NCBI GenBank assembly: GCA_031418595.1 | Contig: JANOXU010000267.1 | Coordinates: forward strand, 1,848-65,847 | Length of the DNA: 64,000 nt | Source of the DNA: Burkholderiales bacterium | GTDB lineage: Bacteria; Pseudomonadota; Gammaproteobacteria; Burkholderiales; Burkholderiaceae_C | Reading direction: 5' to 3' | The notes under the pieces: model-generated | Database searches by the model: none | What the model was told of the DNA's origin: nothing | What the model saw: the letters and a program-made list of their open reading frames with translations, nothing else | Made by a program: the position numbers and the translations under genes | Part shown: one piece after another, positions 1 through 64,000 of the stretch | Layout of the letters: each line of letters begins with the position of its first letter | Position numbering within the stretch: position 1 is the first letter of the stretch

Positions 1-1
1 G

Positions 2-604
2 AAAGACGCCTGCGAAGGCAAGAACCACATCAGCCACCAGGCCTGGAGCACCTTCTACCAATACAGCCACGCCGCGGCCTTTCACACCTGGCTGCCCACT
101 GAAGACGAGATGAGCTGGCTTTCAAGCAAGTACCCCGACAGTTTTGACCAGAACTACCGCGCCCGCTTCGAACACTGGGGCAAGGCGGCTGCCGCGGGCG
201 GCGAGGGCCGCTGGTTCAACCAGGTCCTGCCCATGCTGTGCCAGGTCTGCCAGGTGCCCATGCTGTTCACCGAACCCGGCGACCCCACGCAAATCTGCTT
301 CCGTGAAAGCAGCTACCACGGCATGAAGTACCACTTCTGCTCAGACCATTGCAAAGAGATCTTCGACAACGAACCGGCCAAGCTGTCGCAAGCCTGGCTG
401 CCCGTGCACCAGATCTACCAGGGCAGTTGCTACCCGCCCGACATCAACCCCGCCTCGCCCGGCGACAGCCCGGTGCGCGAGGTGCTGCGCTACTACGGTG
501 TGAACGGCGGTGAAGACAACGGTGACTTCAACACCAGCCAGGATCGCAAGAACTTTGCCAAGTGGAGCAAGCGTGGCAAGACTGATGGCGAGGGCAAGAA
601 ATGA
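2..604 (+). CDS. dmpN: Phenol hydroxylase large (alpha, P3) subunit, C-terminal part; gene starts upstream of the window
   Basis: Frame is open from base 2 (KDACEGKNHISHQAW...) into ORF 110..604. Contains WFNQVLPMLCQVCQVP and YHS-like YHGMKYHFCSDHCKEIF. Followed by P4 and P5. Confidence 0.93.
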   Translation, partial: KDACEGKNHISHQAWSTFYQYSHAAAFHTWLPTEDEMSWLSSKYPDSFDQNYRARFEHWGKAAAAGGEGRWFNQVLPMLCQVCQVPMLFTEPGDPTQICFRESSYHGMKYHFCSDHCKEIFDNEPAKLSQAWLPVHQIYQGSCYPPDINPASPGDSPVREVLRYYGVNGGEDNGDFNTSQDRKNFAKWSKRGKTDGEGKK

Positions 605-996
605 GCGCGGCCGAGCAGACGTTTTTGAAGACGGTGGGCGCCTACCCGCTGCGCCAGCAAGACACCGAAGACCGCTTCTACGGCAAGCGCCTCATTTACC
701 TGAGTTGGGAGAGCCACCTCATGTACGCCGCGCCGTTTTGCGTGCCGCTGCCGCCCACACTGCCCTTCGGCGCCCTGGTGCGCGACGTGTTGCCCGAGCT
801 GTACGGCGAGCATCCCGAATTCGAGCAAATCGACTGGCAGCGCACGCGCTGGTTCAATTCGAGCAAGCGCTTCGTGCCTGACTTCGGCAAGTCGCTGGAA
901 CATCATGGCCTCACGCACAAGTCACTCATTCGCTTTCACACGCCCAAGCTTGAAGGCAGCCGCGGTAAGAACGCGGCGGGGCACAACAGCTTCTAA
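601..996 (+). CDS. dmpO: Phenol hydroxylase P4 (gamma) subunit
   Basis: WESHLMYAAPFCVPLPPTLPFGALV...YGEHPEF...DFGKSLEHHGLTHKSLIRF; ATGA overlap with dmpN. Confidence 0.92.
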   Translation: MSAAEQTFLKTVGAYPLRQQDTEDRFYGKRLIYLSWESHLMYAAPFCVPLPPTLPFGALVRDVLPELYGEHPEFEQIDWQRTRWFNSSKRFVPDFGKSLEHHGLTHKSLIRFHTPKLEGSRGKNAAGHNSF

Positions 997-1007
997 CCGT
1001 TTGTTCC

Positions 1008-2066
1008 ATGGCACAGCAACTCACCATTGAGCCCTTGGGCGCGACCATCGAGGTCGAAGACGGCCAGACGCTGCTCGATGCGGCCCTGCGCCAGGGCATC
1101 TACATTCCCCACGCCTGCGGCCACGGCCTGTGTGGCACCTGCAAGGTGCAGGTCACGGGGGGTGAGGTGGAGCATGGTGTCTACAACCCGTTTGCGTTGA
1201 TGGACTTCGAGCGCGACGAAGGCATGGCGCTGGCCTGCAGTGCCACGCTGCTGTCAGACGCCACTATCGAAGCCGACATCGACGATGAGCCCGATGCCCG
1301 CATCATCGCGGTGCGTGATTTCAACGCCACGGTGAGCCGCATCGAAACCCTCACGCCCACCATCAAGGCCATCTTCCTGAAGCTCGATGGCGAGCTTGAT
1401 TTCCAGGCCGGCCAGTACGTGCAACTGCGCCTGCCGGGGGTGGAAGGGGACAGGCCATTCTCGGTGGCCAATGCACCGGCCGATGTGCGGGCGCGCGGCG
1501 AGATCGAGATTAACGTTCGGCTTGTGCCAGGGGGTGCCGGCACGGCTTACCTGCATAACCAGTTGAAGGTGGGCGACACGGTGCCGCTCACCGGCCCCTA
1601 TGGCCGCTTCTTCGTGCGCGAATCACAGCGCGAGCCCTTGCTGTTCATGGCCGGAGGCTCGGGCTTGTCGAGCCCGCGTTCGATGATTCTTGACTTGCTC
1701 GGCCGCGGTTGGGCTCAACCCATCACCCTGGTCTACGGCCAGCGCAACCTGGCCGAGCTGTACTACGACGCCGAGTTTCGCGCTTTGGCCGCGCAGCATG
1801 CCAACTTCAGCTACGTGCCGGCCTTGAGCGAAGACGCCAGCGGTTTTGAAGGCGCCAAAGGCTTTGTGCACGACGCCGCGCGGGAGCACTTCAAGGGCGA
1901 CTTCTCCGGCCGCAAGGCCTACCTGTGCGGCCCGCCGGTCATGATCGAAGCCTGCTTGGCCACGCTGATGCAGTGCCGCCTGTACGAGCGCGACATCTAC
2001 GCTGAAAAGTTCATCACCGCCGCCGATGCGAGCAAGCCGCGCAGTGCTTTCTTCAAGCGCGTGTGA
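1008..2066 (+). CDS. dmpP: Phenol hydroxylase reductase P5 (2Fe-2S/FAD/NAD)
   Basis: IPHACGHGLCGTCK ferredoxin motif, RPFSVAN FAD motif, MAGGSGLSSPRSM, YLCGPP. Confidence 0.95.
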   Translation: MAQQLTIEPLGATIEVEDGQTLLDAALRQGIYIPHACGHGLCGTCKVQVTGGEVEHGVYNPFALMDFERDEGMALACSATLLSDATIEADIDDEPDARIIAVRDFNATVSRIETLTPTIKAIFLKLDGELDFQAGQYVQLRLPGVEGDRPFSVANAPADVRARGEIEINVRLVPGGAGTAYLHNQLKVGDTVPLTGPYGRFFVRESQREPLLFMAGGSGLSSPRSMILDLLGRGWAQPITLVYGQRNLAELYYDAEFRALAAQHANFSYVPALSEDASGFEGAKGFVHDAAREHFKGDFSGRKAYLCGPPVMIEACLATLMQCRLYERDIYAEKFITAADASKPRSAFFKRV

Positions 2067-2080
2067 GTTGAGTAAAACGC

Positions 2081-2434
2081 ATGTACGACTTCCGCCCCAA
2101 GGTCAACGTGACCATCGCACAGACCGGCGAAGTCTTTGCCTGCGCCATCGGCGAAGCCGTGCTCAAAGGCATGCTTCGTCTGGGCCGCAAAGGCATCCCC
2201 GTGGGTTGCGTGAATGGCGGCTGCGGCGTGTGCAAGATTCGCGTGCTGGAAGGCAAGACGCAACTGCTCGGGCCGATCAGCCGCGCGCATGTGAGCGTGG
2301 AAGACGAACAAACCGGATACACCCTGGCCTGCCGGGTGGCGCCCACTGAAAACGTGCGGCTCGAAGTGGCGGGCAAGATGGCCAAGAAGTTTTCAACTGG
2401 GGCGGCCATTCCGGCGAACCCCGCTGTTCCTTAA
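2081..2434 (+). CDS. dmpQ: XylT/DmpQ-type plant-like 2Fe-2S ferredoxin (reactivates catechol 2,3-dioxygenase)
   Basis: [14 protein letters not shown] and LACR motifs; located between reductase and dioxygenase. Confidence 0.9.
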
Positions 2435-2444
2435 GGAGACTGCA

Positions 2445-3389
2445 ATGGGCGTGATGCGTATTGGACATGTCAACATCAGGGTGATGGACATGCAGGCCGC
2501 GGTTAAACACTACCGCGATGTGATCGGCATGAATGTCACCATGGAAGACAAGGCCGGCAACGTCTACCTGAAGTGCTGGGACGAATGGGACCGCTATTCC
2601 GTGATCCTCTCGCCCAGCGACCAGGCGGGCATGAACCACGTGGCCTACAAGGTCGAAAAAGACAGTGACCTTGATGACCTGAAGAAGACCATCGAGGCCT
2701 TTGGCACCAAGACCACCCTGCTGCCCGAAGGCACGCTACCGGCCACCGGCCGCATGCTGCAATTCAAGCTGCCCAGCGGCCACGACATGCGCTTGTTTGC
2801 GCTGAAGGAGTATGTGGGCACCGATGTGGGCAGCACCAACCCCGACCCGTGGCCAGACAGCCAGCACGGCGCTGCCGCTCATTGGCTGGACCATGTGTTG
2901 CTGATGTGCGAGTTCAACCCTGAAACCGGGTTGAACACCGTGGCGGACAACCGCAAATTCTTCATTGAGGCGCTGAACTTCTACGAGACTGAACGCATCA
3001 TGGTCGGCCCCGGCGGCGCGATTCAACTGGCCAGCTTCCTGACCATCAGCAACAAGGCGCACGACATTGCCTTTGTGGGCGGGCCGCGCTCGGGCTTGCA
3101 CCATGCCTCGTTCTTTCTGGATTCCTGGCACGACGTTCTCAAGGCCGCCGACATCATGGGCAAGCGCAAGGTCAAGATCGACGTGGCACCCACGCGCCAC
3201 GGCATCACGCGCGGCGAGACGATTTACTTCTTCGACCCCAGCGGCAACCGCAACGAAACCTTCGCTGGCATGGGCTACCTGGCCCAGCGCGACCGCCCCG
3301 TGACCACCTGGACCGAAGACCGGCTGTGGAGCAGCATCTTCTTCCACACGGGTGAGGCGTATCCGAGCTTCACCGAGGTCTACACCTGA
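2445..3389 (+). CDS. dmpB: Catechol 2,3-dioxygenase (extradiol)
   Basis: MGVMRIGHV start, [42 protein letters not shown] signature. Confidence 0.96.
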
Positions 3390-3406
3390 AAAGCCCACGA
3401 ATCTTT

Positions 3407-3496
3407 CTACTGCGCGCCCCAATCTTGGCTCTGCGCGTCTCGCCGTACCTCCAGTACGGCTGCGATGCTCGAACCAACCTTGGGCCGCTCGCTACG
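3407..3496. repeat. About 90-bp imperfect nested hairpin element in the dmpB-glcG spacer (REP/MITE-like)
   Basis: Inner stem GCCGTAC(3442-3448)/GTACGGC(3454-3460). Outer imperfect arms CCCAATCTTGG / CCAACCTTGGG. Ends CTACTGCGCG and GCTCGCTACG. Confidence 0.5.
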
Positions 3497-3525
3497 AAAT
3501 CTTCATGAGTTTTCTCTTTCGTTAA

Positions 3526-3975
3526 ATGGAGCTGCTGATGAGCAACGAGCAACAGAGCAGCGTGCCCCAGCGCAGCATCAGCGCCACCGCAGCCCACGCC
3601 GTGGTGGCGGCTGCGGTGGCTGAAGCAGGCAGGCTGGGCATTCGCATCAACGCCGCCGTGGTGGATGCCGGCGGCAACCTGGCGGCGTTTTTGCGCATGC
3701 CCGGCGCCTTCATCCATTCCATCGACATTGCCATTGACAAGGCTTACACCGCGGCCAGCTTTGGCTTCCCCACCTCGCAGTGGGGCGCCATTGTTGACAG
3801 CGACAAGATGCTGCATCACGCGCTGAACCAGCGCGCGCGGCTGGTGATGATCGGCGGCGGCTTGCCCCTGCGCGAAGGCGATGTGCTGATCGGCGGCATT
3901 GGCGTTTCCGGTGGCTCAGCCGAGCAAGATGAAGCCTGTGCGGCAGCGGCCATCCAGGCTCTGGGCCTGGTCTAA
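3526..3975 (+). CDS. GlcG/HbpS-family heme-binding protein (start may be 3538)
   Basis: AVVDAGGNLAAFLRMPGA...SIDIAIDKAYTA...GGGLP...IGGIGVSGG family pattern. Confidence 0.88.
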   Translation: MELLMSNEQQSSVPQRSISATAAHAVVAAAVAEAGRLGIRINAAVVDAGGNLAAFLRMPGAFIHSIDIAIDKAYTAASFGFPTSQWGAIVDSDKMLHHALNQRARLVMIGGGLPLREGDVLIGGIGVSGGSAEQDEACAAAAIQALGLV

Positions 3976-3993
3976 CTATTCAGATAGGCGGAC

Positions 3994-5448
3994 ATGAAGC
4001 AGTTCCTCAACTACATCAATGGCGCATTCGTTGCCACCGGCAGAACCTACAACAAGCACCGGCCGGTTGACAACCTGGTCATCGGCGCCGTGCACGAAGC
4101 CGGCCGCGCTGAGGTCGACGCTGCCGTGGCCGCCGCGCGTGCCGCGCTGCATGGCGACTGGGGCCGCATGAGCGTGGTCAAGCGGGTGGAGCTGCTGTAT
4201 GCCGTGGCCAATGAAATCGACCGCCGGTTCGATGACTTCTTGCAGGCCGAGCTGGCCGACACCGGCAAACCTCATTCGTTAGCGTCGCACATCGACATTC
4301 CGCGCGGCGCGGCCAACTTCAAGGTGTTTGCCGACATCGTGAAGAACGTGCCGACGGAAAGCTTCGAGATGACCACGCCTGACGGCGGCAGGGCCGTGAG
4401 CTACGGGTTGCGCACGCCACTGGGCGTGGTGGCCGTCATTTGCCCCTGGAACCTGCCGTTGTTGCTGATGACCTGGAAGGTGGGCCCGGCGCTGGCCTGC
4501 GGCAACACGGTGATCGTGAAGCCTTCGGAAGAAACGCCCGCGACGGCCACACTGCTGGGCGAGGTGATGAGCAAGGTGGGCATGCCCAAGGGCGTGTACA
4601 ACGTGCTGCACGGCTTTGGCCCCGATTCAGCCGGCGAGTTCCTCACCCGCCACCCCGGCGTGAACGGCATCACCTTCACCGGCGAAACGCGCACCGGCGA
4701 AGCCATCATGGCCGCCGCCGCCAAGGGCGTGCGGCCGGTGAGCTTCGAGTTGGGCGGCAAGAATCCCGGCATCGTGTTCGCCGACGCCGATCTTGAAAAA
4801 GCCGTGGCCGGCATCGCGCGCAGCAGCTTCGAAAACTGCGGCCAGGTCTGCTTGGGCACCGAGCGCGTCTACGTGCAGCGGCCCATCTTCGACCAGTTCG
4901 TCGCGGCGCTCAAGCTCAAGGCTGAAGCCTTGAAGATCGGCCCGCCCGACATGCCCGGTGTGGGCCTGGGCCCGCTGATCAGCGCCGAGCACAAGCAAAA
5001 AGTGATGAGCTACTACGAGCTGGCGCGCAGCGAAGGCGCCACGGTGGTCACTGGCGGCGGCGCGCCGGCCATGCCGGCCGATTTGGCTGAAGGGCACTGG
5101 GTGCAACCGACCATCTGGACAGGCCTGCCCGAAAGCGCGCGCGTGATCCGCGAGGAGATATTCGGCCCGTGCTGCCACATCGCGCCGTTCGACACGGAAG
5201 ATGAAGCCATCGCGCTGGCCAACGCCTCCGAGTACGGTCTGTGCACCACGGTGTGGACGCAAAACCTGGGCACCGCCCACCGCATGGCCGCGGCCATCGA
5301 GGTGGGCCTGTGCTGGATCAACAGCTGGTTCCTGCGCGACCTGCGCACGTCGTTTGGTGGTGCCAAGGGCTCGGGCATCGGCCGCGAAGGCGGCGTGCAT
5401 TCGCTGGAGTTCTACACCGAGCTGCGCAACGTGATGGTGAAGCTGTGA
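3994..5448 (+). CDS. dmpC: 2-hydroxymuconic semialdehyde dehydrogenase
   Basis: ALDH motifs PWNLP, FTGETRTG, FELGGKNP, NCGQVCLGTER, EEIFGP, CWINSWFLRDLRT; meta-operon context. Confidence 0.95.
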   Translation: MKQFLNYINGAFVATGRTYNKHRPVDNLVIGAVHEAGRAEVDAAVAAARAALHGDWGRMSVVKRVELLYAVANEIDRRFDDFLQAELADTGKPHSLASHIDIPRGAANFKVFADIVKNVPTESFEMTTPDGGRAVSYGLRTPLGVVAVICPWNLPLLLMTWKVGPALACGNTVIVKPSEETPATATLLGEVMSKVGMPKGVYNVLHGFGPDSAGEFLTRHPGVNGITFTGETRTGEAIMAAAAKGVRPVSFELGGKNPGIVFADADLEKAVAGIARSSFENCGQVCLGTERVYVQRPIFDQFVAALKLKAEALKIGPPDMPGVGLGPLISAEHKQKVMSYYELARSEGATVVTGGGAPAMPADLAEGHWVQPTIWTGLPESARVIREEIFGPCCHIAPFDTEDEAIALANASEYGLCTTVWTQNLGTAHRMAAAIEVGLCWINSWFLRDLRTSFGGAKGSGIGREGGVHSLEFYTELRNVMVKL

Positions 5449-6287
5449 GCAGCGTTGCGGCCAATCCAGAAATTGGCACGCGCGTTCGCACGGGCGGGTT
5501 CGACACCAATCTGCATGACATGGGGCAGGGCGCGCCGCTGCTCATGATCCACGGCTCCGGCCCCGGCGTCAGCGCCTATGCAAACTGGCGTTTGGCCATG
5601 CCGGCGCTGACCACCGTGCGCCGTGTGATCGCGCCCGACATGGTGGGCTTTGGCTTCACCGAGCGGCCAGTGGGCGTGGCCTACAACATGACGACCTGGG
5701 TGCAACAGGCGCTGGATGTGATGGACGCACTGGGCGTGCAGCAAGCCGACGTGGTGGGCAATTCCTTCGGCGGCGGCCTGGCCCTGGCGCTGGCCATTCG
5801 CGCACCGCAACGTGTGCGCCGCCTGGTGTTGATGGGTTCGGTGGGCGTGCCTTTCCCCATCACCGAAGGGCTGGATGCGGTGTGGGGCTACCAGCCCAGT
5901 TTCGAGGCCATGCGCCGCTTGATGGATTGGTTTGCGTTTGACCGCGGCCTGGTCACCGATGAACTGGCGCAGTTGCGCTACCAGGCCAGCATTCGCCCGG
6001 GGTTTCAAGAATCGTTCAGCGCCATGTTCCCGGCGCCGCGCCAGCGTTGGGTCGATGCCATGGCCAGCGCTGAAGCCAGCATTCGTGCTTTGCCGCATCA
6101 AACCTTGGTGATCCACGGCCGCGAAGACCAGGTCATTCCGCTGCAAACCTCGCTCACCCTGGCCACGCTGATCCCGCGCGCGCAACTCCATGTGTTTGGC
6201 CAATGCGGCCACTGGACGCAGATCGAGCACACCGCGCGTTTCAACCGCCTGGTGGCTGACTTCCTTGCTGAAGCCGACGCAAGCTAA
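5445..6287 (+). CDS. dmpD: 2-hydroxymuconic semialdehyde hydrolase (alpha/beta hydrolase); GTG start overlaps the dmpC stop
   Basis: IHGSGPGVSAYANW, GNSFGG nucleophile elbow, HGREDQVIP, CGHWTQIEH. Confidence 0.93.
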   Translation: MSSVAANPEIGTRVRTGGFDTNLHDMGQGAPLLMIHGSGPGVSAYANWRLAMPALTTVRRVIAPDMVGFGFTERPVGVAYNMTTWVQQALDVMDALGVQQADVVGNSFGGGLALALAIRAPQRVRRLVLMGSVGVPFPITEGLDAVWGYQPSFEAMRRLMDWFAFDRGLVTDELAQLRYQASIRPGFQESFSAMFPAPRQRWVDAMASAEASIRALPHQTLVIHGREDQVIPLQTSLTLATLIPRAQLHVFGQCGHWTQIEHTARFNRLVADFLAEADAS

Positions 6288-6318
6288 CGGTTCATTCCAC
6301 TTCTTGATTCACCCCCAC

Positions 6319-7101
6319 ATGGACAAACAAACCATCCAACGCCACGGCGACGAGCTGCACCGTGCCCTGGTGCAGCGCGAAGCCATCGAGCCGCTGACCA
6401 ACCGCGAACCCGGCATCACCATTGAAGACGCCTATCAAATTCAACTGCGCATGGTGCAGCACCGGCTCGATGCCGGCGAACGCCTGGTGGGCCGCAAGAT
6501 CGGTGTCACCAGCAAGGTGGTGATGGACATGCTGGGCGTGAACCGGCCCGACTTCGGGCAACTGCTTTCCACCATGGCCTACAACGAAGGCCAGCCGATT
6601 GATGCCAGCCAGTTCATCGCCCCGCGCGCCGAGGCTGAAGTGGCCTTCATGCTGGCGCGCGACCTCACCGGCCCGGGCGTCACCGCTGCCGATGTGCTGC
6701 GCGCCACCGATTGCGTGATGCCGTGCTTCGAGATCGTTGATTCACGCATCCGCGACTGGAAGATCAAGATTCAAGACACCATCGCCGACAACGCCAGTTG
6801 CGGCGTCTTCAGCCTGGGCGGCACGCGCAAAAGCCCGCGCGCGCTCGATCTGTCACTGGCCGGCATGGTGCTGGAAAAGAACGGCGAAGTCATCAGCACC
6901 GCCTGCGGCGCCGCGGCCCTGGGCTCGCCCATCAATGCGGTGGTGTGGCTGGCCAACACGCTGGGCGCGCTGGGCATTGGGCTGAAGGCCGGCGAGGTGA
7001 TTCTGTCGGGCTCGCAGTCGCCGCTCGTGCCCTTGAAGGCGGGCGACCATTTCCACTGCGCCGTGGGCGGGCTGGGCAGCACGTCAGTTCGCTTCATCTA
7101 A
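6319..7101 (+). CDS. dmpE: 2-oxopent-4-enoate hydratase
   Basis: GRKIGVTSKVVMDMLGVNRPDFG, FEIVDSRIRDWKIKIQDTIADNAS, ILSGS. Confidence 0.92.
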   Translation: MDKQTIQRHGDELHRALVQREAIEPLTNREPGITIEDAYQIQLRMVQHRLDAGERLVGRKIGVTSKVVMDMLGVNRPDFGQLLSTMAYNEGQPIDASQFIAPRAEAEVAFMLARDLTGPGVTAADVLRATDCVMPCFEIVDSRIRDWKIKIQDTIADNASCGVFSLGGTRKSPRALDLSLAGMVLEKNGEVISTACGAAALGSPINAVVWLANTLGALGIGLKAGEVILSGSQSPLVPLKAGDHFHCAVGGLGSTSVRFI

Positions 7102-7119
7102 CGAAAGACATCACCTACC

Positions 7120-7908
7120 ATGGCACTCAGCAAAGCCACCATCGCCGAACTGGCCGAACACCTGGAAGCCGCGCAACTGCAAGTGCGCGACGTGGTGAAG
7201 ATCACCGACGCCCACCCTGACATGGATTGGGTCGATGCGTATGACATTCAAGACGCCATTCGCGCGCGCAAGGAAGCGGCGGGCGACAAGTGCGCGGGCC
7301 TGAAGGCCGGCCTCACTTCGTTCGCCAAGATGAAGCAAATGGGCGTGGATGTGCCGTGCTTCGGCTTCATGAGCGCCAGCATGGCGCGCGCCGAAGGCAG
7401 CGAGATTCGTCTGGCTGATTTCATTCACCCCAAGGTGGAGGCCGAGATTTGCGTCGTCACCAAGGCGCCGCTGTACGGGCCGGGCTGCCACCTGGGCAAC
7501 GTGCTGGCGGCCATCGATTTCGTGCTGCCCGCGGTGGAGATCATCGACAGCCGCTACCGCGATTTCAAGTTCGATTTGAAGAGCGTGGTGGCCGACAACA
7601 CCTCGGCCGCGGGCTTCGTGGTCGGCGGGCGTTCGCGCGACTTGGCTGAACTTGATCTGCGCACCCTGGGCGTGTGCCTGGAAAAGAACGGCCAGGTCGT
7701 GGCCATGGCCGCCGGCGCTGCCGTGGTGGGCCACCCGGCGGCCGCGGTGGCCATGCTGGCCAACCACCTGGGTGCGCGCGGCCAGCATATTCCTGCGGGC
7801 AGTTTCATCATGACGGGTGGTGTGACCGAAGCCATTGCCGTGGCCAAGGGCGACCACATCAACGTGCGCTTTCAAGACCTGGGCAATGTGTCCATGCGCT
7901 TTGTCTGA
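7120..7908 (+). CDS. dmpH: 4-oxalocrotonate decarboxylase
   Basis: GLKAGLTSFAKMKQMGV, HPKVEAEI, IIDSRYRDFKFDLKSVVADNTS. Confidence 0.93.
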   Translation: MALSKATIAELAEHLEAAQLQVRDVVKITDAHPDMDWVDAYDIQDAIRARKEAAGDKCAGLKAGLTSFAKMKQMGVDVPCFGFMSASMARAEGSEIRLADFIHPKVEAEICVVTKAPLYGPGCHLGNVLAAIDFVLPAVEIIDSRYRDFKFDLKSVVADNTSAAGFVVGGRSRDLAELDLRTLGVCLEKNGQVVAMAAGAAVVGHPAAAVAMLANHLGARGQHIPAGSFIMTGGVTEAIAVAKGDHINVRFQDLGNVSMRFV

Positions 7909-7917
7909 TCGTTGCCC

Positions 7918-8724
7918 ATGACCACGCTCAACCACCAAGCCTTGGCCGGCCGGCGCGCGCTGGTCAGCGGTTCCACTTCAGGCATCGGTTATGCCATCGC
8001 ATGGGCCCTGGCTGAACAGGGCGCGGCCGTGGTGGTGAACGGCCGCGACGCAGCCCGCACCGAAGCCGCGGTGCAGCGTTTGCAGCAGGCCGTGCCGGGT
8101 GCCAGCTTGCACGGCGTGGCGGCTGATCTGGCCACGGCGGCGGGTGCCGATGCCGTGGTGCGTGCGGCGGGCGAGGTCGATGTCCTCATCAACAACCTTG
8201 GCATCTACGAACAGCGCGCCTTTGCCGATCAAACCGATGACGACTGGACGCGCCTGTTCAACGCCAACGTGATGAGCGGCGTGCGCCTCACACGCAGCTT
8301 GTTGCCGGCCATGAAGGCGCGTGGTTGGGGCAGGGTGGTGTTCATCTCCAGCGAGTCGGGCGTGAACCCACCCGGTGACATGTTGCACTACGGTGTCACC
8401 AAAGCCGCGCAAATTGCCCTGGCGCGCGGTCTGGCAGAGACCTGTGTGGCCTGCGGCGTGACGGTGAATTCCGTGCTGCCCGGGCCCACGCTCACCGAAG
8501 GCGCACAGGCCTACCTTGAAGGCGAGGCGGCGCGCGCCGGCACCAGCGTGGCCGAGGCGCAAGCGCAGTTCTTTCGCAACGCGCGGCCCACGTCACTCAT
8601 CCGCCGTTTCATCGCCCCCGAAGAAGTGGCCGCCTTGGTGGCGCACGTTTGCGGGCCGCTTTCTGGTGCCATTCATGGCGCAGCACTGCGGGTTGAAGGC
8701 GGCGTGGTGCGCAACATCCTCTAA
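7918..8724 (+). CDS. SDR-family oxidoreductase
   Basis: VSGSTSGIG Rossmann motif, LINNLGI, YGVTK catalytic motif, NSVLPGPT. Confidence 0.92.
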   Translation: MTTLNHQALAGRRALVSGSTSGIGYAIAWALAEQGAAVVVNGRDAARTEAAVQRLQQAVPGASLHGVAADLATAAGADAVVRAAGEVDVLINNLGIYEQRAFADQTDDDWTRLFNANVMSGVRLTRSLLPAMKARGWGRVVFISSESGVNPPGDMLHYGVTKAAQIALARGLAETCVACGVTVNSVLPGPTLTEGAQAYLEGEAARAGTSVAEAQAQFFRNARPTSLIRRFIAPEEVAALVAHVCGPLSGAIHGAALRVEGGVVRNIL

Positions 8725-8741
8725 CGTTCCAGGAGACTCGT

Positions 8742-8933
8742 ATGCCATTTGCCCAGATCTACATGCTCGAAGGCCGCACACCCGAACAGAAGAAAGCCGT
8801 GCTGGAGAAAGTGACGCAGGCCTTGATGGACGCCGTGGGCGCGCCGAAAGAAACCGTGCGGGTGTGGATTCATGAGATGCCCAAAGAGAACTGGGGCATT
8901 GGCGGGGTGAGTGCCAAGGAGCTGGGGCGATAG
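8742..8933 (+). CDS. dmpI: 4-oxalocrotonate tautomerase
   Basis: 63 aa; MPFAQIYMLEGRTPEQK with catalytic Pro1; RBS CAGGAG upstream. Confidence 0.95.
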   Translation: MPFAQIYMLEGRTPEQKKAVLEKVTQALMDAVGAPKETVRVWIHEMPKENWGIGGVSAKELGR

Positions 8934-8954
8934 CAAGGCGACGGGGTCAAGGCG

Positions 8955-9413
8955 ATGCCAACGATCTTCATCCTCAACGGCCCCAACCTCAACTTGCTGG
9001 GCGAGCGCGAGCCGCACATCTACGGCCATGCCACGCTGGCCGATGTGGAGCAACGCTGCCGTGCCGCCGCGCAGCGCCTGGGTTTGGCGCTGGAGTTTCG
9101 CCAGTCGAACCACGAAGGCGAGTTGATCGACTGGATACATGATGCCCGCCAGCGCGCCGCGGGCATCGTCATCAACCCCGCAGGCTATTCGTTCACTTCG
9201 GTGGCCATTCTTGATGCGCTGAAGACCTGCACGGTGCCCATCATTGAAGTGCACCTGAGCAACATTCACCGCCGCGAGGTGCAGTACCAGAGGTCGCTGG
9301 TTTCGCTGGCCGCGCGGGGTGTGATCTGCGGCCTGGGGCCGCTGGGCTACGAGCTGGCCCTGGCGGCCTTGGCGGAACAGCTTCAGGCGCCCAGCAGCGC
9401 GCAAACGGCCTGA
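8955..9413 (+). CDS. aroQ: Type II 3-dehydroquinate dehydratase
   Basis: [49 protein letters not shown]. Confidence 0.95.
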
Positions 9414-10450
9414 GTCACGTCAACCGTTGTGGCCTGGCCACCCAGGTCGCGCGTGTGCAGCTTCGGGTTGGCAGTGCAATGTTCAATGGCTTGCATCAAA
9501 CGTTGCGCGGCGCTGGCTTCGCCCAGGTGTTCGAGCATCATCACCGCTGACCAAAACGTGCCAATCGGGTTGGCCAGCCCCTGGCCCATGATGTCGAAGG
9601 CCGAGCCGTGGATGGGCTCGAACATGCTGGGGTAGCGGCGCTCGGGGTCGATGTTGCCGGTGGGCGCGATGCCCAAACTGCCGGCCAGCGCGGCGGCCAG
9701 GTCACTCAAGATGTCAGCGTGCAAATTGGTGGCCACCAGGGTGTCGAGCGTGGCCGGGCGGTTGACCATGCGCGCGGTGGCAGCGTCGACCAGTTCCTTG
9801 TCCCACTTCACCGCTGGAAATTCCTGGCTGATTTGCAGCGCGATCTCGTCCCACATCACCATGGCATGGCGCTGGGCGTTGCTCTTGGTGACGACGGTGA
9901 GCAGCTTGCGCGGGCGCGACTCGGCCAGGCGAAAGGCAAACCGCATGATGCGTTCGACGCCCGCGCGGGTCATGATGGAAACATCCGTCGCGGCTTCAAT
10001 CGGGTGGCCCTGGTGCACGCGCCCGCCCACGCCGGCGTATTCGCCTTCGGAGTTCTCGCGCACGATGATCCAGTTCAAGTCGTTCGGGCCGCAACGCTTC
10101 AACGGGCCGTCGATGCCGGGCAGGATGCGGGTGGGCCGCACGTTGGCGTATTGGTCGAAGCCCTGGCAGATTTTCAGGCGCAGGCCCCACAGGGTGATGT
10201 GGTCGGGGATGTGCGGGTCGCCCGCGCTGCCGAACAAGATGGCGTCTTTGTGGCGCAATGCAGAAAGGCCGTCGGCGGGCATCATCACGCCGTGCTGGCG
10301 GTAGAAGTCGCCGCCCCAATCGAAGTTCTCGAATTCGAAGCGAAAGCCCTGGCTTGCGGTGGCCAAGGCTTGCAGCACTTGCTGGCCGGCCGGAATCACT
10401 TCCTTGCCGATGCCGTCTCCCGGGATGGTGGCGATGGCGTAGGTCTTCAT
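9383..10450 (-). CDS. Tartrate / D-malate dehydrogenase (decarboxylating), beta-decarboxylating dehydrogenase family
   Basis: True start [18 protein letters not shown] at 10450; [33 protein letters not shown]. The 3' end overlaps aroQ convergently by 31 bp. Confidence 0.88.
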
Positions 10451-10561
10451 GGGTGTGCTGGGTTTGGGGTGAGGTTGGTGCAACTGTACGGTGCGCAGCA
10501 TGCAGAATGCCGCGTCACGGCTGCGCCGGCATGAAGCTGGCCTGCCACACCGGAGACGTGA

Positions 10562-11521
10562 ATGCTGCTGCGCCGAGGTTTGATCTGCTTGCTTGGCTTG
10601 GCGGCGATGTTGCCCGCGCTGGCCCAGCCCATTTGGCCCGACAAGCCGATCCGCATCGTGCTGCCATTCCCGCCCGGCGGCCCCAGCGACATGGTGATTC
10701 GGCTGGCGGCAGAAAAGATGCAGGCCAGCCTGAAACAGACCATCGTCATCGACAGCAAACCCGGCGCCGGTGGCAACCTGGGCACGGCTGAAGTGGCGCG
10801 CGCTGCACCCGACGGTTATACGTGGCTGTGGGGCACCGACACGCTGGTCACCGTGAACCCGCATGTCTACAAGCAGCTCGGCTTCAAGGTGGATGAATTG
10901 CTGCCGGTGAGCATTGGCACGCAGTTCGGCCAGACCTTGGTGTGCCACCCCGGCGTGGGCGTGAAGACACTGGCCGAGTTGATCGCCAAGGCCAAGGCCG
11001 GCCCCATGAGTTATGCCTCGGGCGGCAACGGCGTGCCAGGGCATTTGTCGATGGAGCTGCTGCTGCACACGGCTGGCTTCGAGATGACCCATGTGCCGTA
11101 CAAAGGCCCGGCGCCGGCCACGCAAGACGTGATCGGCGCCCAGGTGCACTGCGGCCTGCTGGCCGGGCCCACCGTGCTGCCACATGTGCGCGCCGGCCGG
11201 CTGGTGGCGTTGGCTGTGTCCAGCGCTGCGCGCTCGCCCACGCTGCCCGATGTGCCCATCATGGCCGAAGCGGGTGTGCCGGGATTGCGCGCTGAGTTTG
11301 CGTTGGTGATGTTTGCGCCGCGCGGTGTGGCTGATTCGATCGTTAACCGGTTTCGGCAAGCTTTTGTTGATGCACTCAAGGCGCCTGATGTGGCTGACAA
11401 GCTGAAAGCCAGCGATCAGGCCGTGGTGGGCAGCACTCCGGCCGATGCGGCGCGCGTGTTGGCGGCTGATTCACACAAATGGGGCGAGGTGGCGCGGCGC
11501 ATCAGGCTCGGGCTTGATTGA
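10562..11521 (+). CDS. Bug/TctC tripartite tricarboxylate transporter substrate-binding protein
   Basis: Signal peptide; WPDKPIRIVLPFPPGGPSD, SKPGAGGNLG, HVPYKGPAPA. Confidence 0.93.
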   Translation: MLLRRGLICLLGLAAMLPALAQPIWPDKPIRIVLPFPPGGPSDMVIRLAAEKMQASLKQTIVIDSKPGAGGNLGTAEVARAAPDGYTWLWGTDTLVTVNPHVYKQLGFKVDELLPVSIGTQFGQTLVCHPGVGVKTLAELIAKAKAGPMSYASGGNGVPGHLSMELLLHTAGFEMTHVPYKGPAPATQDVIGAQVHCGLLAGPTVLPHVRAGRLVALAVSSAARSPTLPDVPIMAEAGVPGLRAEFALVMFAPRGVADSIVNRFRQAFVDALKAPDVADKLKASDQAVVGSTPADAARVLAADSHKWGEVARRIRLGLD

Positions 11522-11760
11522 GCCAACAGCAGACCGTTCTTCGATCATGCGCGCTCATCACGCCAAGCGACGCAAGGTCATTGGCCTGTCGGCCAAGGCT
11601 GTCCGCAAAGGTTGTCCGCGAAGTTTGTTGACAAGCGGCGCCATGGCGCGCAGGCTGGCGCGCAGGCGGTGGAGCAACACCCGCTTGGAGTTGCTGCCGA
11701 ACCGCCGCGTCGCGCGGCCGCGGGTTTGACGCTGCCGGTGCGGGCCCAGGAGGTGGTCGA

Positions 11761-12774
11761 TTGATCAATGGTCGCCTGCAACACATCACCCTGTTTGCGC
11801 GCCGGGCGTGGTTGCTCGGCTCGACCACTTTGCTTTGGCTACCGTCAATGGTTGTGGCGCAGCAGCGCCCTTGGCGCATTGCGTTGCTCGGCGGTACGGC
11901 CGGCGATGCCATCGCCTGGCGTAATTTCATCGACCCGCTGCGCCGCGGGCTGGCTGAACTGGGCCACTTGGAGGGGCGCCACTACACACTGGATCTGCGC
12001 TGGGCCGAAGGCCAACCCGAACGCTTGCCCGGCCTGCTGGCCGAGTTGGTGGCCGCGCGACCTGACATGCTTGTGACCATCGGCCCACGCCCAGCGCAAC
12101 TGGCACGCGACAGCGCGGCAGGCCTGCGCGTGGTGGCCGTGGGCGTGGATGACCCGGTGGTGTCGGGCCTGGCCCAAGGCGTGGCACGGCCGGGCGGCCA
12201 CATCACGGGGCTGTCGACGGCGTTCGACGGCCTGGTGCAGAAGCGCTTGCAGTTGCTCAAGGACATCGTTCCCGGGGCGCGGCGCCTGGGCATCTTGATG
12301 AACCCCATCACCCTGCGGCGTGCCGTCCTGGAGGCTCAGTTGCCAGCGTGGCAAAGCGCCCTTGGCCTGGAGCTGCGTCTGTTTGAGGCCCGCGCCGCCG
12401 AGGACTTTGCGGCCGCCTTCGACGCCATGCTGCGCGAGCGCCTGCAAGGCGTCGTGATCCTGGCGGACGCTGTTTTCTGGGCCCACCGCCAGGCGCTGGG
12501 CACCTGGGTGGTCAAGCAGCGTTTGCCATCGGCCTGGGGCGGGCGCGACTACCTCGATGCCGGCGGCCTGGTGTCGTACCAGGGTGATTGGCCGGCTTTG
12601 TTTCGACGCGCCGCGACGCTGGTCGACAAGGTCTTGAAGGGCACGCCGCCGGGTGACATTCCCTTCGAGCAAGGCACCAAGCTCGAACTCGTGGTGAACC
12701 TCAAGGGTGCGCGGGCACTGGGCATCAAGGTACCGCAGTCTGTCTTGCTCAGTGCGGATGAGGTGATCGAATGA
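11761..12774 (+). CDS. Orphan ABC-type substrate-binding protein (COG2984/ABC_sub_bind family), copy 1; TTG start
   Basis: AGGAGG 7 nt before TTG; RR-containing leader; DPVVSGL..ARPGGHITG, KRLQLLKDIVP, GGLVSY, KVLKGTPPGDIPFEQ..KLELVVNLK, ADEVIE end. Confidence 0.85.
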   Translation: MINGRLQHITLFARRAWLLGSTTLLWLPSMVVAQQRPWRIALLGGTAGDAIAWRNFIDPLRRGLAELGHLEGRHYTLDLRWAEGQPERLPGLLAELVAARPDMLVTIGPRPAQLARDSAAGLRVVAVGVDDPVVSGLAQGVARPGGHITGLSTAFDGLVQKRLQLLKDIVPGARRLGILMNPITLRRAVLEAQLPAWQSALGLELRLFEARAAEDFAAAFDAMLRERLQGVVILADAVFWAHRQALGTWVVKQRLPSAWGGRDYLDAGGLVSYQGDWPALFRRAATLVDKVLKGTPPGDIPFEQGTKLELVVNLKGARALGIKVPQSVLLSADEVIE

Positions 12775-13769
12775 AGCGCCGTCATTGCCTGGCGCTGCCC
12801 GCTTGGGGCCTGGCCGCAAGCGCCGCGGCACAAACCATTTCGGCGCCCACGGCAGCCCGCCCGCGCCGCGTGGCCGCACTCAATACCGGGCCGCAGAGCT
12901 ATACCGAGTGGTCGCGTTACTTCATCGAACTGCTGCGCCTGGGCGGGCATGAGTTGGGCCGCAACCTGGTGGCCGACGCGCGCTACGCCGAGGGCGAGAT
13001 GGCGCGCCTGCCGGCCCTGGCTGATGAGTTGGTGGCGGGCCAGCCCGAAGTCATCGTGGCCTTCGGCAACCAGGCGGTGGCCGCGGCGCAGCGGGCCACC
13101 ACGCGCATCCCCATCGTCATGAGTTTTTGCGCTGACCCGGTGAGCGCGGGCTTCGTGCACAGCCTGGCCCGCCCGGGCGGCAATATCACGGGTGCGGTGT
13201 GGGTCTCGGCCGAACTTGCCGGCAAGACCCTGTCCATGCTGAAAGAGGCCGTGCCGCGCGCGCGCCGCGTGGCCGCGCTGGGCAGCGCCATCGACCCCAC
13301 GCTGCGGCCCTACCGCGAGGCACTGGGGCGCGCCGCCGCGGCGCTGGGCATCACCCTGGTGCCTGTGGCTGTGGAGCGCCCGGCCGATGTGCTGCCGGCG
13401 CTGGAACGCTTGGCCGCGGCACTGCCTGGTTCGATGCCCGATGCGCTGTACGTGGCCTCAGACGGCGTGACCGAAACCCGCAACAGCGAAATCGCCGCCT
13501 TTGCGCTGCGCCACAAGTTGCCCACACTAGGTGTTTCACCAAGCCTGGTGCAGGCCGGCGCCTTGCTGTATTACGGGCCCGATGTGCGCGAGGTGATCGA
13601 GCGCACGGCGAGCTTCGTCAACCGCATCCTGCATGGCGCCGCACCCGCCGAGTTGCCAGTGGAGCAGCCCACGCGCTTCAGGTTCATCGTCAATCAAAGG
13701 TCGGCCAAGGCGATGGGCTTGGTGCTGCCACAGACCGTTCTGCTGCGGGCAGACGAGATCATTGAATGA
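12771..13769 (+). CDS. Orphan ABC-type substrate-binding protein (COG2984 family), copy 2
   Basis: MKRR leader; DPVSAGFVHSLARPGGNITG, GALLYYGPD, RILHGAAPAELPVEQPTRF, ADEIIE end; ATGA overlap. Confidence 0.88.
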   Translation: MKRRHCLALPAWGLAASAAAQTISAPTAARPRRVAALNTGPQSYTEWSRYFIELLRLGGHELGRNLVADARYAEGEMARLPALADELVAGQPEVIVAFGNQAVAAAQRATTRIPIVMSFCADPVSAGFVHSLARPGGNITGAVWVSAELAGKTLSMLKEAVPRARRVAALGSAIDPTLRPYREALGRAAAALGITLVPVAVERPADVLPALERLAAALPGSMPDALYVASDGVTETRNSEIAAFALRHKLPTLGVSPSLVQAGALLYYGPDVREVIERTASFVNRILHGAAPAELPVEQPTRFRFIVNQRSAKAMGLVLPQTVLLRADEIIE

Positions 13770-13802
13770 CACGCCAGCACGCCTTTGAAGAGGTGACACC
13801 GC

Positions 13803-14354
13803 ATGGACGCACTCACCGCCATCCACACGCGCCGCACCATCCGGGCCTACACCGAACAGCCGCTGGCCCGCGATGTGTTGCAGCGTCTGCTCTACGCTGC
13901 CGTGCAGGCGCCCACGCCACCGGTGAGTGGCCCCTCGCCTTGGCAGATAGGCGTGATCGAGGGCGCGGCGCGCCTGGCAGGCTATGGCAGCCGGGCCAAG
14001 CAATATGCCTTCGACCACCAACCGCAAGGCCAGCGCTGGGAGTGGGCCTCGCGCCCGGGCTTCGAGGTGTTCTGGAACGCCCCGGCCGTGGTGCTGTTCT
14101 GTGCCCGCGAGGGCAACCCCGAGGCGCCGTTCGACTGCTGCCGCGCGGCGCAGAACCTGCTCATCGCCGCGCAGGCGTTGGGCCTGGGCAGTTGCTGGGT
14201 GGGTGCGCCCCTGCCCTGGTTGGCCAGCCCGGGCGTGCAGCAAGAATTGGGGCTGCCCGCCGGCCATGCAGTGGCCGCGGCGGTGCTGGTGGGGCACCCG
14301 GCCGAAGCCCCGGCCGGGCAACCGCGCCCGCCGCCCCAGGTGCTGTGGTGTTGA
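13803..14354 (+). CDS. Nitroreductase-family protein
   Basis: AIHTRRTIRAY, AVQAP, AAQNLLIAAQALGLGSCWVG; RBS GAGGTG. Confidence 0.9.
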   Translation: MDALTAIHTRRTIRAYTEQPLARDVLQRLLYAAVQAPTPPVSGPSPWQIGVIEGAARLAGYGSRAKQYAFDHQPQGQRWEWASRPGFEVFWNAPAVVLFCAREGNPEAPFDCCRAAQNLLIAAQALGLGSCWVGAPLPWLASPGVQQELGLPAGHAVAAAVLVGHPAEAPAGQPRPPPQVLWC

Positions 14355-14404
14355 CGGCTGGCGCTGAATTTTGCGGATACTGGCGCAGGCTTCGCGCCAC
14401 CCGG

Positions 14405-14490
14405 TTTGTACAGTTTGAATTTCACAAGTTCATTTTGTACAAATCGAACGAACAACAAGCCACCGCATGGGTGCACCACCCTGCGCGCGC
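14405..14490 (+). pseudogene. Degenerate copy of the upstream motif and first codons of the AAA-DUF4143 gene at 15666
   Basis: 14407-14443 vs 15629-15665 match at 30/37 nt; 14456-14488 vs 15678-15710 match at 25/33 nt. Translation LYKSNEQQATAWVHHPARA vs LYKVIERQATALVHQLARG. Confidence 0.7.
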
Positions 14491-14639
14491 CTGTGCCTGG
14501 CCATGGCTGGGCGGCGCCCGCTGACAACCACCACACTCCCGGCCATGCCAGACATGATTCGCCGCAGCGTCGCGCGTCAAGCTGTTGACCTGATGAACCC
14601 AAACATTGATCGACCGAACCAACGCCGGTAGCGGGCTGC

Positions 14640-15578
14640 ATGCTGACTCTTTTCGCGTTCCTCGCCCCCTACGCCGTGGCCGTTGTGGCGCACCCCCTGC
14701 TGGCGCGCCCCGGCCCATTCGCTGGCATCACCCTTGTAGCGGCGTGCTTGTTGATCTTCTGGGCGCCTTGGCTCATCACAGCAGACGCCCCCATGCTTCG
14801 GCTCATCGCCGCCATTTCGGCGGCCATGCTGGCCCTCAAAGTCATCGACGTGGCTGTCGACTTGAGGCTGGGGCACAAGGTCACCTTGAAAAGCCACCTT
14901 GAGTTCCTGGCCAATCCCTTCACCCACGTTCGCCGCAGTCTGGCGCTTGAGCGGCGCCCGCCGTTCGACGAGAACCTCTTGAATCTGGTGAAGGGCTCGG
15001 TCGGTTGCGGTCTAGGCGTGGTGCTGTTGATGCGGCTGTTCAACGTCGATTGGTCAAGCTCACACTTTCTTGTTGAACACATCAGCAAGGTCGTTGTGCT
15101 CATGGTGGCGATAGCCTGCGGCTTGAACGCCGCGGCCGCGGCCTGGCGCCTGAGCGGTGGCACCGCCCGCAGCTTCATGGACGCACCCCTGTGCGCACGC
15201 ACACCTGCAGACTTTTGGCGGCGCTACAACCGCAACGTGCAGCAGTTTTTCTGGCAGCACGTTTTCAAGGGCGGTGGCGGCCGGCACTCACCTGCGCGCA
15301 CGATGCTCCTTGTGTTTGCACTGTCGGCACTGCTTCATGAAGTGATCTTCTTTGCCGCGGTGGGACGGGTGCAGGGCTATCAAACCGCCTTTTTCACTTT
15401 GCAGGGCCTTGCCGCGGCCATGACCGCGCGCGTGCGAGTTCGAGGCTGGTTCGTGTTGCCCTGGATGGCGGGGACGCTGGTCTTTAACGCCCTGACGTCG
15501 GTGTTATTTTTTGCCAGCATCCACAGCGTTCTTCCCTTCTATTCTCAAGAGCTGCCGCAATGGTTGCGTGGCTGGTAG
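14640..15578 (+). CDS. Membrane-bound O-acyltransferase (MBOAT_2 / wax-synthase-like)
   Basis: Multiple TM helices; FMDAPLCARTPADFWRRYN and VFALSALLHE (catalytic His) motifs. Confidence 0.8.
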   Translation: MLTLFAFLAPYAVAVVAHPLLARPGPFAGITLVAACLLIFWAPWLITADAPMLRLIAAISAAMLALKVIDVAVDLRLGHKVTLKSHLEFLANPFTHVRRSLALERRPPFDENLLNLVKGSVGCGLGVVLLMRLFNVDWSSSHFLVEHISKVVVLMVAIACGLNAAAAAWRLSGGTARSFMDAPLCARTPADFWRRYNRNVQQFFWQHVFKGGGGRHSPARTMLLVFALSALLHEVIFFAAVGRVQGYQTAFFTLQGLAAAMTARVRVRGWFVLPWMAGTLVFNALTSVLFFASIHSVLPFYSQELPQWLRGW

Positions 15579-15665
15579 CTCCGCGGCGCGGTGGATGCAT
15601 GACGGTGCGGTTGGCCGGCCGCTTGATATGTACAATCTGAACATCATGAATTCATTTTGTACAAA

Positions 15666-16850
15666 GTGATCGAACGCCAAGCCACGGCCCTGGTGCACCA
15701 GCTCGCACGCGGCTTCCCTGTGGTGGCGCTGACCGGCCCGCGCCAGTCAGGCAAGACCACGCTGGCGCGCCAGGCCTTCCCTGCCAAGCCCTACCTCACG
15801 CTCGAAGACCTGGAAGTGCGCCAGCGTGCCGTGACCGACCCGCGGCAGTTCTTCGCCAACCTGCCGCACGGCGCGGTGCTCGATGAAGTGCAGCGCGCCC
15901 CGGAGCTGTTTTCCTATCTGCAAGGCGTGGTGGATGAGCGCGCACGCATGGGGCAGTTTGTGCTCACAGGCTCGCAGCAGTTCAGCTTGAACGAGCGCAT
16001 TTCGCAGTCACTGGCCGGCCGGGCGGCGCTGGTTCAACTGCTGCCGCTCTCAATGGCCGAGCTGCGGCAGGCTGAAGCGGCCGAACACAGCCTTGATGGC
16101 GTGCTGTGGCGCGGTGCCTACCCGGCCTTGTTCGATGGCCGGCGCGAGCTGCTTGAACCCGGGCACTGGCTGGCGGCCTACGTGGCCAGCTATGTGGAGC
16201 GCGATGTGCGGCAGCTGTTGGGGGTGGCCGACCTGAGCCTGTTCCGGCGCTTCGTGCTGAAGTGCGCAGCGCGCACCGGCCAGTTGCTGAACCTGGCTTC
16301 GCTGGCCAGCGATTGCGGCGTGAGCCACACCACGGCGCGGCGCTGGCTCACGGTGCTGGAGGCCAGCTACATCGTGCACTTGCTGCAGCCCCACCACCGC
16401 AACCTGGGCAAGCGGCTGGTGAAGATGCCCAAGCTGTATTTCCTGGACACCGGGCTGCTGTGCCACCTGCTGCGCATCGACAGCCCGCTGACCCTGGCCA
16501 CACACGCGCTGCGCGGCCCCATTTTCGAAAGCTGGGTCGTGGCTGAGACGCTGAAGCACCGTTTCAACCAAGGCCTGCAACCCGACCTGTTCTTCTGGCG
16601 CGACAACCACGGCACCGAAGTTGACTTGTTGTTCGAACACCAGGGCTTGATGCACGCGGTGGAAATCAAGTCCGGTGCCACCTTCGCGCCCGATTGGCTG
16701 GCCGCCTGCCAGCGCTGGCTGCGCTACGCCGGCAGCGCCGCGGCGGCGCCCACCGTGGTGTATGGGGGGCAAGACAGCTACACCGTTCAGGGTGTTCGGG
16801 TGCTGGCCTGGCGGCACATCGGTGCAGCGCAGGGCCAACAAGAGGCGTGA
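15666..16850 (+). CDS. AAA_14 ATPase with DUF4143 (PD-(D/E)xK-like) C-terminus; probable GTG start at 15666
   Basis: LTGPRQSGKTT Walker A, LDEVQRAP, LTGSQQF, KMPKLYFLDTG, FWRD..EVDL..VEIKS. Confidence 0.9.
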   Translation: MIERQATALVHQLARGFPVVALTGPRQSGKTTLARQAFPAKPYLTLEDLEVRQRAVTDPRQFFANLPHGAVLDEVQRAPELFSYLQGVVDERARMGQFVLTGSQQFSLNERISQSLAGRAALVQLLPLSMAELRQAEAAEHSLDGVLWRGAYPALFDGRRELLEPGHWLAAYVASYVERDVRQLLGVADLSLFRRFVLKCAARTGQLLNLASLASDCGVSHTTARRWLTVLEASYIVHLLQPHHRNLGKRLVKMPKLYFLDTGLLCHLLRIDSPLTLATHALRGPIFESWVVAETLKHRFNQGLQPDLFFWRDNHGTEVDLLFEHQGLMHAVEIKSGATFAPDWLAACQRWLRYAGSAAAAPTVVYGGQDSYTVQGVRVLAWRHIGAAQGQQEA

Positions 16851-16958
16851 ATTGCAGCAAGCGAGAATGCCCGCGATGTCTTCATGCCCAGCTACGGCAC
16901 ACCGCCTGAGTTTCGCCGCCCAGGCGGGTGTGCTGGCGCGTTCAACCCAGGTGATCGA

Positions 16959-19349
16959 ATGACCCGCCGCTTCGGCCTGTTCCCCAAGTACACGCTGCTC
17001 ATCATCGCCTTGGTGGGTTCGCTGCTGGTGGCCAGCGGCGCGGTGGGCCTGTACTTTTCGTACCACGAGAACCAAGACAGCCTGGTGGCCTTGCAGTTTG
17101 AAAAGGCCCAGGCCGCGGCCACGCGCATCGAGCAATATGTTTTGGACATCGAACAGCAGGTGAGCTGGACCGCGCTGCCCGGCATGGACGGCGGGGCCGA
17201 CCCGGCCGAACAGCGCCGCATCGATTACCTCAAGCTGCTGCGCCAGGCGCCGGCCATCACCGAAGCGGCCTGGATCGATGCCAAGGGCGTGGAACAACTG
17301 CGTGTGTCGCGCCTGGCCATGGATGCCGTGGGCCGCGGCACCGACTACTCTGCCGCCCCGATGTTCACTGTGCCCATGGCCGGCAAGGTGTTCCACAGCC
17401 CGGTGTCGTTTCGCAAAGAGACCGAGCCATACCTGACCGTGTCGCGCCGTGCCGGTCCAGGTGGGGGTGTGACGGCGGTCGACGTGAATTTGAAGTTCGT
17501 GTGGGATGTGGTGTCGCGCATCAAGATTGGTGATGCCGGCCTGGCTTATGTGGTGGACGACAAAGGCACGCTCATCGCCCACCCCGACATCAGCCTGGTG
17601 CTGCAAAAGAGTGACCTGTCCAAACTGCCACAGGTGGCCGTGGCCATCGGCGCGAAGGCGCAGCGCGCAGCGGGTGATGCTGCCATGGTGGAAAAGGCGC
17701 GCAATGCGCGCGGCGGGCGCGTCTTGGCCGCGCACGCCAGCATCCCCACGCTGGGCTGGACGGTGTTTGTCGAGTCGCCCCGCTCTGAAGCGTTCGCACC
17801 GTTGTACGAAACCCTGGCCCGCATGGCCCTGGTGCTGGCGCTGGGCCTGGGGCTGTCGGTGGTGGCCAGCTTCTTCTTGGCGCGCACGCTGGTGCGGCCG
17901 ATTCGCGCCATTCAAGACGGTGCTGAGCGTGTGGCGCAAGGCGATCTGGATCATCACATTGAAGTCAAGAGCCACGACGAGCTGCAAGTGTTGGCCGGTC
18001 AATTCAACCGCATGAGCAGCGAGCTGAAGGCTTCGTACACCGGCCTGGAACGCAAGGTCGATGCGCGCACGGCCGAGCTGCAAGAGGCGTTGGACTACCA
18101 AACCGCCAGCGGTGACGTGCTCAAGGTCATCAGCCAGTCTCCTGGCAGCGTCTTGCCCGTGTTCGAGGTGATCCTGGACAGCGCCAAACGCTTGTTCGGT
18201 GCGTCGATGGCAGCGGTGTTTCGTTACGAGGCGGGCAATGTGGCGATCGTGGCCACACGCAATTGGTCAGCACAGGCCATTGAAGACGCGAAGCGGCACT
18301 ATCCCGGGCCAGTGAACCCTGGCATGGTCACAGGCCGGGCGATCCTGACACGACAAGTGGTGAACCAGCCCGATGTGCGCAACGACCCCCACTACGACAA
18401 GGCCACCGCCGCGGCAGGCGGCTGGCGGCGCCTGCTGGCGGCGCCTTTGCTGCGCGAGGGCGAACCCATTGGCGTGATCACCGTTGCCTGGCACGAACCC
18501 GGCGACACGCCACCGCGCCAGCAGGCCTTGGTGCGCACCTTTGCCGACCAGGCCGTCATTGCCCTTGAAAACGCCCGCCTGTTCAACGACCTGCAAGACA
18601 AAACCCGCCAGCTCGAAGCCGCCAACCGCCACAAGAGCGAATTCCTGGCCAACATGAGCCACGAGTTGCGCACGCCGCTGAACGCCATCATCGGTTTTTC
18701 AGAAGCGCTCATCGAGAAGATGTTTGGCGACGTGAACGACAAGCAGATGGAATACCTGCAAGACATTCACTCCTCGGGCCACCACTTGCTCAGCCTGATC
18801 AACGACGTGCTCGACCTGAGCAAGATCGAGGCTGGGCGCATGGAGCTGGATCTGAGTTGTTTCGATCTGGGCCAGTTGCTGGAGCATTCCACCATGCTGG
18901 TGCGCGAACGTGCCCAGCGCCATGGCTTGGCATTAACCTTAGAGGTGAGCGACGACCTGGCCGAGTGGGTGGGCGACGCGCGCAAGATCAAGCAAGCGGT
19001 GGTGAACCTGCTCAGCAACGCGGTCAAGTTCACGCCCAACGGCGGGCGCGTCACGCTGCGCGCCCGGTTGCTCAACGAATGGCAGGGCCAGGGCGGCGCG
19101 TTTGCGCTGGTGTCGGTGCAAGACACCGGCGTGGGCATTGCACCGGGCGATCAGGAACTGGTGTTCGAGGAATTCCGCCAGGCCGGTGGCGACGTGCTGC
19201 GCAAGAGCGAAGGCACGGGGCTGGGCCTGGCGCTGGTGAAGCGCTTTGTGGAACTGCACGGCGGCAGCGTCACGCTGCAAAGCGCGCCGGGCGCCGGTTC
19301 CACCTTCAGCTTTGTGTTGCCGCAGCATGAATTGAAAGCCCTCCAATGA
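16959..19349 (+). CDS. Sensor histidine kinase: TM-periplasmic Cache-TM-HAMP-GAF-HisKA-HATPase
   Basis: Start MTRRFGLF at 16959; two hydrophobic helices; HAMP (DELQVLAGQFNRM); GAF (LAAPLLREGEPIGVI...FADQAVIALENARLF); H-box FLANMSHELRTP; N/G boxes NAVKFT, DTGVGI, GTGLGL. Confidence 0.92.
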   Translation: MTRRFGLFPKYTLLIIALVGSLLVASGAVGLYFSYHENQDSLVALQFEKAQAAATRIEQYVLDIEQQVSWTALPGMDGGADPAEQRRIDYLKLLRQAPAITEAAWIDAKGVEQLRVSRLAMDAVGRGTDYSAAPMFTVPMAGKVFHSPVSFRKETEPYLTVSRRAGPGGGVTAVDVNLKFVWDVVSRIKIGDAGLAYVVDDKGTLIAHPDISLVLQKSDLSKLPQVAVAIGAKAQRAAGDAAMVEKARNARGGRVLAAHASIPTLGWTVFVESPRSEAFAPLYETLARMALVLALGLGLSVVASFFLARTLVRPIRAIQDGAERVAQGDLDHHIEVKSHDELQVLAGQFNRMSSELKASYTGLERKVDARTAELQEALDYQTASGDVLKVISQSPGSVLPVFEVILDSAKRLFGASMAAVFRYEAGNVAIVATRNWSAQAIEDAKRHYPGPVNPGMVTGRAILTRQVVNQPDVRNDPHYDKATAAAGGWRRLLAAPLLREGEPIGVITVAWHEPGDTPPRQQALVRTFADQAVIALENARLFNDLQDKTRQLEAANRHKSEFLANMSHELRTPLNAIIGFSEALIEKMFGDVNDKQMEYLQDIHSSGHHLLSLINDVLDLSKIEAGRMELDLSCFDLGQLLEHSTMLVRERAQRHGLALTLEVSDDLAEWVGDARKIKQAVVNLLSNAVKFTPNGGRVTLRARLLNEWQGQGGAFALVSVQDTGVGIAPGDQELVFEEFRQAGGDVLRKSEGTGLGLALVKRFVELHGGSVTLQSAPGAGSTFSFVLPQHELKALQ

Positions 19350-19723
19350 GCCGCATCCTGATCGTTGAAGACAACGCCAAGAACATGAAGCTGGTGCGCG
19401 ATTTGCTGCAACACCGCGGCCATGAAACCCTGGAAGCCGAAGACGGTGAAACCGGGGTGGCGTTGGCCCTGGCGCAGCGGCCCGAGCTGATCCTGATGGA
19501 CATTCAGTTGCCCGACATCAGCGGCGTCACCGCGCTGGCGCGTATCCGCGAAGATGCCTCGCTCGACGCCGTGCCTTGTTTGGCCGTGTCAGCCTCGGTG
19601 ATGCCCGACGAGCAGCAACGTATCGTGGCCTCGGGCTTCGATGGCTTCATCGCCAAGCCAATTTCTTTGAAGACGTTCCTGGCGGCCGTGGACGCTGCAC
19701 TCAGCAACGGCCGCAAAGCATGA
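19346..19723 (+). CDS. Single-domain response regulator (DivK-like receiver)
   Basis: ILIVEDN, LILMDIQLP, GFDGFIAKP; ATGA overlap with the kinase. Confidence 0.93.
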   Translation: MSRILIVEDNAKNMKLVRDLLQHRGHETLEAEDGETGVALALAQRPELILMDIQLPDISGVTALARIREDASLDAVPCLAVSASVMPDEQQRIVASGFDGFIAKPISLKTFLAAVDAALSNGRKA

Positions 19724-20847
19724 CTGACGCAGCAGGTGGCCACATCCTCGTCGTTGACGACGTGGAAAAGAACGCCCGTCTGCTGGCCGATGTGCTCACT
19801 GCCAAAGGCTTTCGCACGCGCACCGCGCTGTCGGGCGAGGCTGCGCTGCAAGACGTGGCGGCGCACCCGCCCAGCCTGATCTTGCTCGACGTGATGATGC
19901 CGGGCATCAGCGGCTACGACGTCTGCCGCACGCTGCGCGCCGACCCGGCGCATGCCGTGTTGCCCATCGTGCTGGTCACGGCACTCGACCCGAGCACGGA
20001 GCGCGTGAAAGGCCTGGAGGCGGGTGCTGACGACTTCTTGAGCAAGCCGGTGAATCAAGCCGAACTGCTGGCGCGCGTGCGTTCGCTGTTGCGCATCAAG
20101 ACGCTGTATGACGAAGTGCAGCGCCAAAAGGCCGAGCTGCAGCAATGGAACCAGTCGCTCGAACAGCGTGTGGCCGATGGCGTGCGGCAACTCGAACAAG
20201 TGGGCCGCCTGAAGCGCTTTTTCTCACCGCAACTGGCCGACATGCTGGTGCAAGGCGGCGACGAACTGCTCAAGACGCACCGCCGCGAGATTTGCGTCGT
20301 GTTCATCGACTTGCGCGGCTTCACCACCTTCACCGAACGTGCTGAACCCGAAGAGGTGATGGAGTTGCTGCACAGCTACCACCAGGCCATGGGTCAGATC
20401 GTGGTGGCGCACAGCGGCACGCTGGAGCGTTTTGCCGGCGACTCGGTGATGGTGTTTTTCAACGACCCCGTGCCCATCGACAAGCCGGCCGAAGCCGCCG
20501 TGCGCATGGCCTTGCAAATGCAGCAGGCCTTCACGCCGTTGGCCCAGGCGTGGGCCAAGCGCGGCTTTGATTTGGCGCTGGGCTGCGGCATCGCCCAGGG
20601 CTACGCCACGCTGGGTGCGATTGGCTTCGAGGGCCGCTGGGACTATGCCGCCATCGGCAACGTCACCAACATGGCCGCGCGCTTGTGCGGCGAGGCCGGC
20701 GGCGGCCAGGTGCTGGTCGACCGCAAGGCCATGGCCCACATTGAAGACCTGGTGCATGCCGCGCCGGTGGGGCCGCTGGTGCTGAAGGGGTTGGCGCAAC
20801 CGGTGATGGCGTTTGCCGTGTCGGAACTGAAACCATCGAACTCATGA
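19720..20847 (+). CDS. Receiver domain fused to class III adenylate/guanylate cyclase
   Basis: Start MTDAAG at 19720; REC (LVVDD, LLDVMMP, FLSKP); cyclase VFIDLRGFT, RFAGD, IGNVTNMAARL. Confidence 0.92.
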   Translation: MTDAAGGHILVVDDVEKNARLLADVLTAKGFRTRTALSGEAALQDVAAHPPSLILLDVMMPGISGYDVCRTLRADPAHAVLPIVLVTALDPSTERVKGLEAGADDFLSKPVNQAELLARVRSLLRIKTLYDEVQRQKAELQQWNQSLEQRVADGVRQLEQVGRLKRFFSPQLADMLVQGGDELLKTHRREICVVFIDLRGFTTFTERAEPEEVMELLHSYHQAMGQIVVAHSGTLERFAGDSVMVFFNDPVPIDKPAEAAVRMALQMQQAFTPLAQAWAKRGFDLALGCGIAQGYATLGAIGFEGRWDYAAIGNVTNMAARLCGEAGGGQVLVDRKAMAHIEDLVHAAPVGPLVLKGLAQPVMAFAVSELKPSNS

Positions 20848-21890
20848 GAGACAGACTGCAGATGAACGACGAAAGTGCTGTGCGCGCAGGCGGGTCAGAG
20901 CGGGTCGCGGTGCAGCCCGATGTGCTGCGCCGCGGCCTGGCCTTTTGTGCGCTGGCCTGGCCTGCCTGGCCGGCTGGCGCGCAGCAGCCCGGGCGCATCT
21001 ATCGGCTGGGTTGGCTCAGCAGCACCGAACGCCAGGAGCCCTATGCCTTGGCCATGGTGCAGCGTTTGCGCGAGTTGGGCTTTGTCGAAGGCGGCAACCT
21101 GAGCATCGAATTCAGGCTGGTGCCGGCACGCGAAGACGCCTTTTTGCGCATGGCCGAGGAGCTGGGCCGGCTGAATTGCGACGCGCTCTTTGCGTCGGGC
21201 CATCAGATCGGTCTGAGCGCCGCGTTGCAAGGCACGCAGCGCATTCCCATCATCACCGTGGCCAACGACATCGACCCCGTGGCCGCCGGCTTTGTGGCCA
21301 GCCTGGCGCGGCCCGGCGGGCGCATCACGGGTGTTTCGCAACTCATGAGCGAGTTGCCGGGCAAGCGCCTGGAAGTGGTGCGCGAGCTGCTGCCGCGGGC
21401 GCGCCGCGTGGCCGTGTTGGCCGACGCGGTGACCAAGCCGCAGTTGCAGGTCACTCGCGCTGCCGCGGCCAAACTCGGCTTTGAACTCGTGGTGCATGAA
21501 TTCGATGCCCCGCCCTACGACCTGCCCGCTGCCTTTGGCCGTTTCAAGCGGGCGGGCGCTGAAGTGATGGTGTCGCTGGCATCGGCTTTCTTCGCGGTGC
21601 AGCGCAAGGCCATCGTTGCGCTGGCCACCCAACACCGCTTGCCGGGCATCTTCCCGAATGCAGTGTGGGCAGACGCGGGTGGTTTGATGTCGTACGGGCC
21701 GAACTTCTTGGTGTCATACCGGCGTGCCGCCGACATTCTGGCCAAGGTCTTCAACGGCGCCGACCCGGCCGTGCTGCCGATGGAGCAGCCCCAGGTCATC
21801 GAGACGGTGCTCAACCTTGGCGTGGCCAAGCGCATGGGTGTGGCCATTCCACAGGCCATCGCGCTGCGGGCGGATCGGGTGGTCGAGTGA
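20844..21890 (+). CDS. Orphan ABC-type substrate-binding protein (COG2984 family), copy 3 (start 20844 or 20862)
   Basis: RRGLAF leader; YRLGWL, DPVAAGFVASLARPGGRITG, KRLEVVRELLP, GGLMSYGP, ADRVVE end; ATGA overlap with the cyclase. Confidence 0.88.
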   Translation: MRDRLQMNDESAVRAGGSERVAVQPDVLRRGLAFCALAWPAWPAGAQQPGRIYRLGWLSSTERQEPYALAMVQRLRELGFVEGGNLSIEFRLVPAREDAFLRMAEELGRLNCDALFASGHQIGLSAALQGTQRIPIITVANDIDPVAAGFVASLARPGGRITGVSQLMSELPGKRLEVVRELLPRARRVAVLADAVTKPQLQVTRAAAAKLGFELVVHEFDAPPYDLPAAFGRFKRAGAEVMVSLASAFFAVQRKAIVALATQHRLPGIFPNAVWADAGGLMSYGPNFLVSYRRAADILAKVFNGADPAVLPMEQPQVIETVLNLGVAKRMGVAIPQAIALRADRVVE

Positions 21891-21990
21891 AGGCCGCCCG
21901 GGGCAATGGCGGGCCGTTGCGCGCGTGCTCGTCGGCGCTTGCCCTTGGGCGCCCGGCGCGGGCAAGTTCTTGACCTTGAAAGGCAGCGCG

Positions 21991-23139
21991 ATGAAATGTG
22001 TCCTGGCCGGCTCCCGGTTCTTCGGCGCCTCGGTGTTGCAGGCGCTGCATCGGGAGCCGGGCATTGAATTCGCCGGCGTGGTGGTGCCCGCGGCCGACGA
22101 CCGCCTGGCCCTGGCCGCGCACACCCTGGGCGTGCCGGTGCACGTGCTGGCCAACCCGAAGCTGGTGCCCGGCGGGGCGATGCCTGAGGGCACCGAGCTG
22201 ATCATCGCCGCACATACGCACGCGCGGGTGAGCAATGAAGCGCTGCAACGTTCCAGATTAGGCGGCGTGGGCTACCACCCTTCGCTGCTGCCGCGCCACC
22301 GCGGCATTGCAGCCGTGGAGTGGACGGTGCTGCAAGGTGACGCCATTGCCGGGGGCTCGGTCTACCACCTGGCTGATGGCTGGGACAAAGGCGCCATCGC
22401 GGCGCAGGAATGGTGCTTCGTGCTGCCCGGCGAAGGCGCGCGCGAACTGTGGGAACGTGCCCTGGCGCCGCTGGGCCTGAAGCTGCTGGCGCAGGTGGTG
22501 CAACACGCGCGCTTGCAGGGTGCGCTGCCGGCGCAGATGCAGGACGAACGCTTTGCCACCAAGGCACCGCTGATGCGCAAGGCCGTGCTGCTGACGGAAG
22601 ACGCGCCGGCCGCGACCACGGCGCTGGTCGTCACCATCATGGGGCCTGACCGGCCAGGCATCGTGAGCCAGCTTGCCAGCCTGGCGCAGCGCCATGGCGC
22701 CAACTGGGCGGCCAGCCGCATGTCCAACCTGGCGGGCGAATTCGCCGGCATGGTGCACCTCGACGTGCCGCGCGACCACGCCGCCGCGCTGGCCGCCGCG
22801 CTGCGTGCGCTGCAAGGGCCTGGCCTGCGGGTGCAGGTGGCGCAGGGTGCGGGCTCGGCCGCGCCGGCCGGGCAGCGTGGCGTGTCGCTGGAACTGGTGG
22901 GCGAAGACCGGGTGGGCATCGTCAGCACGCTGGCGCGCCTGCTGGCCGAACGCGGCGTCAGCATCGAGCACATCCACACTGAAATCATCAATCCGCATGG
23001 CAGTGCCGCCGCCGCTTTCAAGGTAGTGGCCCATCTGCTGGTGCCCGCGGCCATGAGCAACGATGCGTTGCGCGAAGACCTGCAAGGCCTGGCGCGAGCG
23101 ATGATGCTGGACATCGCCCTGGGCGAGCACCAGCCCTGA
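21991..23139 (+). CDS. Formyltransferase/10-formyl-THF hydrolase-like domain fused to two C-terminal GcvR-like ACT domains
   Basis: Start MKCVLAG at 21991; GYHPSLLPRHRG...DGWDKG; ACT1 VTIMGPDRPGIV...MSNLAGEFAG; ACT2 LELVGEDRVGIV. Confidence 0.8.
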   Translation: MKCVLAGSRFFGASVLQALHREPGIEFAGVVVPAADDRLALAAHTLGVPVHVLANPKLVPGGAMPEGTELIIAAHTHARVSNEALQRSRLGGVGYHPSLLPRHRGIAAVEWTVLQGDAIAGGSVYHLADGWDKGAIAAQEWCFVLPGEGARELWERALAPLGLKLLAQVVQHARLQGALPAQMQDERFATKAPLMRKAVLLTEDAPAATTALVVTIMGPDRPGIVSQLASLAQRHGANWAASRMSNLAGEFAGMVHLDVPRDHAAALAAALRALQGPGLRVQVAQGAGSAAPAGQRGVSLELVGEDRVGIVSTLARLLAERGVSIEHIHTEIINPHGSAAAAFKVVAHLLVPAAMSNDALREDLQGLARAMMLDIALGEHQP

Positions 23140-23173
23140 ACCACCCGCCCTGAACCACCCGCCCTGACACCCC
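23134..23173 (+). repeat. 14-bp tandem repeat CCCTGAACCACCCG x2 plus a degenerate third copy, spanning the stop codon
   Basis: Units 23134-23147 and 23148-23161, then CCCTGACACCCC. Confidence 0.85.
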
Positions 23174-23208
23174 GCAACCACCACGACGCAACGACCCGGG
23201 AGCCCGCC

Positions 23209-24075
23209 ATGACCAGTGCCTTTGACCGCAGCGCCGAAGACATCGGCAACATCGTTCACCTGGAGCATGTGAACCTCACCCAGCCAGACCAACGCCTGGC
23301 CACGCAGTTTTATGTGAGCGCATTGGGCCTGACACGCGACCCCTACATGCAGACCGGCACCGACAACATGTGGGTCAACGCCGGGCGCACGCAGTTCCAC
23401 CTGCCCAGCGGCGCGGCGCAGCGTTTGCGCGGTACGGTGAACGTCGTGATTCCCGGCCGCCAGGCGCTGCTGGAGCGCCTGCGCCGCCACAGCGCGGGTT
23501 TGAGCGGCACCTTGTTTCGCTTTGCCGAACATGCCGACCATGTTGAAGCCCAGTGCCCCTGGGGCAACCGCCTGCGCTGCTACGAGCCCGACCCGGCGCG
23601 CTTCGGCGGCGTGCAACTCGGCATTGCCAGCATCGAGTTCGACGTGCCGCACGCCTGCGCCGTGCCCATTGCCGCCTTCTACAGCCAGGTGTTCCGCGCC
23701 CGCGCCAAGCTCAGCGCCACGCCCAGCGGTGCGCCCAGCGCCTGGGTACAGGTGGGCGCGGGGCAGGCGCTGTGGTTCACTGAATCAGCCGCGGTGCCGG
23801 CGCACTATGACGGCCATCACATCCAGCTTTACGTGGCCGACTTTTCCGGCCCGCACCGGCGCCTGGCCGAGCTGGCGCTGGTGAGCGAAGAAAGCAACGC
23901 GCACCAGTACCGCTTCACCGACATCGTCGACCCACAAACGCGCGAGCTGTGCTTCAGGCTCGAACACGAAGTGCGCAGCCTCACGCACCCGATGCACGGC
24001 CGGCCCTTGGTCAACCGCAACCCGCAGCAAAGCGCGCGCCACTACGTGCGCGGTGGTGATGCATTCATGCCCTGA
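23209..24075 (+). CDS. VOC/glyoxalase-like (two-module) hypothetical protein
   Basis: LEHVNL..FYVSALGL, QFHLP, HHIQLY patterns typical of VOC folds; RBS GGAG. Confidence 0.6.
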   Translation: MTSAFDRSAEDIGNIVHLEHVNLTQPDQRLATQFYVSALGLTRDPYMQTGTDNMWVNAGRTQFHLPSGAAQRLRGTVNVVIPGRQALLERLRRHSAGLSGTLFRFAEHADHVEAQCPWGNRLRCYEPDPARFGGVQLGIASIEFDVPHACAVPIAAFYSQVFRARAKLSATPSGAPSAWVQVGAGQALWFTESAAVPAHYDGHHIQLYVADFSGPHRRLAELALVSEESNAHQYRFTDIVDPQTRELCFRLEHEVRSLTHPMHGRPLVNRNPQQSARHYVRGGDAFMP

Positions 24076-24457
24076 GCGGCTTGCCCTGTTCAGGCGTCTG
24101 TTTGACGGCGACGTGCAGCGGGCCAGCATTTCGTTTCGCAACGCGCGGCAGCAAAGTCACCTGCGCCGCAATGTCCACAGCCTGACGGATGCTCGCGCTG
24201 ACGCAGCGCCGAGGAATGAATCGCCAGCCACGGCGTCGTTGGCCACCGCCAGTGCTACCCCTAACATCGAAACGCACGGGACTGCGGCATTGGTGGCAAA
24301 GTAGACGGCCTGTTCTGAGCGGCACGGCGCGCGTGGCCGTAGCGAGCCATGCGCCGTTTGACCTGCGAGATTGATCAGCTGTCACACCATGGTCTGCATT
24401 GACGAAGGTCGGGCACGAATGGTCGCACTGCAGCACAGTGCCGGCCTGCATCTCAGC

Positions 24458-27262
24458 ATGACGGATTCAGCGCCGTCTGGGCGCACGGTCTTCCTCAGCT
24501 ACAACCGCGAAAACGCCACGGCGGCGACGCAACTGCGCGACTGGCTGCGTGATGAAGGCCTGGACGTGTTCATGGACAACGTCCACCTCATCGCCGGCGA
24601 GCCCTGGCTGCAGCGCCTGAAGCAAGAAGTGGCGCAGGCCCGTGCGGTGGTCGTTTTGATGCGCCACGAAGGCCCGCGCGGCTTTGTGCTCGACGAAGTG
24701 AGCTGGTTCCTTGAACGCCACGCGCAGGCGCTGGCCCTGAAGCTGCCCGCGCCGGGTTTGTTTCCGGTTTGTCTGGGCGAGGTACCCGAAGAGCAGGCGC
24801 TCGATGCGCGCGTGCACGCGCTGCTGAAGTTTCAGGTCACGCTTTGGCAACCCGGGCAAGCCATGCCCACCGCTTTGCTCGATGCCCTGCGCAAACTGCT
24901 GCCGTCGGAACACTTCGCGCCCCAGCATTGCCCGTTCCGTGGCCTGGCCACCTTTGAAGAGAGCGACGCCGCGTGGTTCTTCGGCCGCAAGCGCGAAACG
25001 CACGAGGTGACCGACGGCCTGGGCAGCGCGCCCGCAGCCGACGGCACATTCGACCGGCAAGCGCCGGGCCACCGCCGTTATGCGCTGATCAGCGGCGACA
25101 GCGGTTCGGGCAAGTCCTCGCTGCTGCGTGCCGGAGTGTTGCCGCTGCTGCGCGCAGGCGCCCTGTGGTCGCGCACCGGCCTGCGCCACTGGCGCGTCGT
25201 GGGCCCGCTGCGGCCCGGCGCCCGGCCGTTGGCCGAGCTGGAACGCGCACTCAGTGCGATGCTTGACGCGGCCCAGCCCGAGGCGCCGGCTGCGGCCCGG
25301 CTTGCGGCTTTGCGCGGCGATGCCGGCGCGCTGGTTGGCCTGCTCGCCAAGGTTCAGGTTGCGGACACCGGCGTGCTGCTGATCGTTGATCAGATGGAAG
25401 AGCTGCTGCAAACCAGTGTCGATGCGGGCGAGCGGCAGCAGTTTGGCGCGCTGCTGGCCATGGCCTTGCAAACCCCAAGCTGCCCGCTTTACCTGGTCGG
25501 CACCGTGCGGGCCGATGCCCTGGCCGAACTGGACACCTTGGAGCCCGAGTTGGTGCGCGCGCGCAACCGCTGCGGCCTGGTCTATACCTTGCCACGCATC
25601 ACCGAGTCGGGCCTGCGCCTGAGCATTGAAGAGCCGGCGCGCCGCGCGGGCGTCGACGTCAGCGAAGTGGCCGAACTGATTCTGGGCGAGGCGCACAACG
25701 AGCCCGGCGCCTTGGCCTTGGTGCAGCACGCGCTGTGGTCGTTGTGGCGCACGCAGCACCGGCGCGGGCCCGTCACCCGCTTGCTGCGCAGCGACCATGA
25801 AGCCGCCGGCGGCCTGGCCGGCATGCTCAGCCGCGATGCGGATGCCGCCCTGGAGCAGGTGAAGGCAGAGCTGGGCAGCGACGCCGGCGCGATGCAACTG
25901 TTGCGCCAAATGACCTGGGTGGGCGCCGAAGACCGGCTGTTCCGCCGCCGGTTGGGCCGCACCGAGGCCGAGTGGTGGGCCGGTGCGGGCGAGCGCGAAC
26001 GCGGCGCGCGGGTGATCGGCATGCTCTCAGGCCAAAGTGCAGCGACAGCAGATGCTGAACCCGGCATGGCCCCGGCAGCACATTTGCCGCTGTTAGTGAC
26101 CGGCAACGATGGCGGCGCCGAGCCCTACGTGGAGCTGGTGCACGAGATGCTGCTGCGCACGAGTGGGCGTTCCGGTGAGCCGGCGCGGCCGCATTGGCAG
26201 CGGCTGTATGAATTCATCCAGCGCCACTTGAACGAGCTCAAGCTCGAACAGCGCTTGCACGCCGACGTGCACACCTGGCGCCAGCTCAGCTTCTGGCAAC
26301 GCTGGCGCCGCCTGGCCAGCTTCAAAGAGCAGCGCCAATACGCACGCTTGCCGCGTTCAGCCGATGCCAACACGCGGCGCTATTTGGCGTTCAGCCGCAG
26401 CAAGTCGGGCGTGCTGGTGGCCGCTGTGGCGCTGCCCTTGGCTTACCTGGGCGTGGGCAGCTACTTTATTTTCCAGCAGGGCAATATTTTTCCCATCAAC
26501 TACGCCACGCGGCTGCCGCTGTGGGCACTGGGCATGGGCGCCGAACCTGAGTTCGCGCGCCTGCCCGGCGCCACCGCGACCTTTGACTTTGGTTGCGACC
26601 CGGCACGCGACACGGTGGACAGGCAGGCTTGCGGCGGCGGCTACTTGCCGCTGCAACGCGCTTTCAGCCAGCCCATTCGTTGCGACATGGGCCGCCACGA
26701 GGTCAGCTTCGAACAGTTCGATCGTTTCGTTTTCAGCCAGCGACGTGCCGGCGCCGCACAACACCCGTATCCCGCGCCGGGCGAGAAGGTTCGCGGCGAG
26801 CAGCCGGTGATGGAGGTTTCACGCGCCGATGCGCAGGCCTACGCGGCATGGCTAAGCGCGCGCAGCAACCCACCGCAGCGGTATCGGTTGCCGCTGGAAT
26901 GGGAATGGGAATACGCCGCCCGCGCCGGCTCCAGCGGGCCCTACCCGTGGGGCACCGAGTCGCCCGTGGGCCGCGCCAATTTCGACGACAACGGCCCGGC
27001 CACGCCCGCGGCGCGGCCGGTGCGCAGCGGCCAGCCCAATGCCTTCGGCCTGCACCATGTGGTGGGCAATGTGAGCGAATGGGTGGCCGACGATGCCAAC
27101 CCCTTCACGGCCTCGGCGCCGCAGCATGTTTCACGCGGCGGCTCTTTCGCTCAAGGCGCCTCGCGGGTACGGGTGGCGGCGCGCCAGTCCATGGAACCCG
27201 ATCAAGCGGGCGACACGAGCACGGCCACCAACATTGGCTTCAGGCTTTGTCGGGAAAGATGA
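24458..27262 (+). CDS. TIR - nSTAND1 NTPase - transmembrane helix - FGE-sulfatase (SUMF1-like) protein (start 24458; 24419 possible)
   Basis: TIR: VFLSYNRE...FMD...GEPW...FVLDEV. Linker CPFRGLATFEESDAAWFFGR. Walker A GDSGSGKSS; Walker B LIVDQMEE; ELVHEMLL..HWQRL. TM VLVAAVALPLAYLGVGSYFIF. FGE: RLPLEWEWEYAAR, PNAFGLHHVVGNVSEW, RGGSF, IGFRL. Confidence 0.88.
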   Translation: MTDSAPSGRTVFLSYNRENATAATQLRDWLRDEGLDVFMDNVHLIAGEPWLQRLKQEVAQARAVVVLMRHEGPRGFVLDEVSWFLERHAQALALKLPAPGLFPVCLGEVPEEQALDARVHALLKFQVTLWQPGQAMPTALLDALRKLLPSEHFAPQHCPFRGLATFEESDAAWFFGRKRETHEVTDGLGSAPAADGTFDRQAPGHRRYALISGDSGSGKSSLLRAGVLPLLRAGALWSRTGLRHWRVVGPLRPGARPLAELERALSAMLDAAQPEAPAAARLAALRGDAGALVGLLAKVQVADTGVLLIVDQMEELLQTSVDAGERQQFGALLAMALQTPSCPLYLVGTVRADALAELDTLEPELVRARNRCGLVYTLPRITESGLRLSIEEPARRAGVDVSEVAELILGEAHNEPGALALVQHALWSLWRTQHRRGPVTRLLRSDHEAAGGLAGMLSRDADAALEQVKAELGSDAGAMQLLRQMTWVGAEDRLFRRRLGRTEAEWWAGAGERERGARVIGMLSGQSAATADAEPGMAPAAHLPLLVTGNDGGAEPYVELVHEMLLRTSGRSGEPARPHWQRLYEFIQRHLNELKLEQRLHADVHTWRQLSFWQRWRRLASFKEQRQYARLPRSADANTRRYLAFSRSKSGVLVAAVALPLAYLGVGSYFIFQQGNIFPINYATRLPLWALGMGAEPEFARLPGATATFDFGCDPARDTVDRQACGGGYLPLQRAFSQPIRCDMGRHEVSFEQFDRFVFSQRRAGAAQHPYPAPGEKVRGEQPVMEVSRADAQAYAAWLSARSNPPQRYRLPLEWEWEYAARAGSSGPYPWGTESPVGRANFDDNGPATPAARPVRSGQPNAFGLHHVVGNVSEWVADDANPFTASAPQHVSRGGSFAQGASRVRVAARQSMEPDQAGDTSTATNIGFRLCRER

Positions 27263-28914
27263 ACATGCGGCTCAAAGCAATCATGCTGGCATTGGCCACC
27301 GCTGGCGTTTGCGGCGCTGCCTGGGCACAGACCAGCCCACCCGTGCCGGAGCCACCGGCCCAGTTGGTGCCCAGCACCAAGCCGGCGGCACCGCCGGTGG
27401 TCGAGGTGCGGCATTACCTGGTGCTGGGCGTGACGCTGCTCGACGCCGCCGTGGTGCGCGCCGCACTCACCGGGTTGATCGGCCCACGCACGGTGGAAGA
27501 ACTGCACCGCGCCGCGGGCCAGGTGCAGGCGCTGTACGCGCGTGCCGGTTATGGCGCGGTGGTGGTGTACCTGCCGCCGCAAGAAGTGTCGGGCGGCGTC
27601 ATCACCTTGCAGGTGATTGAAGGCCGCTTGTCAGCGGTGCGCGTGGAAGGCGCTGGCCCGGCCTTCGGCGAGGCCGGCATCCTGGCCAGCCTGCCGGCGC
27701 TGCAAGCTGGCCAGACACCGCGCCTGGACCGGGTTGACGCGCAGTTGCGCATGGCCAACGACAACCCGGCCAAACGCACCCGCCTGGTGCTGCTGCCTGG
27801 GCAGCAGCCCGAACAGACCGAGGCCGAGATCGCGGTGGCGCCGGCGCCACGCCGCCAGCTTGGGCTGGAGCTTGATGACAGCGGCACGCCGGCCACCGGG
27901 CGCGCGCACCTGGGCCTGACCTGGCGCGACGCCAATGCGAGCGGCCGCGACGATGTGCTCGAACTGCGCCTGCAAGTCGCGCCCGAACAGCCCAGGCAAT
28001 TCGCGGCGGCCGGCCTGAGCTACCGGCTGCCGCTGTACCGCGCGCGCACCATGCTCGACGCCTTTGCGCTGCTGTCAGACACGCGCAGCGCCAGCATTCC
28101 CACGGCGCTGGGCGAGCTGCGCTTCGCCGGGCGCGGCCATCTGCTGGGGCTGCGCGCGACGCACTACCTGCCGCGGCTGGCGGCGTTTGATGCGCGCCTG
28201 GCATTAGGGCTCGAATACCGCGACCAACGCAACCAATGCGCCATCGGCACCCTGCCTGGCGGGGCCTGCGGCAGCGCGGGCGGTGATTTGGCCATCTTGC
28301 CCTTGACCCTGGAATACAGCCTGGCTGGCGACGCGCTGACGCCGCTGGCCCTGAACCTGGCCTGGGTGCAGGGCCTGGCCGCGGGTGGCGGCCGCGCTGA
28401 CCGCGCCGCGTTCGACGCCGTGCGGCCCGGCGCGCGACCCACCTTCACCGCGCTGCGGGCCCAGTTGAGTGCGCAACAACGCCTGAGCGTCACCGGCTGG
28501 GCCGCCAGCGCGCGCCTGGCCGGGCAATGGGCGGCGCAGCCCTTGGTGCCGGCGATGCAGTTCGGTGCCGGTGGGCGCGCTTCAGTGCGGGGCTACGAGG
28601 AGCGCGAACTCGCGGCCGACCATGGCCTGGCGCTGTCGCTGGAGTTGTCCGCACCCGGTTGGCAGGGCCCGCCCTGGCCGGGCACCACCTTGCGCCCACT
28701 GTTGTTCGTTGACGCCGCCACGCTGCGCAACCGCGACGCCGCCCCTTGCAGCGGCCTGCAGATGCGGTGCGACCTGGCCAGTGCCGGCTTTGGCCTGCGG
28801 CTCGACGCACGCGCGCTCACAGTCAGCCTGGACATCGCCCACGCTCTGCGCAGCGCGGGCACCACCCAGCGCGGGCACACGCGCGGCCACGTCTGGCTGC
28901 GCCTGGTGTATTGA
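27259..28914 (+). CDS. TpsB (ShlB/FhaC/HecB) two-partner secretion outer-membrane transporter
   Basis: Start MNMRLK (ATGA overlap); signal peptide; POTRA (LYARAGYGAVVVYLPPQEV..GVITLQVIEGRL); DDSG; QFGAGGRASVRGY motif; beta-strand C-terminus WLRLVY. Confidence 0.92.
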   Translation: MNMRLKAIMLALATAGVCGAAWAQTSPPVPEPPAQLVPSTKPAAPPVVEVRHYLVLGVTLLDAAVVRAALTGLIGPRTVEELHRAAGQVQALYARAGYGAVVVYLPPQEVSGGVITLQVIEGRLSAVRVEGAGPAFGEAGILASLPALQAGQTPRLDRVDAQLRMANDNPAKRTRLVLLPGQQPEQTEAEIAVAPAPRRQLGLELDDSGTPATGRAHLGLTWRDANASGRDDVLELRLQVAPEQPRQFAAAGLSYRLPLYRARTMLDAFALLSDTRSASIPTALGELRFAGRGHLLGLRATHYLPRLAAFDARLALGLEYRDQRNQCAIGTLPGGACGSAGGDLAILPLTLEYSLAGDALTPLALNLAWVQGLAAGGGRADRAAFDAVRPGARPTFTALRAQLSAQQRLSVTGWAASARLAGQWAAQPLVPAMQFGAGGRASVRGYEERELAADHGLALSLELSAPGWQGPPWPGTTLRPLLFVDAATLRNRDAAPCSGLQMRCDLASAGFGLRLDARALTVSLDIAHALRSAGTTQRGHTRGHVWLRLVY

Positions 28915-28941
28915 CGCCGACTCAACCGCAGGAGAACCGCC

Positions 28942-31900
28942 ATGGCACTGCCTGTTCATCTTCACCTGTCGCGGCTCGCACAGGCTGCGCTGTGTGGCCT
29001 GGCCGCATGGCCGCTTGGCGCCTACGCCGGCGACCTGCTGCTGCCTGTGGCGCCCACGGTGGTGCATGGCCAAGCCCGCATCACCACCACGGGCCAGACC
29101 ATGACGGTGACCAGTGGGCGCAATGCCGCGATCGACTGGCGCAGCTTTTCCATCGGGCCGCAGGCGGCGGTGCGCTTCGAGCAAGCTGATGCTGCCAGCC
29201 AGGTGCTCAACCGCGTGCTCGGGCGCGACCCCTCGCAGATCCTCGGGCGCCTGAGCAGCAACGGCGAGGTCTGGCTCATCAACCCCTACGGTGTGCTGTT
29301 CGGCCGCGACGCGCGGGTCGACGTGGCCGGGCTGGTGGCCTCGACCCTGAACCTGTCCACCGCCGACTGGGCCGCCGGCCGGCGCCGGCTTGATCAACTG
29401 GCTGGCGTGCCGGGTGCGGCCGTCAGCAACGCCGGCACGCTGCGCAGCCGCAGCGGCGGGCGCATCTTGCTGGTGGGCGGCGCCGGGGTGGTCAACGAGG
29501 GCGAGATCGACGCGCCTCAGGGCCGCATCGGCTTGCATGCCGCCGCCAGCGTGGAGCTGGCCGACAGTGCGCAGCCCGACATCGCCGTGCGCGTTTTCGC
29601 GCCAGGCCAGGGTGTGCTCAACCGCGGCGTGCTCAGCGCCGCAGGCGGCGTCATCGACCTGCAAGGCGCGATGGTCAATCAAGCCGGTGTGGTGCGGGCC
29701 GATGGCCTGGCCAGCGGGCCGGGCGGCGCGGTGCTGCTGCGCGCCAGCAACTCGCTGGTGTTTGAGGCGGGCAGCCTGACATCGGCCACCGGCGCGCCGG
29801 GCGGGCGCATTGATCTGCTGGGCGGCACGCAGCTCGTGCAGGGCCGCATCGACGCCGGTTCCGCCACCGGCCTGGGCGGACAGCTCAGCCTGGCCGGGCC
29901 GCAGATCGCGTTGCTGGACGGGGCGGTGCTGCAAGCGGATGGCGCCTTGGGCGGTGGCCTGCTCGCCGTTGGCGCGCCGCACGAAGCCAACGGCCTGCGC
30001 CTGCCGGCAGCGCAAGCGGTGTTTGTGGATCGCGGCGCGCGCCTGTCGGCCGACGCGCTGCACAGCGGTGATGGCGGCAGCATTCGCCTGTGGAGCGACG
30101 GCGCCACGCGCGCCTTTGGCCGCTTCAGTGCCCGCGGTGGCCCCCATGGCGGCAACGGTGGCTTGATTGAAACGTCTGGCCTGGGCTTGGAAGCCAACCC
30201 CGCCGCGGTGGACACTCAGGCGCCACGCGGGCGGGCCGGGCTGTGGCTGCTCGACCCGCTGGACGTTCGCATCGTGTCAGGCAATGGCAGTAACCAGGTC
30301 AGCGCGGGGCCCGACTTCAGCCCGCTGGGGTCGAATGCAAGCATCGGCACCAACACCATCACGAGCGCGCTGGCCAGTGGCGACGTGACCATCAGCACCG
30401 GCGCCACCGGCACACAGGCGGGGACGATCTCGATGAACGACGTGACGCTGAATGCGCCCCTGCCCGCGATCATCACAGGGGCCGGCAGCCTGATCGTGGA
30501 ACGCACGCTCACATTGAATGCCGCTTCGGGCATTGTCCTGACCGATGCCAGCATTCAGTCGAGCAGCGGTCGACTGCACCTGCGCTTGCTCGCCGGTTCA
30601 GGCGCCGCCGACGGCATCAGCCTGAATAACGCCAGCATCAACGTGCGGGGCGACCTCACGATGCGCGGGGCGAGTCTCAGCACCCAGGCTTCAATCGTCA
30701 TTGCGCGGCAGATCGACGTGCAGGCCAACCGGATCACGCTGGGCACGCCGTCGTCGATTGAAGGCATTGAGCCCACGCTGTTCGCCACGGGCGCGGGCAA
30801 TGCGCTGGTCGTGCGCGGCCTGGTTGACAACGTCGCTGTCTTTGACAGCGTGGCCGGCAGCAGCGCCCTGGCCACGGGTGATTCAGGCCGCTGGCTGCTC
30901 TATGCGCGCGACCCGGCTAACACCAGGCTCGATGGGCTGGCCTACCAGTTCAAGCAGTACGGTGCCATCTACCCGGCGCCAGCGCTGGGCGATGGCAATG
31001 CAAACGGCCTGCTCTACGCCACGCAGCCGGTGCTGGGCGTTGCCTCGAGCCTGCCACTGAACAAGGTGTATGACGGCAGCCGCACGCTGGGGTTGTCGGC
31101 GGCCCAGCTCGACACGTTGGCCCTGACCGGCTTTCTGCCCGGTGATGCGCCAAGCGTGCGCACCGGCCTGATCGCCAGCCTGAGCTACGACAGCCGCAAC
31201 GCGGGCGCTGCCGTGCCGATCACGGCCAGCCTGAAAGGCGAGCTGCCAGCGGTGTTTGATGGGGACAGTCCGGTCTACGGCTACGTCTTCGCGGGCCAGG
31301 GGCTGGCCGGCAACATCAACCCCGCTGCGCTCACCTACCGCGCCCAACCCCTGACCGTGGTGGCCGGCACGGGCTGGCCCGCGCTGGCCGGAACAGTCAC
31401 AGGCTTCGTGCCCGGTGAGTCGCAGGCCAGCGCCACCAGCGGCACGCTGCGCTTCACAACCGCGGCCGGGCCAGCGTCGCCGGCCGGCGCCTACGCGGTG
31501 CAAGGCGTGGGCTTGACGGCGGCGAACTACACCTTCGTGAATGATCCGGCCAACGCGCAGGCCCTGCGCGTGCTGCCGGCCGGCAGCAACGAAGGTCTGC
31601 CACGTCCCACCTTGCCCAGCGACAGGCCAGCGCAGCCTGACCAGCCAGGCAACCCGCGCTTGACGGTGGTGGAGCCGATCTCAGCGGCCGGGTTTGCGCC
31701 GCTCGATTCGAGCCGGCTCCCGGGCCGGCAGCTCGATGCGGCGTTTCGTTCGCGCGAGCTGGCCCTGGCGCGCCCCTTCCGCGCCGGCAAAGCCATGCTT
31801 GACGCCAACCCCAGCCTGGCCGACTTGCCCGATTGCGCCGACGTGGGCGGTGCCGTGCAGGGCGAGTGCATCGTCACGCCGGCACTCAAGATCGCCATGC

Positions 31901-33246
31901 AGCGGCTGTGGACGGTGCAGCCGCAATGGGCGGGTGAGTGGGCACTGCTGGATCGGGACGACTTGTTCGACCGCATGGTCTGGCGTGGTGACATCGACCT
32001 GTCAAAGTTCGGGGCGCAGGCTCTCGTCCTGCCGGGCGATAACACGCTCGCGCTGACCACGCCTTCTGGCCTGGGCGGGAGCAGCACACTGACGCCTCAA
32101 ATGCTGGTCATGGCCGCCGCCGGGCAGACCGGCGCCGCCGCTGGCGTGCAAGGGGGAGCTGCCGCGCCGCCGGCGGTCATCGTCGCCAGCGCAGCAACCC
32201 CCGAACAGCTGATCGCCATGGCGCCCACCGCGGCAGTGAATGCGCCAGGCAATGCGCCGGTGTGCGAAACGCCCAAGCAACAGCTCAGCGGCGAATGCCA
32301 GCGTCAAACCGAGTTGGAAGCCTTACGCGGCGCGCTCCAGCGCTGCGTATCGGAGCCGCGTGACAAGCAACCGGCCTGCCTGTTTTCGGAGCAGGTGAAG
32401 TTCCACCTGCAGCAGCGTGAACGCGAGGCGCGTTTTCTCAGCGTCACCCTGCAACAGCAGGACGCACGCCAGGCCACGCTGCCCGACATTCGGCGCAAGT
32501 GGGCGCTGGTGATCGGCGTCGAGCATTACCCCAAGGTCGCGCTGGGTGGCCAACCCGTGCGCATGCCCAACGCCGGCCACGACGCGCGGGCGGTGGCGGC
32601 CGAGCTGCGTGGCGGCTTTGGCTACATCACGTCAGAACTGGTCAACCCCAGCCGCGCCCAGGTGGTGCAGCGGCTGAACATGTTGGCGGCCGTGGCGCAA
32701 CCGAACGACTCGCTGCTCATCTTCTTCTCGGGCTACGGCTTCAGCATCGCGCAGGGCGACGACGCCGTTTGGGCCTTGAGCGATGCCGACCCGCGTGATG
32801 GCCGCACCGTCTTGTCACACGCCGATCTGGCCAAGCTGCTCGGCTTGATCGACGCGCGCCAGGTGGCATTGATTTCCGACAGCTCGCTGGCCGGGCGCCT
32901 GCGCGTCAAGCCGGTGGACTACAACGCCTTGGCCGCGCCCGACGCGGTTGGGCTGCTCGACCGCCGCGCCACGGTGGCGCTGACATCGGGCGGCAACCTG
33001 CCCATGAGCACCATGCAGGGGCAGGGCTTGTCGGACTTCGCGGCGCAGTTGGTGGGCGTGCTGCGCCGGGTGAAGACCTGGCACGTGGGTGGGCGCATCT
33101 TCCGCGAAGTGCAAACGCCCTTGATCCAGGCCGGCCGGCCCTTCGTGCCGCAGTACGGGGCCGCATCGGAACGCCTGCACCAGCCGCGCGCGGACTACAT
33201 CTTCGAACGCCGTGAACTGCAAGCCGAAGTACCGGCCAAGCCGTGA
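28942..33246 (+). CDS. TpsA exoprotein: HMW1-type TPS domain, beta-helix, YDG and MBG repeats, Cys-rich linker, C-terminal caspase-like (C14) domain with substituted dyad
   Basis: Signal peptide; IDWRSFSIG..VLNRV..SNGEVWLINPYG; GGLIETSG..WLLDP; KVYDG; INPAALT...AANYTF; KWALVIGVEHY..PNAGHDA..LIFFSGYG..LISDSS. Confidence 0.85.
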   Translation: MALPVHLHLSRLAQAALCGLAAWPLGAYAGDLLLPVAPTVVHGQARITTTGQTMTVTSGRNAAIDWRSFSIGPQAAVRFEQADAASQVLNRVLGRDPSQILGRLSSNGEVWLINPYGVLFGRDARVDVAGLVASTLNLSTADWAAGRRRLDQLAGVPGAAVSNAGTLRSRSGGRILLVGGAGVVNEGEIDAPQGRIGLHAAASVELADSAQPDIAVRVFAPGQGVLNRGVLSAAGGVIDLQGAMVNQAGVVRADGLASGPGGAVLLRASNSLVFEAGSLTSATGAPGGRIDLLGGTQLVQGRIDAGSATGLGGQLSLAGPQIALLDGAVLQADGALGGGLLAVGAPHEANGLRLPAAQAVFVDRGARLSADALHSGDGGSIRLWSDGATRAFGRFSARGGPHGGNGGLIETSGLGLEANPAAVDTQAPRGRAGLWLLDPLDVRIVSGNGSNQVSAGPDFSPLGSNASIGTNTITSALASGDVTISTGATGTQAGTISMNDVTLNAPLPAIITGAGSLIVERTLTLNAASGIVLTDASIQSSSGRLHLRLLAGSGAADGISLNNASINVRGDLTMRGASLSTQASIVIARQIDVQANRITLGTPSSIEGIEPTLFATGAGNALVVRGLVDNVAVFDSVAGSSALATGDSGRWLLYARDPANTRLDGLAYQFKQYGAIYPAPALGDGNANGLLYATQPVLGVASSLPLNKVYDGSRTLGLSAAQLDTLALTGFLPGDAPSVRTGLIASLSYDSRNAGAAVPITASLKGELPAVFDGDSPVYGYVFAGQGLAGNINPAALTYRAQPLTVVAGTGWPALAGTVTGFVPGESQASATSGTLRFTTAAGPASPAGAYAVQGVGLTAANYTFVNDPANAQALRVLPAGSNEGLPRPTLPSDRPAQPDQPGNPRLTVVEPISAAGFAPLDSSRLPGRQLDAAFRSRELALARPFRAGKAMLDANPSLADLPDCADVGGAVQGECIVTPALKIAMQRLWTVQPQWAGEWALLDRDDLFDRMVWRGDIDLSKFGAQALVLPGDNTLALTTPSGLGGSSTLTPQMLVMAAAGQTGAAAGVQGGAAAPPAVIVASAATPEQLIAMAPTAAVNAPGNAPVCETPKQQLSGECQRQTELEALRGALQRCVSEPRDKQPACLFSEQVKFHLQQREREARFLSVTLQQQDARQATLPDIRRKWALVIGVEHYPKVALGGQPVRMPNAGHDARAVAAELRGGFGYITSELVNPSRAQVVQRLNMLAAVAQPNDSLLIFFSGYGFSIAQGDDAVWALSDADPRDGRTVLSHADLAKLLGLIDARQVALISDSSLAGRLRVKPVDYNALAAPDAVGLLDRRATVALTSGGNLPMSTMQGQGLSDFAAQLVGVLRRVKTWHVGGRIFREVQTPLIQAGRPFVPQYGAASERLHQPRADYIFERRELQAEVPAKP

Positions 33247-33269
33247 TTTCGCCCCGCGCCAGCGGCCAG

Positions 33270-34205
33270 CTAAAGGGTGCCCTGTGCAAGCAGCAGTTTG
33301 ATTTGCCCGGCCCGCGGCAGCGGCGCCACGGCACCATAGCCGGTGGTGGCCAGTGCGGCGGCGGCGCTGGCCCAGCGTGCGGCGGCCAGCGGCTCATCGC
33401 CCTGGGCCAGGCGGTGCAGGTACGAGCCATCAAAACAATCGCCCGCGCCGGTGGCATCCACAGCGTTCACCGCATGCGCGGCCACGGCCATGCAGCCGGC
33501 GCCGGTGGAAACCAGCGAGCCTTCACGGCCCAGCTTCAACACCACCGTGGGTGCGCCTTGCGCATGGCACCAGGCCACGATCTCACGCGGCTCGCTCAAG
33601 CCGCTGAGCAACTGCACATCGTCCAGGCTGGGCAGGAAGTGGTGGCACAGCGGCATGGTTTGCACGATCACTTCGCGCGCCCGTTCCAGCGGCCACAGCT
33701 TCAGGCGCAGGTTGGGGTCGTAGGCCACCTGGGTGCCGGCTTGCCTGGCCAGCAAGATGGCGGCGTGCACTGTGGCCGTGGCACTGGCGCTGATGGCCTG
33801 GCTGATGCCTGATACATGCAAGAACCGGGTGTTGGCCAGCAAGCCCTGCGGCAACCCGGCCGGCTGCATCAGGCTGGCGGCCGAGCCCGCCCGGCGGTAG
33901 CTGAAGCGGTGGCCTTGTTCGCCGTGGTGAACGAAGTAGATGCCGGTGGGGGCCGCAGCGTCCAACACCACGGCCTGGGTGTCAACGCCTTCGCTGCGCC
34001 ACAGTTCAAGCAGCATGGAGCCGAACTCATCGTCACCCACGCGGGTGATGTACGCGCCGCGCGCACCCTGGCGGCAGGCTGCTATGAGCGCATTGCTGGT
34101 GTCGCCGCCAAAGCCTTGCAAGTAGGTGCGGCCGCCCGCCTCACCTGTTTGATTGAATTCGACCATGGCTTCGCCCAGCGTCACGATGTCATAGAGTTTC
34201 GTCAT
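33270..34205 (-). CDS. kdgK: 2-keto-3-deoxygluconate kinase (PfkB family)
   Basis: LGEAMVEF, GGDTSN, SGISQAIS, YDPNLRLKLW, DATGAGDCFDG. Confidence 0.88.
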   Translation of the reverse strand: MTKLYDIVTLGEAMVEFNQTGEAGGRTYLQGFGGDTSNALIAACRQGARGAYITRVGDDEFGSMLLELWRSEGVDTQAVVLDAAAPTGIYFVHHGEQGHRFSYRRAGSAASLMQPAGLPQGLLANTRFLHVSGISQAISASATATVHAAILLARQAGTQVAYDPNLRLKLWPLERAREVIVQTMPLCHHFLPSLDDVQLLSGLSEPREIVAWCHAQGAPTVVLKLGREGSLVSTGAGCMAVAAHAVNAVDATGAGDCFDGSYLHRLAQGDEPLAAARWASAAAALATTGYGAVAPLPRAGQIKLLLAQGTL

Positions 34206-34219
34206 ACGTTAAACCTGGG

Positions 34220-35428
34220 CTACCAGTTCCACATCGAGCCGTCAGCCAGCCGCGCCACGGGCAGGTAGGCGCGCTCATAGGGGTACTTGGCGGCCAGGGT
34301 TTCGTCGATCTCCACGCCCAGGCCGGGCACGTCATCCATCACCAGGCTGCCTTGCTCAAAACGGTAGTGGTGCGCAAAGACCTCGTCAGTGAGCGTCGTG
34401 TGCGGCATCAATTCCTGGATGCCGAAGTTGGGCACCCACAGGCCGAAGTTCACCGCCGCGGCCATGCTCACGGGAGAAAGATCAGTGGCGCCGTGGCAGC
34501 CGGTGCGCACCTGGTACAGCGCGGCGTAGTCGGCTATGCGGCGCAGGTGCGTGATGCCACCGGCGTGCACGATGGTGGCGCGGATGTAGTCAACGAGCTG
34601 CTCGCGGATCAGATCCTTGCAGTCGTAGATCGAGTTGAACACCTCGCCCACCGCCAGCGGCGTGGTGGTGTGCTGGCGAATCAGGCGAAAGGCTTCCTGG
34701 TTTTCGGCCGGCGTGGCGTCCTCCAGCCAGAACAGCTTGTGCGGCTCCAGCTCCTTGCCCAGCCGCGCGGCTTCAATCGGCGTGAGGCGGTGGTGGGCGT
34801 CGTGCAGCAAGTGCACGTCAGGCCCCACCGCATCACGCACCTTGCGAAACAGCTCGGGCGTGTGGCGCAGGTACAGCCCGGTGTCCCAGGGCTCCTCGGG
34901 CGGCAGGCCCTTTTCGGCCGGCTCGTAAAAGCCCGTGCCCTTGCCGACGCCGTAGGTCTTGGCCAACCCCGGCACGCCGGACTGCACGCGCACGGCCTTG
35001 TAGCCCTGCTCGATGTGCTTGTGCACGGCCTCGATGGCTTCGCTGTGGTCGCGCCCGTTGGCGTGGCCATAGACCATCACGCCATGCCGGCTCTTGCCGC
35101 CCAGCAACTGGTAAACGGGCAGGCCGGCGCGTTTGCCCAGCAAGTCCCACAGCGCCATGTCGATGGCGGCAATGGCCGTCATGGTCACCGGCCCGCGGCG
35201 CCAGTAGGCCCCGCGGTACAGGTACTGCCAGATGTCTTCGATCTGCCCGGCATCGCGCCCCAGCAGACAGGGGAAGACATGTTCTTCCAGGTAGGCCACC
35301 ACGGCGAGTTCGCGCCCGTTCAGTGTGGCGTCACCCAGGCCGTGCAGGCCTTGATCGGTGCTGACTTTGACGGTGACGAAATTGCGCCCCGGGCAGGTGA
35401 CGATGGTCTTGAGTGCGGTGATCTTCAA
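34220..35428 (-). CDS. manD: D-mannonate dehydratase, enolase superfamily (ManD/RspA); TTG start
   Basis: [56 protein letters not shown] end. Confidence 0.92.
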
Positions 35429-35449
35429 GGGTGTGGTCCGTGCGGCATG

Positions 35450-35465
35450 GCAGCATGCATGCTGC
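35450..35465. promoter_or_regulatory. Perfect 16-bp palindrome GCAGCATGCATGCTGC in the 56-bp manD / reductase divergent spacer; candidate repressor operator
   Basis: Sequence equals its own reverse complement; lies centrally between two divergent starts. Confidence 0.6.
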
Positions 35466-35484
35466 GAAACATTGTGCAGCTTGC

Positions 35485-36945
35485 ATGACCTTGCTCAGCT
35501 CCTCGACCCTGGCGCAGCGCGCATCCACCGCTGGCGCGCCGGCCTACGAACGCAGCGTGCTGCAAACCGGCATCGTGCACCTGGGCCTGGGCGCTTTTGC
35601 CCGCGCGCACCTGGCGCTGTACACCGAGGCCACTGTGGCAGCAGGCGATGCGCGCTGGGGCCTCTGTGGCGTGAGCCTGCGTGATGCGCGGGTGCCGGCT
35701 GTGCTTGCCGCTCAGGACCAGCTTTACTCGGTGACCGAGCAGCAGGGTGAAGACACGCAGACCCGCGTGGTGGGTGTGCTGCGCCAGGCCCTGCATGCGC
35801 CTTCGCAGATGGCGCAAGTGCTGGGGGCCATCGCCAACCCGCAGACCATGCTGGTCACGCTCACCGTCACCGAAAAGGGCTACAGCCGGGTCGCCGCAAC
35901 GGGTGACCTCGATCTGAACGACCCCGCCGTGCAGCACGATCTGGCCCACCCGCCCATGCCACGCAGCACCCTGGGCGTGCTGGCCGCCGGCCTGGCCATG
36001 CGGCCGGCCCGTGCGCCCATCACGCTGCTGTGCTGCGACAACATGGCCGGCAACGGCGCCGCGCTCAAGCGGGTGTTGCTTCAGTTCGCCGGGCAAACGA
36101 ACCCGCAGCTTGCGCGCCGCATCGAAGCTGACATCGCCATGCCCAACAGCATGGTCGACCGCATCGTTCCTGCCGCCACACCTGAATCGTTGGCCTTTGC
36201 GCAGCAGCGCCTGGCCCTGCGCGACGAAGCCGCCGTCGTCTGCGAGCCGTTCACGCAGTGGGTCATTGAAGACCGTTTCAGCGGCCCGCGCCCTGCCTGG
36301 GAAGCGGCCGGTGCGCTGCTCACTTCGGACGTTAAGCCGTACCAGGAAATGAAGCTGCGCCTGCTCAACGGCACGCATTCGGCCATCGCCTACGCCGGCC
36401 AGTTGCGCGGCCTGGCCACCGTGGCACAGGCCATGGCCGACCCGCTGGTGGGCGGCTTTGTGCGCCGCCTGATGCTGCAAGACCTGCGCGCCTGCGTGCA
36501 CGCGCCGATTGGCTTTGAGGTTGCCGGCTATTGCGCCGCGCTGCTGCAACGATTCGAGAACCCCACCTTGGCCCACCGCACGCAGCAAATTGCCATGGAC
36601 GGCACCCAAAAGGTGCCGGTGCGCTGGCTGCCCGCCTTGCGCGAAAGTCTGGCCCAAGGTGTGCAGAGGCCCTTGCTCGAGCGCGCGCTGGCACTGTGGC
36701 TGCACTATGCGCAAACGGCAAGCAGTGATGATGGCGCCGCGCTGGTGATCAACGACCCGGGCGTCGCCGCGTTGAAGACACGACTGGATTGTGCTGGTGA
36801 TGCATTGGCCAGCGCGCAGGCAGCGCTGTCGCATGCCGCCGTGTTTGCGCAAGAGCCGTGGCCGCGAGCATTTGTGCAGCGGCTGGCCGGCTACCTGCAA
36901 ACCCTGCGTTCAGGTGGGGCAGGGGCATTGTTGGCTTTGGCCTGA
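35485..36945 (+). CDS. Mannitol dehydrogenase family (D-mannonate/fructuronate oxidoreductase-like)
   Basis: Start MTLLSS at 35485; [64 protein letters not shown]. Confidence 0.92.
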
Positions 36946-37294
36946 CCCTGCGGCATTGGCACGTCTCAAACGTTGCTCAAGCGTTACCCGCGGCGGCGAT
37001 GGGTGGCGTCTGTGCGGCTTCGCCATGGAACCACGACGAAGAGGCCTCCACAGGTGGGCGCCTCGCATGCCTGGCCGAATAGGCGACAAAGTGCGCCTTG
37101 ATCCACATGGTCTTGTCCAGGCCAAACACGGGTTTGAGCTTTTTGTCGGCCCAGGCGCCGACTGCGGTGGTGTCGACGCCAAGCTGGGAACCTTTGCGCC
37201 GCTTGCTTGGCGTGCCTGCTCGCGTCGCAATAGACAACTGAATGGGAGTCGGCCCTCGAGCTGACTCCTTGGCCATGGCATGGTTCAAACGTTA

Positions 37295-37705
37295 TCAACC
37301 GCCCGCGTGCGGCGGATAGCGCTCAAAGACCGGCAGCTCATGCGCGTGCGCCATCCAGCGCAGCCGCTCGGCAACCTGAATGTGCGCACGGGGGGGCACC
37401 AGGTCTGGGTCGTCGTAGGTGGCGCTTTGGATATCGACAATGCCGGGCAGCACCACCTCGTTGGTGTAGAACAGCCCGGTGCCACAGTCAGGGCAAAACT
37501 GTCGGCGGCCGTGCTCAGACGAGTGGTAGGTTTTGGTCTGACCCTGGGTCAGCTTCACGCTGCCTTGCTTGTACATCGTCCACCCGACCATTGGTGCGCC
37601 GGCGTGGCGCCGGCAGTCGGTGCAGTGGCACAGCGCGTGCGTGAGTGCCTCGCCTGTGGCCTCGTACCTGATTGCGCCGCAATGGCAGCCGCCGGTGATG
37701 GTCAT
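37295..37705 (-). CDS. GFA (CENP-V) family protein
   Basis: MTITGGCHCGAIRY, CHCTDCRR, RQFCPDCGT zinc motifs. Confidence 0.92.
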   Translation of the reverse strand: MTITGGCHCGAIRYEATGEALTHALCHCTDCRRHAGAPMVGWTMYKQGSVKLTQGQTKTYHSSEHGRRQFCPDCGTGLFYTNEVVLPGIVDIQSATYDDPDLVPPRAHIQVAERLRWMAHAHELPVFERYPPHAGG

Positions 37706-37834
37706 GGGGGATCCTCTGTTGTGAAGAATGTGGAGCATCCAAGGTCACACTGCAGCGTGTTCTTGCACTTCGCTTTGATCGAAGCTCGCCGAGCGGCGCA
37801 GCGCCCAACGCCCACCAACGCCCACTATAGCCAG

Positions 37835-37867
37835 TGAAGACTGGCGCACTGGGCAGCGCAGTCTTCA
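37835..37867 (-). terminator. Stem-loop just downstream of the acyl-CoA dehydrogenase stop
   Basis: TGAAGACTG(37835-37843)/CAGTCTTCA(37859-37867) inverted repeat extended by CGC/GCG; no clear U-tract. Confidence 0.45.
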
Positions 37868-37876
37868 GGCGTGAAC

Positions 37877-39034
37877 TCAGCGATGCAGATCGAACACCGC
37901 CGCGCCGCGCTTGAGCACGCTGCGCGCAATCACCGTGCGGTGAATCTCAGAGGTGCCGTCGAAGATGCGGTAGATGCGCGCATCGCGGTAGTAGCGCTCC
38001 AGCGGCAGTTGCTTGCAAAAGCCCATGCCGCCGAAGACCTGCACGCCGCGGTCGACCACGCGGCCCAGGGTTTCGGCGGCGTACACCTTCACCATCGCAA
38101 TCAGGTCGCGGGCGTCTTCGCCGCGGTCGATCATGCTGGCGGCCTGCATCACCATCAAGCGCGCGGCATTGATCTCGATGGCGCTGTCAGCCAGCATGGC
38201 CTGGATCATCTGAAACTCGCCGATGGCCTTGCCGAACTGTTTTCGTTCGTTGGCATGGCCGGCCATCAGTTCCAGCACATGGCTGGCCTTGCCCACGGCG
38301 CGCGCACCCACCTGGGCCAGGCGCACCACGTTCAGCGCGCCCATGGCCAGCTTGAAGCCCTGGCCTTCGGCACCCAGCAGAGTGAGTGGCTCAAGTGGAA
38401 CGTTGTCGAAGAACAGTTCCAGGTGCGGCGTGCCACGCAGGCCCATCATCTTCTGGTCCTGGCCCAGGCTGAAGCCGGGCAGGCCCTTGTCGACCATGAA
38501 CATGGAGACTTCTTTGTCGCCCGTCTTGGCCGAGACCAGGAAAAAGTCGCTCCACAAGCCATCGCTGATGAAATGCTTGCTGCCATTGAGCACCCAGCCG
38601 GAGGTGGTCCTCTTCGCGTGGGTCTTGATGCCTTGCGCGTCGCTGCCGGCACCGGGTTCTGTGATGGCGATGGCGCAGGTGCGCTCACCGCTAACGGTTG
38701 GCTTGAGCCAGCGCTCGATTTGCTCGCCGCGGCATTCCAGCAGCGGCTCGTACAGGTTGCCGAAGGCGCGGCGGATCAGGATGTCGCTGGTGTGGCCAAA
38801 CTGCTCTTCGCACAGGATGCGGTCAAAGGTGTTCAGGCCGCCGCCGCCCAGTTCGGCCGGCATGTTCAGCGCATACAGGCCCAGGGCCTTGGCTCTTTCA
38901 TGCAGGTTGCGCGCCAGGGCCTCGGGCAGTTCGCCGGTGGCCTCGACGCCGTCTTCCAGCGGCTTGCATGCCTCGCCGATGAAGCGGCGCACGGTGCTCA
39001 GCAGCATGCGCTGCTCATCAGTCAGGTGAAGCAT
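37877..39034 (-). CDS. Acyl-CoA dehydrogenase
   Basis: Start MLHLTDEQRML; AITEPGAGSD, NGSKHFIS, RKQFGKAIGEFQ, VQVFGGMG, RIFDGTSEI; TGATG-coupled to the upstream gene. Confidence 0.93.
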   Translation of the reverse strand: MLHLTDEQRMLLSTVRRFIGEACKPLEDGVEATGELPEALARNLHERAKALGLYALNMPAELGGGGLNTFDRILCEEQFGHTSDILIRRAFGNLYEPLLECRGEQIERWLKPTVSGERTCAIAITEPGAGSDAQGIKTHAKRTTSGWVLNGSKHFISDGLWSDFFLVSAKTGDKEVSMFMVDKGLPGFSLGQDQKMMGLRGTPHLELFFDNVPLEPLTLLGAEGQGFKLAMGALNVVRLAQVGARAVGKASHVLELMAGHANERKQFGKAIGEFQMIQAMLADSAIEINAARLMVMQAASMIDRGEDARDLIAMVKVYAAETLGRVVDRGVQVFGGMGFCKQLPLERYYRDARIYRIFDGTSEIHRTVIARSVLKRGAAVFDLHR

Positions 39035-39840
39035 CAGCTTTGCGGCTCCAGAAGAAAGTCGACCAGCAGCGCGCGCACCTGGGCGAACATGTCGCTGCCC
39101 GTGCTGGTGCGCAAGCCGCGCGCGCGGGCCGCGGCAATGAAGGGCGGCACGGCCGGCAGGGTGACCACATCGGCGGCAAAGGCCTGCTCGCCCAACCGAT
39201 CCACCTGCACCGGCAGCGGGTCTTGCGCGCGCATGCCCAGGGGCGTCGCGTTGCAAACCAGATCGAAACCCGCAGGGTCGCTGCTGCCGGTGGTGACGGG
39301 CACCTGGCCATAGCGGCGCAGCTTGGCGGCCAGTGCCTCGCGCCGGCTGTCATCGGCATCATGCAAGGCCAGTTCGGCCACGCCGCCGGCCACCAGCGCG
39401 TGCGCAATGGCCGAGCCAGCGCCGCCTGCCCCTACCAGCAAGGCGCGCTGCCCTGCAAGCTGCGCACCGCCCGCACGCATGGCGGCCACGAAGGCTTCGC
39501 CGTCGCACATGTCGGCATGCCAGCCCTGGGCACCGCGGCGCAGCACATTGGCCGCGCCAATGGAGCGCGCCCGCGGCGTGGCGGTGGCGCTGGCGGCCAG
39601 GGCGCCAAACTTGTGCGGCACGGTGATGAGCACGCCGCTAACGTTTGGCATGCGCCAGGCCAGGCTCAGGAATTCAGCCAGATCGGCCGGCTTCACATGG
39701 GCCGGTACGCAAACAGCGTCCTGCCCGCGCTCTTGCAGCAGGGCGGTCACGCCGGCGGGCGATTTCACCTGGGCGATGGGGTCGCCCGCGATGTAGACGA
39801 TACGGGTGGCGCCGCTGTAACCGTTCAGTGCAACGGACAT
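39034..39840 (-). CDS. Shikimate/quinate 5-dehydrogenase-like protein
   Basis: GDPIAQVKSP, ITVPHK, GAANVL, DMCDGEAF, VGAGGAGSA, NATPLG. Confidence 0.88.
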   Translation of the reverse strand: MSVALNGYSGATRIVYIAGDPIAQVKSPAGVTALLQERGQDAVCVPAHVKPADLAEFLSLAWRMPNVSGVLITVPHKFGALAASATATPRARSIGAANVLRRGAQGWHADMCDGEAFVAAMRAGGAQLAGQRALLVGAGGAGSAIAHALVAGGVAELALHDADDSRREALAAKLRRYGQVPVTTGSSDPAGFDLVCNATPLGMRAQDPLPVQVDRLGEQAFAADVVTLPAVPPFIAAARARGLRTSTGSDMFAQVRALLVDFLLEPQS

Positions 39841-39864
39841 GTCAGCGCCAGCCTGCGTGAAGGT

Positions 39865-41007
39865 CTACTGCTTGCCCAGCGGCGGCAGCGCATTGGTGAC
39901 GATCTGGCGGCCGTCTTTCACTTCCACCATGTAGCTTTCGCGGTCGAGGTCACCATTGGCATCGAAGCTCACGTCCATGATGATGCCCGGGTACTTGGCC
40001 TTCTTGATCTCCAGCCCATGCATGGCTTTGGCCACGGCCTTGCGGTCGAGCTTGCCGGCCTTTTCGATCGCGGCCTTCATGGAGTACACGCCCATGTAGC
40101 CCTTGATGCCGTTGTGGTCGGGGATGTACTTGTAGGCCTGGTAGAACTTGCCCTTGAAGGCCAGCATTTCGGGGCTGGGCGCATCCACCGTGAGGCCCAC
40201 ATGGCCCAGCGTGCCGTTGGCGGCCTCGCCGGCCAGTTCGATCACCTTTTGGCTGATCAGCACGGTTTCACCGTAGATCGGTTTGGTCCAGCCCTGCTTG
40301 CGCAATTCGCGCAGGGCGCGCGCCGATTCTTCTTCGGTGAGGTAGACGAACAGGGCGTCGGCGTTGGTCTGCTTGGCGCGCAGCACGGCGGAGGAGAAGT
40401 CAATCTGGCCGGGGTCCGTGGCGATCTCGCCCACCACTTTGGTGGGGCTGCCGTTCAGCAGCTTCACCATCACGTCGCGCCCGCCCTTGCCGAAGTCGTT
40501 GTTCTGGTAGATCACAGCCAGGGTCTTGACCTTGGCGGTGATGAACTTGGCCAGCTTGGGCATGGAATGCGCCTGGCCGAAAGCGGTGCGGAAGATGTAG
40601 GGGTTGCCCTGCTGGGTGATGGCAGCGGCTTCGCCACCGGTCCAGTTCGGAATTTCACCGCGCCGGGTTTCGGCCATGCTGACCATGATCGAGCCTGAGT
40701 ACACCGGGCCGAACACCGCGAACACGCCATCGTCAACCGCTTTGGCGGCCAGGCCCTTGGCCACGCCGGGCTGGGTTTGGGTGTCGGCCGCGGTGCTGAC
40801 GATCTTCTTGCCCAGGATGCCGCCGGCGGCGTTGATTTCTTTAACCGCCAGCTCCACGCCATCGCGGAAGTAAGTGCCGGGGCTGGCGCCGCCGCCCGAG
40901 AGTTCATAGATGCCGGCTATCTTGATCACGTCTTGCGCCTGGCCCAGCGCAACGGTGCCAAACAGGGCCAGGGCAAGCGCCACGTGGCGCAGGGTGCGGG
41001 TCTTCAT
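39865..41007 (-). CDS. LivK-like ABC substrate-binding protein
   Basis: Start MKTRTLRH; signal peptide; IKIAGIYELSG, GVELAVKEINAAGGILG, YIFRTA. Confidence 0.9.
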   Translation of the reverse strand: MKTRTLRHVALALALFGTVALGQAQDVIKIAGIYELSGGGASPGTYFRDGVELAVKEINAAGGILGKKIVSTAADTQTQPGVAKGLAAKAVDDGVFAVFGPVYSGSIMVSMAETRRGEIPNWTGGEAAAITQQGNPYIFRTAFGQAHSMPKLAKFITAKVKTLAVIYQNNDFGKGGRDVMVKLLNGSPTKVVGEIATDPGQIDFSSAVLRAKQTNADALFVYLTEEESARALRELRKQGWTKPIYGETVLISQKVIELAGEAANGTLGHVGLTVDAPSPEMLAFKGKFYQAYKYIPDHNGIKGYMGVYSMKAAIEKAGKLDRKAVAKAMHGLEIKKAKYPGIIMDVSFDANGDLDRESYMVEVKDGRQIVTNALPPLGKQ

Positions 41008-41118
41008 GGGTGTCTCCAAAAATACATGTTGAACGGATGACGACAAAGAGGGCGCTGCGATGGCCGTCGCAGGCAGCCGCAGGGCGAGGCGGCGGCATCA
41101 TAGTAGATCCGGGCTTGC

Positions 41119-41133
41119 ATTCCAATACGGAAT
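41119..41133. promoter_or_regulatory. ATTCC-N5-GGAAT inverted repeat in the divergent livK/livH spacer; candidate IclR-family operator
   Basis: ATTCCAATACGGAAT in an AT-richer patch; an IclR gene lies in the right-hand operon. Confidence 0.4.
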
Positions 41134-41182
41134 TGTGTTCCACTTTCCGCTTGCCTCACCCGGCCTGGCTCCACCAACACCC

Positions 41183-42058
41183 GTGACCGACTTCTTCCAA
41201 CTCCTGCTCTCAGGTATGGCCGTGGGCGGCATCTATGCGCTGGCCGCGCTGGGCTTCACCTTGTTGTGGCAGGCCAGCGGCACCATCAACTTCGCGCAGG
41301 GCGAATTCGTCATGCTGCCGGCATTCATGATGCTGGCCTTCGGCGCCCTGGGCTCGCCGTTGTGGCTGGCCTTCTTGTTGACCTGCGTGGTGGCGGTGGT
41401 GGTGCTGGGCTGGGCCTTCAAGCGCGGCGTGGCCGACCCGCTGCTGCGCTTTGGCATGATGCCGGTGGTGGTGGCCACCATCGGTGTGTCGATCGCGGCG
41501 CGTAACGGCGTGCGCGCCGGCTACAGCGCTGAAGCGCACCCGTTCCCCAGCCTGTTTGCCGACAAGCTGTTCACGCTGGCCGGCGTCAACGTCACCCTGG
41601 CTGATGTCGGCACCCTGGTGCTGGCCCTGGGCCTGGTGCTGGCCACGCAGGCGTTTCTTTCGCGCACCGTCACCGGCCGGGCCATGCAGGCGGTGGCGCA
41701 GAACACCGAAAGCGCGGCGGTGCTGGGCATCAACGTGCCGCGCATGATCTTCTATACCTTTGCCATCAACGCAGTGCTGGCCTGTGCCGCCGCGTTGCTG
41801 GTCACGCCCACCTACCTGGCCAAGTTCGACATGGGCGAAAGCCTGGGCACCAAGGCCTTCTTCGCCGCCATCATTGGCGGCTTCAACAACAGCCGCGGCG
41901 CGCTGCTGGGCGGTGTGATCGTCGGCGTGGCTGAGAACCTGGCCGCGGCCTACATCTCACCGGCCTACAAAGACGCCGTGGCCTTGGTGCTGTTCATGGT
42001 GGTGATCTTGTTCAAGCCGCAGGGGCTGCTGGGCATGAAGGTCGAACGAAAAGTTTGA
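41183..42058 (+). CDS. LivH-like ABC permease (GTG start)
   Basis: QLLLSGMAVGGIYALAALGFTL..INFAQGE; GRAMQAVAQN. Confidence 0.9.
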   Translation: MTDFFQLLLSGMAVGGIYALAALGFTLLWQASGTINFAQGEFVMLPAFMMLAFGALGSPLWLAFLLTCVVAVVVLGWAFKRGVADPLLRFGMMPVVVATIGVSIAARNGVRAGYSAEAHPFPSLFADKLFTLAGVNVTLADVGTLVLALGLVLATQAFLSRTVTGRAMQAVAQNTESAAVLGINVPRMIFYTFAINAVLACAAALLVTPTYLAKFDMGESLGTKAFFAAIIGGFNNSRGALLGGVIVGVAENLAAAYISPAYKDAVALVLFMVVILFKPQGLLGMKVERKV

Positions 42059-42062
42059 AGCC

Positions 42063-43055
42063 ATGAAGAAGACCCACCTCGCTGGCGCCGCCGTGCTGCT
42101 CGTTCTGCTGCTGGCCGCCCCCCCGCTGCTGAAGAACTACGGCCTGTACCTGTTGAGCTACTGGCTGGTGTTCGTCATCGCCGTCATGGGCCTGAACCTG
42201 ACCATCGGCTATGCCGGGCAGAAGTCGCTCGGCCATGCCGCGTTCTTCGGCATCGGCGCGTACACCGTGGCCATCATGATAAAGGCCGGCATCAGCTTCT
42301 GGTTCGGCCTGCCGGTGGCCATGCTGGGTTGCTTCGTCATCGGCCTGGGGCTGGGCTTTCCGGCGCTGCGGGTGCAGACCATCTACCTGGCCTTTGCCAC
42401 GCTGGGCTTCAACACCGCGGTGTGGCTGGTGATGCGCAATGAAGAGTGGCTCACCGGTGGCACCTTCGGCATCAACAACATCCAGCGGCCCGGCCTGCTG
42501 GGGCTCGAATTGACCAGCAACCTGGCGTACTACTACTTCGTGCTCGGCGTGGCGCTGGTCATGGGCGCGGTGTTGTGGAAGCTGCTGCATTCGCCCTGGG
42601 GCAAGGCCTTCATGGCGCTGCGCGACAACCCGATCCGTGCTGAAAGCCTGGGCATCCATATCCAGGCCTACACGCTGCTGAGCTTTGCCATCGGCGCCGT
42701 GTATGCCGGCGTGGCCGGTGCGCTGTTTGCGCCGCTGGTTGAATTCATCGAGCCCGCGCCGTTCACCGTGGGCGCGTCGATCATGATGTATTTGATGGTC
42801 GTGGTGGGCGGCCCCGGCTACTTCTTCGGCCCGCTGCTGGGCAGCGCCGTGGGTGTGCTGCTGCCCGAATGGCTGCGCTTTGCTCAGGGCTGGTACTTGT
42901 TCGTCTTCGGCACCGCGGTGGTGTTGTTGATGTTATGGCTGCCTGATGGGCTGCTGAGCATTCCTGATCGGCTCAAGGCACGGCGCCAGGCCAGGCAAGC
43001 CAACGCGGCGCGCCAGGCGGCAGCGGCCGCATTGGGCAAGGGCGCCGCATCATGA
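42063..43055 (+). CDS. LivM-like ABC permease
   Basis: GLNLTIGYAGQKSLGHAAFFGIGAY; YLAFATLGF; WLPDGL. Confidence 0.92.
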   Translation: MKKTHLAGAAVLLVLLLAAPPLLKNYGLYLLSYWLVFVIAVMGLNLTIGYAGQKSLGHAAFFGIGAYTVAIMIKAGISFWFGLPVAMLGCFVIGLGLGFPALRVQTIYLAFATLGFNTAVWLVMRNEEWLTGGTFGINNIQRPGLLGLELTSNLAYYYFVLGVALVMGAVLWKLLHSPWGKAFMALRDNPIRAESLGIHIQAYTLLSFAIGAVYAGVAGALFAPLVEFIEPAPFTVGASIMMYLMVVVGGPGYFFGPLLGSAVGVLLPEWLRFAQGWYLFVFGTAVVLLMLWLPDGLLSIPDRLKARRQARQANAARQAAAAALGKGAAS

Positions 43056-43798
43056 CGCAGCCGGTGTTGAAGGTCACCGGCCTGAAGAAGGCCTATGGCG
43101 CGATCCAGGCCGTGGCCGGTGTGTCGTTCGAGGTCATGCCGGGTGAAATTTTCGGCGTCATCGGGCCTAACGGTTCAGGTAAGACGACCATGTTCAACAG
43201 CGTGCTCGGCCAGATCACGCCCGACGCCGGCAAGATCGAACTCAACGGCGAAGACATCACCCAGCTCAACCCGGTTCAGCTCCACCAGCGCGGCGTGGGC
43301 CGCACGTTTCAAACGCTGCAGGTCTTCGGCAAGATGAGCGTGCGCGACAACCTGCTGGTGGCCGCGCAAGAACACCAGGGCAGCATGTTCAGCCGCATGT
43401 TCGCGCCCAGCGATTCGGGCCTGGGTGCGCGCGCCGATGCGCTGATCGACCAGTTCCGCATCCGCCATGTGGCCGACAAAAAGGCCGGCGAGCTGAGCTA
43501 CGGCCAGCAAAAGCTGGTCGACATCGCCATGGCCTTCATGAGCGAGCCCAGCCTGGTGCTGCTCGACGAGCCCTGCGCCGGCGTCAACCCCAGCTTGGTG
43601 GGCGGCATCCGCACGCTGCTGAAGGAGTTGAACGGCACACGCAAGGGCAGCTTCATCGTCATCGAACACAACATGGATTTCGTGATGGGCCTGTGCCACC
43701 GCATCATGGTGATGGTGGAAGGGCAGGTCATGGCCATCGGCACGCCGGCCGAGATTCGCGGCAACCGGCAGGTGCTTGATGCCTACCTGGGGAATTGA
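43052..43798 (+). CDS. LivG-like ABC ATPase
   Basis: IGPNGSGKTT, LSYGQQK, LLDEP, IEHNM. Confidence 0.93.
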   Translation: MTQPVLKVTGLKKAYGAIQAVAGVSFEVMPGEIFGVIGPNGSGKTTMFNSVLGQITPDAGKIELNGEDITQLNPVQLHQRGVGRTFQTLQVFGKMSVRDNLLVAAQEHQGSMFSRMFAPSDSGLGARADALIDQFRIRHVADKKAGELSYGQQKLVDIAMAFMSEPSLVLLDEPCAGVNPSLVGGIRTLLKELNGTRKGSFIVIEHNMDFVMGLCHRIMVMVEGQVMAIGTPAEIRGNRQVLDAYLGN

Positions 43799-44147
43799 TG
43801 AAACACCCCCTACGCGCTTCGCGCGCCTTCCGGCAGGTAGGCTGGAAGGCCTTCGCAGGCGAGGGTCAGTCCGCAGGGACTGTTTCTCGTCCGGGCTCAG
43901 CCCCCTCATGGGGGCCGAGGCCCGCGGCTCCAAGCCGACCTGCGTCGGCTTGGACGGGCCGAGGAATGGCCGCGTCTCGCGGCCATGCGGCCTGCAAGGC
44001 ACGCCAGCGGCCCGGCAAAGCGCTTGCGCTTCAGCGAAGGCTAATATCGCGCCAGCGATGTGAGGCCGCAGCTAAAGCCGGTTCCGCGGCGTTCGCTTGG
44101 ATCGACCTGTTTCATACGACGCGAGTGCTGCTTCGTCGTCAATGAAA
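43798..44147. mobile_element. About 345-bp hairpin-rich element between livG and livF, flanked by ATGAAA direct repeats and carrying a 115-codon open frame (43798-44145)
   Basis: ATGAAA at 43798-43803 and 44142-44147. At least 8 stem-loops, e.g. TCCAAGCCGAC/GTCGGCTTGGA (43929-43954) and ATGGCCGCG/CGCGGCCAT (43966-43986). Confidence 0.65.
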
Positions 44148-44897
44148 GCTGACATGTCCGCCATCGCGATTGAGTTTGACGATGTGGTTGCCGGCTACGG
44201 CGACTTCATGATCCTGAATAACCTCAGCCTGAAGGCCAAGGCCGGCAAGATCACGCTGCTGCTTGGCCCCAACGGCGCGGGCAAGAGCACGGTGCTCAAG
44301 ACGCTGTTCGGCCTGCTCAAGGTGCGCCAGGGCCGCATCCGCCTGCATGGGCAAGACATCACCGGGGTGAGTTCGAGAGATTTGCTGGTCAAGCATGGCA
44401 TTGCCTTCGTGCCGCAGGGGCGCAACCTGTTCGGCCAGCTCAGCGTGTATGAAAACCTTGAACTCGGCGGCATCACCTTGGGCACCAAGCTCACGCGCGA
44501 ACGCATTCCTGAGGTGCTGACGCTGTTCCCCCGCGTGGCGCAGCGCCTGCACAGCGCGGCGTCGTCGCTGTCGGGCGGCGAGCAAAAGCAGTTGGAAGTG
44601 GGCCGCGCGTTGCTGCTGCGGCCCAAGGTGTTGTTGGTCGATGAACCCAGCATCGGCCTGAGCCCGCTGGTGGTGGCCGATGTCTTCAAGCTGCTGCGCA
44701 ACCTGGCCAGCCAGGGCACCACTGTTCTGATGGTCGAGCAAAACGTGAAGAGCGCGCTGAAGATGGCCGATGAAGCCATCGCGCTGGAGTCAGGCCAACT
44801 GGTGCTGCACAAGCCGGCCGATGAGTTGTTGAACGACCCCAACATCGAGCGCCTTTTCTTGGGCGGTGCACCTCCATCGGGCGAGGGGCTCACATGA
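44142..44897 (+). CDS. LivF-like ABC ATPase (start 44142 or 44154)
   Basis: LGPNGAGKST, FVPQGRNLF, LSGGEQKQL, LVDEPSIGLSP, VEQN. Confidence 0.93.
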   Translation: MKADMSAIAIEFDDVVAGYGDFMILNNLSLKAKAGKITLLLGPNGAGKSTVLKTLFGLLKVRQGRIRLHGQDITGVSSRDLLVKHGIAFVPQGRNLFGQLSVYENLELGGITLGTKLTRERIPEVLTLFPRVAQRLHSAASSLSGGEQKQLEVGRALLLRPKVLLVDEPSIGLSPLVVADVFKLLRNLASQGTTVLMVEQNVKSALKMADEAIALESGQLVLHKPADELLNDPNIERLFLGGAPPSGEGLT

Positions 44898-45943
44898 CCA
44901 GCCTCATGCCGATCATCGTGATCGGCGCCGGCGCCGTCGGGCGCATGCACATCGAGCGCGCGCTGCGCCACCCTGATGTGATGGTCGTCGGCGTGGCCGA
45001 CCCGGCGCCGGGCGCGCGCGAGTACGCACAAAGCCTGAATCTGCCGTGGGCGGCTGATGCAGCCGATCTCATCGGCGCGTTGAAGCCCAAGGCAGCCATC
45101 GTGGCCACGCCCAATTCAAGCCATGCTGAGATCGCCATCGCCTGCTTGCAAGCCGGCCTGGCCACGCTGGTTGAAAAGCCGATCACCGACTCGCTGGAAG
45201 ATGGCCTGAAGCTGCTGCATGCGGCCAAGGCCACCGGCTCAGGCCTGCTGGTGGGCCACCACCGGCGCCACAACCCGATTGCACAGACCGCGCGCCGCCT
45301 GGTGGGTGATGGCGTGCTCGGCCGCCCGGTGCTGGCCCATGTGCAGGCCACCTGGCTCAAGCCCGACAGCTACTTCAACGCGCCCTGGCGCCGCGCCAAG
45401 GGCGCCGGGCCGGTGCTGATCAACCTCATTCACGACATCGACCTGCTGCGCTTTTTGCTGGGCGATGTGGCCAGCGTGCAGGCCACCACCTCGCATGCCA
45501 TTCGAGGCCTTGAAGTTGAAGACACCGCCGCGGTATTGCTGCGCTTCACCAACGGCGCCCTGGCCACCCTGGCGGTGAGCGACGCTGCCGTGGCGCCGTG
45601 GAACTGGGACCTCGCCGCCGGCGAGGCCGCGCACTACCCGCGCCAAGACATTGATTCGCACCACCTCAGCGGCACCGAGGGCTCGCTCACCTTGCCGCGC
45701 CTGCAGGTGTGGCAGTACCGCGGCGCGCGTGGCTGGCATGAACCGTTAACCGAGTCGCGCACGGCGCCGCATCAAGCTGACCCGTATGTGGCGCAGCTCA
45801 GCCAGTTGCGCGCCGTGGCCGAAGGGCGCGAGGCGCCGCTGTGTTCGGGGCTCGATGGCCTGCGCACGCTGCAAGCCACGCTGGCCGTGCATGAAGCCGC
45901 GGCCAGCGGCACGGTGGTGACGCTGGCGCAGCTCGATGGCTGA
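44894..45943 (+). CDS. Gfo/Idh/MocA-family oxidoreductase
   Basis: VIGAGAVG, VATPN..H, LVEKP, VGHHRRHNP, INLIHDID. Confidence 0.92.
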   Translation: MTSLMPIIVIGAGAVGRMHIERALRHPDVMVVGVADPAPGAREYAQSLNLPWAADAADLIGALKPKAAIVATPNSSHAEIAIACLQAGLATLVEKPITDSLEDGLKLLHAAKATGSGLLVGHHRRHNPIAQTARRLVGDGVLGRPVLAHVQATWLKPDSYFNAPWRRAKGAGPVLINLIHDIDLLRFLLGDVASVQATTSHAIRGLEVEDTAAVLLRFTNGALATLAVSDAAVAPWNWDLAAGEAAHYPRQDIDSHHLSGTEGSLTLPRLQVWQYRGARGWHEPLTESRTAPHQADPYVAQLSQLRAVAEGREAPLCSGLDGLRTLQATLAVHEAAASGTVVTLAQLDG

Positions 45944-45979
45944 CCGATTGAGGTTGAAGTTTGATCGCGGAGTGAACCC

Positions 45980-46774
45980 ATGCCCGGTGTGATGGCCAGA
46001 ACCCTGGCCTTGATAGAGCGGCTGGCCGCTGATGTGCATGGCGTGCCCCTGGCCACCCTGGCCAGCGAGCTGAACATGCCGCGCAGCGCGGCGCACCGGC
46101 TGTTGCTGGAACTCACCGAGTTGGGCTACGTTCGCCAGGCGCGCAACCGGGGCGACTACATGCTCACCACCAAGCTGGTGTCGCTGGGTCTGTCGTACCT
46201 GAAGCTGTGCGGCATCGTTGACATTTGCCAGCCCATCCTCGACCGCCTGGCGGCCAGCAGCGGCGAACTCGCGCGCATCGGCGTGGTCGATGTCGAGCAC
46301 CTGACCTGGGTGGCGACGGCTCAGGGCGCCACCAGCGGCCTGCGCTACGACCCCGATGCCGGCGTGGATGCGCGGCTGTCATGCACCTCCAGCGGCCTGG
46401 CCTGGCTGTCCACGTTGGCCGATGACGACGCCCTGGCGCTGGTGGCGCGCGAAGGCCCGCCACGCAGCGGCCAGTTCGGCCCGCGCGCGCCGGGCAGCCC
46501 CACGGCCGTGCTCAAGCTGCTGCGCGCGGTGCGCAAACAAGGCTATGCCTACACCAATGAAACCTACCGCCCCGGCGTGGCCGCTGTGGCCGTGCCGGTG
46601 CTGGTGCCGGGCAAGGGCGCGGTGGGCGTGGTGGTGATCTCGGGGCCTTCAGTGCGGTTGCAGGAAGAGCGCGTGCAGGCACTGCTGCCAGAACTGTTCA
46701 ACGCCGCGGCCGAGCTGGCGCAGGCCAGCGGCGCGTCGCCCCTGTTCGACCGCGCCTACCAGCGTGCCGCCTGA
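45980..46774 (+). CDS. IclR-family transcriptional regulator
   Basis: N-terminal wHTH (LATLASELNMPRSAAHRLL); CTSSGLAWL; GVAAVAVPV. Confidence 0.92.
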   Translation: MPGVMARTLALIERLAADVHGVPLATLASELNMPRSAAHRLLLELTELGYVRQARNRGDYMLTTKLVSLGLSYLKLCGIVDICQPILDRLAASSGELARIGVVDVEHLTWVATAQGATSGLRYDPDAGVDARLSCTSSGLAWLSTLADDDALALVAREGPPRSGQFGPRAPGSPTAVLKLLRAVRKQGYAYTNETYRPGVAAVAVPVLVPGKGAVGVVVISGPSVRLQEERVQALLPELFNAAAELAQASGASPLFDRAYQRAA

Positions 46775-48503
46775 CGCCTTACCCGCGGCGTGTGATGTGT
46801 TGGTGGCCGGCTCGGGCGCTGCGGGCCTGAGCGCAGCGGTCAGCGCCGCGCACCTGGGCTTGAGCGTGGTGGTGGTGGAGAAAGCGGCGCAGTTCGGCGG
46901 CACCAGCGCCTGGAGCGGCGGCTGGATGTGGCTGCCGCGCAACCCGCTGGCGTGCGCTGCGGGCATTAACGAAACACTTGAGCCGGTGCGCGAATACTTG
47001 CGCAGCGTGATCGGGCCGGCGGCGGATTCAGCGGCCAATGCGGCGGCGCTGGAAGCCTACCTGGCCCATGCCCCAGCGGTGTGTGAGTTCCACTTGCAGC
47101 ACACCGCGCTGCGATTCATCGACGGCAACACCATCCCCGACTTCCACGGTGCCGCGCCCGGCGCGCGCACGGGCGGGCGTTCGCTCTGCGCGGCGCCGTT
47201 CGATGCCCGCGTGTTGGGGCCGCAGCTGCACCGGCTGCTGCCGCCACGCGACATCTTGTCGTTCCTGGGCATGGGCATTGCCGGTGGGGCGGACCTGCGC
47301 CACTTCCTGCGCGCCACGCGTCATGCCGGCTCGTTCGCCTACGTGCTGCGGCGGCTGGCGCGCCACGCCATCGACAGCGTTCGCCACGGCCGCGGCACGC
47401 AGCTCATGGGCGGCAGCGCGCTGGTGGCCGCACTGTTGAAGAGCGCGCTCGACAAGGGCGTTCAGCTCTTCGAACAACACGCACTGTGCGAGTTGCTGCG
47501 CGAAGGTGAGCGCGTGGTGGGCGTGCGCGTCAACACACCTGCTGGCCCGCGCACCGTGCACGCCCGCTGCGGCGTGGTGCTGGCCTGCGGCGGCTTTGCG
47601 CACGACACCGGGCGCAAGGCAGCGCTGTTTGCCCATGCGCCCACCGGGCTGGAACACCACTCGGCGGCGGTGCTCACGAACACGGGCGACGGCCAGCGCC
47701 TGGCGCAGCAGGCCGGCGCCGCTTTCGACGCCGCGCTGCAAGACGCGGCCGCCTGGGCGCCGGTGTCTTTGGTGCCACAACGCCACGGCCAGGCTGCGGC
47801 CTTCCCGCACTTGGTGGAGCGCGGCAAGCCGGGGTTGATGGCGGTGGATGCGCGCGGGCAGCGCTTTGTTAACGAATCAGGTGACTACCATGGCTTCATG
47901 CGCGCGCTGCTGGCGCGGCACAAGCCGGGCGAGCCGGTGGCCGCCTGGCTGCTGTGTGACCACCGCTTCATTCGCCGCTACGGCCTGGGCCACGTCAAAC
48001 CCTGGCCGCTGCCGTTGTGGCCGGCGCTGCGCTCGGGCTATCTGTTGCGTGCTGGCAGCCCGGCAGCGCTGGCCACCTTGTGCGGCATCAACGTGGCTGG
48101 CTTGCAGGCCACGCTGGCGCGCTTCAACGAACACGCCGTGCACGGCCTGGATCCCGAATTCGGCCGCGGCGCCCAGCCCTATGAACGCATGCAGGGCGAC
48201 GCCGAGCACCGCAGCCCCAACCCCTGCGTGGCGCCGATCGTGAACGCACCGTTCTATGCGGTGAAGGTCTTGCCCGGCAGCCTGGGCACCTTTGCCGGCA
48301 TCGCGGCCGACGAGCATGGCCGTGCGCTGGGTGCAAACGGCCAGGCCATCGCCGGCTTGTACGCCTTGGGCAACGACCGGGCCAGCATCATGCGCGGCCA
48401 TTACCCCTCGGGCGGCATCACGCTGGGCCCGGCGCTGGTCTTTGGCCACATCGTGGCGCACCATGCGGCTGGCCGCCCGCTGGCCATGCCGTCATCCGAG
48501 TGA
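46764..48503 (+). CDS. FAD-dependent oxidoreductase, 3-ketosteroid-delta1-dehydrogenase-like (FAD_binding_2)
   Basis: DVLVAGSGAAG, EK..FGGTSAWSGG, NTGDG, PGSLGTFAG, YPSGGITLGPAL. Confidence 0.85.
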   Translation: MPPDALPAACDVLVAGSGAAGLSAAVSAAHLGLSVVVVEKAAQFGGTSAWSGGWMWLPRNPLACAAGINETLEPVREYLRSVIGPAADSAANAAALEAYLAHAPAVCEFHLQHTALRFIDGNTIPDFHGAAPGARTGGRSLCAAPFDARVLGPQLHRLLPPRDILSFLGMGIAGGADLRHFLRATRHAGSFAYVLRRLARHAIDSVRHGRGTQLMGGSALVAALLKSALDKGVQLFEQHALCELLREGERVVGVRVNTPAGPRTVHARCGVVLACGGFAHDTGRKAALFAHAPTGLEHHSAAVLTNTGDGQRLAQQAGAAFDAALQDAAAWAPVSLVPQRHGQAAAFPHLVERGKPGLMAVDARGQRFVNESGDYHGFMRALLARHKPGEPVAAWLLCDHRFIRRYGLGHVKPWPLPLWPALRSGYLLRAGSPAALATLCGINVAGLQATLARFNEHAVHGLDPEFGRGAQPYERMQGDAEHRSPNPCVAPIVNAPFYAVKVLPGSLGTFAGIAADEHGRALGANGQAIAGLYALGNDRASIMRGHYPSGGITLGPALVFGHIVAHHAAGRPLAMPSSE

Positions 48504-48510
48504 AAGTGAC

Positions 48511-49320
48511 ATGAAACGTTTGTTTTCCCTGGCGCAGTTGATGGCCTTGCCCTTCACCCCGCCGCAAATGCTGCGCCTGGCCGCGCAAACCGGCTGCGCC
48601 GCGGCCGGCATCCGGCTGCTGCCGGCCGCGCCGGGCGGGGTGGCGCACAACCTGATGGCTGATGCGGCCATGCTGCGCGAAACCAAGGCCGTGCTGGCGG
48701 ACACCGGCGTGGGTGTGTTCGACCTGGAAGTGATCCGCTTGAACGAGCGGTTTGCGCTGCACGACTTCATGCCGTTCATGGACGTTGGCGCGCAAGTGGG
48801 TGCGGCACACATCTTGGTGGCGGGCGACGACCCCGACGAAGCCCGCTCCGTCGCAAACTTTGCCGCCCTGTGCACCGCCGCGGCGCGCTTCGGCCTGACC
48901 TGCGATCTCGAATTCATGCCCTGGACGCAGGTGCCCAACTTGCGCGCCGCCAAGCGCATCGTGGCCGCAGCGGCGCAGCCCAACGGCGGCGTGCTGGTCG
49001 ATGCGCTGCACTTCGCACGCTCAGACAGCCGGCTCGATGAGCTGGCCGACCTGCCGCGCGCCTGGTTGCACTACGCCCAAATGTGCGACGGCAAGGTGCC
49101 CGCGCCGGCCACGCACGAAGGCCTGATCTCCGACGCGCGGCGCGAACGGCTGCTGCCCGGTGAAGGCGGCATCGCGCTGCGCGAGCTGTTTGCGCACCTG
49201 CCGGCCGACTTGCCCATCAGCATTGAAGTGCCCAGCGAATCGCGCGCACCCTTGCTGGGTTACGGTGAATGGGCGCGGCGCGCCAAGGCGATGACGCTGC
49301 AGGTGCTGGGCGGCGACTGA
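48511..49320 (+). CDS. Sugar phosphate isomerase/epimerase-like TIM-barrel protein
   Basis: Start MKRLFSLAQL; LEFMPW, VLVDALH, QMCD, RLLPGEG, SIEVP metal-ligand pattern. Confidence 0.85.
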   Translation: MKRLFSLAQLMALPFTPPQMLRLAAQTGCAAAGIRLLPAAPGGVAHNLMADAAMLRETKAVLADTGVGVFDLEVIRLNERFALHDFMPFMDVGAQVGAAHILVAGDDPDEARSVANFAALCTAAARFGLTCDLEFMPWTQVPNLRAAKRIVAAAAQPNGGVLVDALHFARSDSRLDELADLPRAWLHYAQMCDGKVPAPATHEGLISDARRERLLPGEGGIALRELFAHLPADLPISIEVPSESRAPLLGYGEWARRAKAMTLQVLGGD

Positions 49321-49334
49321 AGCGCTGGCGCTGC

Positions 49335-49895
49335 CTACAGGGCGAACTGCAAGCCCAGGGTGATCAAGTCACCGCGGCCGCCGCCCACGTTTTGCAGCTC
49401 CAGCTTCAAGACCATGTTGGGTTGCGCTTGCCAGCGCAGGCCCACGCCCAGGCCCAATTCGGCGCCGCGTTTGGTCTGCGCCAGGCCCGGGCCCTTGGCT
49501 TCGGAATTGAGGTAGTGCAAGCCCACCTTGCCGAAGGCGGCCAGGCTGGGCGTGATCGCCCATTGCGGCGTGACGGAGGCGCCAAACGACCAGGCGCTGC
49601 GCTTGTAGATGTTGCCGAACTGGGCGTAGTTCTCGCTGCCCCAGGAAGCGAGCTGCGCTTCCCAGCGGTTCAACACCGGCGGCAGAAAACTGAAACTCAT
49701 GGGCCCACTGAGCTGGCCGACGATGGCGGTGCCGTAATCCGACGAGCCGGCGCCAATGGTGGCCAGCGTGCCGGTGGCGCGCAGCTGCGCGCTGGCGTGC
49801 GGCGCGGCCAGGGCCGCTGCCAGCGCAAAGGCCAGGCCCAGCGCAGCGCGCAGGCAGATTGAGCGAGGGTGGTGTGAGGGGGTGTGTTTGTTCAT
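49335..49895 (-). CDS. Outer-membrane beta-barrel protein (OmpA-like TM domain)
   Basis: Signal peptide (ALAAPHASA); amphipathic strands; FGKVGLHY, GLGVGLRW, LGLQF. Confidence 0.7.
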   Translation of the reverse strand: MNKHTPSHHPRSICLRAALGLAFALAAALAAPHASAQLRATGTLATIGAGSSDYGTAIVGQLSGPMSFSFLPPVLNRWEAQLASWGSENYAQFGNIYKRSAWSFGASVTPQWAITPSLAAFGKVGLHYLNSEAKGPGLAQTKRGAELGLGVGLRWQAQPNMVLKLELQNVGGGRGDLITLGLQFAL

Positions 49896-50175
49896 GATTC
49901 GCAGGGTGTCGGCCAGGCCGGGAGTGGCGAGACTAAGGGCGTGTTTTTGCGCCAGCCGGCATTCGACGTAACAAAAAGTTCAACAAAACTGGCACTTACC
50001 CGACCAGCGTTTGCGGGGTATTCACGCTTTGAGGCCATCACCTCGAAGCGTTTCCCCCTGAACCGCGGGGTTGAATGCTTTTGTAACATCCACACGAAGT
50101 TTTAAAGCGGGGCAGCGGCGATAGTGCGCCGCCCCACAACGCCAAACAGGCACGCAGCCACCGCGCAAGCCCAGC

Positions 50176-51972
50176 ATGCAACCCACCCTGGACACCCCGC
50201 CTGGTGCGACGACCGAGCTGCCGGTCAGCGGGCCGCGGCCTGCGCCAATAGCCGCATCGGCCGCATCGCCCGCATCGCCCACATCGGCCACCTTGGCCAC
50301 CCTATCCAGCGCCGCGGCCTTGGCGCTGGCCGCGTGCGGCGGCCACGTTGACACCCCCGGCCCAAATGGCAGCAGCACCGTGGGCGGCCTGGCCGGCGCC
50401 AACAGCGGCGGCGCAGCGGCCAGCGCTGCCCGCCCCAGCGAAGTTGACGCCGCGCGCTTCATGGCCCAGGCCACCTTCGGGGTGCGCAGCGAGCAAGAGG
50501 TGGCGGCGCTGGTCGAGCAAGGCTTGGAGCGCTGGCTGGCGGCGCAGATGAACGAGCGCGCCGAGCTGCACACCTCGTACATCGACTGGCAACGCCAGCG
50601 CAACGGGCCGCAGACCTACGTCACCGAAGACATGGCTTATGAAGCGATGTGGCGGCACTGGCTGCACGGCCAGGATCAACTGCGTTCACGGATCACGTTC
50701 GCGCTGAGCCAGATCTTCGTGGTTTCTAACGTGGCGAGCGATTTGCGCGCCTACGGCATGGCCTCGTACATGGACATGCTGCAAGCGCACGCATTCGGCA
50801 GTTACCGCGACTTGCTGCAAGCGGTGACCCTGCACCCCACCATGGGTTACTTTTTGAATATGCGCAGCAGTGAGCGCAGCAACGCCACCATCGGTGCGCG
50901 GCCGAATGAAAACTATGCGCGCGAGGTGCTGCAACTGCTGTCCATCGGCCTGATGGAGCTGAACAATGACGGCACGCCGCGGCGCGACGCCGGCGGGGCC
51001 ACCATGCCCACCTTCAACGAAGCCGTGGTGAAGGGTTTTGCCCAGGCCTTCACCGGTTGGGGCTTTGCGCTGTCGGCCAACTTCCGTTCGCCTGATGAAG
51101 GGCTCGATGCGAACTGGAAGACGCCCATGGTGCCGTTCGAATCCTTCCACGAGCCCGGCCCCAAGCTGCTGCTGGGCGGCGCCACCATTCCCGGCGGCAC
51201 GGCGGCGCAAGACCTGGCCGCTGCGCTGGACAACATTGCCGCGCACCCCAACGTGGGCCCGTTCATCGGCCGCCAGCACATCCAGCGGCTGGTCACCAGC
51301 AACCCCAGCCCGGCCTACATCGACCGCGTGGCCACGGTGTTCAACGACAACGGCGCCAGCGTGCGCGGCGACCTGGCCGCCGTGGTGCGGGCCGTGCTGC
51401 TCGACGCCGAGGCGCGCGACCCCAGCCTGGGCGCGGCAGGGCGCTTTGGCAAGCAGCGCGAACCGGTGCTGCGCCTGGCCAACTTGCTGCGCGCCATGAA
51501 CGTGAGCAACAAGACCGGCCGCAACGCCGTGCATGCGCTGGACAGCGGCGACGACGCCCTGGGCCAAAGCCCGCTGCTGGCGCCTTCGGTGTTCAATTTC
51601 TTCTCGCCCAACTTCCGCCCCGCCGGCCCCTTGGCCGCGGCGGGCCTGGTGGCGCCGGAGTTTCAGATCACCACCGAAACCGCGGTCGTGGGCAGCCTGA
51701 ATTTCCTGCGCCGCGTCATTCAGGAAGGCGGCCATGGCTGGGCCGCTGGCCGGCTTGATTTCGACTGGGCGCCCTGGGTGGCCGTGGCCGCCGACACCGC
51801 GGCGCTGCTGGCGCGGCTGGACCTGTTCTTCTTTCACGGCCAGATGAGCGCGGGCACGCGCAGCCGCATGGCCGCGCTGGTTGACAGCATCAACCCGGCG
51901 CAAACGCAAGAGCGGGTGAAGGCCGCGCTGACGCTCACCATGGTCAGCCCCGACCATGTGATCCAGACATGA
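50176..51972 (+). CDS. DUF1800-family protein, probable lipoprotein (start uncertain)
   Basis: LALAACGG lipobox; AARFMAQATFG, DQLRSRITFALSQIFVVS, HPTMGYFL, PNENYAREVLQL, HPNVGPFIG, PSVFNFF. Confidence 0.88.
   Translation: MQPTLDTPPGATTELPVSGPRPAPIAASAASPASPTSATLATLSSAAALALAACGGHVDTPGPNGSSTVGGLAGANSGGAAASAARPSEVDAARFMAQATFGVRSEQEVAALVEQGLERWLAAQMNERAELHTSYIDWQRQRNGPQTYVTEDMAYEAMWRHWLHGQDQLRSRITFALSQIFVVSNVASDLRAYGMASYMDMLQAHAFGSYRDLLQAVTLHPTMGYFLNMRSSERSNATIGARPNENYAREVLQLLSIGLMELNNDGTPRRDAGGATMPTFNEAVVKGFAQAFTGWGFALSANFRSPDEGLDANWKTPMVPFESFHEPGPKLLLGGATIPGGTAAQDLAAALDNIAAHPNVGPFIGRQHIQRLVTSNPSPAYIDRVATVFNDNGASVRGDLAAVVRAVLLDAEARDPSLGAAGRFGKQREPVLRLANLLRAMNVSNKTGRNAVHALDSGDDALGQSPLLAPSVFNFFSPNFRPAGPLAAAGLVAPEFQITTETAVVGSLNFLRRVIQEGGHGWAAGRLDFDWAPWVAVAADTAALLARLDLFFFHGQMSAGTRSRMAALVDSINPAQTQERVKAALTLTMVSPDHVIQT
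50251..50286 (+). repeat. In-frame 9-bp tandem repeat x4 (consensus (G/C)CCGCATCG; last unit CCCACATCG) encoding AAS-AAS-PAS-PTS
   Basis: GCCGCATCG GCCGCATCG CCCGCATCG CCCACATCG. Confidence 0.8.
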
Positions 51973-51991
51973 AACGCATCGCCATCTGCCC

Positions 51992-53374
51992 ATGACCACA
52001 CGCTTCACCGATTGCCCCAGCGCCTATCCGCCAGGTACACACAACCCCGCCCGCCGCGGCCTGCTCAAGGGGCTGGCCGCCAGTGCCGCGGCGCCCTGGG
52101 TGCTGCCGCTGCAGGCCCTGGCGCAAACCAGCACGGCCAGCGACTACAAGGCCCTGGTCTGCGTCTTCCTTTTCGGCGGCAATGACGGCAACAACATGGT
52201 CGTGCCGATCGACACGACCGAGTTCAACCAGTATCAAAGCGCCCGCGCGCGCCTTGCCCTGGGGCGCGAAACTCTGTTGCCCATCACCCCCAGCAACGGC
52301 GCCGGCCGGCGCTTCGGCATCCACCCCGCCATGCCCGGCCTGGCGCAGTTGTTCAGCAGCGGCAAGGCGGCCATTGCCGCCAACGTGGGCCCGCTGCTGG
52401 TGCCCACCACCCGCGCGCAATACCAGGCGCGCTCGGTGCCGCTGCCCGCGGCCCTGTTTTCACACAGCGACCAGCAAGCCGCCTGGCAAACCGGCTTGGC
52501 AGATGGCAGCGGGCGCAACGGCTGGGGCGGGCGGGTGATGGAGCGCGTGCTGGCGCAGGGCGCGCGCAACCGCGGCTTTGCGGCGCTGTCGGTCACCGGC
52601 GGCAACATCTGGCAAGTGGGCGACCAGTCGCTCACGCCCTACAAGCTGGGCAGCTCGGGCAACCTGGGGCTGGAATTCTTCAGCCCGCAAGGTACCGACC
52701 CGCTGGCCCAGGCCGTGCGTGCCACGCTGGCTGAAGGCCGCGGCCACCTGATGCAGCAGGCCTGGCTCGATGTGATGCAGCGCAGCGTGGATGTGCAGGC
52801 CGTGCTGTCGCAGGCGCTGGGGTCATCGACCCTGAACACCGCCTTCCCCGACACCGGCCTGGGCCGACAGTTGCGCCTGGCCGCACGCTTGATCAGCGTG
52901 CGCGCGGCGCTGGGCTTGCCGCGGCAAATTTACTTCGCCAGCCTGGGCGGCTTCGACACGCATGGCGATGAGCAGCTCGCGCGCCAGGCTGATTTGCTGG
53001 GCGAGCTGAGCAACGCCGCCACCGCGTTCTACAACGCCACGGTGGAGCTGGGCGTGGCCAACCAGGTGACGCTGTTCACCGCCTCAGACTTTGGCCGCAC
53101 CCTGGCCAGCAACGGCCAGGGCAGCGACCACGGCTGGGGCAACCACCAGTGGGTGTTGGGCGGCGGCGTGGCGGGCGGGCGCATCGCCGGCACCTTTCCT
53201 AACCTGGCACTGAATGGGCCGGATGACACCGACACCGGCCGCTGGATACCGAGTACCGCCACCGACCAGCTCGGCGCCAGCCTGGGCCGCTGGATGGGCG
53301 CCAGCGATGCGCAACTGGCCACGGTGTTCCCGCGGCTGGCGCAGTTCAACGGCGTGTTGCCGCTGATGGCTTGA
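51992..53374 (+). CDS. DUF1501-family protein with Tat signal
   Basis: ARRGLLKG; DYKALVCVFLFGGNDG, LFSHSDQQ, GGFDTH, TASDFGRT, SDHGWG. Confidence 0.9.
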   Translation: MTTRFTDCPSAYPPGTHNPARRGLLKGLAASAAAPWVLPLQALAQTSTASDYKALVCVFLFGGNDGNNMVVPIDTTEFNQYQSARARLALGRETLLPITPSNGAGRRFGIHPAMPGLAQLFSSGKAAIAANVGPLLVPTTRAQYQARSVPLPAALFSHSDQQAAWQTGLADGSGRNGWGGRVMERVLAQGARNRGFAALSVTGGNIWQVGDQSLTPYKLGSSGNLGLEFFSPQGTDPLAQAVRATLAEGRGHLMQQAWLDVMQRSVDVQAVLSQALGSSTLNTAFPDTGLGRQLRLAARLISVRAALGLPRQIYFASLGGFDTHGDEQLARQADLLGELSNAATAFYNATVELGVANQVTLFTASDFGRTLASNGQGSDHGWGNHQWVLGGGVAGGRIAGTFPNLALNGPDDTDTGRWIPSTATDQLGASLGRWMGASDAQLATVFPRLAQFNGVLPLMA

Positions 53375-53399
53375 GCCGTGCCGGCTTGTCCAGACAAGC

Positions 53400-55187
53400 T
53401 CACGCCGCCTTCGGCTCCGCGGCGGGCGGCTCACCGCTGGCCGGCGTAGCCGGGGCAGGCTCGGCAGCCATGCTGCGCGCGCGCTGCACCGCATGCTGGG
53501 CGGCCAGAAACGCGAACACCAGCCCCGGCCCCAGCGTGATGCCCGGCGCCGGGTACACGCCGCCCATCACCGAATGCATGTCGTTGCCGCAGGCATACAG
53601 GCCGGGAATGGCAGCGCCTTGCGCGTCCAGCGCGCGGGCGTGGGCGTCGGTGAGAAAGCCGGTGGCCGCGCCGATGTCGCCGGGGTAGAGCTGCACCGCG
53701 TAGAAGGGCGGCTCGCTGAGCGCGCCCATGGTGGGGTTGGCGCCGGTCCAGGTGGGGTCGCCGTTGGCGCGCTGGTAGGTGCTGCCGCCGCGGCGGAACT
53801 CGGTGTCATTGCCGCTGGCGGCCATGGTGTTGAACACGGCCACGGTCTGCTCCAGGTTGGCCGCGGGCACGTTGAGCTTGGCGGCCAGCGCGGCCGGTGT
53901 GGCGCCACTGAGCACATAGCCGTCAGCCAGCGCCGCGCGCAGCCCCATGCCACCCGGGCGCACCATGCCCAGGCCGTATTTGCGCAGGCCTTGCGCGTCG
54001 GTGACCAGGTAAGACGGAATGCACGGCGTGAAGCGGTTGGCGGCCTGCATGGCCAGGGCAAACAAGTGGTACGAGGTGGATTCGTTCAAGTAGCGCTTGC
54101 CGCGTGAGTTGACCACCAGCGTGTGCGGCTTGGCGCGGTCGAAAACGAAGTGCGGGAACGCGGCGGTGCTGCCATCGGCGCGTTGGCGCAGCGACACCGG
54201 CGCCCAGAAGCAATCGCTCTGGCCGGTGGGGCCATACTTCGCGCCAACTTCTTCAGCCAATTCGTGCGCAGCACCCAAATGGCCGGGTGCACCGGGGCAC
54301 CATTCAGGCTCGATGCCGGGCAACCGTTCGGCGCGCCGCTGCGCATGGCGGTTAAAGCCACCGCTGGCCAGCACCACGCCACCGCGGGCATGCAGCGTGC
54401 GGGTCTGGAAGTTTTGGCGCAGGGTGATTGAATCCACACCACCTTCGCTGCGCGCCAGGCCGGTGACCTGCGTGTGCAGCAGCAGGCTCACGCCGCGCTC
54501 GCGCAGCGACAGCAACAGCCGGCCGACGAGCGCGTTGCCCATCAACAAGCGCGTGCCACGTGGGTGCTTCAGGCGGTCTTGCACATGGCGCCAGATGATC
54601 TGCGCGCAGTACTTGAATGAATCGGGCGAACGGCTCCAACTCAGCAGATGGCCGATGTCGTCGCGGTCGACCATCATCCCTTTGAGCACGGTGAATTCGG
54701 GGATCGGCGGGCGCACCACGGCGAACAACTCGCCCAGCAGCCGGCCGTCAAAGGGCAGCGGCTCCAGCGCGCGGCCGCACAGCGAGGCGCCTTCCAGGTC
54801 AGACAGGTAATCGGGGTGGAACGGCCGCGCGCGGTACTTCACCTGCGAGTTCGTTTCGAGCTGCGCCACCGCCTGCGCGCCGTGGGCCAACAAGGCCGCG
54901 CGCAGCGTGGCACTGCTGCGGTGGGCCACGGCGCGGTCCAGGAAGGTGGTGGCGGCGGCCAGGGAGTCGTCGGCATTCACCGCGGCGCCCACGGCGCTGC
55001 CGGGGATCCAGGTGGTGCCTGCCGAAAGGGCCGTGCTGCCGCCGACGAAACCGGTGGCCTCGACCAGCAGCACCCGCGCGCCGCTGATGGCCGCAAACAA
55101 CGCGGCCGACATGCCGGCACCGCCGGCACCGACAACGATGACATCGAAGCTTTCGCCGTCGGTGAGCTGGGCAAGGTCTTGGAGCAT
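53400..55187 (-). CDS. FAD-dependent oxidoreductase, KstD-like (second paralog)
   Basis: Start MLQDLAQ at 55187; DVIVVGAGGAG, GGSTALSAG, PGDIGAATG, YPAPGITLGPG. Confidence 0.85.
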   Translation of the reverse strand: MLQDLAQLTDGESFDVIVVGAGGAGMSAALFAAISGARVLLVEATGFVGGSTALSAGTTWIPGSAVGAAVNADDSLAAATTFLDRAVAHRSSATLRAALLAHGAQAVAQLETNSQVKYRARPFHPDYLSDLEGASLCGRALEPLPFDGRLLGELFAVVRPPIPEFTVLKGMMVDRDDIGHLLSWSRSPDSFKYCAQIIWRHVQDRLKHPRGTRLLMGNALVGRLLLSLRERGVSLLLHTQVTGLARSEGGVDSITLRQNFQTRTLHARGGVVLASGGFNRHAQRRAERLPGIEPEWCPGAPGHLGAAHELAEEVGAKYGPTGQSDCFWAPVSLRQRADGSTAAFPHFVFDRAKPHTLVVNSRGKRYLNESTSYHLFALAMQAANRFTPCIPSYLVTDAQGLRKYGLGMVRPGGMGLRAALADGYVLSGATPAALAAKLNVPAANLEQTVAVFNTMAASGNDTEFRRGGSTYQRANGDPTWTGANPTMGALSEPPFYAVQLYPGDIGAATGFLTDAHARALDAQGAAIPGLYACGNDMHSVMGGVYPAPGITLGPGLVFAFLAAQHAVQRARSMAAEPAPATPASGEPPAAEPKAA

Positions 55188-55299
55188 GAGGTGCCTGGAG
55201 TGCGAGCGGGCGGCCGGCTTGGCGAGTGTGCCAAAGAAAGCGCCTGCCAGCCCGCATGCCCTGTACCGGCGAGTTGACCGAGAATGCCGCCAAGTAACC

Positions 55300-57270
<1,971 letters not shown>

Positions 57271-57492
57271 CTGCAATGACGCGCTGGTACGCAAGGGCAA
57301 GGCGAGCGTTTGCGTGATGCGCCAGGGGGGTCGCTGGGGGCATCCGCGCGCGTAGCACCTCAGTACCCAGTTTCACAAGTGCACGCACATGAAATCGCGC
57401 CCTTTCGGGCCATGGCGTCGTTGCAAATCCTCGCCAACCCACACGCCTTCCTCCAAATGGTGCTATGGTTTCCACCAAATGGAGATGAGCCA

Positions 57493-58092
57493 ATGAGCGA
57501 CCTGTCAGCCCCCTTGCGGCGAAGCGCCAGGGCGTTGGTGCGTTCAAGCGCCGCGATCGCGGCACCTTCTCAGCCTTTTGCCAGTGCCGAGCAATCGGCC
57601 GCGTTTTGGAACGTCAGCAAGCGCGATCGTGAACGCAAGCCGAAAGAGGCGCTGCATGCGCTGCTCGAGCGCGTCAAGGCCAATTCGCCAGTGCAGCTCT
57701 TCGACGCCGTTGAGCAAGGTGTGCCAACCAGCATCGTGCTGTTGTTGGCCGGCGCCTTCGGGCAGCCGGTCGCTTCCGTGATGCAGTTGATGGGCGTTTC
57801 GGAAACCACCTTCAGGCGCAAGGAAGAGGCCGGTGAGTCGTTGCCCGAAGTGGCAGGTTACAGGGCAATGGGCTTGCTGCGAGTCATGTCTACATTGCAA
57901 CAGTTGCTCCAGGAAAGTGGCGACCCGGCGTTGCTGCCGGGGTTCGACCTCGAAGCCTGGGTCAGCGCCTGGATACGCACGCCTGTGCCCGCGCTGCATG
58001 GCAAGACACCCGCAGACATGCTGCGCAACCCCGAAGGCCAGCGTGCCGTGGAAGACTTGCTTGAGCGCATGCGTGGGGGCCTGGTGGCGTGA
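57493..58092 (+). CDS. Xre/MbcA/ParS-type antitoxin
   Basis: Start MSDLSAP at 57493; HTH-like (GVSETTFRRK); C-terminal W..TPVPALHGKTPADML domain. Confidence 0.82.
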   Translation: MSDLSAPLRRSARALVRSSAAIAAPSQPFASAEQSAAFWNVSKRDRERKPKEALHALLERVKANSPVQLFDAVEQGVPTSIVLLLAGAFGQPVASVMQLMGVSETTFRRKEEAGESLPEVAGYRAMGLLRVMSTLQQLLQESGDPALLPGFDLEAWVSAWIRTPVPALHGKTPADMLRNPEGQRAVEDLLERMRGGLVA

Positions 58093-58565
58093 CGGTGCAG
58101 CTGTGGCGGATTGCCTCAGACACGCCAGCTTGGTTGGCCGAAGACATGGCTGGTAAAGGTGCTTCAAGCAAGGGCGGGCGCTGGAATGCTGCGGGTGAGG
58201 CCGTTACCTACGCGTCAACTTCCGTGTCGCTTGCGGCCTGGGAGACACGTGCTCACCTTGGCCCAGCGGGAGTGCAGCTACCGCTGAATAGATTTCTGGT
58301 GTGCATTGACGTTCCAGATGATGTTTGGAACACGAGAGCACGGGTCGCCATGCCATTGCCGGTCGGCTGGGATGCGATTCCCGAGGGCAGTGTGTCCAGG
58401 CAATTGGGCTCGAAGTGGCTGAACGCCGCTGCCACGGCGCTGTTTGTCGTACCCTCGGTGATCATTTCCGAGGAGATCAATGTCCTCATCAACCCGGCAC
58501 ATGCGCAAGCGCAGCGTCTTCGCGCCACCAAGGTTCGCCGCTTTCTTTATGACCCGAGGGTCTGA
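58089..58565 (+). CDS. RES-domain toxin (GTG start)
   Basis: LWRI..G.GA...GGRWN..G..YASTSVSLAAWE, VPSVII..E.NVLINP; R-E-S residues present. Confidence 0.9.
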   Translation: MTVQLWRIASDTPAWLAEDMAGKGASSKGGRWNAAGEAVTYASTSVSLAAWETRAHLGPAGVQLPLNRFLVCIDVPDDVWNTRARVAMPLPVGWDAIPEGSVSRQLGSKWLNAAATALFVVPSVIISEEINVLINPAHAQAQRLRATKVRRFLYDPRV

Positions 58566-60813
58566 ACGCTTTCGGGCAATCTGCTGCCTGCTTGCCGCCA
58601 TGGGGCTTTGGCTGGGTTTGGCCGCATGCAGCAACAGCCCCTACCCCGAAGGCGCTGCGGCCGAGAACACGCTGTTCAATTCGTTCGACGAACGCTCGCC
58701 GCGCTACCTCGACCCCACCGCTTCCTACAGCAACCCGGAAACGCCTTACACCTTTTCCACCTACGAGCCGCTGTACGGCTACCACTACCTCAAGCGCCCG
58801 TACACGTTGATCCCCAAGGCGGCGGTGGAAGTGGTGCCGCCGTATTTTCTGGACAAGGCCGGCAACCGCCTGCCCGACGACGCCGCGCCCGACGCGGTTG
58901 CGCAAAGCGTGTACGACGTGCGCATAAAGCCCGGCATTCGCTACGCGCCGCACCCCGCGTTCGCCAAGGACGCGCAAGGCCGCTACCTGTACCACGCGCT
59001 CAAGCCAGGCGAACTGGGCGAACGCCGCTCGCCGTGGGACTTTGCCGTGCAAGGCACGCGCGAGCTGGTGGCTGATGACTATGTGTACGCGCTCAAGCGC
59101 CACGCCACCACGCGCATCGAGGCCCCGATCTTTGCGGTGTTCTCTGAGTACCTGCTGGGCCTGAGAGAGTACGCCGATCTCATCAAGGCCGAAGACAAGA
59201 AGCTGCTCGCCGGCATGGGCGCCGATGCGCTGGACAAACCCTTCCTCGACTTCCGCCGCTGGCCGCTGGCCGGGGCCGAGGCAGTTGGCAGCCACACCGT
59301 GCGCATGCGCATCAAGGGCAAGTACCCGCAGTGGAAGTACTGGCTGGCCATGACCTTCACCGCACCCGTGCCCTGGGAAGCCGACGCCTTCTATGCCCAG
59401 CCGGGCATGAATGCGAACGGCCTGTCTTTGATCCGCTGGCCGGTGGGCACGGGCCCGTACATGATGACCGAGTACGTGCAAGACCGGCGCCACGTGATGA
59501 AGCGCAACCCGAACTACCACGGCGAAACCTACCCCTGCGAAGGCATGCCGGGGGATGCCGAATTGGGCTTGTTGGCTGACTGCGGCAAAGCGCTGCCATT
59601 TGCCGACACGGTGGTCAGCAGCTTCGTCAAGGAGCGTGTCCCACGCAAGGAGATGTTCAAGCAGGGCTACCTCGACGTGCCCGAGATCGAACGCCCGGAA
59701 TGGGGCGTGGAGTTTCGCGTCGACGCCGATGACTCACCCGCCGTGACCAAGCTCTTCGCCGAGCGCGGCTTCAAGTTCCCGCTCACGACTGACATCAACA
59801 GTTGGTACCTTGGCTTCAACTGGCTCGACCCGGTGGTGGGCAAGGGCGACACGCCCGAGCAGCAAGTGAAAAACCGCAAGCTGCGCCAGGCGCTGAGTAT
59901 CGCCATCGACTGGGAAGAGGGCTACGGCAAGATCTTTCGCACCAAGGGTGGCGTGGCCGCGCACGGGCCGGTGCCGCCGGGGGTGTTCGGCTCGCGGGAG
60001 GGCTCGCCGCAAGGCTTCAACCCCATCACGCACAAGCTGGTGGGCGGCAAGCCAGAGCGGCGCTCGATTGAGGAAGCCAAACAGTTGCTCACGGAAGCCG
60101 GTTACCCCGACGGGCGCGAGACCAAGACCGGCAAGCCGCTGGTGCTGAACTACGACTACCAGCGCACGCCCACGCCCGAGATTCGCGCAGAGCTGGACTG
60201 GATGGTCAAGCAGTTCACCAAGCTTGGCGTGCAGCTCGAAGTGCGCGCCACTGACTACAACCAGTTCCAGGAAAAGGTGCTGCAAGGCAAGCAGCAGATC
60301 TTCTGGTGGGGCTGGCTGGCCGACTACCCCGATGCCGAGAACTTCCTGTTCTTGTTGTACGGCCCGAACGCCAAGTTCCCCAAGCAGGGCGAGAACGCGG
60401 CCAACTACGCCAACCCTGAATACGACAAGCTGTACCTGCAAATGCAGGCGCTGGAAGATGGGCCCGACAAGCAGGCCATCATCGACCGCATGGTGGCCGT
60501 CGTGCGTGAAGATTCGCCCTGGGCCTGGGGCTACTGGCCCTATGTCGGCCTGGCGTTCCAGAGCTGGGTGCACAACGGCAAACCCACCATCATCATCCGC
60601 GACATGGCCAAGTACTACCGGGTCGATGCCGCGCAGCGCGTGGCGCGCCAGGCGCAGTGGAACCAGGCCACCTGGTGGCCGCTGGTGGCCATGGTGGCGC
60701 TGGCCCTGGGCCTGGCCTGGGGTGCGCGGCGGGCCTACCAGCGGCGGCAAGACGCCACGGCCAAGCGCATCGACGCGCGACCTGGCGGTGCCGCCGTGCA
60801 AGGGGCCGATTGA
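58549..60813 (+). CDS. Family 5 (peptide/nickel) ABC substrate-binding lipoprotein; start 58549 or 58600
   Basis: LAAC lipobox; YLDPTASY, YEPLYGYHYLKRPY, PVGTGPY, KLRQALS, WLADYPDAENFL. Confidence 0.88.
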   Translation: MTRGSERFRAICCLLAAMGLWLGLAACSNSPYPEGAAAENTLFNSFDERSPRYLDPTASYSNPETPYTFSTYEPLYGYHYLKRPYTLIPKAAVEVVPPYFLDKAGNRLPDDAAPDAVAQSVYDVRIKPGIRYAPHPAFAKDAQGRYLYHALKPGELGERRSPWDFAVQGTRELVADDYVYALKRHATTRIEAPIFAVFSEYLLGLREYADLIKAEDKKLLAGMGADALDKPFLDFRRWPLAGAEAVGSHTVRMRIKGKYPQWKYWLAMTFTAPVPWEADAFYAQPGMNANGLSLIRWPVGTGPYMMTEYVQDRRHVMKRNPNYHGETYPCEGMPGDAELGLLADCGKALPFADTVVSSFVKERVPRKEMFKQGYLDVPEIERPEWGVEFRVDADDSPAVTKLFAERGFKFPLTTDINSWYLGFNWLDPVVGKGDTPEQQVKNRKLRQALSIAIDWEEGYGKIFRTKGGVAAHGPVPPGVFGSREGSPQGFNPITHKLVGGKPERRSIEEAKQLLTEAGYPDGRETKTGKPLVLNYDYQRTPTPEIRAELDWMVKQFTKLGVQLEVRATDYNQFQEKVLQGKQQIFWWGWLADYPDAENFLFLLYGPNAKFPKQGENAANYANPEYDKLYLQMQALEDGPDKQAIIDRMVAVVREDSPWAWGYWPYVGLAFQSWVHNGKPTIIIRDMAKYYRVDAAQRVARQAQWNQATWWPLVAMVALALGLAWGARRAYQRRQDATAKRIDARPGGAAVQGAD

Positions 60814-61796
60814 TGCTGAACTACGTTTTGCGCCGGCTGGCCTATGGCGTGCTGGTGCTGATCGGGGTGAATCTGTTCACCTTTGCCTTGTTCTTCACCG
60901 TCAACACGCCTGACGACATGGCGCGTTTGAATATCGGCGGCAAACGCGTTTCGCAGGACCAGATCGAAAAATGGAAGGGTGAACGCGGCTATGACAAGCC
61001 GCTGTACTGGAACGTTAAGGCCGAAGGCGCCGACAAATTCACGGAAACCATTCTTTGGGAGCGCTCGGCGTCGTTGTTCACGTTCAACTTCGGCCGTTCC
61101 GATTCGCGCCAGGCGGTGGACATCGGCCATGAAATCACCACCCGCATGGGCGTGAGCCTGCAACTGGCCGTGCCGCTGTTCCTGCTGCAAGTGCTGGTGT
61201 CGGTGAGCTTCGCCCTGATGCTGGTTTTCTTCCGCCATTCGGTGATCGACTTCTGGGGCGTGGTGCTGTGCGTGGTGATGTTGTCGATCAGCAGCCTGTT
61301 CTACATCATCGTCGGCCAGTTCTTCTTCTCGCGCCTGATGCACCTGGCGCCCATGAGCGGCTACGCCGGCGGGCTGGACGCGGCGCGCTTTCTCGCGCTG
61401 CCGATCTTTCTTTCGCTGCTCGCGCGCCTGGGCAGCGAGGCGCGCCTGTACCGCGCAATGTTCCTGGAAGAGATCAGCAAGGACTATGTGCGCACCGCGC
61501 GCGCCAAGGGCTTGAGCGAAGGCGTGGTGCTGGTGCGCCATGTGCTGCGCAATGCACTCATCCCGATCATCACCAGTGCCGGTTCGTACCTGCCGTACGT
61601 GTTCCTGGGCAGCCTGGTGTTCGAAAGCTTCTTCGGCATTCCGGGCCTGGGTGCCTTCGTCATCGACGCCATCACCGGCCAAGACTTCGCCATCGTGCGC
61701 AGCATGGTGTTCCTTGGCGCGGTGCTGTATGTGCTGAGCTATGTGTTGATCGACGTGGCGTATACCTGGGTTGATCCGCGGGTGAGACTGCTATGA
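60813..61796 (+). CDS. Peptide ABC permease (OppB/DppB-like)
   Basis: MLNYVLRRL; DYVRTARAKGL EAA loop; VFESFFGIPGLG. Confidence 0.93.
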   Translation: MLNYVLRRLAYGVLVLIGVNLFTFALFFTVNTPDDMARLNIGGKRVSQDQIEKWKGERGYDKPLYWNVKAEGADKFTETILWERSASLFTFNFGRSDSRQAVDIGHEITTRMGVSLQLAVPLFLLQVLVSVSFALMLVFFRHSVIDFWGVVLCVVMLSISSLFYIIVGQFFFSRLMHLAPMSGYAGGLDAARFLALPIFLSLLARLGSEARLYRAMFLEEISKDYVRTARAKGLSEGVVLVRHVLRNALIPIITSAGSYLPYVFLGSLVFESFFGIPGLGAFVIDAITGQDFAIVRSMVFLGAVLYVLSYVLIDVAYTWVDPRVRLL

Positions 61797-63232
61797 CATC
61801 CGTGCCTAAGTTCGTCTTGCTGTGGACCGACGCGGTCATGTTCCTGCTCTGGGCTAGCCTGGCCTGGTACGGCGTGCACGTGTGGCGTGATGCGCAATTG
61901 CGCGCCACCTGGCACAAGGTGCTGCGCGACGCGCCGGCGCTGTGCGCGGGCATCGTGCTGGCGGCGTTCGCGCTCATCACGGCGCTGGACAGCATTCACT
62001 TCCGCCGCGCCTTGCCTACCGCGCCCGGCGCGCAGCAGTTCTATGCCACCACCACCGAGTCGCTGCTGGATTGGCTGCTGGAGCGGCAGATCAAGATGCG
62101 CGAAACGGGCTACTCGGCGCCGCTGGCCGCCACAGCCTTCAACAAGGACAGCATCGAACGCGGCGGCGTCAGCGTGCGCGACTATCCGCGCCTGAAGTTC
62201 GGTGGCGCCCACCTGCCAGACCCGGCCACGCAGCACAGTGGCGACGTGCTGGGCCGCGCAGCGCTGGGCATGCTGGGTGGCGCGGCGGTGGCCAGCGTGC
62301 TGGTGCTCGGCCTGGCGGGGCTGGTGCGGCGCTCGCACGGTGGTTGGCGCGGCGCCTTGCGCGCCATCGTGGCCGATACCTCCCACCTACCGCTGCGCGC
62401 GGCCACGCTCACGGTATTGGCCATCGGCATGCTCGCCGGCCCGGCGTGGGCCTTGATGGGCCATTACCACGTGCTGGGCACCGACCGCACCGGCAACGAT
62501 GTGTTCTATCAAGCGCTGAAGAGTGTGCGCACGGCCTTTGTCATCGGCACCCTGGCCACCGTGGCCACGCTGCCGTTTGCGGTGGTGCTGGGTGTGCTGG
62601 CGGGCTACTTTCGCGGCTGGGTGGACGAGGTGATTCAGTACCTTTACACCACGCTGAGTTCAGTGCCGAATGTGCTGCTCATTGCCGCCTGCGTGTTGAT
62701 GATGCAGGTGTTCCTGGACAAGCACCCCGACCTGTTTGAAACCGGCAGCGAGCGCTCCGACATCAAGGTATTCCTGCTCTGCGTGATCCTTGGCCTGACC
62801 GGCTGGGCCACGCTGTGCCGCCTGGTGCGCGGCGAGACCATGAAGCTGCGCGAGCTGGAATACGTTCAGGCCGCGCAAGCCTTCGGCGTGAGCGATACGC
62901 GCATCATGCAGCGCCACATCCTGCCCAACCTGATGCACCTGGTGCTCATCACGACCGTGCTGAGCTTTTCAGACCTGATCCTCTATGAAGCCGTGCTCAC
63001 CTATGTGGGCGTGGGGGTGGACCCGAGCATGAACAGCTTCGGCGGCATGATCAACTTGGCGCGCAGCGAAATGAGCCGCGACCCGGTGGTGTGGTGGTCG
63101 TTCGCCGCGGCGTTCGGCTTCATGGTCACCATGGTGCTGGCCGCAAACCTGTTTGCCGACGGCGTGCGCGACGCGTTTGACCCGCGCTCGCGGGCCTTGC
63201 GGCCGCGGTTGGCCAGCAGGCAAATGGCCTGA
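61793..63232 (+). CDS. Peptide ABC permease (OppC/DppC-like)
   Basis: LGTDRTGNDV, GYFRGWVDE, LREL EYVQAAQAFG, HILPN, DGVRDAFDPR. Confidence 0.93.
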   Translation: MTSVPKFVLLWTDAVMFLLWASLAWYGVHVWRDAQLRATWHKVLRDAPALCAGIVLAAFALITALDSIHFRRALPTAPGAQQFYATTTESLLDWLLERQIKMRETGYSAPLAATAFNKDSIERGGVSVRDYPRLKFGGAHLPDPATQHSGDVLGRAALGMLGGAAVASVLVLGLAGLVRRSHGGWRGALRAIVADTSHLPLRAATLTVLAIGMLAGPAWALMGHYHVLGTDRTGNDVFYQALKSVRTAFVIGTLATVATLPFAVVLGVLAGYFRGWVDEVIQYLYTTLSSVPNVLLIAACVLMMQVFLDKHPDLFETGSERSDIKVFLLCVILGLTGWATLCRLVRGETMKLRELEYVQAAQAFGVSDTRIMQRHILPNLMHLVLITTVLSFSDLILYEAVLTYVGVGVDPSMNSFGGMINLARSEMSRDPVVWWSFAAAFGFMVTMVLAANLFADGVRDAFDPRSRALRPRLASRQMA

Positions 63233-63306
63233 AAGTCATGGCATGAATCTAACGTTTGAGGTTTGCCGAAAGCTCAGGCTTGCATGTAAGTTTGCCCGTG
63301 CTACCC

Positions 63307-63334
63307 TGTGTACCCATATTCTGCGAGGTACACA
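63307..63334 (+). promoter_or_regulatory. TGTGTACC-N12-GGTACACA inverted repeat just upstream of vapB; probable autoregulatory operator
   Basis: Perfect 8-bp arms at 63307-63314 and 63327-63334, 2 bp before the ATG. Confidence 0.7.
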
Positions 63335-63336
63335 CC

Positions 63337-63531
63337 ATGCGCACGAACATTGAGATTGACGACAAGCTCATGAGGGATGCATTGAAGGCCACCGGAAGCA
63401 AGACGAAGCGCGAGGCGGTGGAACTTGGGTTGAAGACGCTGGTGCAGCTTCGCGCCCAGGAAAAAGCGCGCGAACTGAGAGGGAAGATTACCTGGCAAGG
63501 TGACCTGGCCGCCATGAGGACAGACAGGTGA
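63337..63531 (+). CDS. vapB: VapB-family antitoxin
   Basis: MRTNIEIDDKLMRDAL...TKREAVELGL...W.GDL..MR. Confidence 0.92.
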   Translation: MRTNIEIDDKLMRDALKATGSKTKREAVELGLKTLVQLRAQEKARELRGKITWQGDLAAMRTDR

Positions 63532-63929
63532 TCTTGGTCGATTCGAGCGTTTGGATTGACTACTTTCGCTCAGCGGATACACCGCAAGTCGCGCTACTCG
63601 ATTCGTACCTTGGCAGTAGCCGGCTTGCAGTGGGTGATTTGATTGCAGCCGAAGTTTTGCAAGGCGTGCATGACGCGCGCGAGTTCAAGCTTGTGAAGAA
63701 GACGCTGGATGCCTTTGTGCACATCGATCTCGTCGGCTACGAGCTGGCGGTCAAGGCTGCAGAAAACTACCGATCACTCAGAAATCATGGCGTCACGGTC
63801 CGCAAGACAATCGACACGCTCATTGCCACTTGCTGCATTGAAAACGGCCTGACGCTCCTTCACGCTGACCACGACTTCGAGCCATTTGCGCAGCATCTCG
63901 GGCTCAAGGTCGCTTATTCCCAAGCCTGA
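63528..63929 (+). CDS. vapC: VapC PIN-domain toxin (GTG start)
   Basis: ILVDSSVWID, EVLQG, RKTIDTLIA, LLHADHDF acidic tetrad. Confidence 0.94.
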   Translation: MILVDSSVWIDYFRSADTPQVALLDSYLGSSRLAVGDLIAAEVLQGVHDAREFKLVKKTLDAFVHIDLVGYELAVKAAENYRSLRNHGVTVRKTIDTLIATCCIENGLTLLHADHDFEPFAQHLGLKVAYSQA

Positions 63930-63942
63930 CTTGGAGTCATCA

Positions 63943-64000
63943 ATGACCGAGCTGGTTGCCGATTCGCCCCGCGCAGGCCTGAGCATGCTGCGCATTGACG
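63943..64000 (+). CDS. 5' end of the next gene, probably the peptide ABC ATPase (truncated by the window)
   Basis: GGAG RBS then ATG; MTELVADSPRAGLSMLRID... The ATPase is the component still missing from the oppABC operon. Confidence 0.45.
   Translation, partial: MTELVADSPRAGLSMLRID

Follow-up and report, generated by a model that had tools for sequence, protein, structure and literature searches.

The window, i.e., the whole stretch of 64,000 nucleotides analyzed here, contains a module in which three PF04392 (COG2984) binding proteins (SBP1 to SBP3) flank a sensor histidine kinase, a lone receiver, and a receiver-class III cyclase. The features of the locus are as follows.

11761..12774, +: SBP1, PF04392 array-type binding protein (Pfam ABC_sub_bind, E 3.8e-34); leader ...FARRAWLLGSTTLLWLPSMVVAQQ; end ADEVIE
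12771..13769, +: SBP2, PF04392 array-type binding protein, ATGA-coupled to SBP1 (Pfam, E 3.7e-38); leader MKRRHCLALPAWGLAASAAAQ; end ADEIIE
13803..14354, +: nitroreductase-family gene (PF00881, E 1.3e-23), at the start of the block between SBP2 and the kinase gene
14396..14492, +: decayed duplicate of the AAA_14-DUF4143 gene's 5' region (repeat family D1, 73% identical to 15618-15714)
14640..15578, +: MBOAT-like membrane protein (PF03062, E 8e-9)
15657..16850, +: AAA_14-DUF4143 ATPase gene (Pfam match)
16915..16962, +: 3'-end remnant of a binding-protein gene, ...AGVLARSTQVIE and a TGA stop codon that overlaps the kinase ATG
16959..19349, +: sensor histidine kinase, TM-dCache-TM-HAMP-GAF-HisKA-HATPase_c (Pfam)
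19346..19723, +: single-domain receiver, ATGA-coupled on both sides (PF00072, E 2.7e-23); phospho-acceptor Asp in LILMDIQLP
19720..20847, +: receiver, helical linker, and class III nucleotide cyclase (Pfam; alignment to CyaB 3R5G, Cya2 2W01, and CyaC 1WC0/1WC1)
20844..21890, +: SBP3, PF04392 array-type binding protein, ATGA-coupled to the cyclase gene (Pfam, E 2.3e-22); leader ...VLRRGLAFCALAWPAWPAGAQQ; end ADRVVE

An earlier note on this DNA had reported a 4-bp overlap at every junction from 16959 to 21890, and on inspection all four (SBP remnant/kinase, kinase/receiver, receiver/receiver-cyclase, and receiver-cyclase/SBP3) are ATGA. The coupling of SBP3 to the end of the kinase-receiver-cyclase chain, described in the same note, is kept in the close relative L026, whose kinase matches the query kinase at 88% in the best segment; there, the frame remains open across a 6-nt in-frame indel.

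Each gene of the layout given earlier was found again, but a 3.2-kb block of unrelated genes (nitroreductase, MBOAT-like gene, and AAA_14-DUF4143 ATPase) that parts SBP1 and SBP2 from the kinase had been overlooked. This block cut off a further binding-protein gene, of which only the 3' end survives (16915-16962). The remnant matches a paralogue 3' end at 36 of 60 nucleotides, whereas the best of 2000 random 60-mers reached 32 (99.9th percentile, 31). The nitroreductase-family gene is outside the signaling module. Blastp against the ORFs of the genome found a 76%-identical copy of the AAA_14-DUF4143 gene on contig C105, where it is embedded in another SBP array; the same contig carries the nearest paralogue of SBP2 (47% identical). 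A 252-aa ORF (13766-14524) that is ATGA-coupled to SBP2 was not counted as a gene: it has no Pfam match, its frame is rich in Arg, Gly, Ala, and Pro, and it overlaps the nitroreductase gene. The insertion breaks the module in this window, which counts against a sensory reading; even so, comparison with other genomes suggests that the locus is probably one partly disrupted copy of a widespread sensory cassette.

Binding-protein subfamily and search for a transporter

SBP1, SBP2, and SBP3 all match PF04392 and are 32 to 36% identical to one another, in keeping with the earlier description of three paralogues; the start codon of SBP1 is uncertain (TTG at 11761). Their leaders have RR and then a hydrophobic stretch up to AQ(Q), and RR occurs within the first 25 residues in 68 of 86 leaders at related loci. 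The leaders had been called twin-arginine-like, which holds for these two elements but in most cases not for the strict S/T-R-R-x-hydrophobic-hydrophobic pattern, fitted by only 9 of the 86; judged from the sequences, "Tat-like" seems a fair label. The shared AD(E/R)(V/I)(I/V)E ends are present as reported, and among 100 relatives, 80 conform to this pattern and 89 terminate exactly one residue past the domain; this ADEVIE-type end marks a binding-protein subfamily.

The AlphaFold2 model of SBP3 (pLDDT 95.7) has a complete binding-protein fold, with TM-scores of 0.86 to 0.90 to CD0873 (Clostridioides difficile), VC_1101, and SP1069, which, like TrpXYZ (Streptococcus), belong to the same Pfam family; identity to solved PF04392 members is only about 19 to 22% in structural alignments. 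The ligands of the solved members are Tyr, Phe, or Trp (PMC6816091, PMC10443332), and these proteins work with an ABC importer (PMC9382623). The motifs DPV..G.V.SLARPGG.(I/V)TG and GGLMSYG are conserved with respect to the canonical PF04392/COG2984 importers. However, the array-type proteins group in a supported clade of their own (SH-aLRT, 96), separate from transporter-linked PF04392 proteins, and they have RR signal peptides and the exact ADEVIE-type C terminus, both lacking in the canonical proteins of the same-order relative G036.

The paralogues of this genome have a median identity of 38%, the second lobe being the least conserved part, and recent near-copies are up to 86% identical. 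Such near-copies would fit a dosage effect, as if the binding proteins were negative regulators or stress reporters whose unliganded or unfolded state holds the kinase off, the array then serving dosage and not ligand diversity. Accessory periplasmic kinase inhibitors are known, e.g., CpxP/CpxA (PMC4160245). We nevertheless regard this as improbable, since the median identity and the variable second lobe fit diversified ligand binding better than dosage and the SBP3 model keeps the complete closed-form fold.

The window was also said to contain no cognate permease or ATPase. This was borne out, with the caveat that PF02653 permeases and ABC ATPases are located at 41060-44897, 19 kb away; they are a livHMGF-type pair of pairs, not a single COG4120 permease plus a COG1101 ATPase, and were rejected as cognate partners. 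A cognate permease or ATPase elsewhere would speak against a sensory role, and none was found adjacent to the binding-protein genes or in the rest of the genome. Among 61 PF02653 matches in the whole genome, none is closer than 10 kb to a PF04392 gene (~27 in total), and four internal single-permease loci are sugar type or Liv type by their neighboring ORFs. With the canonical COG4120 permease of G036 as the query, the best match in the whole genome (98% complete) had an E value of 8e-5 over a partial length; the same probes readily recognized the canonical operon (SBP, permease, ATPase, SBP) in G036 itself.

Kinase, receivers, and cyclase

In the kinase sequence, an H-box and N, G1, F, and G2 motifs can be recognized. 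The best Foldseek matches of its periplasmic part (AlphaFold2 model; pLDDT 90.6) are dCache sensor domains, e.g., 3LIB, 3LI9, PscC, PctC, and Tlp3. Because the model looks like sensors that bind small molecules directly (PctA/B/C, Tlp3, and Mlp24), the kinase may need no binding protein, which argues against a sensory role of the SBPs. They could instead be products of the pathway: the ligand would be sensed by the dCache pocket of the kinase itself, the cyclic nucleotide would control the expression of scavenging binding proteins, and these would pass substrates to an unlinked noncanonical membrane partner (a Liv-type ABC system, an MFS protein, or some other carrier) or simply retain nutrients in the periplasm. 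Several observations would fit. Only three of the ~27 copies, plus one remnant, are at the kinase, and the largest array (eleven copies, contig C68) comes after an aminotransferase gene; the genome has ~30 Liv-type permease gene pairs; on contig C7, a gene that appears to encode a sensor-MFS fusion is next to a PF04392 gene of a more distant type; and SBP3 has kept in full the fold seen in importer proteins for aromatic amino acids. We still consider this account unlikely: the module has no DNA-binding output, no Crp-type gene was found within 60 kb of it in this genome, and the comparisons below include features that it does not explain.

In the cyclase protein, the receiver is very close to REC1 of PleD (REC-REC-GGDEF; E 1e-40 for that stretch), and the cyclase domain is closest to CyaB of P. 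aeruginosa (3R5G; E 3e-35), which, like CyaC of Spirulina (1WC0), is a class IIIb cyclase. Both metal Asp residues, the Asn, and the Arg are kept (alignment and conservation over 59 orthologues). The substrate-specifying pair is Arg/Ala (Arg in 48 and His in 8 of the 59 orthologues; Ala in 58). This conserved pair differs both from the Lys/Thr of adenylate cyclases (CyaB and CyaC) and from the Glu/Gly of the guanylate cyclase Cya2, and it therefore points to no particular product.

Recurrence of the neighborhood

A genome-context survey, of a kind that the earlier note had proposed, covered 80 loci of the kinase family from Burkholderiales, Alphaproteobacteria, Methylomirabilota/Rokubacteria, Binatia, Deltaproteobacteria, and Verrucomicrobia. 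The core of Cache-GAF-kinase, receiver, and receiver-cyclase is near constant (cyclase in 50 of the 53 loci with enough flank), and an array-type SBP is located within 3 kb of the kinase in 47 of 63 judgeable loci, which come from at least six phyla. Its position varies: upstream, between kinase and receiver, between receiver and receiver-cyclase, downstream, or divergent. Gene linkage that survives rearrangement is a classic sign of functional coupling. At orthologous loci in close relatives, the gene orders are (i) eight SBPs, kinase, receiver, and receiver-cyclase (G016); (ii) SBP, kinase, SBP, receiver, receiver-cyclase, and two SBPs (G007); (iii) at least eight SBPs, kinase, receiver, receiver-cyclase, and two SBPs (G014); and (iv) SBP, kinase, receiver, and receiver-cyclase in a different family (G037). 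If the SBPs were merely products, coregulation alone would leave unexplained why they lie inside the signaling operon, in the kinase/receiver and receiver/receiver-cyclase gaps, in several phyla. None of the 80 loci has a permease gene accompanying its array, except for unrelated Liv clusters 2 to 5 kb off.

Among 41 relatives, three or more PF04392 genes (E <= 1e-10) were found only in G000, G007, G014, G016, and G037 (27, 13, 15, 8, and 5 matches, respectively), and exactly these five have a full kinase orthologue; all eight copies of G016 are the array in front of its kinase. By our calculation, the chance of such a distribution (5/5 versus 0/36) is ~1 in 750,000 (1/C(41,5)). The array-type subfamily is absent from every kinase-less relative among the 41, which the product account does not explain either; the few PF04392 genes of these relatives are other subtypes with C-terminal extensions.

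A quarter of the judgeable loci (16 of 63) have no SBP within 3 kb, which counts against the sensory reading and would suit a self-sufficient kinase-receiver-cyclase whose SBPs are unrelated neighbors, kept by repeated tandem duplication or in a shared mobile region. Near-identical Cache domains also occur with (L073) and without (L103) an adjacent SBP, and neighboring sbp and kinase genes need not be functionally linked: in P. aeruginosa, tested pairs did not interact (PMC11113362). We judge this the least probable of the alternatives, given the perfect co-occurrence of subfamily and kinase, the persistence of linkage through rearranged gene orders in at least six phyla, the conserved ATGA coupling, and the fact that all 16 genomes with an SBP-less kinase locus encode 3 to 58 copies elsewhere. 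A lack of neighborhood enrichment would have spoken against a sensory role; the survey found strong enrichment.

Known systems and the proposed pathway

LuxP/LuxQ (Vibrio AI-2), HptA/HptS (HptRSA, Staphylococcus aureus), and TorT/TorS (E. coli) likewise have a transporter-less periplasmic binding protein encoded beside a membrane histidine kinase, and in those systems the binding protein regulates a tandem-PAS/dCache-type ectodomain. The HptA/HptS complex and the role of dCache modules have been reviewed (PMC8050422), and the predicted models of SBP3 and the kinase dCache present the same fold pairing. SBP3 also has a distant structural similarity to TorT (3O1I chain D; TM-score 0.61). However, the family here is PF04392; one to at least eight diverged paralogues occur per locus and tens per genome, in place of a single partner; signaling ends in a receiver-cyclase and a cyclic nucleotide, not in a phosphorelay or a DNA-binding regulator; and the SBP-kinase interaction is a predicted one. 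No description of a PF04392 SBP/Cache kinase/receiver-cyclase system was found in the literature searched, and by analogy the locus would be a variant, new in that literature, of LuxP/LuxQ-type or HptA/HptS-type binding-protein-dependent sensing.

The binding proteins are thus most likely signal inputs to the kinase-cyclase pathway rather than transport components, as the earlier note had proposed. The support is comparative-genomic: the missing COG4120-type permease, the linkage in the survey, and the co-occurrence among relatives. A PF04392 periplasmic subfamily would have lost its ABC importer; its members would bind small molecules in the periplasm and, when liganded, dock on the kinase dCache domain, as in the known systems LuxP/LuxQ, HptA/HptS, and TorT/TorS. 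HAMP and GAF would relay the signal to the HisKA/HATPase core, and the kinase would phosphorylate the receiver-cyclase, most likely causing dimerization via the helical linker and assembly of the dimeric class III active site, which would make a cyclic nucleotide. The lone receiver may compete for phosphoryl groups as a sink or second branch. The SBP-Cache contact, the direction of the link (input and not regulated product), the interchangeability of the binding proteins suggested in the earlier note, the ligands, the phosphotransfer routes, and activation by dimerization are all predicted, and we give this mechanism as a whole a probability of about 60%. The diverged paralogues (three at the locus and ~27 in the genome) would widen the ligand range reported to one kinase.

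The orphan Bug/TctC receptors of Bordetella and Comamonadaceae are also a large binding-protein expansion far exceeding the number of transporters; to our knowledge, no conserved kinase-plus-cyclase operon has been described for them. They belong to a different family (PF03401), and their member BctC signals to the sensor kinase BctE (PMC9602780) but also feeds a transporter.

Genes of the binding-protein and kinase region

Three solute-binding proteins (SBPs) of family PF04392 (COG2984), designated SBP1, SBP2, and SBP3, are encoded in the window together with a Cache-GAF sensor kinase (HK), a lone receiver (REC), and a receiver fused to a class III cyclase (REC-cyclase), the last three of which are here called the module. 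Pfam scans and translations gave the following order.

11761-12774, + strand: SBP1, PF04392 (Pfam, translation)
12771-13769, + strand: SBP2, PF04392, with an ATGA overlap with SBP1 (Pfam, translation)
13803-14354, + strand: nitroreductase, PF00881 (Pfam)
14396-14492, + strand: decayed copy of the 5' end of the DUF4143 gene, 97 nt, 73% identical to 15618-15714
14640-15578, + strand: MBOAT-like gene (Pfam)
15657-16850, + strand: AAA_14-DUF4143 ATPase (Pfam)
16959-19349, + strand: sensor kinase with TM, dCache_1, TM, HAMP, GAF, HisKA, and HATPase_c (Pfam)
19346-19723, + strand: lone receiver (Pfam)
19720-20847, + strand: receiver fused to class III cyclase (Pfam)
20844-21890, + strand: SBP3, PF04392 (Pfam)

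ATGA overlaps were present in the translations at all four junctions (16959-21890). The account of the genes, leaders, ends, and 4-bp overlaps from 16959 to 21890 in the earlier note was correct according to the Pfam scans and translations, but the 3.2 kb of unrelated genes between SBP2 and the kinase had been overlooked. A 252-amino-acid ORF (13766-14524) that is ATGA-coupled to SBP2 was rejected as a gene: Pfam gave no match for it, it represents an Arg/Gly/Ala/Pro-rich low-complexity frame, and it overlaps the real nitroreductase gene. The promoter and terminator scan of positions 11300 to 22400 yielded nothing exceeding the shuffled background. Upstream of the module lies an apparent aromatic meta-cleavage cluster (1008-9404), which encodes a ferredoxin reductase, an extradiol dioxygenase-type protein, an aldehyde dehydrogenase, an alpha/beta hydrolase, an SDR, and two FAA-hydrolase-family proteins; a TctC-family receptor is encoded at 10562-11521.

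The 60 nt ending at and slightly past the kinase start encode ...AGVLARSTQVIE*, and the TGA of this frame overlaps the kinase ATG. Up to 36 of the 60 positions are identical to the 3' ends of SBP genes of this genome, compared to a best score of 32 among 2000 random 60-mers, and the relic of an SBP-gene 3' end (...VLARSTQVIE*) occupies 16915-16962, immediately before the kinase start. Direct DNA comparison of the kinase-upstream stretch with paralogue 3' ends was significant; a profile search for an SBP remnant in the DNA upstream of the kinase was not. Because of this 3'-end match, and because a binding-protein gene abuts the kinase directly in relatives, the most economical reading of the sequence is that a further SBP gene used to lie ahead of the kinase and was cut short by the arrival of a block ending in the DUF4143 gene. 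A 76%-identical AAA_14-DUF4143 gene is located within another SBP array (contig C105, 53792-54985). With two copies in or beside such arrays, this gene has therefore landed in them at least twice, and it may be mobile or target SBP arrays. The decayed 5' copy is 1.2 kb upstream of the window gene, and TGTACA palindromes are present in both copies of the region.

SBP1, SBP2, and SBP3 scored 118.7, 131.9, and 80.0 bits, respectively, against PF04392 (Pfam cutoff, 25.9), share 32 to 36% pairwise identity, and end in ADEVIE, ADEIIE, and ADRVVE. PF04392 proteins with ends of this type are here called array-type. The leaders of all three contain RR and end in AQ(Q) in the translations. The Tat signal motif is S/T-R-R-x-F-L-K in the n-region of the signal peptide; among 86 relatives, 68 have RR in the leader and 9 have the stricter S/T-R-R-x-hydrophobic-hydrophobic. 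A 16-pair GC-rich hairpin (20901-20939) falls within the N-terminal extension of SBP3, a poorly conserved stretch that separates the ATGA-coupled start from the signal peptide. This hairpin might modulate SBP3 translation, or the true SBP3 start might be downstream of it.

The predicted structure of SBP3 (pLDDT 95.7) shows the two-lobed type I periplasmic binding-protein fold when compared with 3LKV, 3LFT, and 6HNI (TM-score 0.86 to 0.90), and the proteins on which it superposes, CD0873, VC_1101, and SP1069, are aromatic amino acid binders (PMC6816091, PMC10443332). Assignment of a ligand from these solved relatives was abandoned, as the two specificity residues given in the published work map unreliably at ~20% identity. 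Over 68 array-type sequences, conservation was highest in the last 50 residues and lowest in the second lobe. The idea that the ADEVIE end hangs free and docks in the Cache pocket was weakened: the last residues are predicted to form a beta-strand (pLDDT ~95) in the AlphaFold2 model, which makes this end a structural part of the fold. The motif is still a good subfamily marker. Four open reading frames of 742 to 1123 amino acids ending in an SBP domain were rejected as fusions of PF04392 to signaling domains because the sequence upstream of the SBP domain is out of frame in each case and a separate Met and leader precede every SBP.

SBP copies and transporter genes in the genome

The earlier note held that no cognate permease or ATPase is present in the window. 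This is right for COG4120-type permeases, but the window does encode a livHMGF-type set at 41060-44897, 19 kb from the module. In a TrpXYZ-type importer (COG2984, COG4120, and COG1101), the permease and ATPase are encoded with the binding protein, which is not so here. Across the whole genome, none of the 61 PF02653 permease matches was within 10 kb of any PF04392 gene, and the four internal single-permease loci were of the sugar or Liv type according to the neighboring ORFs. As a positive control we used the relative G036, whose operon shows the textbook order: SBP, single permease, single ATPase, and SBP. Searched against the genome, its canonical permease had no homologue (best match, E = 8e-5 over partial length) and its ATPase matched only generic ABC ATPases at ~31% identity. 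No cognate permease was thus found elsewhere in the genome (5.5 Mb, 275 contigs, 98% complete), in which two SBP arrays touch contig ends. We regard as unlikely the alternative that the SBPs are regulated products serving some other carrier. In full-text literature searches, PF04392 was found only as an importer component or adhesin, and we found no description of the module.

The genome contains ~27 PF04392 matches (28 at E <= 0.001). Most belong to tandem arrays, with ten or eleven in contig C68, about eight in C105, three in C108, and three in the window. The C68 genes (233-13033) are array-type, on the same strand, and gapless behind a putative class V aminotransferase gene, judged from sequence appearance; no signaling gene is near this array. 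In C108 (58232-65335), three SBP genes converge on a gene for a 1357-amino-acid protein that has an N-terminal class III cyclase domain (weak PF00211 match) followed by a long remainder that by eye resembles an NTPase and repeat region. In C7 (9386-12555), a divergent PF04392 protein is encoded directly after a 700-amino-acid gene product that appears by eye to combine a putative N-terminal membrane sensor region with an MFS transporter, with a hybrid kinase gene and a REC-GGDEF-EAL-like gene nearby.

Conservation of the SBP-module neighborhood

When the kinase was searched against 40 relatives, full-length orthologues were identified in three genomes of the same genus (G007, G014, and G016) and in one of another family (G037), as well as a partial orthologue in G002. 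The gene orders at the four full-length loci are as follows.

G016: eight SBPs, HK, REC, REC-cyclase
G007: SBP, HK, SBP, REC, REC-cyclase, SBP, SBP
G014: eight or more SBPs, HK, REC, REC-cyclase, SBP, SBP
G037: SBP, HK, REC, REC-cyclase

Among 41 relatives, those with at least three PF04392 genes (G000, G007, G014, G016, and G037) are exactly the genomes with a full kinase orthologue; by our own calculation (1/C(41,5)), the chance of five labels coinciding in this way is ~1 in 750,000. All eight PF04392 copies of G016 make up the array in front of the kinase. The one or two PF04392 genes seen in kinase-less genomes scored 54 to 168 bits on the array-type profile versus 250 to 322 bits, carry C-terminal extensions of 6 to 26 residues, and lack an exact ADEVIE-type end. 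In the phylogenetic tree, the array-type proteins group in a single supported clade (SH-aLRT, 96), which excludes the divergent C7 type and the proteins of G036 and G023 that are linked to transporters. Several dispersed copies (contigs C105, C108, and C66) are orthologous to members of the kinase-linked array of G014, suggesting that they belong to the same pool as the kinase-linked ones.

An alignment of these kinases was also used to scan 185,579 species genomes, which yielded over 576 relatives. The 80 best loci belong to Burkholderiales (Variovorax, Ramlibacter, Rubrivivax, Rhodoferax, and Aquabacterium), Alphaproteobacteria (Bradyrhizobium, Hyphomicrobiales, and Rhodospirillales), Methylomirabilota/Rokubacteria, Binatia, Deltaproteobacteria, Verrucomicrobia, and Eisenbacteria, and their six-frame ORFs were scored against profiles built from the host genome. 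Among these best 80, the core of Cache-GAF(n)-HK, REC, and REC-cyclase is near-invariant, and the cyclase is present in 50 of the 53 loci with enough downstream sequence. This survey bore out the neighborhood enrichment raised in the earlier note: 47/63 judgeable loci (of the best 80 of more than 576) have array-type SBPs no farther than 3 kb from the module, in at least six phyla, a count that may miss divergent members since the SBP profile came from the host genome alone. Each locus with SBPs has one to eight copies, in variable positions: upstream, between HK and REC (locus L046), between REC and REC-cyclase (L042), downstream, or divergent as in Variovorax. ABC permeases and ATPases are rare near the surveyed loci, and any present belong to separate Liv-type clusters. 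The SBP-less loci are scattered over the Cache tree, requiring at least ten state changes; their upstream genes are mutually unrelated, with no alternative conserved partner, and all 16 genomes with an SBP-less kinase locus have 3 to 58 PF04392 genes elsewhere. The linkage and co-occurrence data contradict the explanation that the SBPs are unrelated neighbors of the kinase module, and although caution on this point is supported by published work (PMC11113362), we consider that explanation highly improbable.

Kinase, cyclase, and a possible sensory pathway

The kinase ectodomain has a dCache_1 match with flanking helices, and its model (pLDDT 90.6) resembles the kinase sensor domains 3LIB and 3LI9 as well as the direct ligand-binding chemoreceptor domains of PctA/B/C, Tlp3, and Mlp24. 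Because it resembles both sensor types, the fold is compatible with or without a need for a binding protein. That the SBPs are inhibitors or stress reporters, and not ligand presenters, seems quite improbable to us. The kinase sequence contains the H-box and N/G1/F/G2 motifs (SHELRTPLN, NLLSNAVKFTP, DTGVGI, FEEFRQ, and GTGLGLAL). The Asp, Thr(Ser), and Lys residues of receivers are present in REC (LILMDIQLP and IAKP) and in REC-cyclase (LILLDVMMPG and LSKP), the receiver of which is very close to PleD REC1.

The cyclase domain (20260-20847) is closest to Pseudomonas aeruginosa CyaB (3R5G; E = 3e-35). The specificity pair is Lys/Thr or Lys/Asp in adenylate cyclases, and in guanylate cyclases Glu is paired with Cys, Ser, or Gly. 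Across 59 orthologues, both metal-binding Asp residues and the transition-state Asn are invariant (59/59) and the transition-state Arg is present in 58/59; the cyclase is probably active. In the alignment to CyaB, CyaC, and Cya2, which have canonical pairs, the residue matching the adenine-specifying Lys (Glu in Cya2, a guanylate cyclase) is Arg in 48/59 orthologues or His in 8/59, and the Thr position (Gly in Cya2) is Ala in 58/59. Since this conserved Arg/Ala pair departs from both cyclase types, the product cannot be named from it. The genome has 12 cyclase-domain matches and 16 cNMP-binding matches; none of the latter is near the module, no Crp-type reader is encoded in the window, and from the module the closest cNMP_binding gene of this contig is ~66 kb downstream.

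The earlier note took the SBPs to be sensory inputs to a kinase and cyclase pathway instead of transport components. We consider this the most likely reading. In such a pathway, exported array-type binding proteins would bind ligands and then dock on the dCache domain, and the kinase would phosphorylate REC-cyclase, whose receiver probably activates the dimeric cyclase through dimerization. The lone receiver could serve as a phosphate sink or form a second branch, and multiple paralogues would broaden the ligand range. The fullest form of this proposal is a phylum-spanning and previously unrecognized "sensor battery" of soil and freshwater bacteria, in which dozens of diversified, transporter-less SBPs, encoded at the kinase locus and elsewhere, would converge on one dCache kinase via their highly conserved C-terminal 50 residues, the kinase driving an Arg/Ala cyclase that either yields a product different from plain cAMP or cGMP or can use more than one nucleotide. 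We give this reading a probability of roughly one in five.

By analogy, the proposed logic is that of LuxP/LuxQ, HptA/HptS, and TorT/TorS (PMC8050422): as in those systems, the SBP gene is linked to the kinase gene, here with conserved linkage, and a periplasmic PAS/Cache-type sensor domain lies between two TM helices. Unlike them, the module involves another SBP family, multi-paralogue arrays, and a receiver-cyclase output with an unusual specificity pair. PF04392 is not listed in a review of binding-protein-dependent kinase systems (PMC8050422), and characterized kinases that respond to activation by a binding protein number only about ten (PMC9602780). Why bacteria carry tens of transporter-less SBP genes is described as unresolved for the TctC family (PMC9602780). 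With a specific SBP subfamily tied by linkage and co-occurrence to one kinase family, this question becomes testable in the form of whether many binding proteins report to one receptor. If confirmed, PF04392 would join the families acting as co-sensors, and periplasmic nutrient sensing would be linked to cyclic-nucleotide signaling in poorly studied soil lineages (Rokubacteria, Binatia, and Comamonadaceae). The module also draws attention to a clade of cyclases in which the substrate-specifying pair is unusual. The module is widespread and conserved, is unstudied, and is tractable: cultured Variovorax and Bradyrhizobium strains carry it, which makes laboratory study feasible.

The number of GAF repeats in related kinases beside the module varies enormously (loci L100, L071, and L028): the window kinase has one GAF, and neighboring kinases elsewhere reach ~25 separate GAF matches per locus.

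Follow-up and report, generated by a model that had tools for sequence, protein, structure and literature searches.

An FDH-like formyltransferase domain fused to tandem ACT domains in Burkholderiales: a candidate ligand-regulated 10-formyl-tetrahydrofolate enzyme

In bacteria, the balance between tetrahydrofolate (THF) and formyl-THF is thought to rest mainly on PurU, an ACT–formyltransferase fusion that is reportedly activated by methionine and inhibited by glycine. The tandem-ACT protein GcvR works in E. coli through protein–protein contact with GcvA. Glycine is bound by GcvR, according to the passage of PMC4894688 that cites Heil et al. 2002. In the N-terminal hydrolase domain of 10-formyl-THF dehydrogenase (FDH, ALDH1L1), the equivalent active-site positions are His106, Ser108, Arg114 and Ile104 (PMC4388273, PMC6802093), the last of these occupying the place of the Asn found in FMT, ArnA and GART; roles have been described for the His, Ser, Arg and Asp residues of FDH, which holds the pterin largely through backbone atoms (PMC4388273). 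In vitro, the isolated FDH hydrolase domain depends on a thiol; in nature, the acceptor of the formyl group is 4'-phosphopantetheine (PMC4388273). The N-domain of HypX has been proposed, from its structure, to formylate CoA from 10-formyl-THF (PMC6802093). Here we compare with these systems a bacterial gene whose product joins an FDH-like formyltransferase domain to two ACT domains. No paper on this architecture was found in the ACT, PurU and GcvR literature, and NCBIfam, ESM Atlas and cluster names offer nothing beyond 'formyltransferase family protein'.

Domain layout and catalytic residues

The whole gene (21991..23139, + strand) lies in the window, the 64,000-nt stretch of DNA that was analysed, and comprises 382 codons and a stop; the 382-aa translation contains an FDH-like formyltransferase catalytic domain, a linker and two ACT domains. 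Translation and Pfam bear out the first-pass annotation, which had described a single ORF with a formyltransferase-fold domain and tandem ACT domains, both in its coordinates and in its two motifs. The reading frame stays open upstream to a GTG at 21724. We take the ATG at 21991 as the start because homologues, of 378–404 aa, align from residue 1 at 99–100% coverage, and because the upstream solute-binding-protein gene ends at 21890. A possible weak ribosome-binding site, GAAAGG (21978..21983, + strand), can be read from the sequence 7 nt 5' of this ATG. The gene product would be a cytosolic enzyme of ~41 kDa.

Pfam, phmmer, AlphaFold2 and VIA-align together delimit the catalytic domain as residues 1–196 (21991..22578, + strand), a Rossmann-like formyltransferase fold with a GxxxFG motif at residues 7–12. 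Within it, the Pfam family Formyl_trans_N (PF00551) matches residues 67–158 (E 3.4e-18; 66.5 bits against a gathering cut-off of 26.1). An inter-domain linker follows (residues 197–208; 22579..22614, + strand), of which residues 197–204 are of low confidence or disordered in the model. ACT domain 1 (residues 209–287; 22615..22851, + strand), a beta-alpha-beta-beta-alpha-beta unit with the loop G218-x-D-R221-x-G223, was assigned from Pfam ACT_6 (residues 212–274, E 2e-21), secondary structure, Foldseek and conservation. ACT domain 2 (residues 295–379; 22873..23127, + strand), with the loop G304-x-D306-R307-x-G309, was assigned from Pfam ACT (residues 299–348, E 4e-10) and ACT_4, the model, Foldseek and conservation. 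Pfam finds only Formyl_trans_N and ACT on the 382-aa protein: Formyl_trans_C, a 4'-phosphopantetheine carrier domain, an aldehyde dehydrogenase domain and the enoyl-CoA-hydratase-like (ECH) domain of HypX are all absent.

The catalytic domain resembles FDH at a level far above chance. Its best phmmer matches in the PDB are FDH N-terminal hydrolase domains (E 2.6e-23 to 1e-20, query residues 1–208), followed by Fmt (3e-12), with PurN and PurU far behind. An AlphaFold2 model built from an input alignment of 94 sequences has a mean pLDDT of 91.6, with values of 93–98 in the catalytic part and below 50 only at residues 197–204 and the last three residues; its pTM of 0.62 leaves the relative placement of the catalytic and ACT halves unfixed. 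FDH hydrolase domains were matched by this model in Foldseek (E 3.5e-18, 33–36% identity) and in VIA-align (Z 27–28, rmsd 1.6–1.9, 194–195 aligned residues), as exemplified by 4qpd (Z 28.0, rmsd 1.6, 195 aligned). By VIA-align, Fmt is effectively tied with FDH in fold (Z 26–27), and ArnA (Z 24–26), sugar N-formyltransferases (Z about 22), GART (Z about 21) and HypX (Z about 20–21, 16% identity) score lower.

The formyltransferase signature HxSLLPxxxG is present as H96-P-S-L-L-P-R-H-R-G105, within the segment GYHPSLLPRHRG (residues 94–105, G94-Y-H96-P-S98-L-L-P-R-H-R104-G105; 22270..22305, + strand), in which Gly replaces the catalytic Asn. The loop DGWDKG (D129-G-W-D132-K-G134; 22375..22392, + strand) supplies, by alignment and conservation, the catalytic Asp (FDH Asp142) and pterin-binding backbone. 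In the alignment to FDH, His96 corresponds to His106, Ser98 to Ser108, Arg104 to Arg114, Asp132 to Asp142 and Gly94 to Ile104; FDH Tyr200 and Phe89 are not conserved, their places being taken by Lys191 and Arg79. The NxH Asn of amine-formylating transferases of the Fmt, PurN and ArnA type is thus missing, with Gly94 in its place two residues before His96, where the Fmt, PurN and PurU of the same genome all read N-I-H. The first-pass annotation had remarked on this motif without Asn and likened it to the YHPSLLPRHRG of FDH (ALDH1L1); our alignments and the Ile104 of FDH (PMC4388273) support both statements.

Conservation was counted in an alignment of 122 relatives, 44 of them fusions and the remainder stand-alone forms. 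His96 is retained in 119/121, Ser98 in 119/122, Arg104 in 122/122, Asp132 in 118/121 and Gly134 in 120/121, and the Asn position is occupied by Gly (G94) in 114 of 121 relatives. Positions G7, F11, Q139, W154 and Q184 are, like G134, near-invariant; position 12 is Gly in 102 of 122 and Ala in 18, and 108 of 122 relatives have C142. The exceptions L072, P0157 and P0234, all copies from metagenome-assembled genomes (MAGs), resemble frameshifted or low-quality sequences. That the catalytic set is so strictly kept points to an active enzyme that would use 10-formyl-THF.

Distribution and origin of the fused form

A word-indexed search returned 2,593 matches, of which the best 120, drawn from NCBI, ENA, JGI and Logan, are all 376–404 aa long, 68–94% identical and of identical Pfam composition; these 120 bear names such as 'formyltransferase family protein' or 'ACT domain-containing protein'. 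Collections with one genome per species contain the fusion in about 40 Burkholderiales genomes of Sphaerotilaceae-type genera (Rhizobacter, Caldimonas, Aquabacterium, Pelomonas, Roseateles, Rubrivivax, Aquincola and Polaromonas), including isolates, such as Pelomonas sp. KK5 and Roseateles agri, and a closed chromosome. The architecture also appears in more than 100 metagenome clusters. Its occurrence is patchy: in an even sampling of the order, three of 301 genomes carry it, as do 8 of 121 sampled genera (about 7%) of the window's family, one further genus having a stand-alone N-domain. An unpublished genome, G026, counts only in the order-level tally of 35/301, and no claim depends on it. 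Where longer fused forms were sought, eukaryote-type FDH and a single 677-aa formyltransferase were all that emerged; two FDH relatives, P0292 and P0293, contain PF00171, with PF02911 as well in P0292. The odd-length matches P0124, P0143 and P0160 were set aside as likely read-through or mis-calls.

A frameshift or stop-loss that merged two neighbouring genes could in principle produce such an ORF; nothing speaks for this beyond the prior. The three MAG copies named above do show frameshift-like breaks. Against an assembly or annotation artefact stand uninterrupted full-length copies at 58–94% identity, free of internal stops, in many independent assemblies, isolates and closed chromosomes; moreover, the stand-alone halves were never adjacent to each other in the genomes examined. 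The fusion is not peculiar to the assembly in which the first-pass annotation noticed it, since dozens of independent assemblies carry it. An artefact is excluded by this recurrence, and we give it a negligible probability.

Clustering at 50% reduces the full-length form to very few clusters, alongside many catalytic-only proteins of ~190–235 aa (35–49% identity) and tandem-ACT proteins of ~175 aa (38–50%). Catalytic-only orthologues of ~195 aa share 57–70% identity over residues 1–195 and are found in Bradyrhizobium, Afipia, Tardiphaga, Xanthobacteraceae, Casimicrobiaceae and some Betaproteobacteria, and stand-alone Burkholderiales tandem-ACT proteins are 35–53% identical to the C-terminal 175 residues. 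Co-occurrence of the separate halves, sought as Rosetta-stone evidence, was not borne out: in the order-level sample, the five genomes that have a stand-alone N-domain gave no tandem-ACT match at E <= 1e-20; the stand-alone copy in one genome (G230) has no adjacent ACT gene, and the 174-aa ORF following that in another (G173) has no Pfam match. In the N-domain tree, the fusions fall in one group of 47 rows (SH-aLRT 89) that includes three stand-alone sequences (L070, L071 and L078). This tree requires a minimum of 2 state changes, in keeping with a single fusion event and a later loss. Because the catalytic domain is widely found on its own, the ACT module is an accessory gained in one Burkholderiales lineage.

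PurU and PurN group together in the tree (100/99), apart from the fusion family, FDH and Fmt. Since lineage, domain order and ACT number all differ, the joining of ACT and formyltransferase domains here was independent of PurU, as the first-pass annotation had suggested. The deep nodes form a polytomy, and sisterhood to eukaryotic FDH was not adopted; our claim is limited to best similarity.

The tandem ACT module and genomic context

Residues 209–379 are modelled as two beta-alpha-beta-beta-alpha-beta ACT units; in each, the first strand is joined to the helix by the customary G-x-D-R-x-G loop, which is kept in the fusions. Foldseek matched this half to 2nyi (E 6.7e-16) and 1u8s (E 2.7e-12), and PDB phmmer to 2nyi (2.1e-9); 1u8s was deposited as a putative glycine cleavage system transcriptional repressor. 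The proposal of a GcvR-like tandem-ACT fold for this half therefore holds. Orthology to GcvR was ruled out, since the GcvR model NF008612, with a cut-off of 267 bits, reached 29.7 bits on the protein and 21.5 bits when the genome was searched; the ACT half is a GcvR-like fold and no GcvR orthologue. The fusion gene is the sole ACT_6-type gene of its own genome, which has no other GcvR-like gene.

Linkage to glycine cleavage genes was assessed at 12 stand-alone tandem-ACT loci from different Burkholderiales genomes of several families. At 6 of the 12, the tandem-ACT gene directly follows gcvP, with gcvT and gcvH alongside; a seventh locus (L116) has the same gcv operon, where the ACT gene went uncalled. 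At one locus, Pfam bore out the gcv assignments (GCV_T, GCV_H and GDC-P). The gcv-linked proteins are 35–45% identical to fusion residues ~205–380. In the window's own genome, gcvP is followed by transporter genes, with no ACT gene there. The glycine link is thus real for the wider tandem-ACT family; for the fusion gene it is indirect, because the gcv-linked subfamily sits on the opposite side of the ACT tree from the fusion module. That module groups (SH-aLRT 98) with two stand-alone proteins that are not gcv-linked, L114 and L124, both from a neighbouring Burkholderiales family and one of them, in genome G098, coexisting with a fusion gene. By this grouping, the ACT module of the fusion was a local recruitment. 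The neighbours of these closest stand-alone tandem-ACT relatives are uninformative.

Turning to the surroundings of the fusion gene, ORF clustering across 85 loci revealed no conserved neighbour common to the fusion loci, and the gene looks monocistronic. In the window, it directly follows a cluster of sensor-kinase, REC-cyclase and solute-binding-protein genes; REC-domain neighbours were dismissed as chance matches of a ubiquitous domain. A gene encoding a 288-aa VOC/glyoxalase-like protein begins 70 nt downstream and has a terminator-like hairpin behind it; it was rejected as a partner, since it accompanies the fusion only in the three closest relatives. The neighbouring genes for an unknown 205-aa protein, EamA and TGT reflect synteny within Nitrobacteraceae and give no partner signal. 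A locus labelled 'Gemmatimonas' (L109) shows this Nitrobacteraceae synteny and is probably mis-binned. URC1-like (GTP_CH_N) and DUF1688 genes, 17 nt after a stand-alone copy, were examined at the single locus L070 and judged too narrow a linkage; a homologue of the gene adjacent at L070 is present, by clustering, in the related MAG L071. The leader of the fusion gene matches no Rfam riboswitch or regulatory RNA family, with only a 17.5-bit chance match, and a search upstream for a sigma-70-like promoter found none. With neither a conserved neighbour nor a riboswitch, nothing independent links the gene to folate or glycine metabolism.

Probable function and comparison with known systems

The protein is somewhat better than evenly likely to be a ligand-regulated 10-formyl-THF deformylase that frees THF. 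Residues 1–196 would bind 10-formyl-THF, and the His96/Asp132 pair would remove the formyl group with assistance from Ser98 and Arg104, as in the FDH 'hydrolase' domain. The products would be free THF and formate, the latter released either directly or via a transient formyl-thioester. The tandem ACT half may bind a small metabolite, most likely a one-carbon amino acid with glycine as the first candidate, and the bound ligand could alter activity allosterically or by oligomerisation. We infer the substrate, the choice of hydrolysis or transfer, the direction of regulation and the ACT ligand, the last, glycine or another one-carbon-related amino acid, by analogy with PurU and the GcvR-like relatives. 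Because PurU, PurN and Fmt are already present in the genome, the enzyme would serve as an auxiliary valve, under regulation of a different kind, on the THF/formyl-THF balance, and the most likely role of the fusion is that of an extra, ligand-controlled valve on the one-carbon folate pool. The first-pass annotation, which proposed an amino-acid-regulated 10-formyl-THF deformylase or formyltransferase, is supported in part: its architecture, Asn-less FDH-like motif, GcvR-like ACT fold and PurU-independent assembly stand. The present analysis adds that the protein is neither an orthologue of GcvR nor a replacement for PurU.

True hydrolysis is not the sole reading of the catalytic domain, because the FDH hydrolase domain is thiol-dependent and passes the formyl group to 4'-phosphopantetheine; nor is the missing Asn by itself the mark of a hydrolase, since the genome's own PurU deformylase keeps this residue and the FDH acceptor is a thiol. 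We weighed an ACT-gated formyl transferase that would carry the formyl group of 10-formyl-THF to a thiol or amine acceptor such as CoA, pantetheine, holo-ACP, glutathione or another metabolite. Loss of Asn is common to this family and FDH, and amine-formylating transferases need the Asn (PMC4388273), which, as PurU indicates, plain hydrolysis has no need to lose. FDH requires mercaptoethanol for its 'hydrolase' reaction and, physiologically, hands the formyl group to a thiol (PMC4388273, PMC6802093); likewise the HypX N-domain, of the same fold (Z 20.7), is a proposed formyl-CoA maker (PMC6802093). However, no carrier protein, CoA-utilising enzyme or acceptor-related gene is conserved beside the gene in 80 or more loci, the protein is without the C-terminal subdomain and carrier domains with which FDH, Fmt and ArnA present their acceptors, and no second-substrate module is apparent in the stand-alone ~195-aa form. 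Such a transferase is the main rival reading, and we rate it as clearly less likely than a deformylase. Still more tentatively, the ~195-aa Asn-less domain might be a free-living bacterial counterpart of the FDH N-domain that moves formyl groups to a cellular thiol and becomes ACT-gated when fused. The thiols proposed as acceptors for it are CoA, pantetheine, a carrier protein or glutathione, with a formyl-thioester as product; the domain stands alone in Nitrobacteraceae, Casimicrobiaceae and others and is ACT-fused in Sphaerotilaceae-type Burkholderiales. If true, thiol transfer would constitute a new regulated link from the folate one-carbon pool to thioester and formate metabolism.

A non-catalytic role appears improbable. 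In such a sensor or regulator, the folate-binding domain would sense a ligand and the GcvR-like tandem ACT half would act through protein–protein contacts, for which one could cite the fold of the C-terminal half, the lack of any other ACT_6 or GcvR-like gene in the genome and a gcvP with no tandem-ACT gene after it, unlike the gcvTHP of other Burkholderiales. Yet His96, Ser98, Arg104 and Asp132 are strictly retained in both fusion and stand-alone forms, which favours catalysis, and the catalytic domain occurs on its own in many genomes; the GcvR model scores of 29.7 bits (protein) and 21.5 bits (genome search) remain far from 267, and the ACT module is nearest to a subfamily without gcv linkage.

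The fusion would be a second, independently assembled solution to control of the folate pool, combining an FDH-like Asn-less lineage with a reversed domain order and a sensor of two ACT domains. It brings to light a bacterial family of some size, as yet uncharacterised, to which the hydrolase domain of animal ALDH1L1 is the nearest relative of solved structure, and its ~195-aa form offers a simple system for the choice between water and thiol acceptors in Asn-less formyltransferases. The surprise is limited, as ACT-regulated folate enzymes are known and the fusion gene is accessory, at ~7% of sampled family genera: this is a recurrent enzyme family whose fused form is most likely an ACT-regulated folate formyl enzyme, of a kind already known.

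Among the known systems, FDH shares the fold of the catalytic domain (Z 27–28) and has the highest identity of any solved relative (32–36%). The two have in common the motifs GxxxFG and YHPSLLPRHRG, a catalytic Asp in a DxG loop and a Q..C pair, and both retain the His, Ser, Arg and Asp and lack the Asn, whose place is taken by Ile in FDH and by Gly in the fusion. They differ in that the fusion is bacterial and has only the catalytic subdomain of ~200 residues, with two ACT domains attached instead of Formyl_trans_C, the 4'-phosphopantetheine carrier and the aldehyde dehydrogenase. Fmt provides the best-scoring curated bacterial model (TIGR00460, 61.7 bits) and a near-equal fold; however, the score compares with a cut-off of 201.5, and the fusion has neither the Asn nor the C-terminal tRNA-binding domain. 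The HypX N-domain (6j0p, 6j1e) shares a bacterial FDH-like formyltransferase fold, whereas its modified triad (Asp80 for Ser), enoyl-CoA-hydratase-like C-domain and role in hydrogenase maturation have no equivalent in the fusion. The C-terminal 175 residues have the tandem-ACT fold of the GcvR-like structures 1u8s and 2nyi; unlike GcvR, the fusion carries an enzyme domain and does not lie beside gcv genes.

PurU, finally, offers the nearest parallel in design, a formyltransferase-fold domain coupled to an ACT regulatory module. In the fusion, the order is reversed, with ACT C-terminal, and two ACT domains replace one; the catalytic domain of PurU is PurN-like and retains the Asn (NIHHSFLP in the genome's own PurU). 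Curated models for PurU, Fmt, PurN and GcvR all score far under their cut-offs on the fusion protein, those for PurU giving 14.1 bits against 285.95 (TIGR00655) and 20.7 against 223 (NF004684). The genome, which is 98% complete, encodes a canonical PurU (327 bits, above cut-off) as well as PurN and Fmt, the last on contig C158, and a replacement of PurU by the fusion was rejected accordingly. The overall logic is nonetheless likely to be that of PurU, namely amino-acid control over the balance of THF and formyl-THF.

Genes flanking the fusion

Upstream of the formyltransferase–ACT fusion lies a set of forward-strand signalling genes (window:16884–21890) encoding a histidine kinase of the Cache/GAF type and a REC protein, together with a REC-adenylate/guanylate cyclase and a solute-binding protein of the ABC_sub_bind type; this cluster is syntenic with the fusion in its closest relatives only. 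Downstream, on the same strand, a 288-aa ORF (window:23209–24075) begins 70 nt after the fusion and adjoins it in the three closest relatives only, with a terminator-like hairpin (window:24071–24094) situated at its end. This ORF returned no match in Pfam, NCBIfam, or PDB sequences. Its family is very large, with 7,949 of 8,000 candidates scored reaching E ≤ 0.001, and carries a weak annotation as glyoxalase/catechol-dioxygenase-like (VOC). Further downstream, a forward-strand gene (window:24371–27262) encodes a 963-aa protein in which a TIR domain and an nSTAND1 NTPase are joined to a C-terminal domain of the FGE-sulfatase (formylglycine-generating-enzyme-like) type. Such a STAND/TIR arrangement is unusual and may serve in defence or signalling.

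Stand-alone relatives of the two halves

Turning to relatives of the catalytic half, at locus L070 the stand-alone domain is followed after 17 nt by a GTP_CH_N plus GTP_cyclohydro2 (URC1-like) gene and then by a DUF1688 (URC4-like) gene (L070:8001–11180; Pfam domains read in L070 alone), an arrangement that suggests a possible link to a pyrimidine (URC) pathway. The related MAG L071 contains a homolog of the gene adjoining the L070 domain. Another copy, from a MAG labelled Gemmatimonas sp. (L109), is nested within Bradyrhizobium sequences and shares the EamA/TGT synteny of the Bradyrhizobium copies; mis-binning of this contig, not cross-phylum transfer, is the probable explanation.

Relatives of the other half, stand-alone tandem-ACT (GcvR-like) genes of ~175 aa, directly follow gcvP, with gcvT and gcvH alongside, at loci L115–L121 (ACT gene not called in L116). 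These loci represent Burkholderiales genomes G223, G161, G287, G246, G140, G092, and G117, covering several families. The tandem-ACT gene is a conserved, apparently undescribed fourth gene of the Burkholderiales glycine-cleavage operon.

Asn-less formyltransferases

P0294, a 677-aa bacterial formyltransferase from a JGI metagenome, combines Formyl_trans_N and Formyl_trans_C, and its motif, G-V-H-P-S-L-L-P-R-H-R-G, also lacks the catalytic Asn. Asn-less formyltransferases extend beyond the family of the fusion and the stand-alone catalytic domain.

Follow-up and report, generated by a model that had tools for sequence, protein, structure and literature searches.

Organisation of the three-gene locus

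The window analysed here, to which all coordinates refer, is a 64,000-nt stretch of Burkholderiales bacterium GCA_031418595.1 (contig JANOXU010000267.1, positions 1,848-65,847 of the forward strand). In the ORF listing, three consecutive genes on the + strand follow a spacer:

24076..24457, + strand: spacer 5' of gene A, about 380 bp, presumed operon promoter/leader (by position and by the hairpin at the end of the upstream gene)
24458..27262, + strand: gene A, predicted TIR-nSTAND1-TM-FGS single-pass inner-membrane receptor, 934 aa (Pfam domains, hydropathy)
27259..28914, + strand: gene B, TpsB outer-membrane transporter, 551 aa (POTRA_2, ShlB, Omp85)
28942..33246, + strand: gene C, TpsA exoprotein, 1434 aa (TPS, adhes_NPXG, MBG_2, Peptidase_C14)

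The start of gene B overlaps the stop of gene A in an ATGA (27259-27262), and the 27-nt gap between tpsB and tpsA contains CAGGAG ahead of the TpsA start. The three genes probably form one operon-level unit. A terminator-like hairpin and T-run (24071-24094) mark the end of the preceding gene at 24075, and a convergent PfkB (kdgK-like) gene begins 23 bp past TpsA. The preliminary description of three tightly coupled, co-oriented genes lying between a spacer of about 380 bp and a convergent kdgK-like gene agrees with these coordinates in every element.

A terminator scan returned two sites only, the hairpin that follows the upstream gene and one within gene A attributable to chance, and the sigma-70 consensus was not found when the spacer was scanned for promoters. 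Alternative starts of gene A are present at TTG 24371, ATG 24389 and ATG 24419, and the true start may lie up to 29 codons upstream. The window surroundings consist of housekeeping and catabolic genes and are not a defence island. Since same-genus genomes also lack the flanking genes of the window, the insertion limits of the cassette cannot be placed.

Gene A encodes a predicted membrane-spanning TIR-STAND receptor

Four features were assigned to gene A:

24488..24781, + strand: TIR domain, residues 11-108, with candidate catalytic Glu80 (Pfam TIR_2)
24932..26284, + strand: nSTAND1 NTPase module, residues 159-609 (Pfam PF20703)
26411..26473, + strand: TM helix, residues 652-672 (Kyte-Doolittle hydropathy)
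26687..27250, + strand: FGS ectodomain, C-type-lectin fold, predicted periplasmic and non-enzymatic (Pfam FGE-sulfatase)

The TIR domain matched TIR_2 (PF13676) with 45.8 bits against a cutoff of 28, and the same region weakly matched SAVED_TIR, ThsB and ThcB4 in PADLOC/NCBIfam. E80 is invariant across 11 gene A homologues, down to 34% identity, and was taken on its motif alone as the counterpart of the catalytic Glu in solved TIRs. The nSTAND1 match was strong (236 bits against a cutoff of 27.1, E 1e-69), and both nucleotide-binding motifs were invariant in the 11-homologue alignment, Walker A as GxSGSGKSS at 213-221 (GDSGSGKS at 213 in gene A) and Walker B as DQxEEL at 311-316 (LLIVDQMEEL at 307 in gene A). 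The TIR domain and the NTPase thus appear to keep catalytic-type residues, and NADase activity is predicted.

One hydrophobic helix was found in gene A (Kyte-Doolittle 1.92 over 19 residues), flanked by four K/R on its N-side and one on its C-side, a positive-inside bias, and a hydrophobic segment was present at the equivalent position in 10 of the 11 homologues. The AF2 model contains a long helix at 637-663 and is confident in its cytoplasmic part; its FGS part (pLDDT 30-55) is too weak for residue-level conclusions. An N-in/C-out topology with the FGS domain outside the cytoplasm is predicted from hydropathy only, in line with the periplasm-facing sensor first proposed.

The ectodomain matched FGE-sulfatase (PF03781) at residues 744-931 with 111.5 bits, while the enzyme equivalogs of NCBIfam scored far under their cutoffs (PvdO 58 against 500, GldK 52 against 350, EgtB 30 against 360). 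The residues following RGGSF are AQGASRVRVAAR, with no Cys, so the FGE active-site Cys pair is absent; the ectodomain contains four Cys in total. Since the fold was matched and the enzyme equivalogs and active-site Cys were not, FGS is classed as a lectin-type domain with an FGE fold and not as an FGE, EgtB or PvdO enzyme, which bears out its earlier reading as lectin-like. The domain is not hypervariable (dN/dS about 0.20), and no DGR template repeat for it was found anywhere in the 5.5-Mb assembly.

Gene B and gene C form a two-partner secretion pair

Gene B matched POTRA_2 (46.9 bits), ShlB (97.3 bits) and Omp85 in Pfam. The following features were assigned to TpsA:

29074..29664, + strand: TPS secretion domain, residues 45-241 (Pfam PF05860; TIGR01901)
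31051..31548, + strand: YDG/MBG Ig-like adhesin-type domains, residues 704-869 (Pfam MBG_2)
31567..32181, + strand: fast-evolving Ala/Leu/Pro/Gly-rich linker, residues 876-1080 (composition, identity, dN/dS)
32182..32481, + strand: helical pre-caspase segment with two C-x10-C pairs, 1108/1119 and 1135/1146 (Cys positions, AF2 helices)
32482..33243, + strand: C-terminal pseudo-caspase (p20-like) domain (Pfam, alignments, Foldseek)
32734-32736, + strand: codon of Tyr1265, in place of the catalytic His (alignment to Yca1 4F6O; ingroup/outgroup alignment)
32884-32886, + strand: codon of Ser1315, in place of the catalytic Cys (same alignments)

The TPS domain scored 98.9 bits (E 5.7e-28) in Pfam and 78.2 bits with adhes_NPXG (NCBIfam TIGR01901), and an NPYG motif of the NPxG type lies at residue 114. 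By domains, motif and adjacency, genes B and C are a two-partner secretion (type Vb) pair. In the shaft, MBG_2 was matched with E 6e-10 and YDG remained under its cutoff. The linker gave no match in the Pfam search and showed 40-45% identity with orthologues and a dN/dS of 0.70-0.75, and the pre-caspase segment is also conserved in the outgroup.

A contact-dependent toxin of the CdiBAI type was considered for TpsA and rejected: the protein carries no VENN motif and no pretoxin Pfam match, its C-terminus is not polymorphic, and the convergent PfkB gene, not an immunity gene, comes next.

The C-terminal domain of TpsA is a conserved pseudo-caspase

Peptidase_C14 (PF00656) was matched at residues 1185-1274 with 36.6 bits against a cutoff of 21.4. 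The best 50 Foldseek PDB matches were all caspases, metacaspases or paracaspases (best 3bij, E 2e-8), obtained with an AF2 model whose pLDDT of 56 is too weak for residue-level conclusions; the dyad positions were assigned by alignment to the yeast metacaspase Yca1 (4F6O) together with the ingroup/outgroup alignment. The His-Cys dyad was lost in all seven ingroup sequences and kept in all 151 outgroup sequences, with His replaced by Tyr throughout the ingroup and Cys by Ser, Thr or Ala. The caspase-fold domain is accordingly assigned as a pseudo-enzyme, predicted to be catalytically dead, as the preliminary description had supposed. An active protease using Ser1315 was also considered and rejected, since sister lineages carry Ala or Thr there and all have Tyr in place of the His.

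The pseudo-caspase is the best-conserved part of TpsA (77-82% identity, dN/dS 0.15-0.17), which indicates strong purifying selection despite the loss of the dyad. Inactive enzyme domains have been proposed as decoys in related conflict systems (PMC7159879), and by that precedent the dead caspase on the filament could soak up phage or competitor inhibitors or binders of active caspases, the receptor being unrelated. A search of the genome revealed no second copy of this caspase type that would need protection, and the idea would not account for the coupling to gene A, making a decoy role extremely improbable.

Linkage of the three genes in a narrow clade

The trio was kept in all five close-homologue lineages (61-72% identity) with readable context, where the flanks differ; one of them (L168) has the downstream PfkB/MR_MLE genes in common with the window. 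Identity to the window in the linked lineages was 64-72% for A, 67-72% for B and 54-66% for C, and the junctions were equally tight (-4 to +2 nt between A and B, 23-31 nt with GGAG between B and C). No ingroup member of gene A or of the tpsBA module was seen without the other. Absence of linkage between the TIR-STAND gene and TpsB/TpsA in other genomes had been named beforehand as a finding that would count against a joint system, and the neighbourhoods show the reverse. The linkage is confined, as far as these sequences indicate, to one narrow clade of a few environmental Burkholderiales, rare but conserved; since the approximately seven lineages, mostly from metagenomes, are all closely related, the conserved gene order could partly reflect shared descent.

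Outside this clade the modules occur apart. TIR-nSTAND1-TM-FGS homologues at 31-40% identity were solo, with no TpsB/TpsA nearby. One solo relative at 38% identity is a classical DGR target, with a 131-nt TR/VR, in which 18 of the 26 mismatches fall on adenines of the TR, and an adjoining RT. A TPR-CHAT gene lies close to a solo gene A relative. In the search of genome contigs, one full-length relative was found among the matches listed, and it stands alone; the metagenome contigs yielded generic FGE-domain matches only and no new cassette, and a plasmid search with gene A gave no match at E 1e-20.

These separate occurrences, and the conflict contexts of the solo relatives (DGR, nearby TPR-CHAT gene), would fit two independent functions travelling together, a stand-alone TIR-STAND-FGS sensor of foreign molecules and an adhesin TPS pair with a decayed caspase. 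This is decidedly unlikely in view of the linkage in five of five lineages, where stop and start codons overlap or nearly touch and the flanks vary, the observation that neither ingroup module occurs without the other, the strongest purifying selection within TpsA falling on the supposedly decayed domain, and the coincidence of events described below.

Evolutionary origin of the cassette

None of 15 TpsB/TpsA-caspase loci examined contained TIR, STAND or FGE. These outgroup loci showed identities to the window of 43-45% for TpsB, about 50% for the TPS domain and 31-43% for the caspase domain. They are accompanied by an OmpA-like gene immediately 3' of tpsA, which is itself sometimes tandemly duplicated, and often by a gene encoding a Ser/Thr kinase-TM-DUF4384 protein, whose layout (kinase, TM 404-423, periplasmic DUF4384) parallels that of gene A; in outgroup loci lacking the kinase, the upstream genes were all unrelated. 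Both FGE-sulfatase and DUF4384 are recurrently fused to caspase domains (PMC3501461: 33/671; PMC7475262). In the tree, ingroup TpsA was monophyletic with a stem branch of 1.55 against a median of 0.15, and the loss of the dyad, the loss of the OmpA-like gene and the gain of gene A coincide exactly.

The parent was probably the commoner Burkholderiales module, in which TpsB would export a giant TpsA filament ending in an active orthocaspase, accompanied by a periplasmic OmpA-like protein and often by a single-pass Ser/Thr kinase with periplasmic DUF4384. In the window clade, the caspase would have lost its His-Cys dyad but come under strong purifying selection, the OmpA-like partner would have been lost, and a single-pass TIR-nSTAND1 receptor with periplasmic FGS would have become translationally coupled in front.

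TPS systems with long filaments, such as CDI and BcpA, commonly act between cells. By a comparable CdiA-like route, the filament could present or deliver the pseudo-caspase at its end to a neighbour's periplasm, where the FGS-STAND-TIR protein of that cell would read it for kin recognition, contact signalling or altruistic death. The outgroup OmpA-like gene directly past tpsA, placed where an immunity gene would be expected, and the tandem duplication of tpsA are consistent with such signalling in trans, as is the conservation of both ligand and receptor, expected of a self-recognition pair. The absence of VENN/pretoxin, of a variable C-terminus and of an immunity pair, the C-terminal domain being the best-conserved part and not polymorphic, and the lack of any known way for a folded domain of caspase size to enter the periplasm of another cell argue against it, and we regard it as unlikely.

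Comparison with known systems

Each module is already known, and the combination was not found described in the full-text library or in the Aravind-group, DGR and orthocaspase-survey papers. The novelty first suggested for the combination stands, and the architecture of gene A taken alone is already on record: effector-STAND-FGS architectures (PMC8195603; Kaur, Burroughs, Iyer and Aravind, eLife 2021) and STAND-CLec variants predicted to be periplasmic (PMC10907252; Dore et al., PNAS 2024) were described previously. The NTPase-FGS conflict systems of PMC8195603 share with gene A a TIR effector, nSTAND1 and a C-terminal FGS sensor in one polypeptide. In those systems, FGS is treated as an intracellular sensor, is often DGR-diversified, and partners are joined via EAD adaptor domains, whereas in gene A the TM helix is predicted to put FGS outside the cytoplasm, the clade has a conserved FGS with no DGR in the genome, and the partner is a TPS pair, mentioned in neither eLife paper. 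The DGR STAND-CLec antigen sensors of multicellular bacteria (PMC10907252) likewise combine nSTAND1/NACHT with a C-terminal CLec/FGE domain, some with TIR; the window clade differs in having a slow-evolving lectin domain and no RT or template repeat.

A sister module of the same family combines TpsB, TpsA-orthocaspase and an OmpA-like protein with Ser/Thr kinase-TM-DUF4384, PP2C and FHA; no paper describing it was found. This module resembles the cassette in having a single-pass membrane signalling protein nearby with a caspase-associated ectodomain. It differs in its active His-Cys dyad, OmpA-like partner, kinase output and T6SS-type FHA/PP2C, and contains no TIR, STAND or FGS. FhaB/FhaC and CdiA/CdiB (see PMC8263021) share the POTRA-containing TpsB and the TpsA with N-terminal TPS domain and long shaft; gene C instead lacks prodomain, VENN, toxin and immunity features and ends in a pseudo-caspase, and the window co-encodes an inner-membrane TIR-STAND receptor. 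The YS-type pseudo-orthocaspases (Klemencic et al. 2019, PMC6426788) likewise carry Tyr in place of His and Ser in place of Cys in a conserved p20 fold; they are mostly cyanobacterial or alphaproteobacterial (betaproteobacterial, 2 of 667 sequences) and are not on TPS exoproteins, whereas the change in the window clade arose independently inside a His-Cys clade, with Ser, Thr or Ala at the Cys position.

A search of the cassette proteins against PADLOC-DB 2.0 matched no system and gave weak domain-level matches only (SAVED_TIR 30.9, caspase 27.9 and ThsB 16.4 bits). Gene A resembles the cytosolic STAND/NLR-like antiviral ATPases (Avs) in its STAND switch plus effector, and TIR defence systems such as Thoeris in its TIR with a conserved Glu, which is expected to consume or convert NAD+. 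Those systems sense phage proteins in the cytoplasm, whereas the gene A sensor lies beyond a TM helix.

Proposed mechanism

The domain composition, the topology signals, the conserved linkage, the loss of the dyad and the pattern of selection are directly established. Beyond them, we infer that the FGS ectodomain may recognise, within the periplasm, the end of the filament that carries the pseudo-caspase and thereby gate a STAND-controlled TIR NADase, a reading that we prefer tentatively and would stop short of calling probable. TpsB would export the N-terminal, adhesin-like shaft of TpsA. FhaB and CdiA retain their C-terminal parts in the periplasm until they are processed or delivered, and by analogy the pseudo-caspase, for which surface display was originally suggested, may instead stay in or pass through this compartment. 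There it would serve as a conserved self-ligand of FGS. An altered FGS/pseudo-caspase contact would flip the STAND NTPase into an oligomeric state, candidate triggers being pulling or completed export after surface binding (phage, neighbouring cell), proteolysis and envelope damage, and the TIR domains would then come together into an enzyme that consumes NAD+ or makes a signal, leading to growth arrest or cell death. Counted against this mechanism are the solo homologues, which show a TPS partner to be dispensable for gene A, the surroundings that are not a defence island, the lack of a PADLOC system match and the poor AF2 model of FGS.

The translational coupling of gene A to gene B and the periplasm shared by the sensor domain and the passage of TpsA would also suit a role in secretion or envelope quality control or addiction, in which the receptor monitors unexported or misfolded periplasmic TpsA and arrests the cell on export failure or cassette disturbance. 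A TIR-STAND death module would be an extreme answer to a secretion defect, the cassette has no chaperone or protease genes, and no precedent is known; such a role is very unlikely.

The favoured contact between FGS and pseudo-caspase might also make the cassette an outside-in innate-immune receptor comparable to Toll/Spaetzle, although this is rather unlikely. The TIR receptor would then sense the state of a self-made filament and not an invader, the dead caspase would be the endogenous periplasmic ligand, and STAND-driven TIR activation would follow when the filament is attacked or engaged, before anything reaches the cytoplasm.

Significance

Known STAND/TIR defences detect invaders intracellularly. 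A periplasm-facing TIR-STAND sensor welded genetically to an exported filament would reveal how surface events such as phage adsorption, contact or envelope damage are coupled to NAD+-based death or arrest, and the cassette may thus let events at the cell surface set off a cell-suicide-type response. The locus also represents a natural module-swap experiment, in which one TPS-caspase chassis is combined with a kinase/T6SS-type output in relatives and with TIR-STAND here, and a protease became a strongly conserved non-catalytic domain exactly at the output switch. The role of pseudo-caspases and lectin-fold FGS domains in conflict systems becomes directly testable.

The three-gene locus

The window (G+C about 68%) carries three co-oriented genes, with the following features:

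24458-27262, co-oriented with B and C: gene A, with TIR_2 (residues 11-108; Pfam), nSTAND1 (residues 159-609; Pfam, E 1e-69) and FGE-sulfatase (residues 744-931; Pfam, E 7e-32)
27259-28914, co-oriented with A and C: gene B (TpsB), with POTRA_2 and ShlB (Pfam)
28942-33246, co-oriented with A and B: gene C (TpsA), with a TPS secretion domain (residues 45-241), MBG_2, a YDG match under its cutoff and Peptidase_C14 (residues 1185-1274), all Pfam, and an NPxG haemagglutinin N-terminal domain (NCBIfam)

The junctions reported in the preliminary description were borne out in the window sequence, with an ATGA overlap between genes A and B and a 27-nt gap containing CAGGAG between genes B and C. The gene upstream of A stops at 24075, where there is a hairpin followed by a T-run, and a convergent PfkB kinase gene lies 23 bp past TpsA. 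The 288-aa ORF directly upstream of the cassette (23209-24075, + strand) had no Pfam match, and its homologue was absent from three same-genus genomes and from related cassette loci. Alternative starts of gene A may lie 5' of the annotated ATG in 24371-24457 (TTG 24371, ATG 24389, and ATG 24419, the last with GAAGG in front of it). Close homologues have N-terminal extensions, up to about 45 residues long, that align poorly to this region. PADLOC returned no system match for the window's proteins.

Gene A has a single hydrophobic helix (residues 652-672), preceded by four K/R and followed by one, that would place the TIR and NTPase domains in the cytoplasm and the FGE-like domain in the periplasm, a topology predicted from hydropathy and charge bias alone. 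E80, Walker A (GDSGSGKS) and Walker B (DQMEEL) were invariant among 11 aligned gene A homologues, the ectodomain contains four cysteines, and gene A scored far under the cutoff of every NCBIfam FGE-type enzyme model.

Linkage of the three genes across genomes

The gene A family is small, with seven clusters at 61-99% identity followed by a gap down to 40% or less. The coupling of the TIR-STAND gene to TpsB/TpsA proposed earlier recurred in all four close clusters with readable context besides the window (protein clusters P0005, P0006, P0008, and P0009), where gene A is directly followed by TpsB and then by TpsA with TPS, YDG/MBG and Peptidase_C14. Identities to the window were 64-72% for A, 67-72% for B and 54-66% for C, A/B junctions ranged from -4 to +2 nt, and B/C gaps were 23-31 nt with GGAG. 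The trio is flanked by different genes at every locus; for TpsA cluster P0130 (locus L168), the downstream PfkB and MR_MLE genes are common with the window, so this lineage is syntenic. In a metagenomic lineage (L004), the cassette has a PhdYeFM/PIN toxin-antitoxin pair (1400-2028) on one side and a DUF3701-integrase gene (17826-19270) on the other, flanks that hint at three genes able to move as an island.

In pattern-based scans of the collection, one of them read among the matches listed, ingroup gene A was found in 1 of 401 family genomes, the window's own; three same-genus genomes were without it, and every module is single-copy in the window's genome. The seven lineages of the ingroup are closely related to each other, and the linkage is confined to one clade.

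The caspase domain of TpsA

In alignment, Tyr1265 sits on the catalytic His of yeast metacaspase Yca1. Relatives at 33-37% identity have YYAGHG and ISDSC[YF]SG where the window has FFSGYG and ISDSSLAG. Among 158 relatives, collected from earlier matches and from a HMMER scan of 1.84 billion representatives, His and Cys were kept in 151/151 outgroup sequences, and Tyr with Ser, Thr or Ala stood in place of the dyad in 7/7 sequences of the window's clade. By its residues, the domain is a pseudo-enzyme. Ser-based activity in this clade was excluded because Ala occupies the nucleophile position in two lineages. An AF2 model of TpsA 1081-1434 was of low confidence (pLDDT 56; core 65-88), and its best 50 PDB matches were all caspase-fold; the alignments behind the structure models were shallow, with 6 and 11 sequences.

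The window's clade is monophyletic (support 1.0), with a stem branch 10 times the median length. Within it, the pseudo-caspase is better conserved than any other part of TpsA (77-82% identity, dN/dS 0.15-0.17), compared with dN/dS of 0.26-0.35 in the TPS domain and 0.70-0.75 in the linker before the pseudo-caspase. The sequences indicate a single loss of the dyad, amid a burst of change, and strong conservation of the domain since then.

Mature TpsA has six cysteines, all paired as C-x10-C just N-terminal to the pseudo-caspase; the three pairs may be small disulfide-stapled loops made in the periplasm:

31834-31869: Cys965/976
32263-32298: Cys1108/1119, conserved also in active-caspase relatives
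32344-32379: Cys1135/1146, conserved also in active-caspase relatives

Relatives of the separate modules

TpsA-caspase relatives form over 130 clusters at the 50% identity level (E below 1e-30), and giant TpsA-like ORFs with a terminal His-Cys caspase were present in roughly two dozen of the 400 same-family genomes sampled (~6%), often in 2-3 copies. This commoner sister module (loci L013 and L171-L182) comprises TpsB, a single TpsA or two in tandem, each with an active-type His-Cys caspase, and an OmpA-like gene; L178 (G173:C20:15001-35000), for example, has one TpsB, two full tandem TpsA-caspase genes and then one OmpA-like gene. Among 15 outgroup loci inspected, none had TIR, STAND or FGE, an OmpA-family gene adjoins tpsA in 12, and a Ser/Thr kinase-TM-DUF4384 gene is adjacent in five, two of which also have PP2C and FHA/T6SS_FHA_C genes. 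The kinase (kinase 57-275, TM 404-423, DUF4384 500-569) has the single-pass layout of gene A. No description of the sister module was found in the literature.

At 31-40% identity, homologues that share the TIR-nSTAND1-TM-FGE architecture had no TpsB/TpsA nearby (loci L008-L012, L016, L186-L190 and genome G286). In genome G578, the FGE end of such a solo homologue (38%) is a DGR target (L187:6800-9800): the template and variable repeats of 131 nt differ at 26 positions, 18 of them template adenines, and a reverse transcriptase gene lies about 0.8 kb downstream. In the window's genome, no such template for the FGE region was found. At L016, a TPR-CHAT (caspase-like) gene lies 2 kb downstream (14878-17595), with a Fic-HTH gene in between. 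Receptors of this type are here associated for a second time, and independently, with a member of the caspase superfamily.

A module swap and its possible function

In the cassette, modules have been swapped on a conserved TPS-caspase chassis: the earlier state joined an active caspase to an OmpA-like partner and, in some loci, the DUF4384 kinase, and the later one joins a dead caspase to the TIR-nSTAND1-TM-FGS receptor. The dyad was lost in exactly the clade where the modules were swapped. Both FGS and pseudo-caspase evolve slowly in the window's clade, in contrast to the DGR-diversified FGS among relatives, which suggests a fixed self-ligand rather than a variable foreign one. FGE-sulfatase is recurrently fused to prokaryotic caspase domains (33/671; PMC3501461), as is DUF4384 (PMC7475262). 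The coincidence of swap and dyad loss, the slow evolution and these fusions point to FGS and pseudo-caspase working together. The three genes probably form one functional unit.

The C-terminal portions of FhaB and CdiA are held in the periplasm. By analogy, the pseudo-caspase end of TpsA would meet the FGS domain there, and events on the exported shaft would change this contact and switch the STAND NTPase and TIR, a mechanism that we infer tentatively and give somewhat less than an even chance. Rival readings are signalling in trans from cell to cell, co-travel of A and TpsB/TpsA with no shared function, secretion monitoring, and a decoy role.

Two-partner secretion is a textbook system. Tyr/Ser pseudo-orthocaspases are known, chiefly from cyanobacteria and alphaproteobacteria (PMC6426788). 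Taken on its own, gene A conforms to the effector-STAND-FGS systems (Kaur et al., 2021; PMC8195603) and to the STAND-CLec sensors, some of which are predicted to be periplasmic (Dore et al., 2024; PMC10907252). Two eLife papers on conflict systems (one being PMC8195603) do not mention two-partner secretion, haemagglutinin or FhaC, and no description of TPS-caspase or TIR-STAND-TPS was found in the full-text literature. With its parts known and the combination without such a description, the cassette is therefore counted as a variant assembled from known kinds; it is conserved, very rare and open to experiment.

Follow-up and report, generated by a model that had tools for sequence, protein, structure and literature searches.

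A conserved operon in which the gene for a TIR-nSTAND1-FGE protein is followed by a two-partner secretion (TPS) pair whose exoprotein ends in a dead caspase suggests a danger sensor acting across the cell envelope. The operon lies in a 64,000-nucleotide stretch of DNA from a Burkholderiales bacterium, called the window here; all features for which coordinates are given are on the forward strand. No published description of a STAND operon with TpsB, TpsA and a dead caspase was found.

The first gene (24458-27262) encodes a protein of 934 amino acids, for which AlphaFold2 gives a model with a mean pLDDT of 88. Its start is unsettled: in-frame alternatives exist at TTG 24371, ATG 24389 and ATG 24419, and the N-terminus is 30-45 residues longer in the orthologues. 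Pfam recognises a TIR_2 domain (residues 11-108, E 1e-11), an nSTAND1 module (PF20703, residues 159-609, E 1.2e-69, 236 bits for a cut-off of 27.1) and an FGE-sulfatase domain (residues 744-931, E 6.9e-32), all with scores far above chance, which confirms the three-domain layout read in an earlier note on this DNA. The predicted structure matches the plant TIR-NLR RPP1 over approximately 620 columns, as well as the SARM1 TIR domain and FGE-fold proteins. These matches make the "TLR/NLR hybrid" of that note a fair functional analogy, but the architecture is already known as a kind (PMC8195603, PMC10907252). Kaur, Iyer, Burroughs and Aravind (2021) defined nSTAND1 and described TIR-, caspase- and kinase-nSTAND1-FGS proteins as conflict systems, these effector-STAND-FGS systems frequently being associated with a diversity-generating retroelement (DGR) (PMC8195603), and Dore et al. 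(2024) described STAND-lectin-fold DGR targets, some of them predicted to be periplasmic (PMC10907252). With its N-terminal effector (TIR is among those named), nSTAND1 NTPase and C-terminal FGS sensor, the 934-residue protein can be placed among the NLR-like conflict proteins of nSTAND1-FGS type. It differs from the published systems in having no DGR or template repeat and an FGE domain under purifying selection, in a sensor predicted to be periplasmic (FGS domains are intracellular in the text of PMC8195603) and in its operonic TpsB/TpsA pair with a dead caspase.

The TIR domain (24488-24781), identified by Pfam, alignment and fold matches to the SARM1 TIR, retains the glutamate at the catalytic position that had been reported earlier. 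E80 (codon 24695-24697, within GFVLDEV) falls in the conserved-Glu column of the TIR family alignment, and a profile search against solved structures pairs it with the Glu of WPQKELD (PdTIR, 3h16), WTEYELN (7uxr) and WPARELD (4c7m, BtpA), that is, with the Glu of the W-x-x-x-E motif of catalytic TIRs. The domain may cleave NAD+. No PADLOC system model is matched by the STAND locus (PADLOC, Thoeris and Avs at family level); PADLOC and NCBIfam matches are weak and confined to the TIR part (best 3.7e-8, SAVED_TIR; ThcB4 30.9 bits against a cut-off of 220), and membership of a catalogued defence system was rejected on these grounds. A tblastn search of the genome (E <= 1e-3, with divergent TIR genes outside the search) gave no second copy of this TIR domain.

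The nSTAND1 NTPase (24932-26284), with fold matches to RPP1, Avs5 and ORC/Cdc6, has intact Walker A (GDSGSGKS, residues 213-220, 25094-25117) and Walker B (LLIVDQMEE, residues 307-315, 25376-25402) motifs, as the earlier reading had it, and S215, G216, G218, K219, S220, S221, D311, Q312 and E314 are invariant across 36 relatives. The P-loop module combines a score above the Pfam cut-off with the GDSGSGKS and hhhhDQxEE signatures of nSTAND1, and its NACHT match (19.4 bits) is below the cut-off of 26.7; these features place it in the nSTAND1 clade, not in NACHT or NB-ARC. The protein may bind a ligand and oligomerise. Plant TIR-NLRs (RPP1, ROQ1) and bacterial STAND proteins (Avs, bNACHT) provide the parallel, both for the combination of TIR and STAND NTPase and for ligand-driven oligomerisation. 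In those proteins, however, LRR or TPR regions do the sensing and the whole molecule is soluble in the cytoplasm, whereas a membrane helix and a lectin-fold ectodomain are predicted here.

The single hydrophobic helix that had been placed ahead of the FGE fold is found at residues 652-672 (26411-26473; VLVAAVALPLAYLGVGSYFIF), between nSTAND1 and FGE and behind an Arg/Lys-rich N-terminal flank (NTRRYLAFSRSKSG). In the AlphaFold2 model it is embedded in one long helix (637-673). Hydropathy, charge bias and the model point to a transmembrane helix; its moderate hydrophobicity (Kyte-Doolittle mean of 1.92 for the best 19-mer) and the Pro and Gly within it count against this. Of 36 aligned relatives, 33 have a hydrophobic 19-mer at this position, and the 15-residue flanks contain 177 Lys+Arg N-terminally and 77 C-terminally. 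Of 59 nSTAND1-FGE relatives 48 have the same feature, as do 50 of 61 further nSTAND1 relatives; in many of the very divergent ones its hydrophobicity lies at 2.0-2.9. Since the hydrophobic helix and the inside-positive bias recur across relatives, the N-in, C-out topology proposed earlier is likely, and the protein is probably a single-pass inner-membrane receptor with TIR and STAND in the cytoplasm and FGE in the periplasm. This predicted layout resembles that of Toll-like receptors, which are single-pass with the sensor outside and the TIR inside. Nevertheless, this resemblance is analogy and not whole-protein homology: here there is no LRR ectodomain, the STAND NTPase lies between TIR and membrane, and the TIR is N-terminal, giving the opposite polarity.

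The FGE-sulfatase (C-type-lectin-like) domain (26687-27250), supported by Pfam, fold match and alignment and predicted to be periplasmic, is non-catalytic by sequence. Residue-level alignment to human (2aft/2afy) and T. curvata (6s07) FGE shows Q899 in place of the first catalytic Cys and the position of the second within a three-residue deletion (RGGSFAQGAS, 27134-27163), and C931 is the only Cys after residue 742. The copper-binding Cys pair of FGE proper (human C336 and C341) is absent, as previously recognised, and on this alignment the domain keeps the fold only and cannot be a formylglycine-generating enzyme. The FGE-sulfatase fold without the catalytic Cys pair is also that of pFGE/SUMF2, PvdO and PorK/GldK, of which PvdO and PorK act in the periplasm, but in none of these is the fold joined to a membrane helix, STAND NTPase and TIR. 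The domain is under purifying selection (dN/dS 0.15-0.21). Searching the whole genome by blastn with the FGE DNA revealed no DGR template repeat, and the sole reverse transcriptase of the genome (a 666-aa ORF) is on contig C114, not on the STAND contig. A DGR was rejected as an explanation for the domain on both counts, and the DGR association that is frequent, if not obligatory, in the STAND-FGS class is missing here. The lack of a template repeat is in keeping with a ligand that is conserved and that the cell encodes in its own genome.

A tree of FGE domains places the clade as sister group of other TIR-STAND-FGE proteins (P0009, P0011, P0013), apart from caspase-fused FGEs, and per-domain comparison shows even identity from domain to domain. 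Capture of the domain from a caspase-FGE fusion was rejected on this evidence, and FGE-specific accelerated divergence was dropped. Caspase-FGE fusions are frequent (PMC3501461) and were seen frequently in this analysis too; as the FGE of the clade does not group with them, the argument from fusion is valid only at the level of the domain families.

Gene order and spacing mark the STAND gene as the first of a three-gene operon with TpsB and TpsA. The ATG start of TpsB overlaps the TGA stop of the STAND gene (ATGA), indicating translational coupling, and a terminator scan found nothing past 24757, hence nothing at the gene junctions, with a weak consensus match inside the STAND gene (24745-24757). 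A terminator-like hairpin 3' of the upstream ORF (24071-24094, a consensus match only) is the likely 5' boundary of the operon, and a convergent PfkB kinase gene follows TpsA at a distance of 23 nt. TpsB (27259-28914) is an outer-membrane transporter with POTRA_2 (2.4e-12) and a ShlB barrel (1.5e-27). TpsA (28942-33246, 1434 aa) has a signal peptide, a TPS domain (residues 45-241, 5.7e-28) with an NPYGV motif at residue 114, YDG/MBG_2 repeats, a Cys-rich linker and a C-terminal caspase-like domain. The two are thus a type Vb (two-partner) secretion pair. Three conserved C-x10-C pairs (C965/976, C1108/1119 and C1135/1146; 31834-32379) account for all Cys of mature TpsA.

The p20-like C-terminal domain (32482-33243), recognised from profile and fold matches, motif alignment and dN/dS, keeps the caspase/metacaspase fold but not the His-Cys dyad of C14 peptidases: the catalytic His has given way to Tyr1265 (32734-32736) and the catalytic Cys to Ser1315 (32884-32886). 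These replacements identify it as a pseudo-orthocaspase. SGYG and SDS[S/T/A] motifs occur in all TpsA tails of the clade, and the dead caspase has the lowest dN/dS of the three-gene module (0.09-0.17), indicating strong purifying selection. The AlphaFold2 model of the tail, built with six sequences, is of low confidence (mean pLDDT 50) and gives a match at fold level only. The same change from a His-Cys dyad to Tyr and Ser in a p20 fold characterises the pseudo-orthocaspases of Klemencic et al. 2019 (PMC6426788), but most of those are cytoplasmic and come from Cyanobacteria and Alphaproteobacteria, whereas here the domain forms the C-terminus of a TPS exoprotein in Burkholderiales. Similarly, CdiB/CdiA and FhaC/FhaB share the TpsB with POTRA and barrel and the TpsA with N-terminal TPS domain, but here no VENN-type motif, toxin or downstream immunity gene was found at the TpsA locus, the tail is an inactive caspase and the upstream partner is a TIR-STAND receptor. 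A CDI toxin system (CdiBAI) was rejected for lack of a VENN-type motif and an immunity gene and for the catalytically dead tail.

The window and five other loci (L001/2, L003/4, L025, L102 and L103) share the gene order STAND-TpsB-TpsA, each with unrelated flanks, and all six clade contigs that show downstream DNA carry the three genes. A further 200 genomes from the same family, one of them from the same genus, lack the module, and a metagenome scan for further modules returned only an already known contig and one 1.6-kb fragment. With just six independent modules, all from one narrow Burkholderiales clade, co-inheritance could be due to shared descent.

Among the 78 related TpsA-caspase loci that were retrieved, SDSC is kept in 74 and AGHG in at least 71, the motif pattern having missed the His site in the three remaining SDSC loci. 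Loci of this active type are common across Rubrivivax, Roseateles, Aquabacterium and Piscinibacter, and their identity to the dead version is 35-42%. A STAND partner accompanies none of the 74, and loss of the dyad coincides exactly with the presence of such a partner. The active-caspase relatives often lie beside a single-pass Ser/Thr kinase with DUF4384 after the membrane helix. In Rubrivivax, Roseateles and Piscinibacter, modules of the form TpsB-TpsA(active caspase)-OmpA-unknown-[Ser/Thr kinase-TM-DUF4384] resemble the predicted layout of the present one: next to a homologous TpsB/TpsA-caspase pair they encode a signalling protein that crosses the inner membrane once, and the domain past its membrane helix is known to be fused to caspases. 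They differ in that the dyad is intact and the output a kinase, sometimes near T6SS genes (FHA, PP2C, TagF and TssM genes adjoin some loci), whereas here the dyad is dead and the output a TIR-STAND protein. The kinase modules recall the TagQRST-PpkA-Fha1 threonine-phosphorylation pathway of T6SS. DUF4384 is likewise fused to caspases (PMC6426788). A third conserved partner was sought in active-caspase loci without OmpA and kinase and rejected, the neighbours (UvrA, GlnE, EamA, PPK, PilT-like ATPase) being housekeeping genes. One neighbour in these loci is a 939-aa protein without a Pfam match.

The external ligand supposed in the earlier note had been left unspecified, and the operon overlooked; the dead-caspase tail of TpsA is the most obvious candidate. 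It can be proposed, with belief and doubt evenly balanced, that the FGE domain, lying in the periplasm, senses the TpsA tail and so activates the TIR. TpsB would export a TpsA filament to the cell surface, while the Cys-rich, dead-caspase C-terminus would be held in, or pass through, the periplasm. This retention is borrowed from CdiA and FhaB: a statement in PMC7644211 that cites Ruhe 2018 has the C-terminal half of CdiA waiting in the periplasm until a receptor is bound. The FGE ectodomain would bind the tail there, and an altered contact would be the signal, whether through tail release on engagement of the filament with a target, blocked export or cleavage; the tail may either hold the receptor off or switch it on. 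The signal would pass through the membrane helix, the STAND NTPase would oligomerise, and the clustered TIR domains would cleave NAD+; the cell would then stop growing or die, either as an abortive defence or as a response triggered by contact. A bolder and rather doubtful extension is that surface TpsA serves as a tripwire or self-secreted bait, its tail held by the FGE ectodomain until disturbance by a phage, predator or competitor releases or presents it and NAD+ is destroyed, and that, more broadly, most nSTAND1 proteins, WD40 and TPR types included, are transmembrane receptors and not cytoplasmic sensors.

It is conceivable, although unlikely, that the protein is a stand-alone periplasmic sensor whose FGE domain binds a foreign molecule (a phage protein or glycan, a cell-wall fragment or a competitor effector) and triggers the TIR, the TPS pair being a separate adhesin or weapon that shares the island. 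The published model for STAND-FGS proteins is direct binding of an invader molecule (PMC8195603). More distant TIR-nSTAND1-FGE relatives (27-40% identity) function without TPS genes nearby, which counts against coupling; they occur alone, in defence islands, among TIR genes, on mobile elements or with a DGR, one of them (L005, 35% identical) being a textbook DGR-linked pair. However, the ATGA junction, the gene order maintained in six different flanks and the exact match between dyad loss and STAND partner speak for a functional pair, and a DGR-free FGE domain under purifying selection is unlike a sensor that tracks invaders. The abundance of active TpsA-caspase loci in the same family, and their similarity to the dead tail, could mean that the FGE domain recognises active tails delivered by competitors, the cell's own dead TpsA acting as mimic, competitor or priming ligand. 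This seems improbable: there is no sign that active TpsA-caspases are delivered between cells, the locus lacks the VENN-type motif and immunity gene, and suicide after toxin delivery would be of little obvious benefit unless kin were protected.

The remaining alternatives concern the receptor itself. If the hydrophobic segment were not a membrane helix, the whole protein would be cytoplasmic, as the description of FGS domains as intracellular sensors (PMC8195603) and the moderate hydrophobicity would allow, and the TPS linkage would reflect regulation or chance. The conserved position of the segment in very divergent relatives, its higher hydrophobicity in many of them, the strong charge bias and the setting of the closest FGE domains from outside the family, which belong to proteins bearing modules of secreted type (such as Big_2, PKD, FG-GAP and fn3), make this highly improbable. 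As to output, Thoeris ThsB is one of many bacterial TIRs that produce signals instead of depleting NAD+. The TIR could accordingly synthesise a signalling nucleotide or act as an assembly scaffold, with an effector encoded elsewhere in the genome, and the weak ThsB-like and ThcB4-like matches are compatible with this. The probability is low, as neither the operon nor the orthologous modules hold a gene for ThsA, SLOG, SAVED or another signal receiver, and the genome search described above gave no further TIR of the same type.

The usual view of NLR-like STAND proteins in bacteria is that they detect invaders within the cytoplasm. If the trans-envelope reading is true, this would be a STAND protein reading events in or beyond the periplasm, and its ligand would be a self-encoded, self-secreted partner in which a protease fold has been turned into a ligand. 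Tyr/Ser pseudo-caspases would thereby be given a function, as would the pairing of caspase and FGE domains, which is common but has lacked an explanation, and the three genes, expressible in the laboratory, would provide a model of a STAND switch gated across a membrane. A membrane helix after nSTAND1 in most close relatives would change the reading of the whole family.

The 934-codon open frame at positions 24458-27262 (+ strand) encodes a TIR_2 domain (residues 11-108; Pfam, 1e-11), an nSTAND1 module (residues 159-609; Pfam, 1.2e-69, scoring 236 bits where the cut-off is 27.1) and an FGE-sulfatase domain (residues 744-931; Pfam, 6.9e-32). The start codon is uncertain: translation could also begin in frame at 24371 (TTG), 24389 (ATG) or 24419 (ATG), all 5' of 24458, and the orthologues are longer at the N-terminus by 30-45 residues. 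The best structural matches of an AlphaFold2 model (alignment of 36 relatives, mean pLDDT 88) are true FGEs, PvdO, the plant TIR-NLR RPP1 (aligned over ~620 columns), the SARM1 TIR domain and Avs5. What the earlier note had observed in the sequence is confirmed throughout. The catalytic-position glutamate, E80 (codon 24695-24697), falls in the column of conserved Glu in the TIR alignment and pairs, in a profile search against solved structures, with the W-x-x-x-E glutamate of PdTIR, 7uxr and BtpA. Walker A (GDSGSGKS, residues 213-220) and Walker B (LLIVDQMEE, residues 307-315) are intact, with key residues invariant in the 36 relatives, and the single hydrophobic helix (residues 652-672, 26411-26473) lies within a long predicted helix (637-673). 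In a residue-by-residue alignment with the human and T. curvata FGE, Q899 occupies the first catalytic Cys position and a 3-residue deletion the second. By its sequence, the domain keeps the fold but cannot act as a formylglycine-generating enzyme.

The TIR-nSTAND1-FGE architecture is of an already known kind. Kaur et al. 2021 (PMC8195603), who defined nSTAND1, classed as conflict systems STAND-FGS proteins whose N-terminal domain is a TIR, caspase, trypsin or kinase; they noted a frequent linkage to diversity-generating retroelements (DGR) and regarded FGS as a sensor of invaders inside the cell. Dore et al. 2024 (PMC10907252) reported STAND-FGS-type proteins as retroelement targets, with some lectin-fold domains predicted to be periplasmic. 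The locus of one relative at 35% identity (L005, 10001-17839) likewise includes bAvd, a reverse transcriptase and two TIR-nSTAND1-FGE genes. The second of these is convergent, and the locus looks like a defence island since further TIR and patatin/TPR-S genes lie close by.

What is new here is, in part, the operon context. The TGA of the STAND gene overlaps the next ATG (ATGA, 27259-27262), which opens a gene for a TpsB transporter (POTRA_2 and ShlB domains; 27259-28914). A TpsA gene follows 27 nt further on (28942-33246), and its 1434-aa product combines a TPS secretion domain with YDG/MBG_2 repeats and ends in a Peptidase_C14 domain. In the latter the catalytic His is replaced by Tyr (SGYG, Y1265) and the Cys by Ser (SDSS, S1315), and the domain is thereby of the Tyr/Ser pseudo-orthocaspase type (PMC6426788). 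The tail keeps a caspase-like fold, its top matches being GSU0716, MALT1 and Yca1 despite low model confidence. The sole cysteines of mature TpsA form three conserved C-x10-C pairs in its C-terminal part. Compared with the window copy, the caspase tail has dN/dS values of 0.09 (L025), 0.15 (L001) and 0.17 (L003), the lowest of any part of the module (FGE domain, 0.15-0.21; central TpsA repeats, 0.41-0.47). These values indicate that the dead caspase is not decaying.

STAND relatives at 61-72% identity occur at L001/L002, L003/L004, L025, L102 and L103, with the same STAND-TpsB-TpsA order, tight spacing and unrelated flanking genes; the three genes are together in all six cases whose sequence extends downstream of the STAND gene. 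The module behaves like a rare accessory element: the source genome has one copy, 200 further genomes of the family have none, the flanking genes are unrelated, and G+C is somewhat higher (68-73% over 24000-34000) than elsewhere in the window (roughly 61-71%). Its G+C and its absence from the one same-genus genome among those 200 are consistent with horizontal acquisition. The gene upstream is a different one in each orthologous module; here it is a 288-aa frame (23209-24075) without a Pfam match, ending at a terminator-like hairpin (24071-24094). Further upstream, a frame at 21724-23139 joins a Formyl_trans_N segment to two following ACT domains, the reverse of the PurU order. The same-strand genes at 16884-21890, which encode a Cache-HAMP-GAF histidine kinase, a receiver-adenylate/guanylate cyclase and an ABC-type solute-binding protein, show no apparent relation to the module.

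A survey of one genome per species recovered 78 loci with related TpsA-caspase tails in Rubrivivax, Roseateles, Aquabacterium, Piscinibacter, Leptothrix and others. SDSC is kept in 74 of the 78 and AGHG in at least 71, a lower bound, since in the other three SDSC loci the His site escaped the motif pattern. The remaining four have Tyr with Ser or Ala and all belong to the STAND-linked clade, so that the dyad is lost in the very clade that has gained the STAND partner. The active-caspase TpsB-TpsA family is itself widespread (L021, L023, L035, L086, L088 and ~70 other loci). Many of its loci run in the order TpsB, TpsA-caspase, an OmpA-like protein, a ~330-aa membrane-anchored protein and a Ser/Thr kinase with one membrane helix followed by DUF4384; some adjoin T6SS FHA, PP2C, TagF and TssM genes. 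No description of this family with its kinase-TM-DUF4384 receptor was found in the literature. In three loci a 939-aa protein without a Pfam match lies directly 3' of the active TpsA-caspase gene (L067, 1127-3946).

In both settings, then, the neighbour of TpsA-caspase is a signalling protein predicted to cross the inner membrane once, with a caspase-associated module as its outer domain: DUF4384, a known fusion partner of caspase domains (PMC6426788), in the active-caspase loci, and FGE here, FGE-sulfatase being fused to caspase domains in 33 proteins, or 4.9% of prokaryotic metacaspases (PMC3501461). This pairing in two related settings supports the idea that the FGE ectodomain touches the TpsA tail, though to a limited degree, as the FGE of this clade has no specific relationship with caspase-fused FGEs. 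No retroelement is associated with the module, and this, together with purifying selection on the FGE domain, fits a conserved cell-encoded ligand better than a fast-evolving invader molecule. The source genome has a single reverse-transcriptase match (contig C114, 28145-28786), in a 666-aa open frame.

The most likely reading, which we infer, is a five-step route across the envelope. TpsB would export the TpsA filament, while the TpsA C-terminal part, with its C-x10-C pairs and dead caspase, would stay in or pass through the periplasm, on the model of CdiA, for which this has been shown (PMC7644211). The FGE ectodomain would bind this part, an altered contact would be relayed via the helix and allow nSTAND1 to oligomerise, and the TIR domains would then cleave NAD+. 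Control could run either way, the tail holding the receptor off or switching it on.

Of the competing readings, it is rather unlikely that the protein is a periplasmic sensor working alone, next to TPS genes unrelated to it. In favour of that reading, TPS genes are missing at the loci of more distant TIR-nSTAND1-FGE proteins (27-40% identity); against it, the close relatives keep all three genes together. It is quite improbable that the protein detects the active caspase tails of competitors, and equally so that the TIR domain makes a signal or only scaffolds, leaving NAD+ undepleted. A wholly cytoplasmic STAND protein, its FGE domain sensing inside the cell, is slightly less probable again: the hydrophobic segment occupies the same alignment position in 33 of the 36 relatives, and Lys+Arg totals in its 15-residue flanks (177 before, 77 after) show an inside-positive bias, as expected for an N-in, C-out orientation. 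The interpretation in the earlier note, that an extracytoplasmic ligand drives STAND oligomerisation and TIR activation, is partly supported: the receptor analogy and topology are reasonable, but the kind had already been described (PMC8195603) and the operon context was missed.

Three elements are new: the shared operon with a dead caspase that is conserved and TPS-secreted, the lack of a retroelement and a family-wide membrane helix. Among the 120 nearest relatives (segment criterion, hydropathy >=1.6), 48 of 59 nSTAND1-FGE proteins have a hydrophobic segment separating the STAND module from the FGE domain and, unexpectedly, so do 50 of 61 proteins ending in WD40, TPR, PBP or other domains. 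The helices of these non-FGE relatives (P0017-P0121) often reach very high hydropathy values (2.0-2.9) and have RRRxRR on their N-terminal side, and their recurrence gives more confidence in the weaker helix of the window protein (1.92). The main text of the paper defining nSTAND1 (PMC8195603) contains no statement of a family-wide membrane helix. Such a helix looks like a property of this nSTAND1 branch, and single-pass membrane receptors may make up a large part of the nSTAND1 family.
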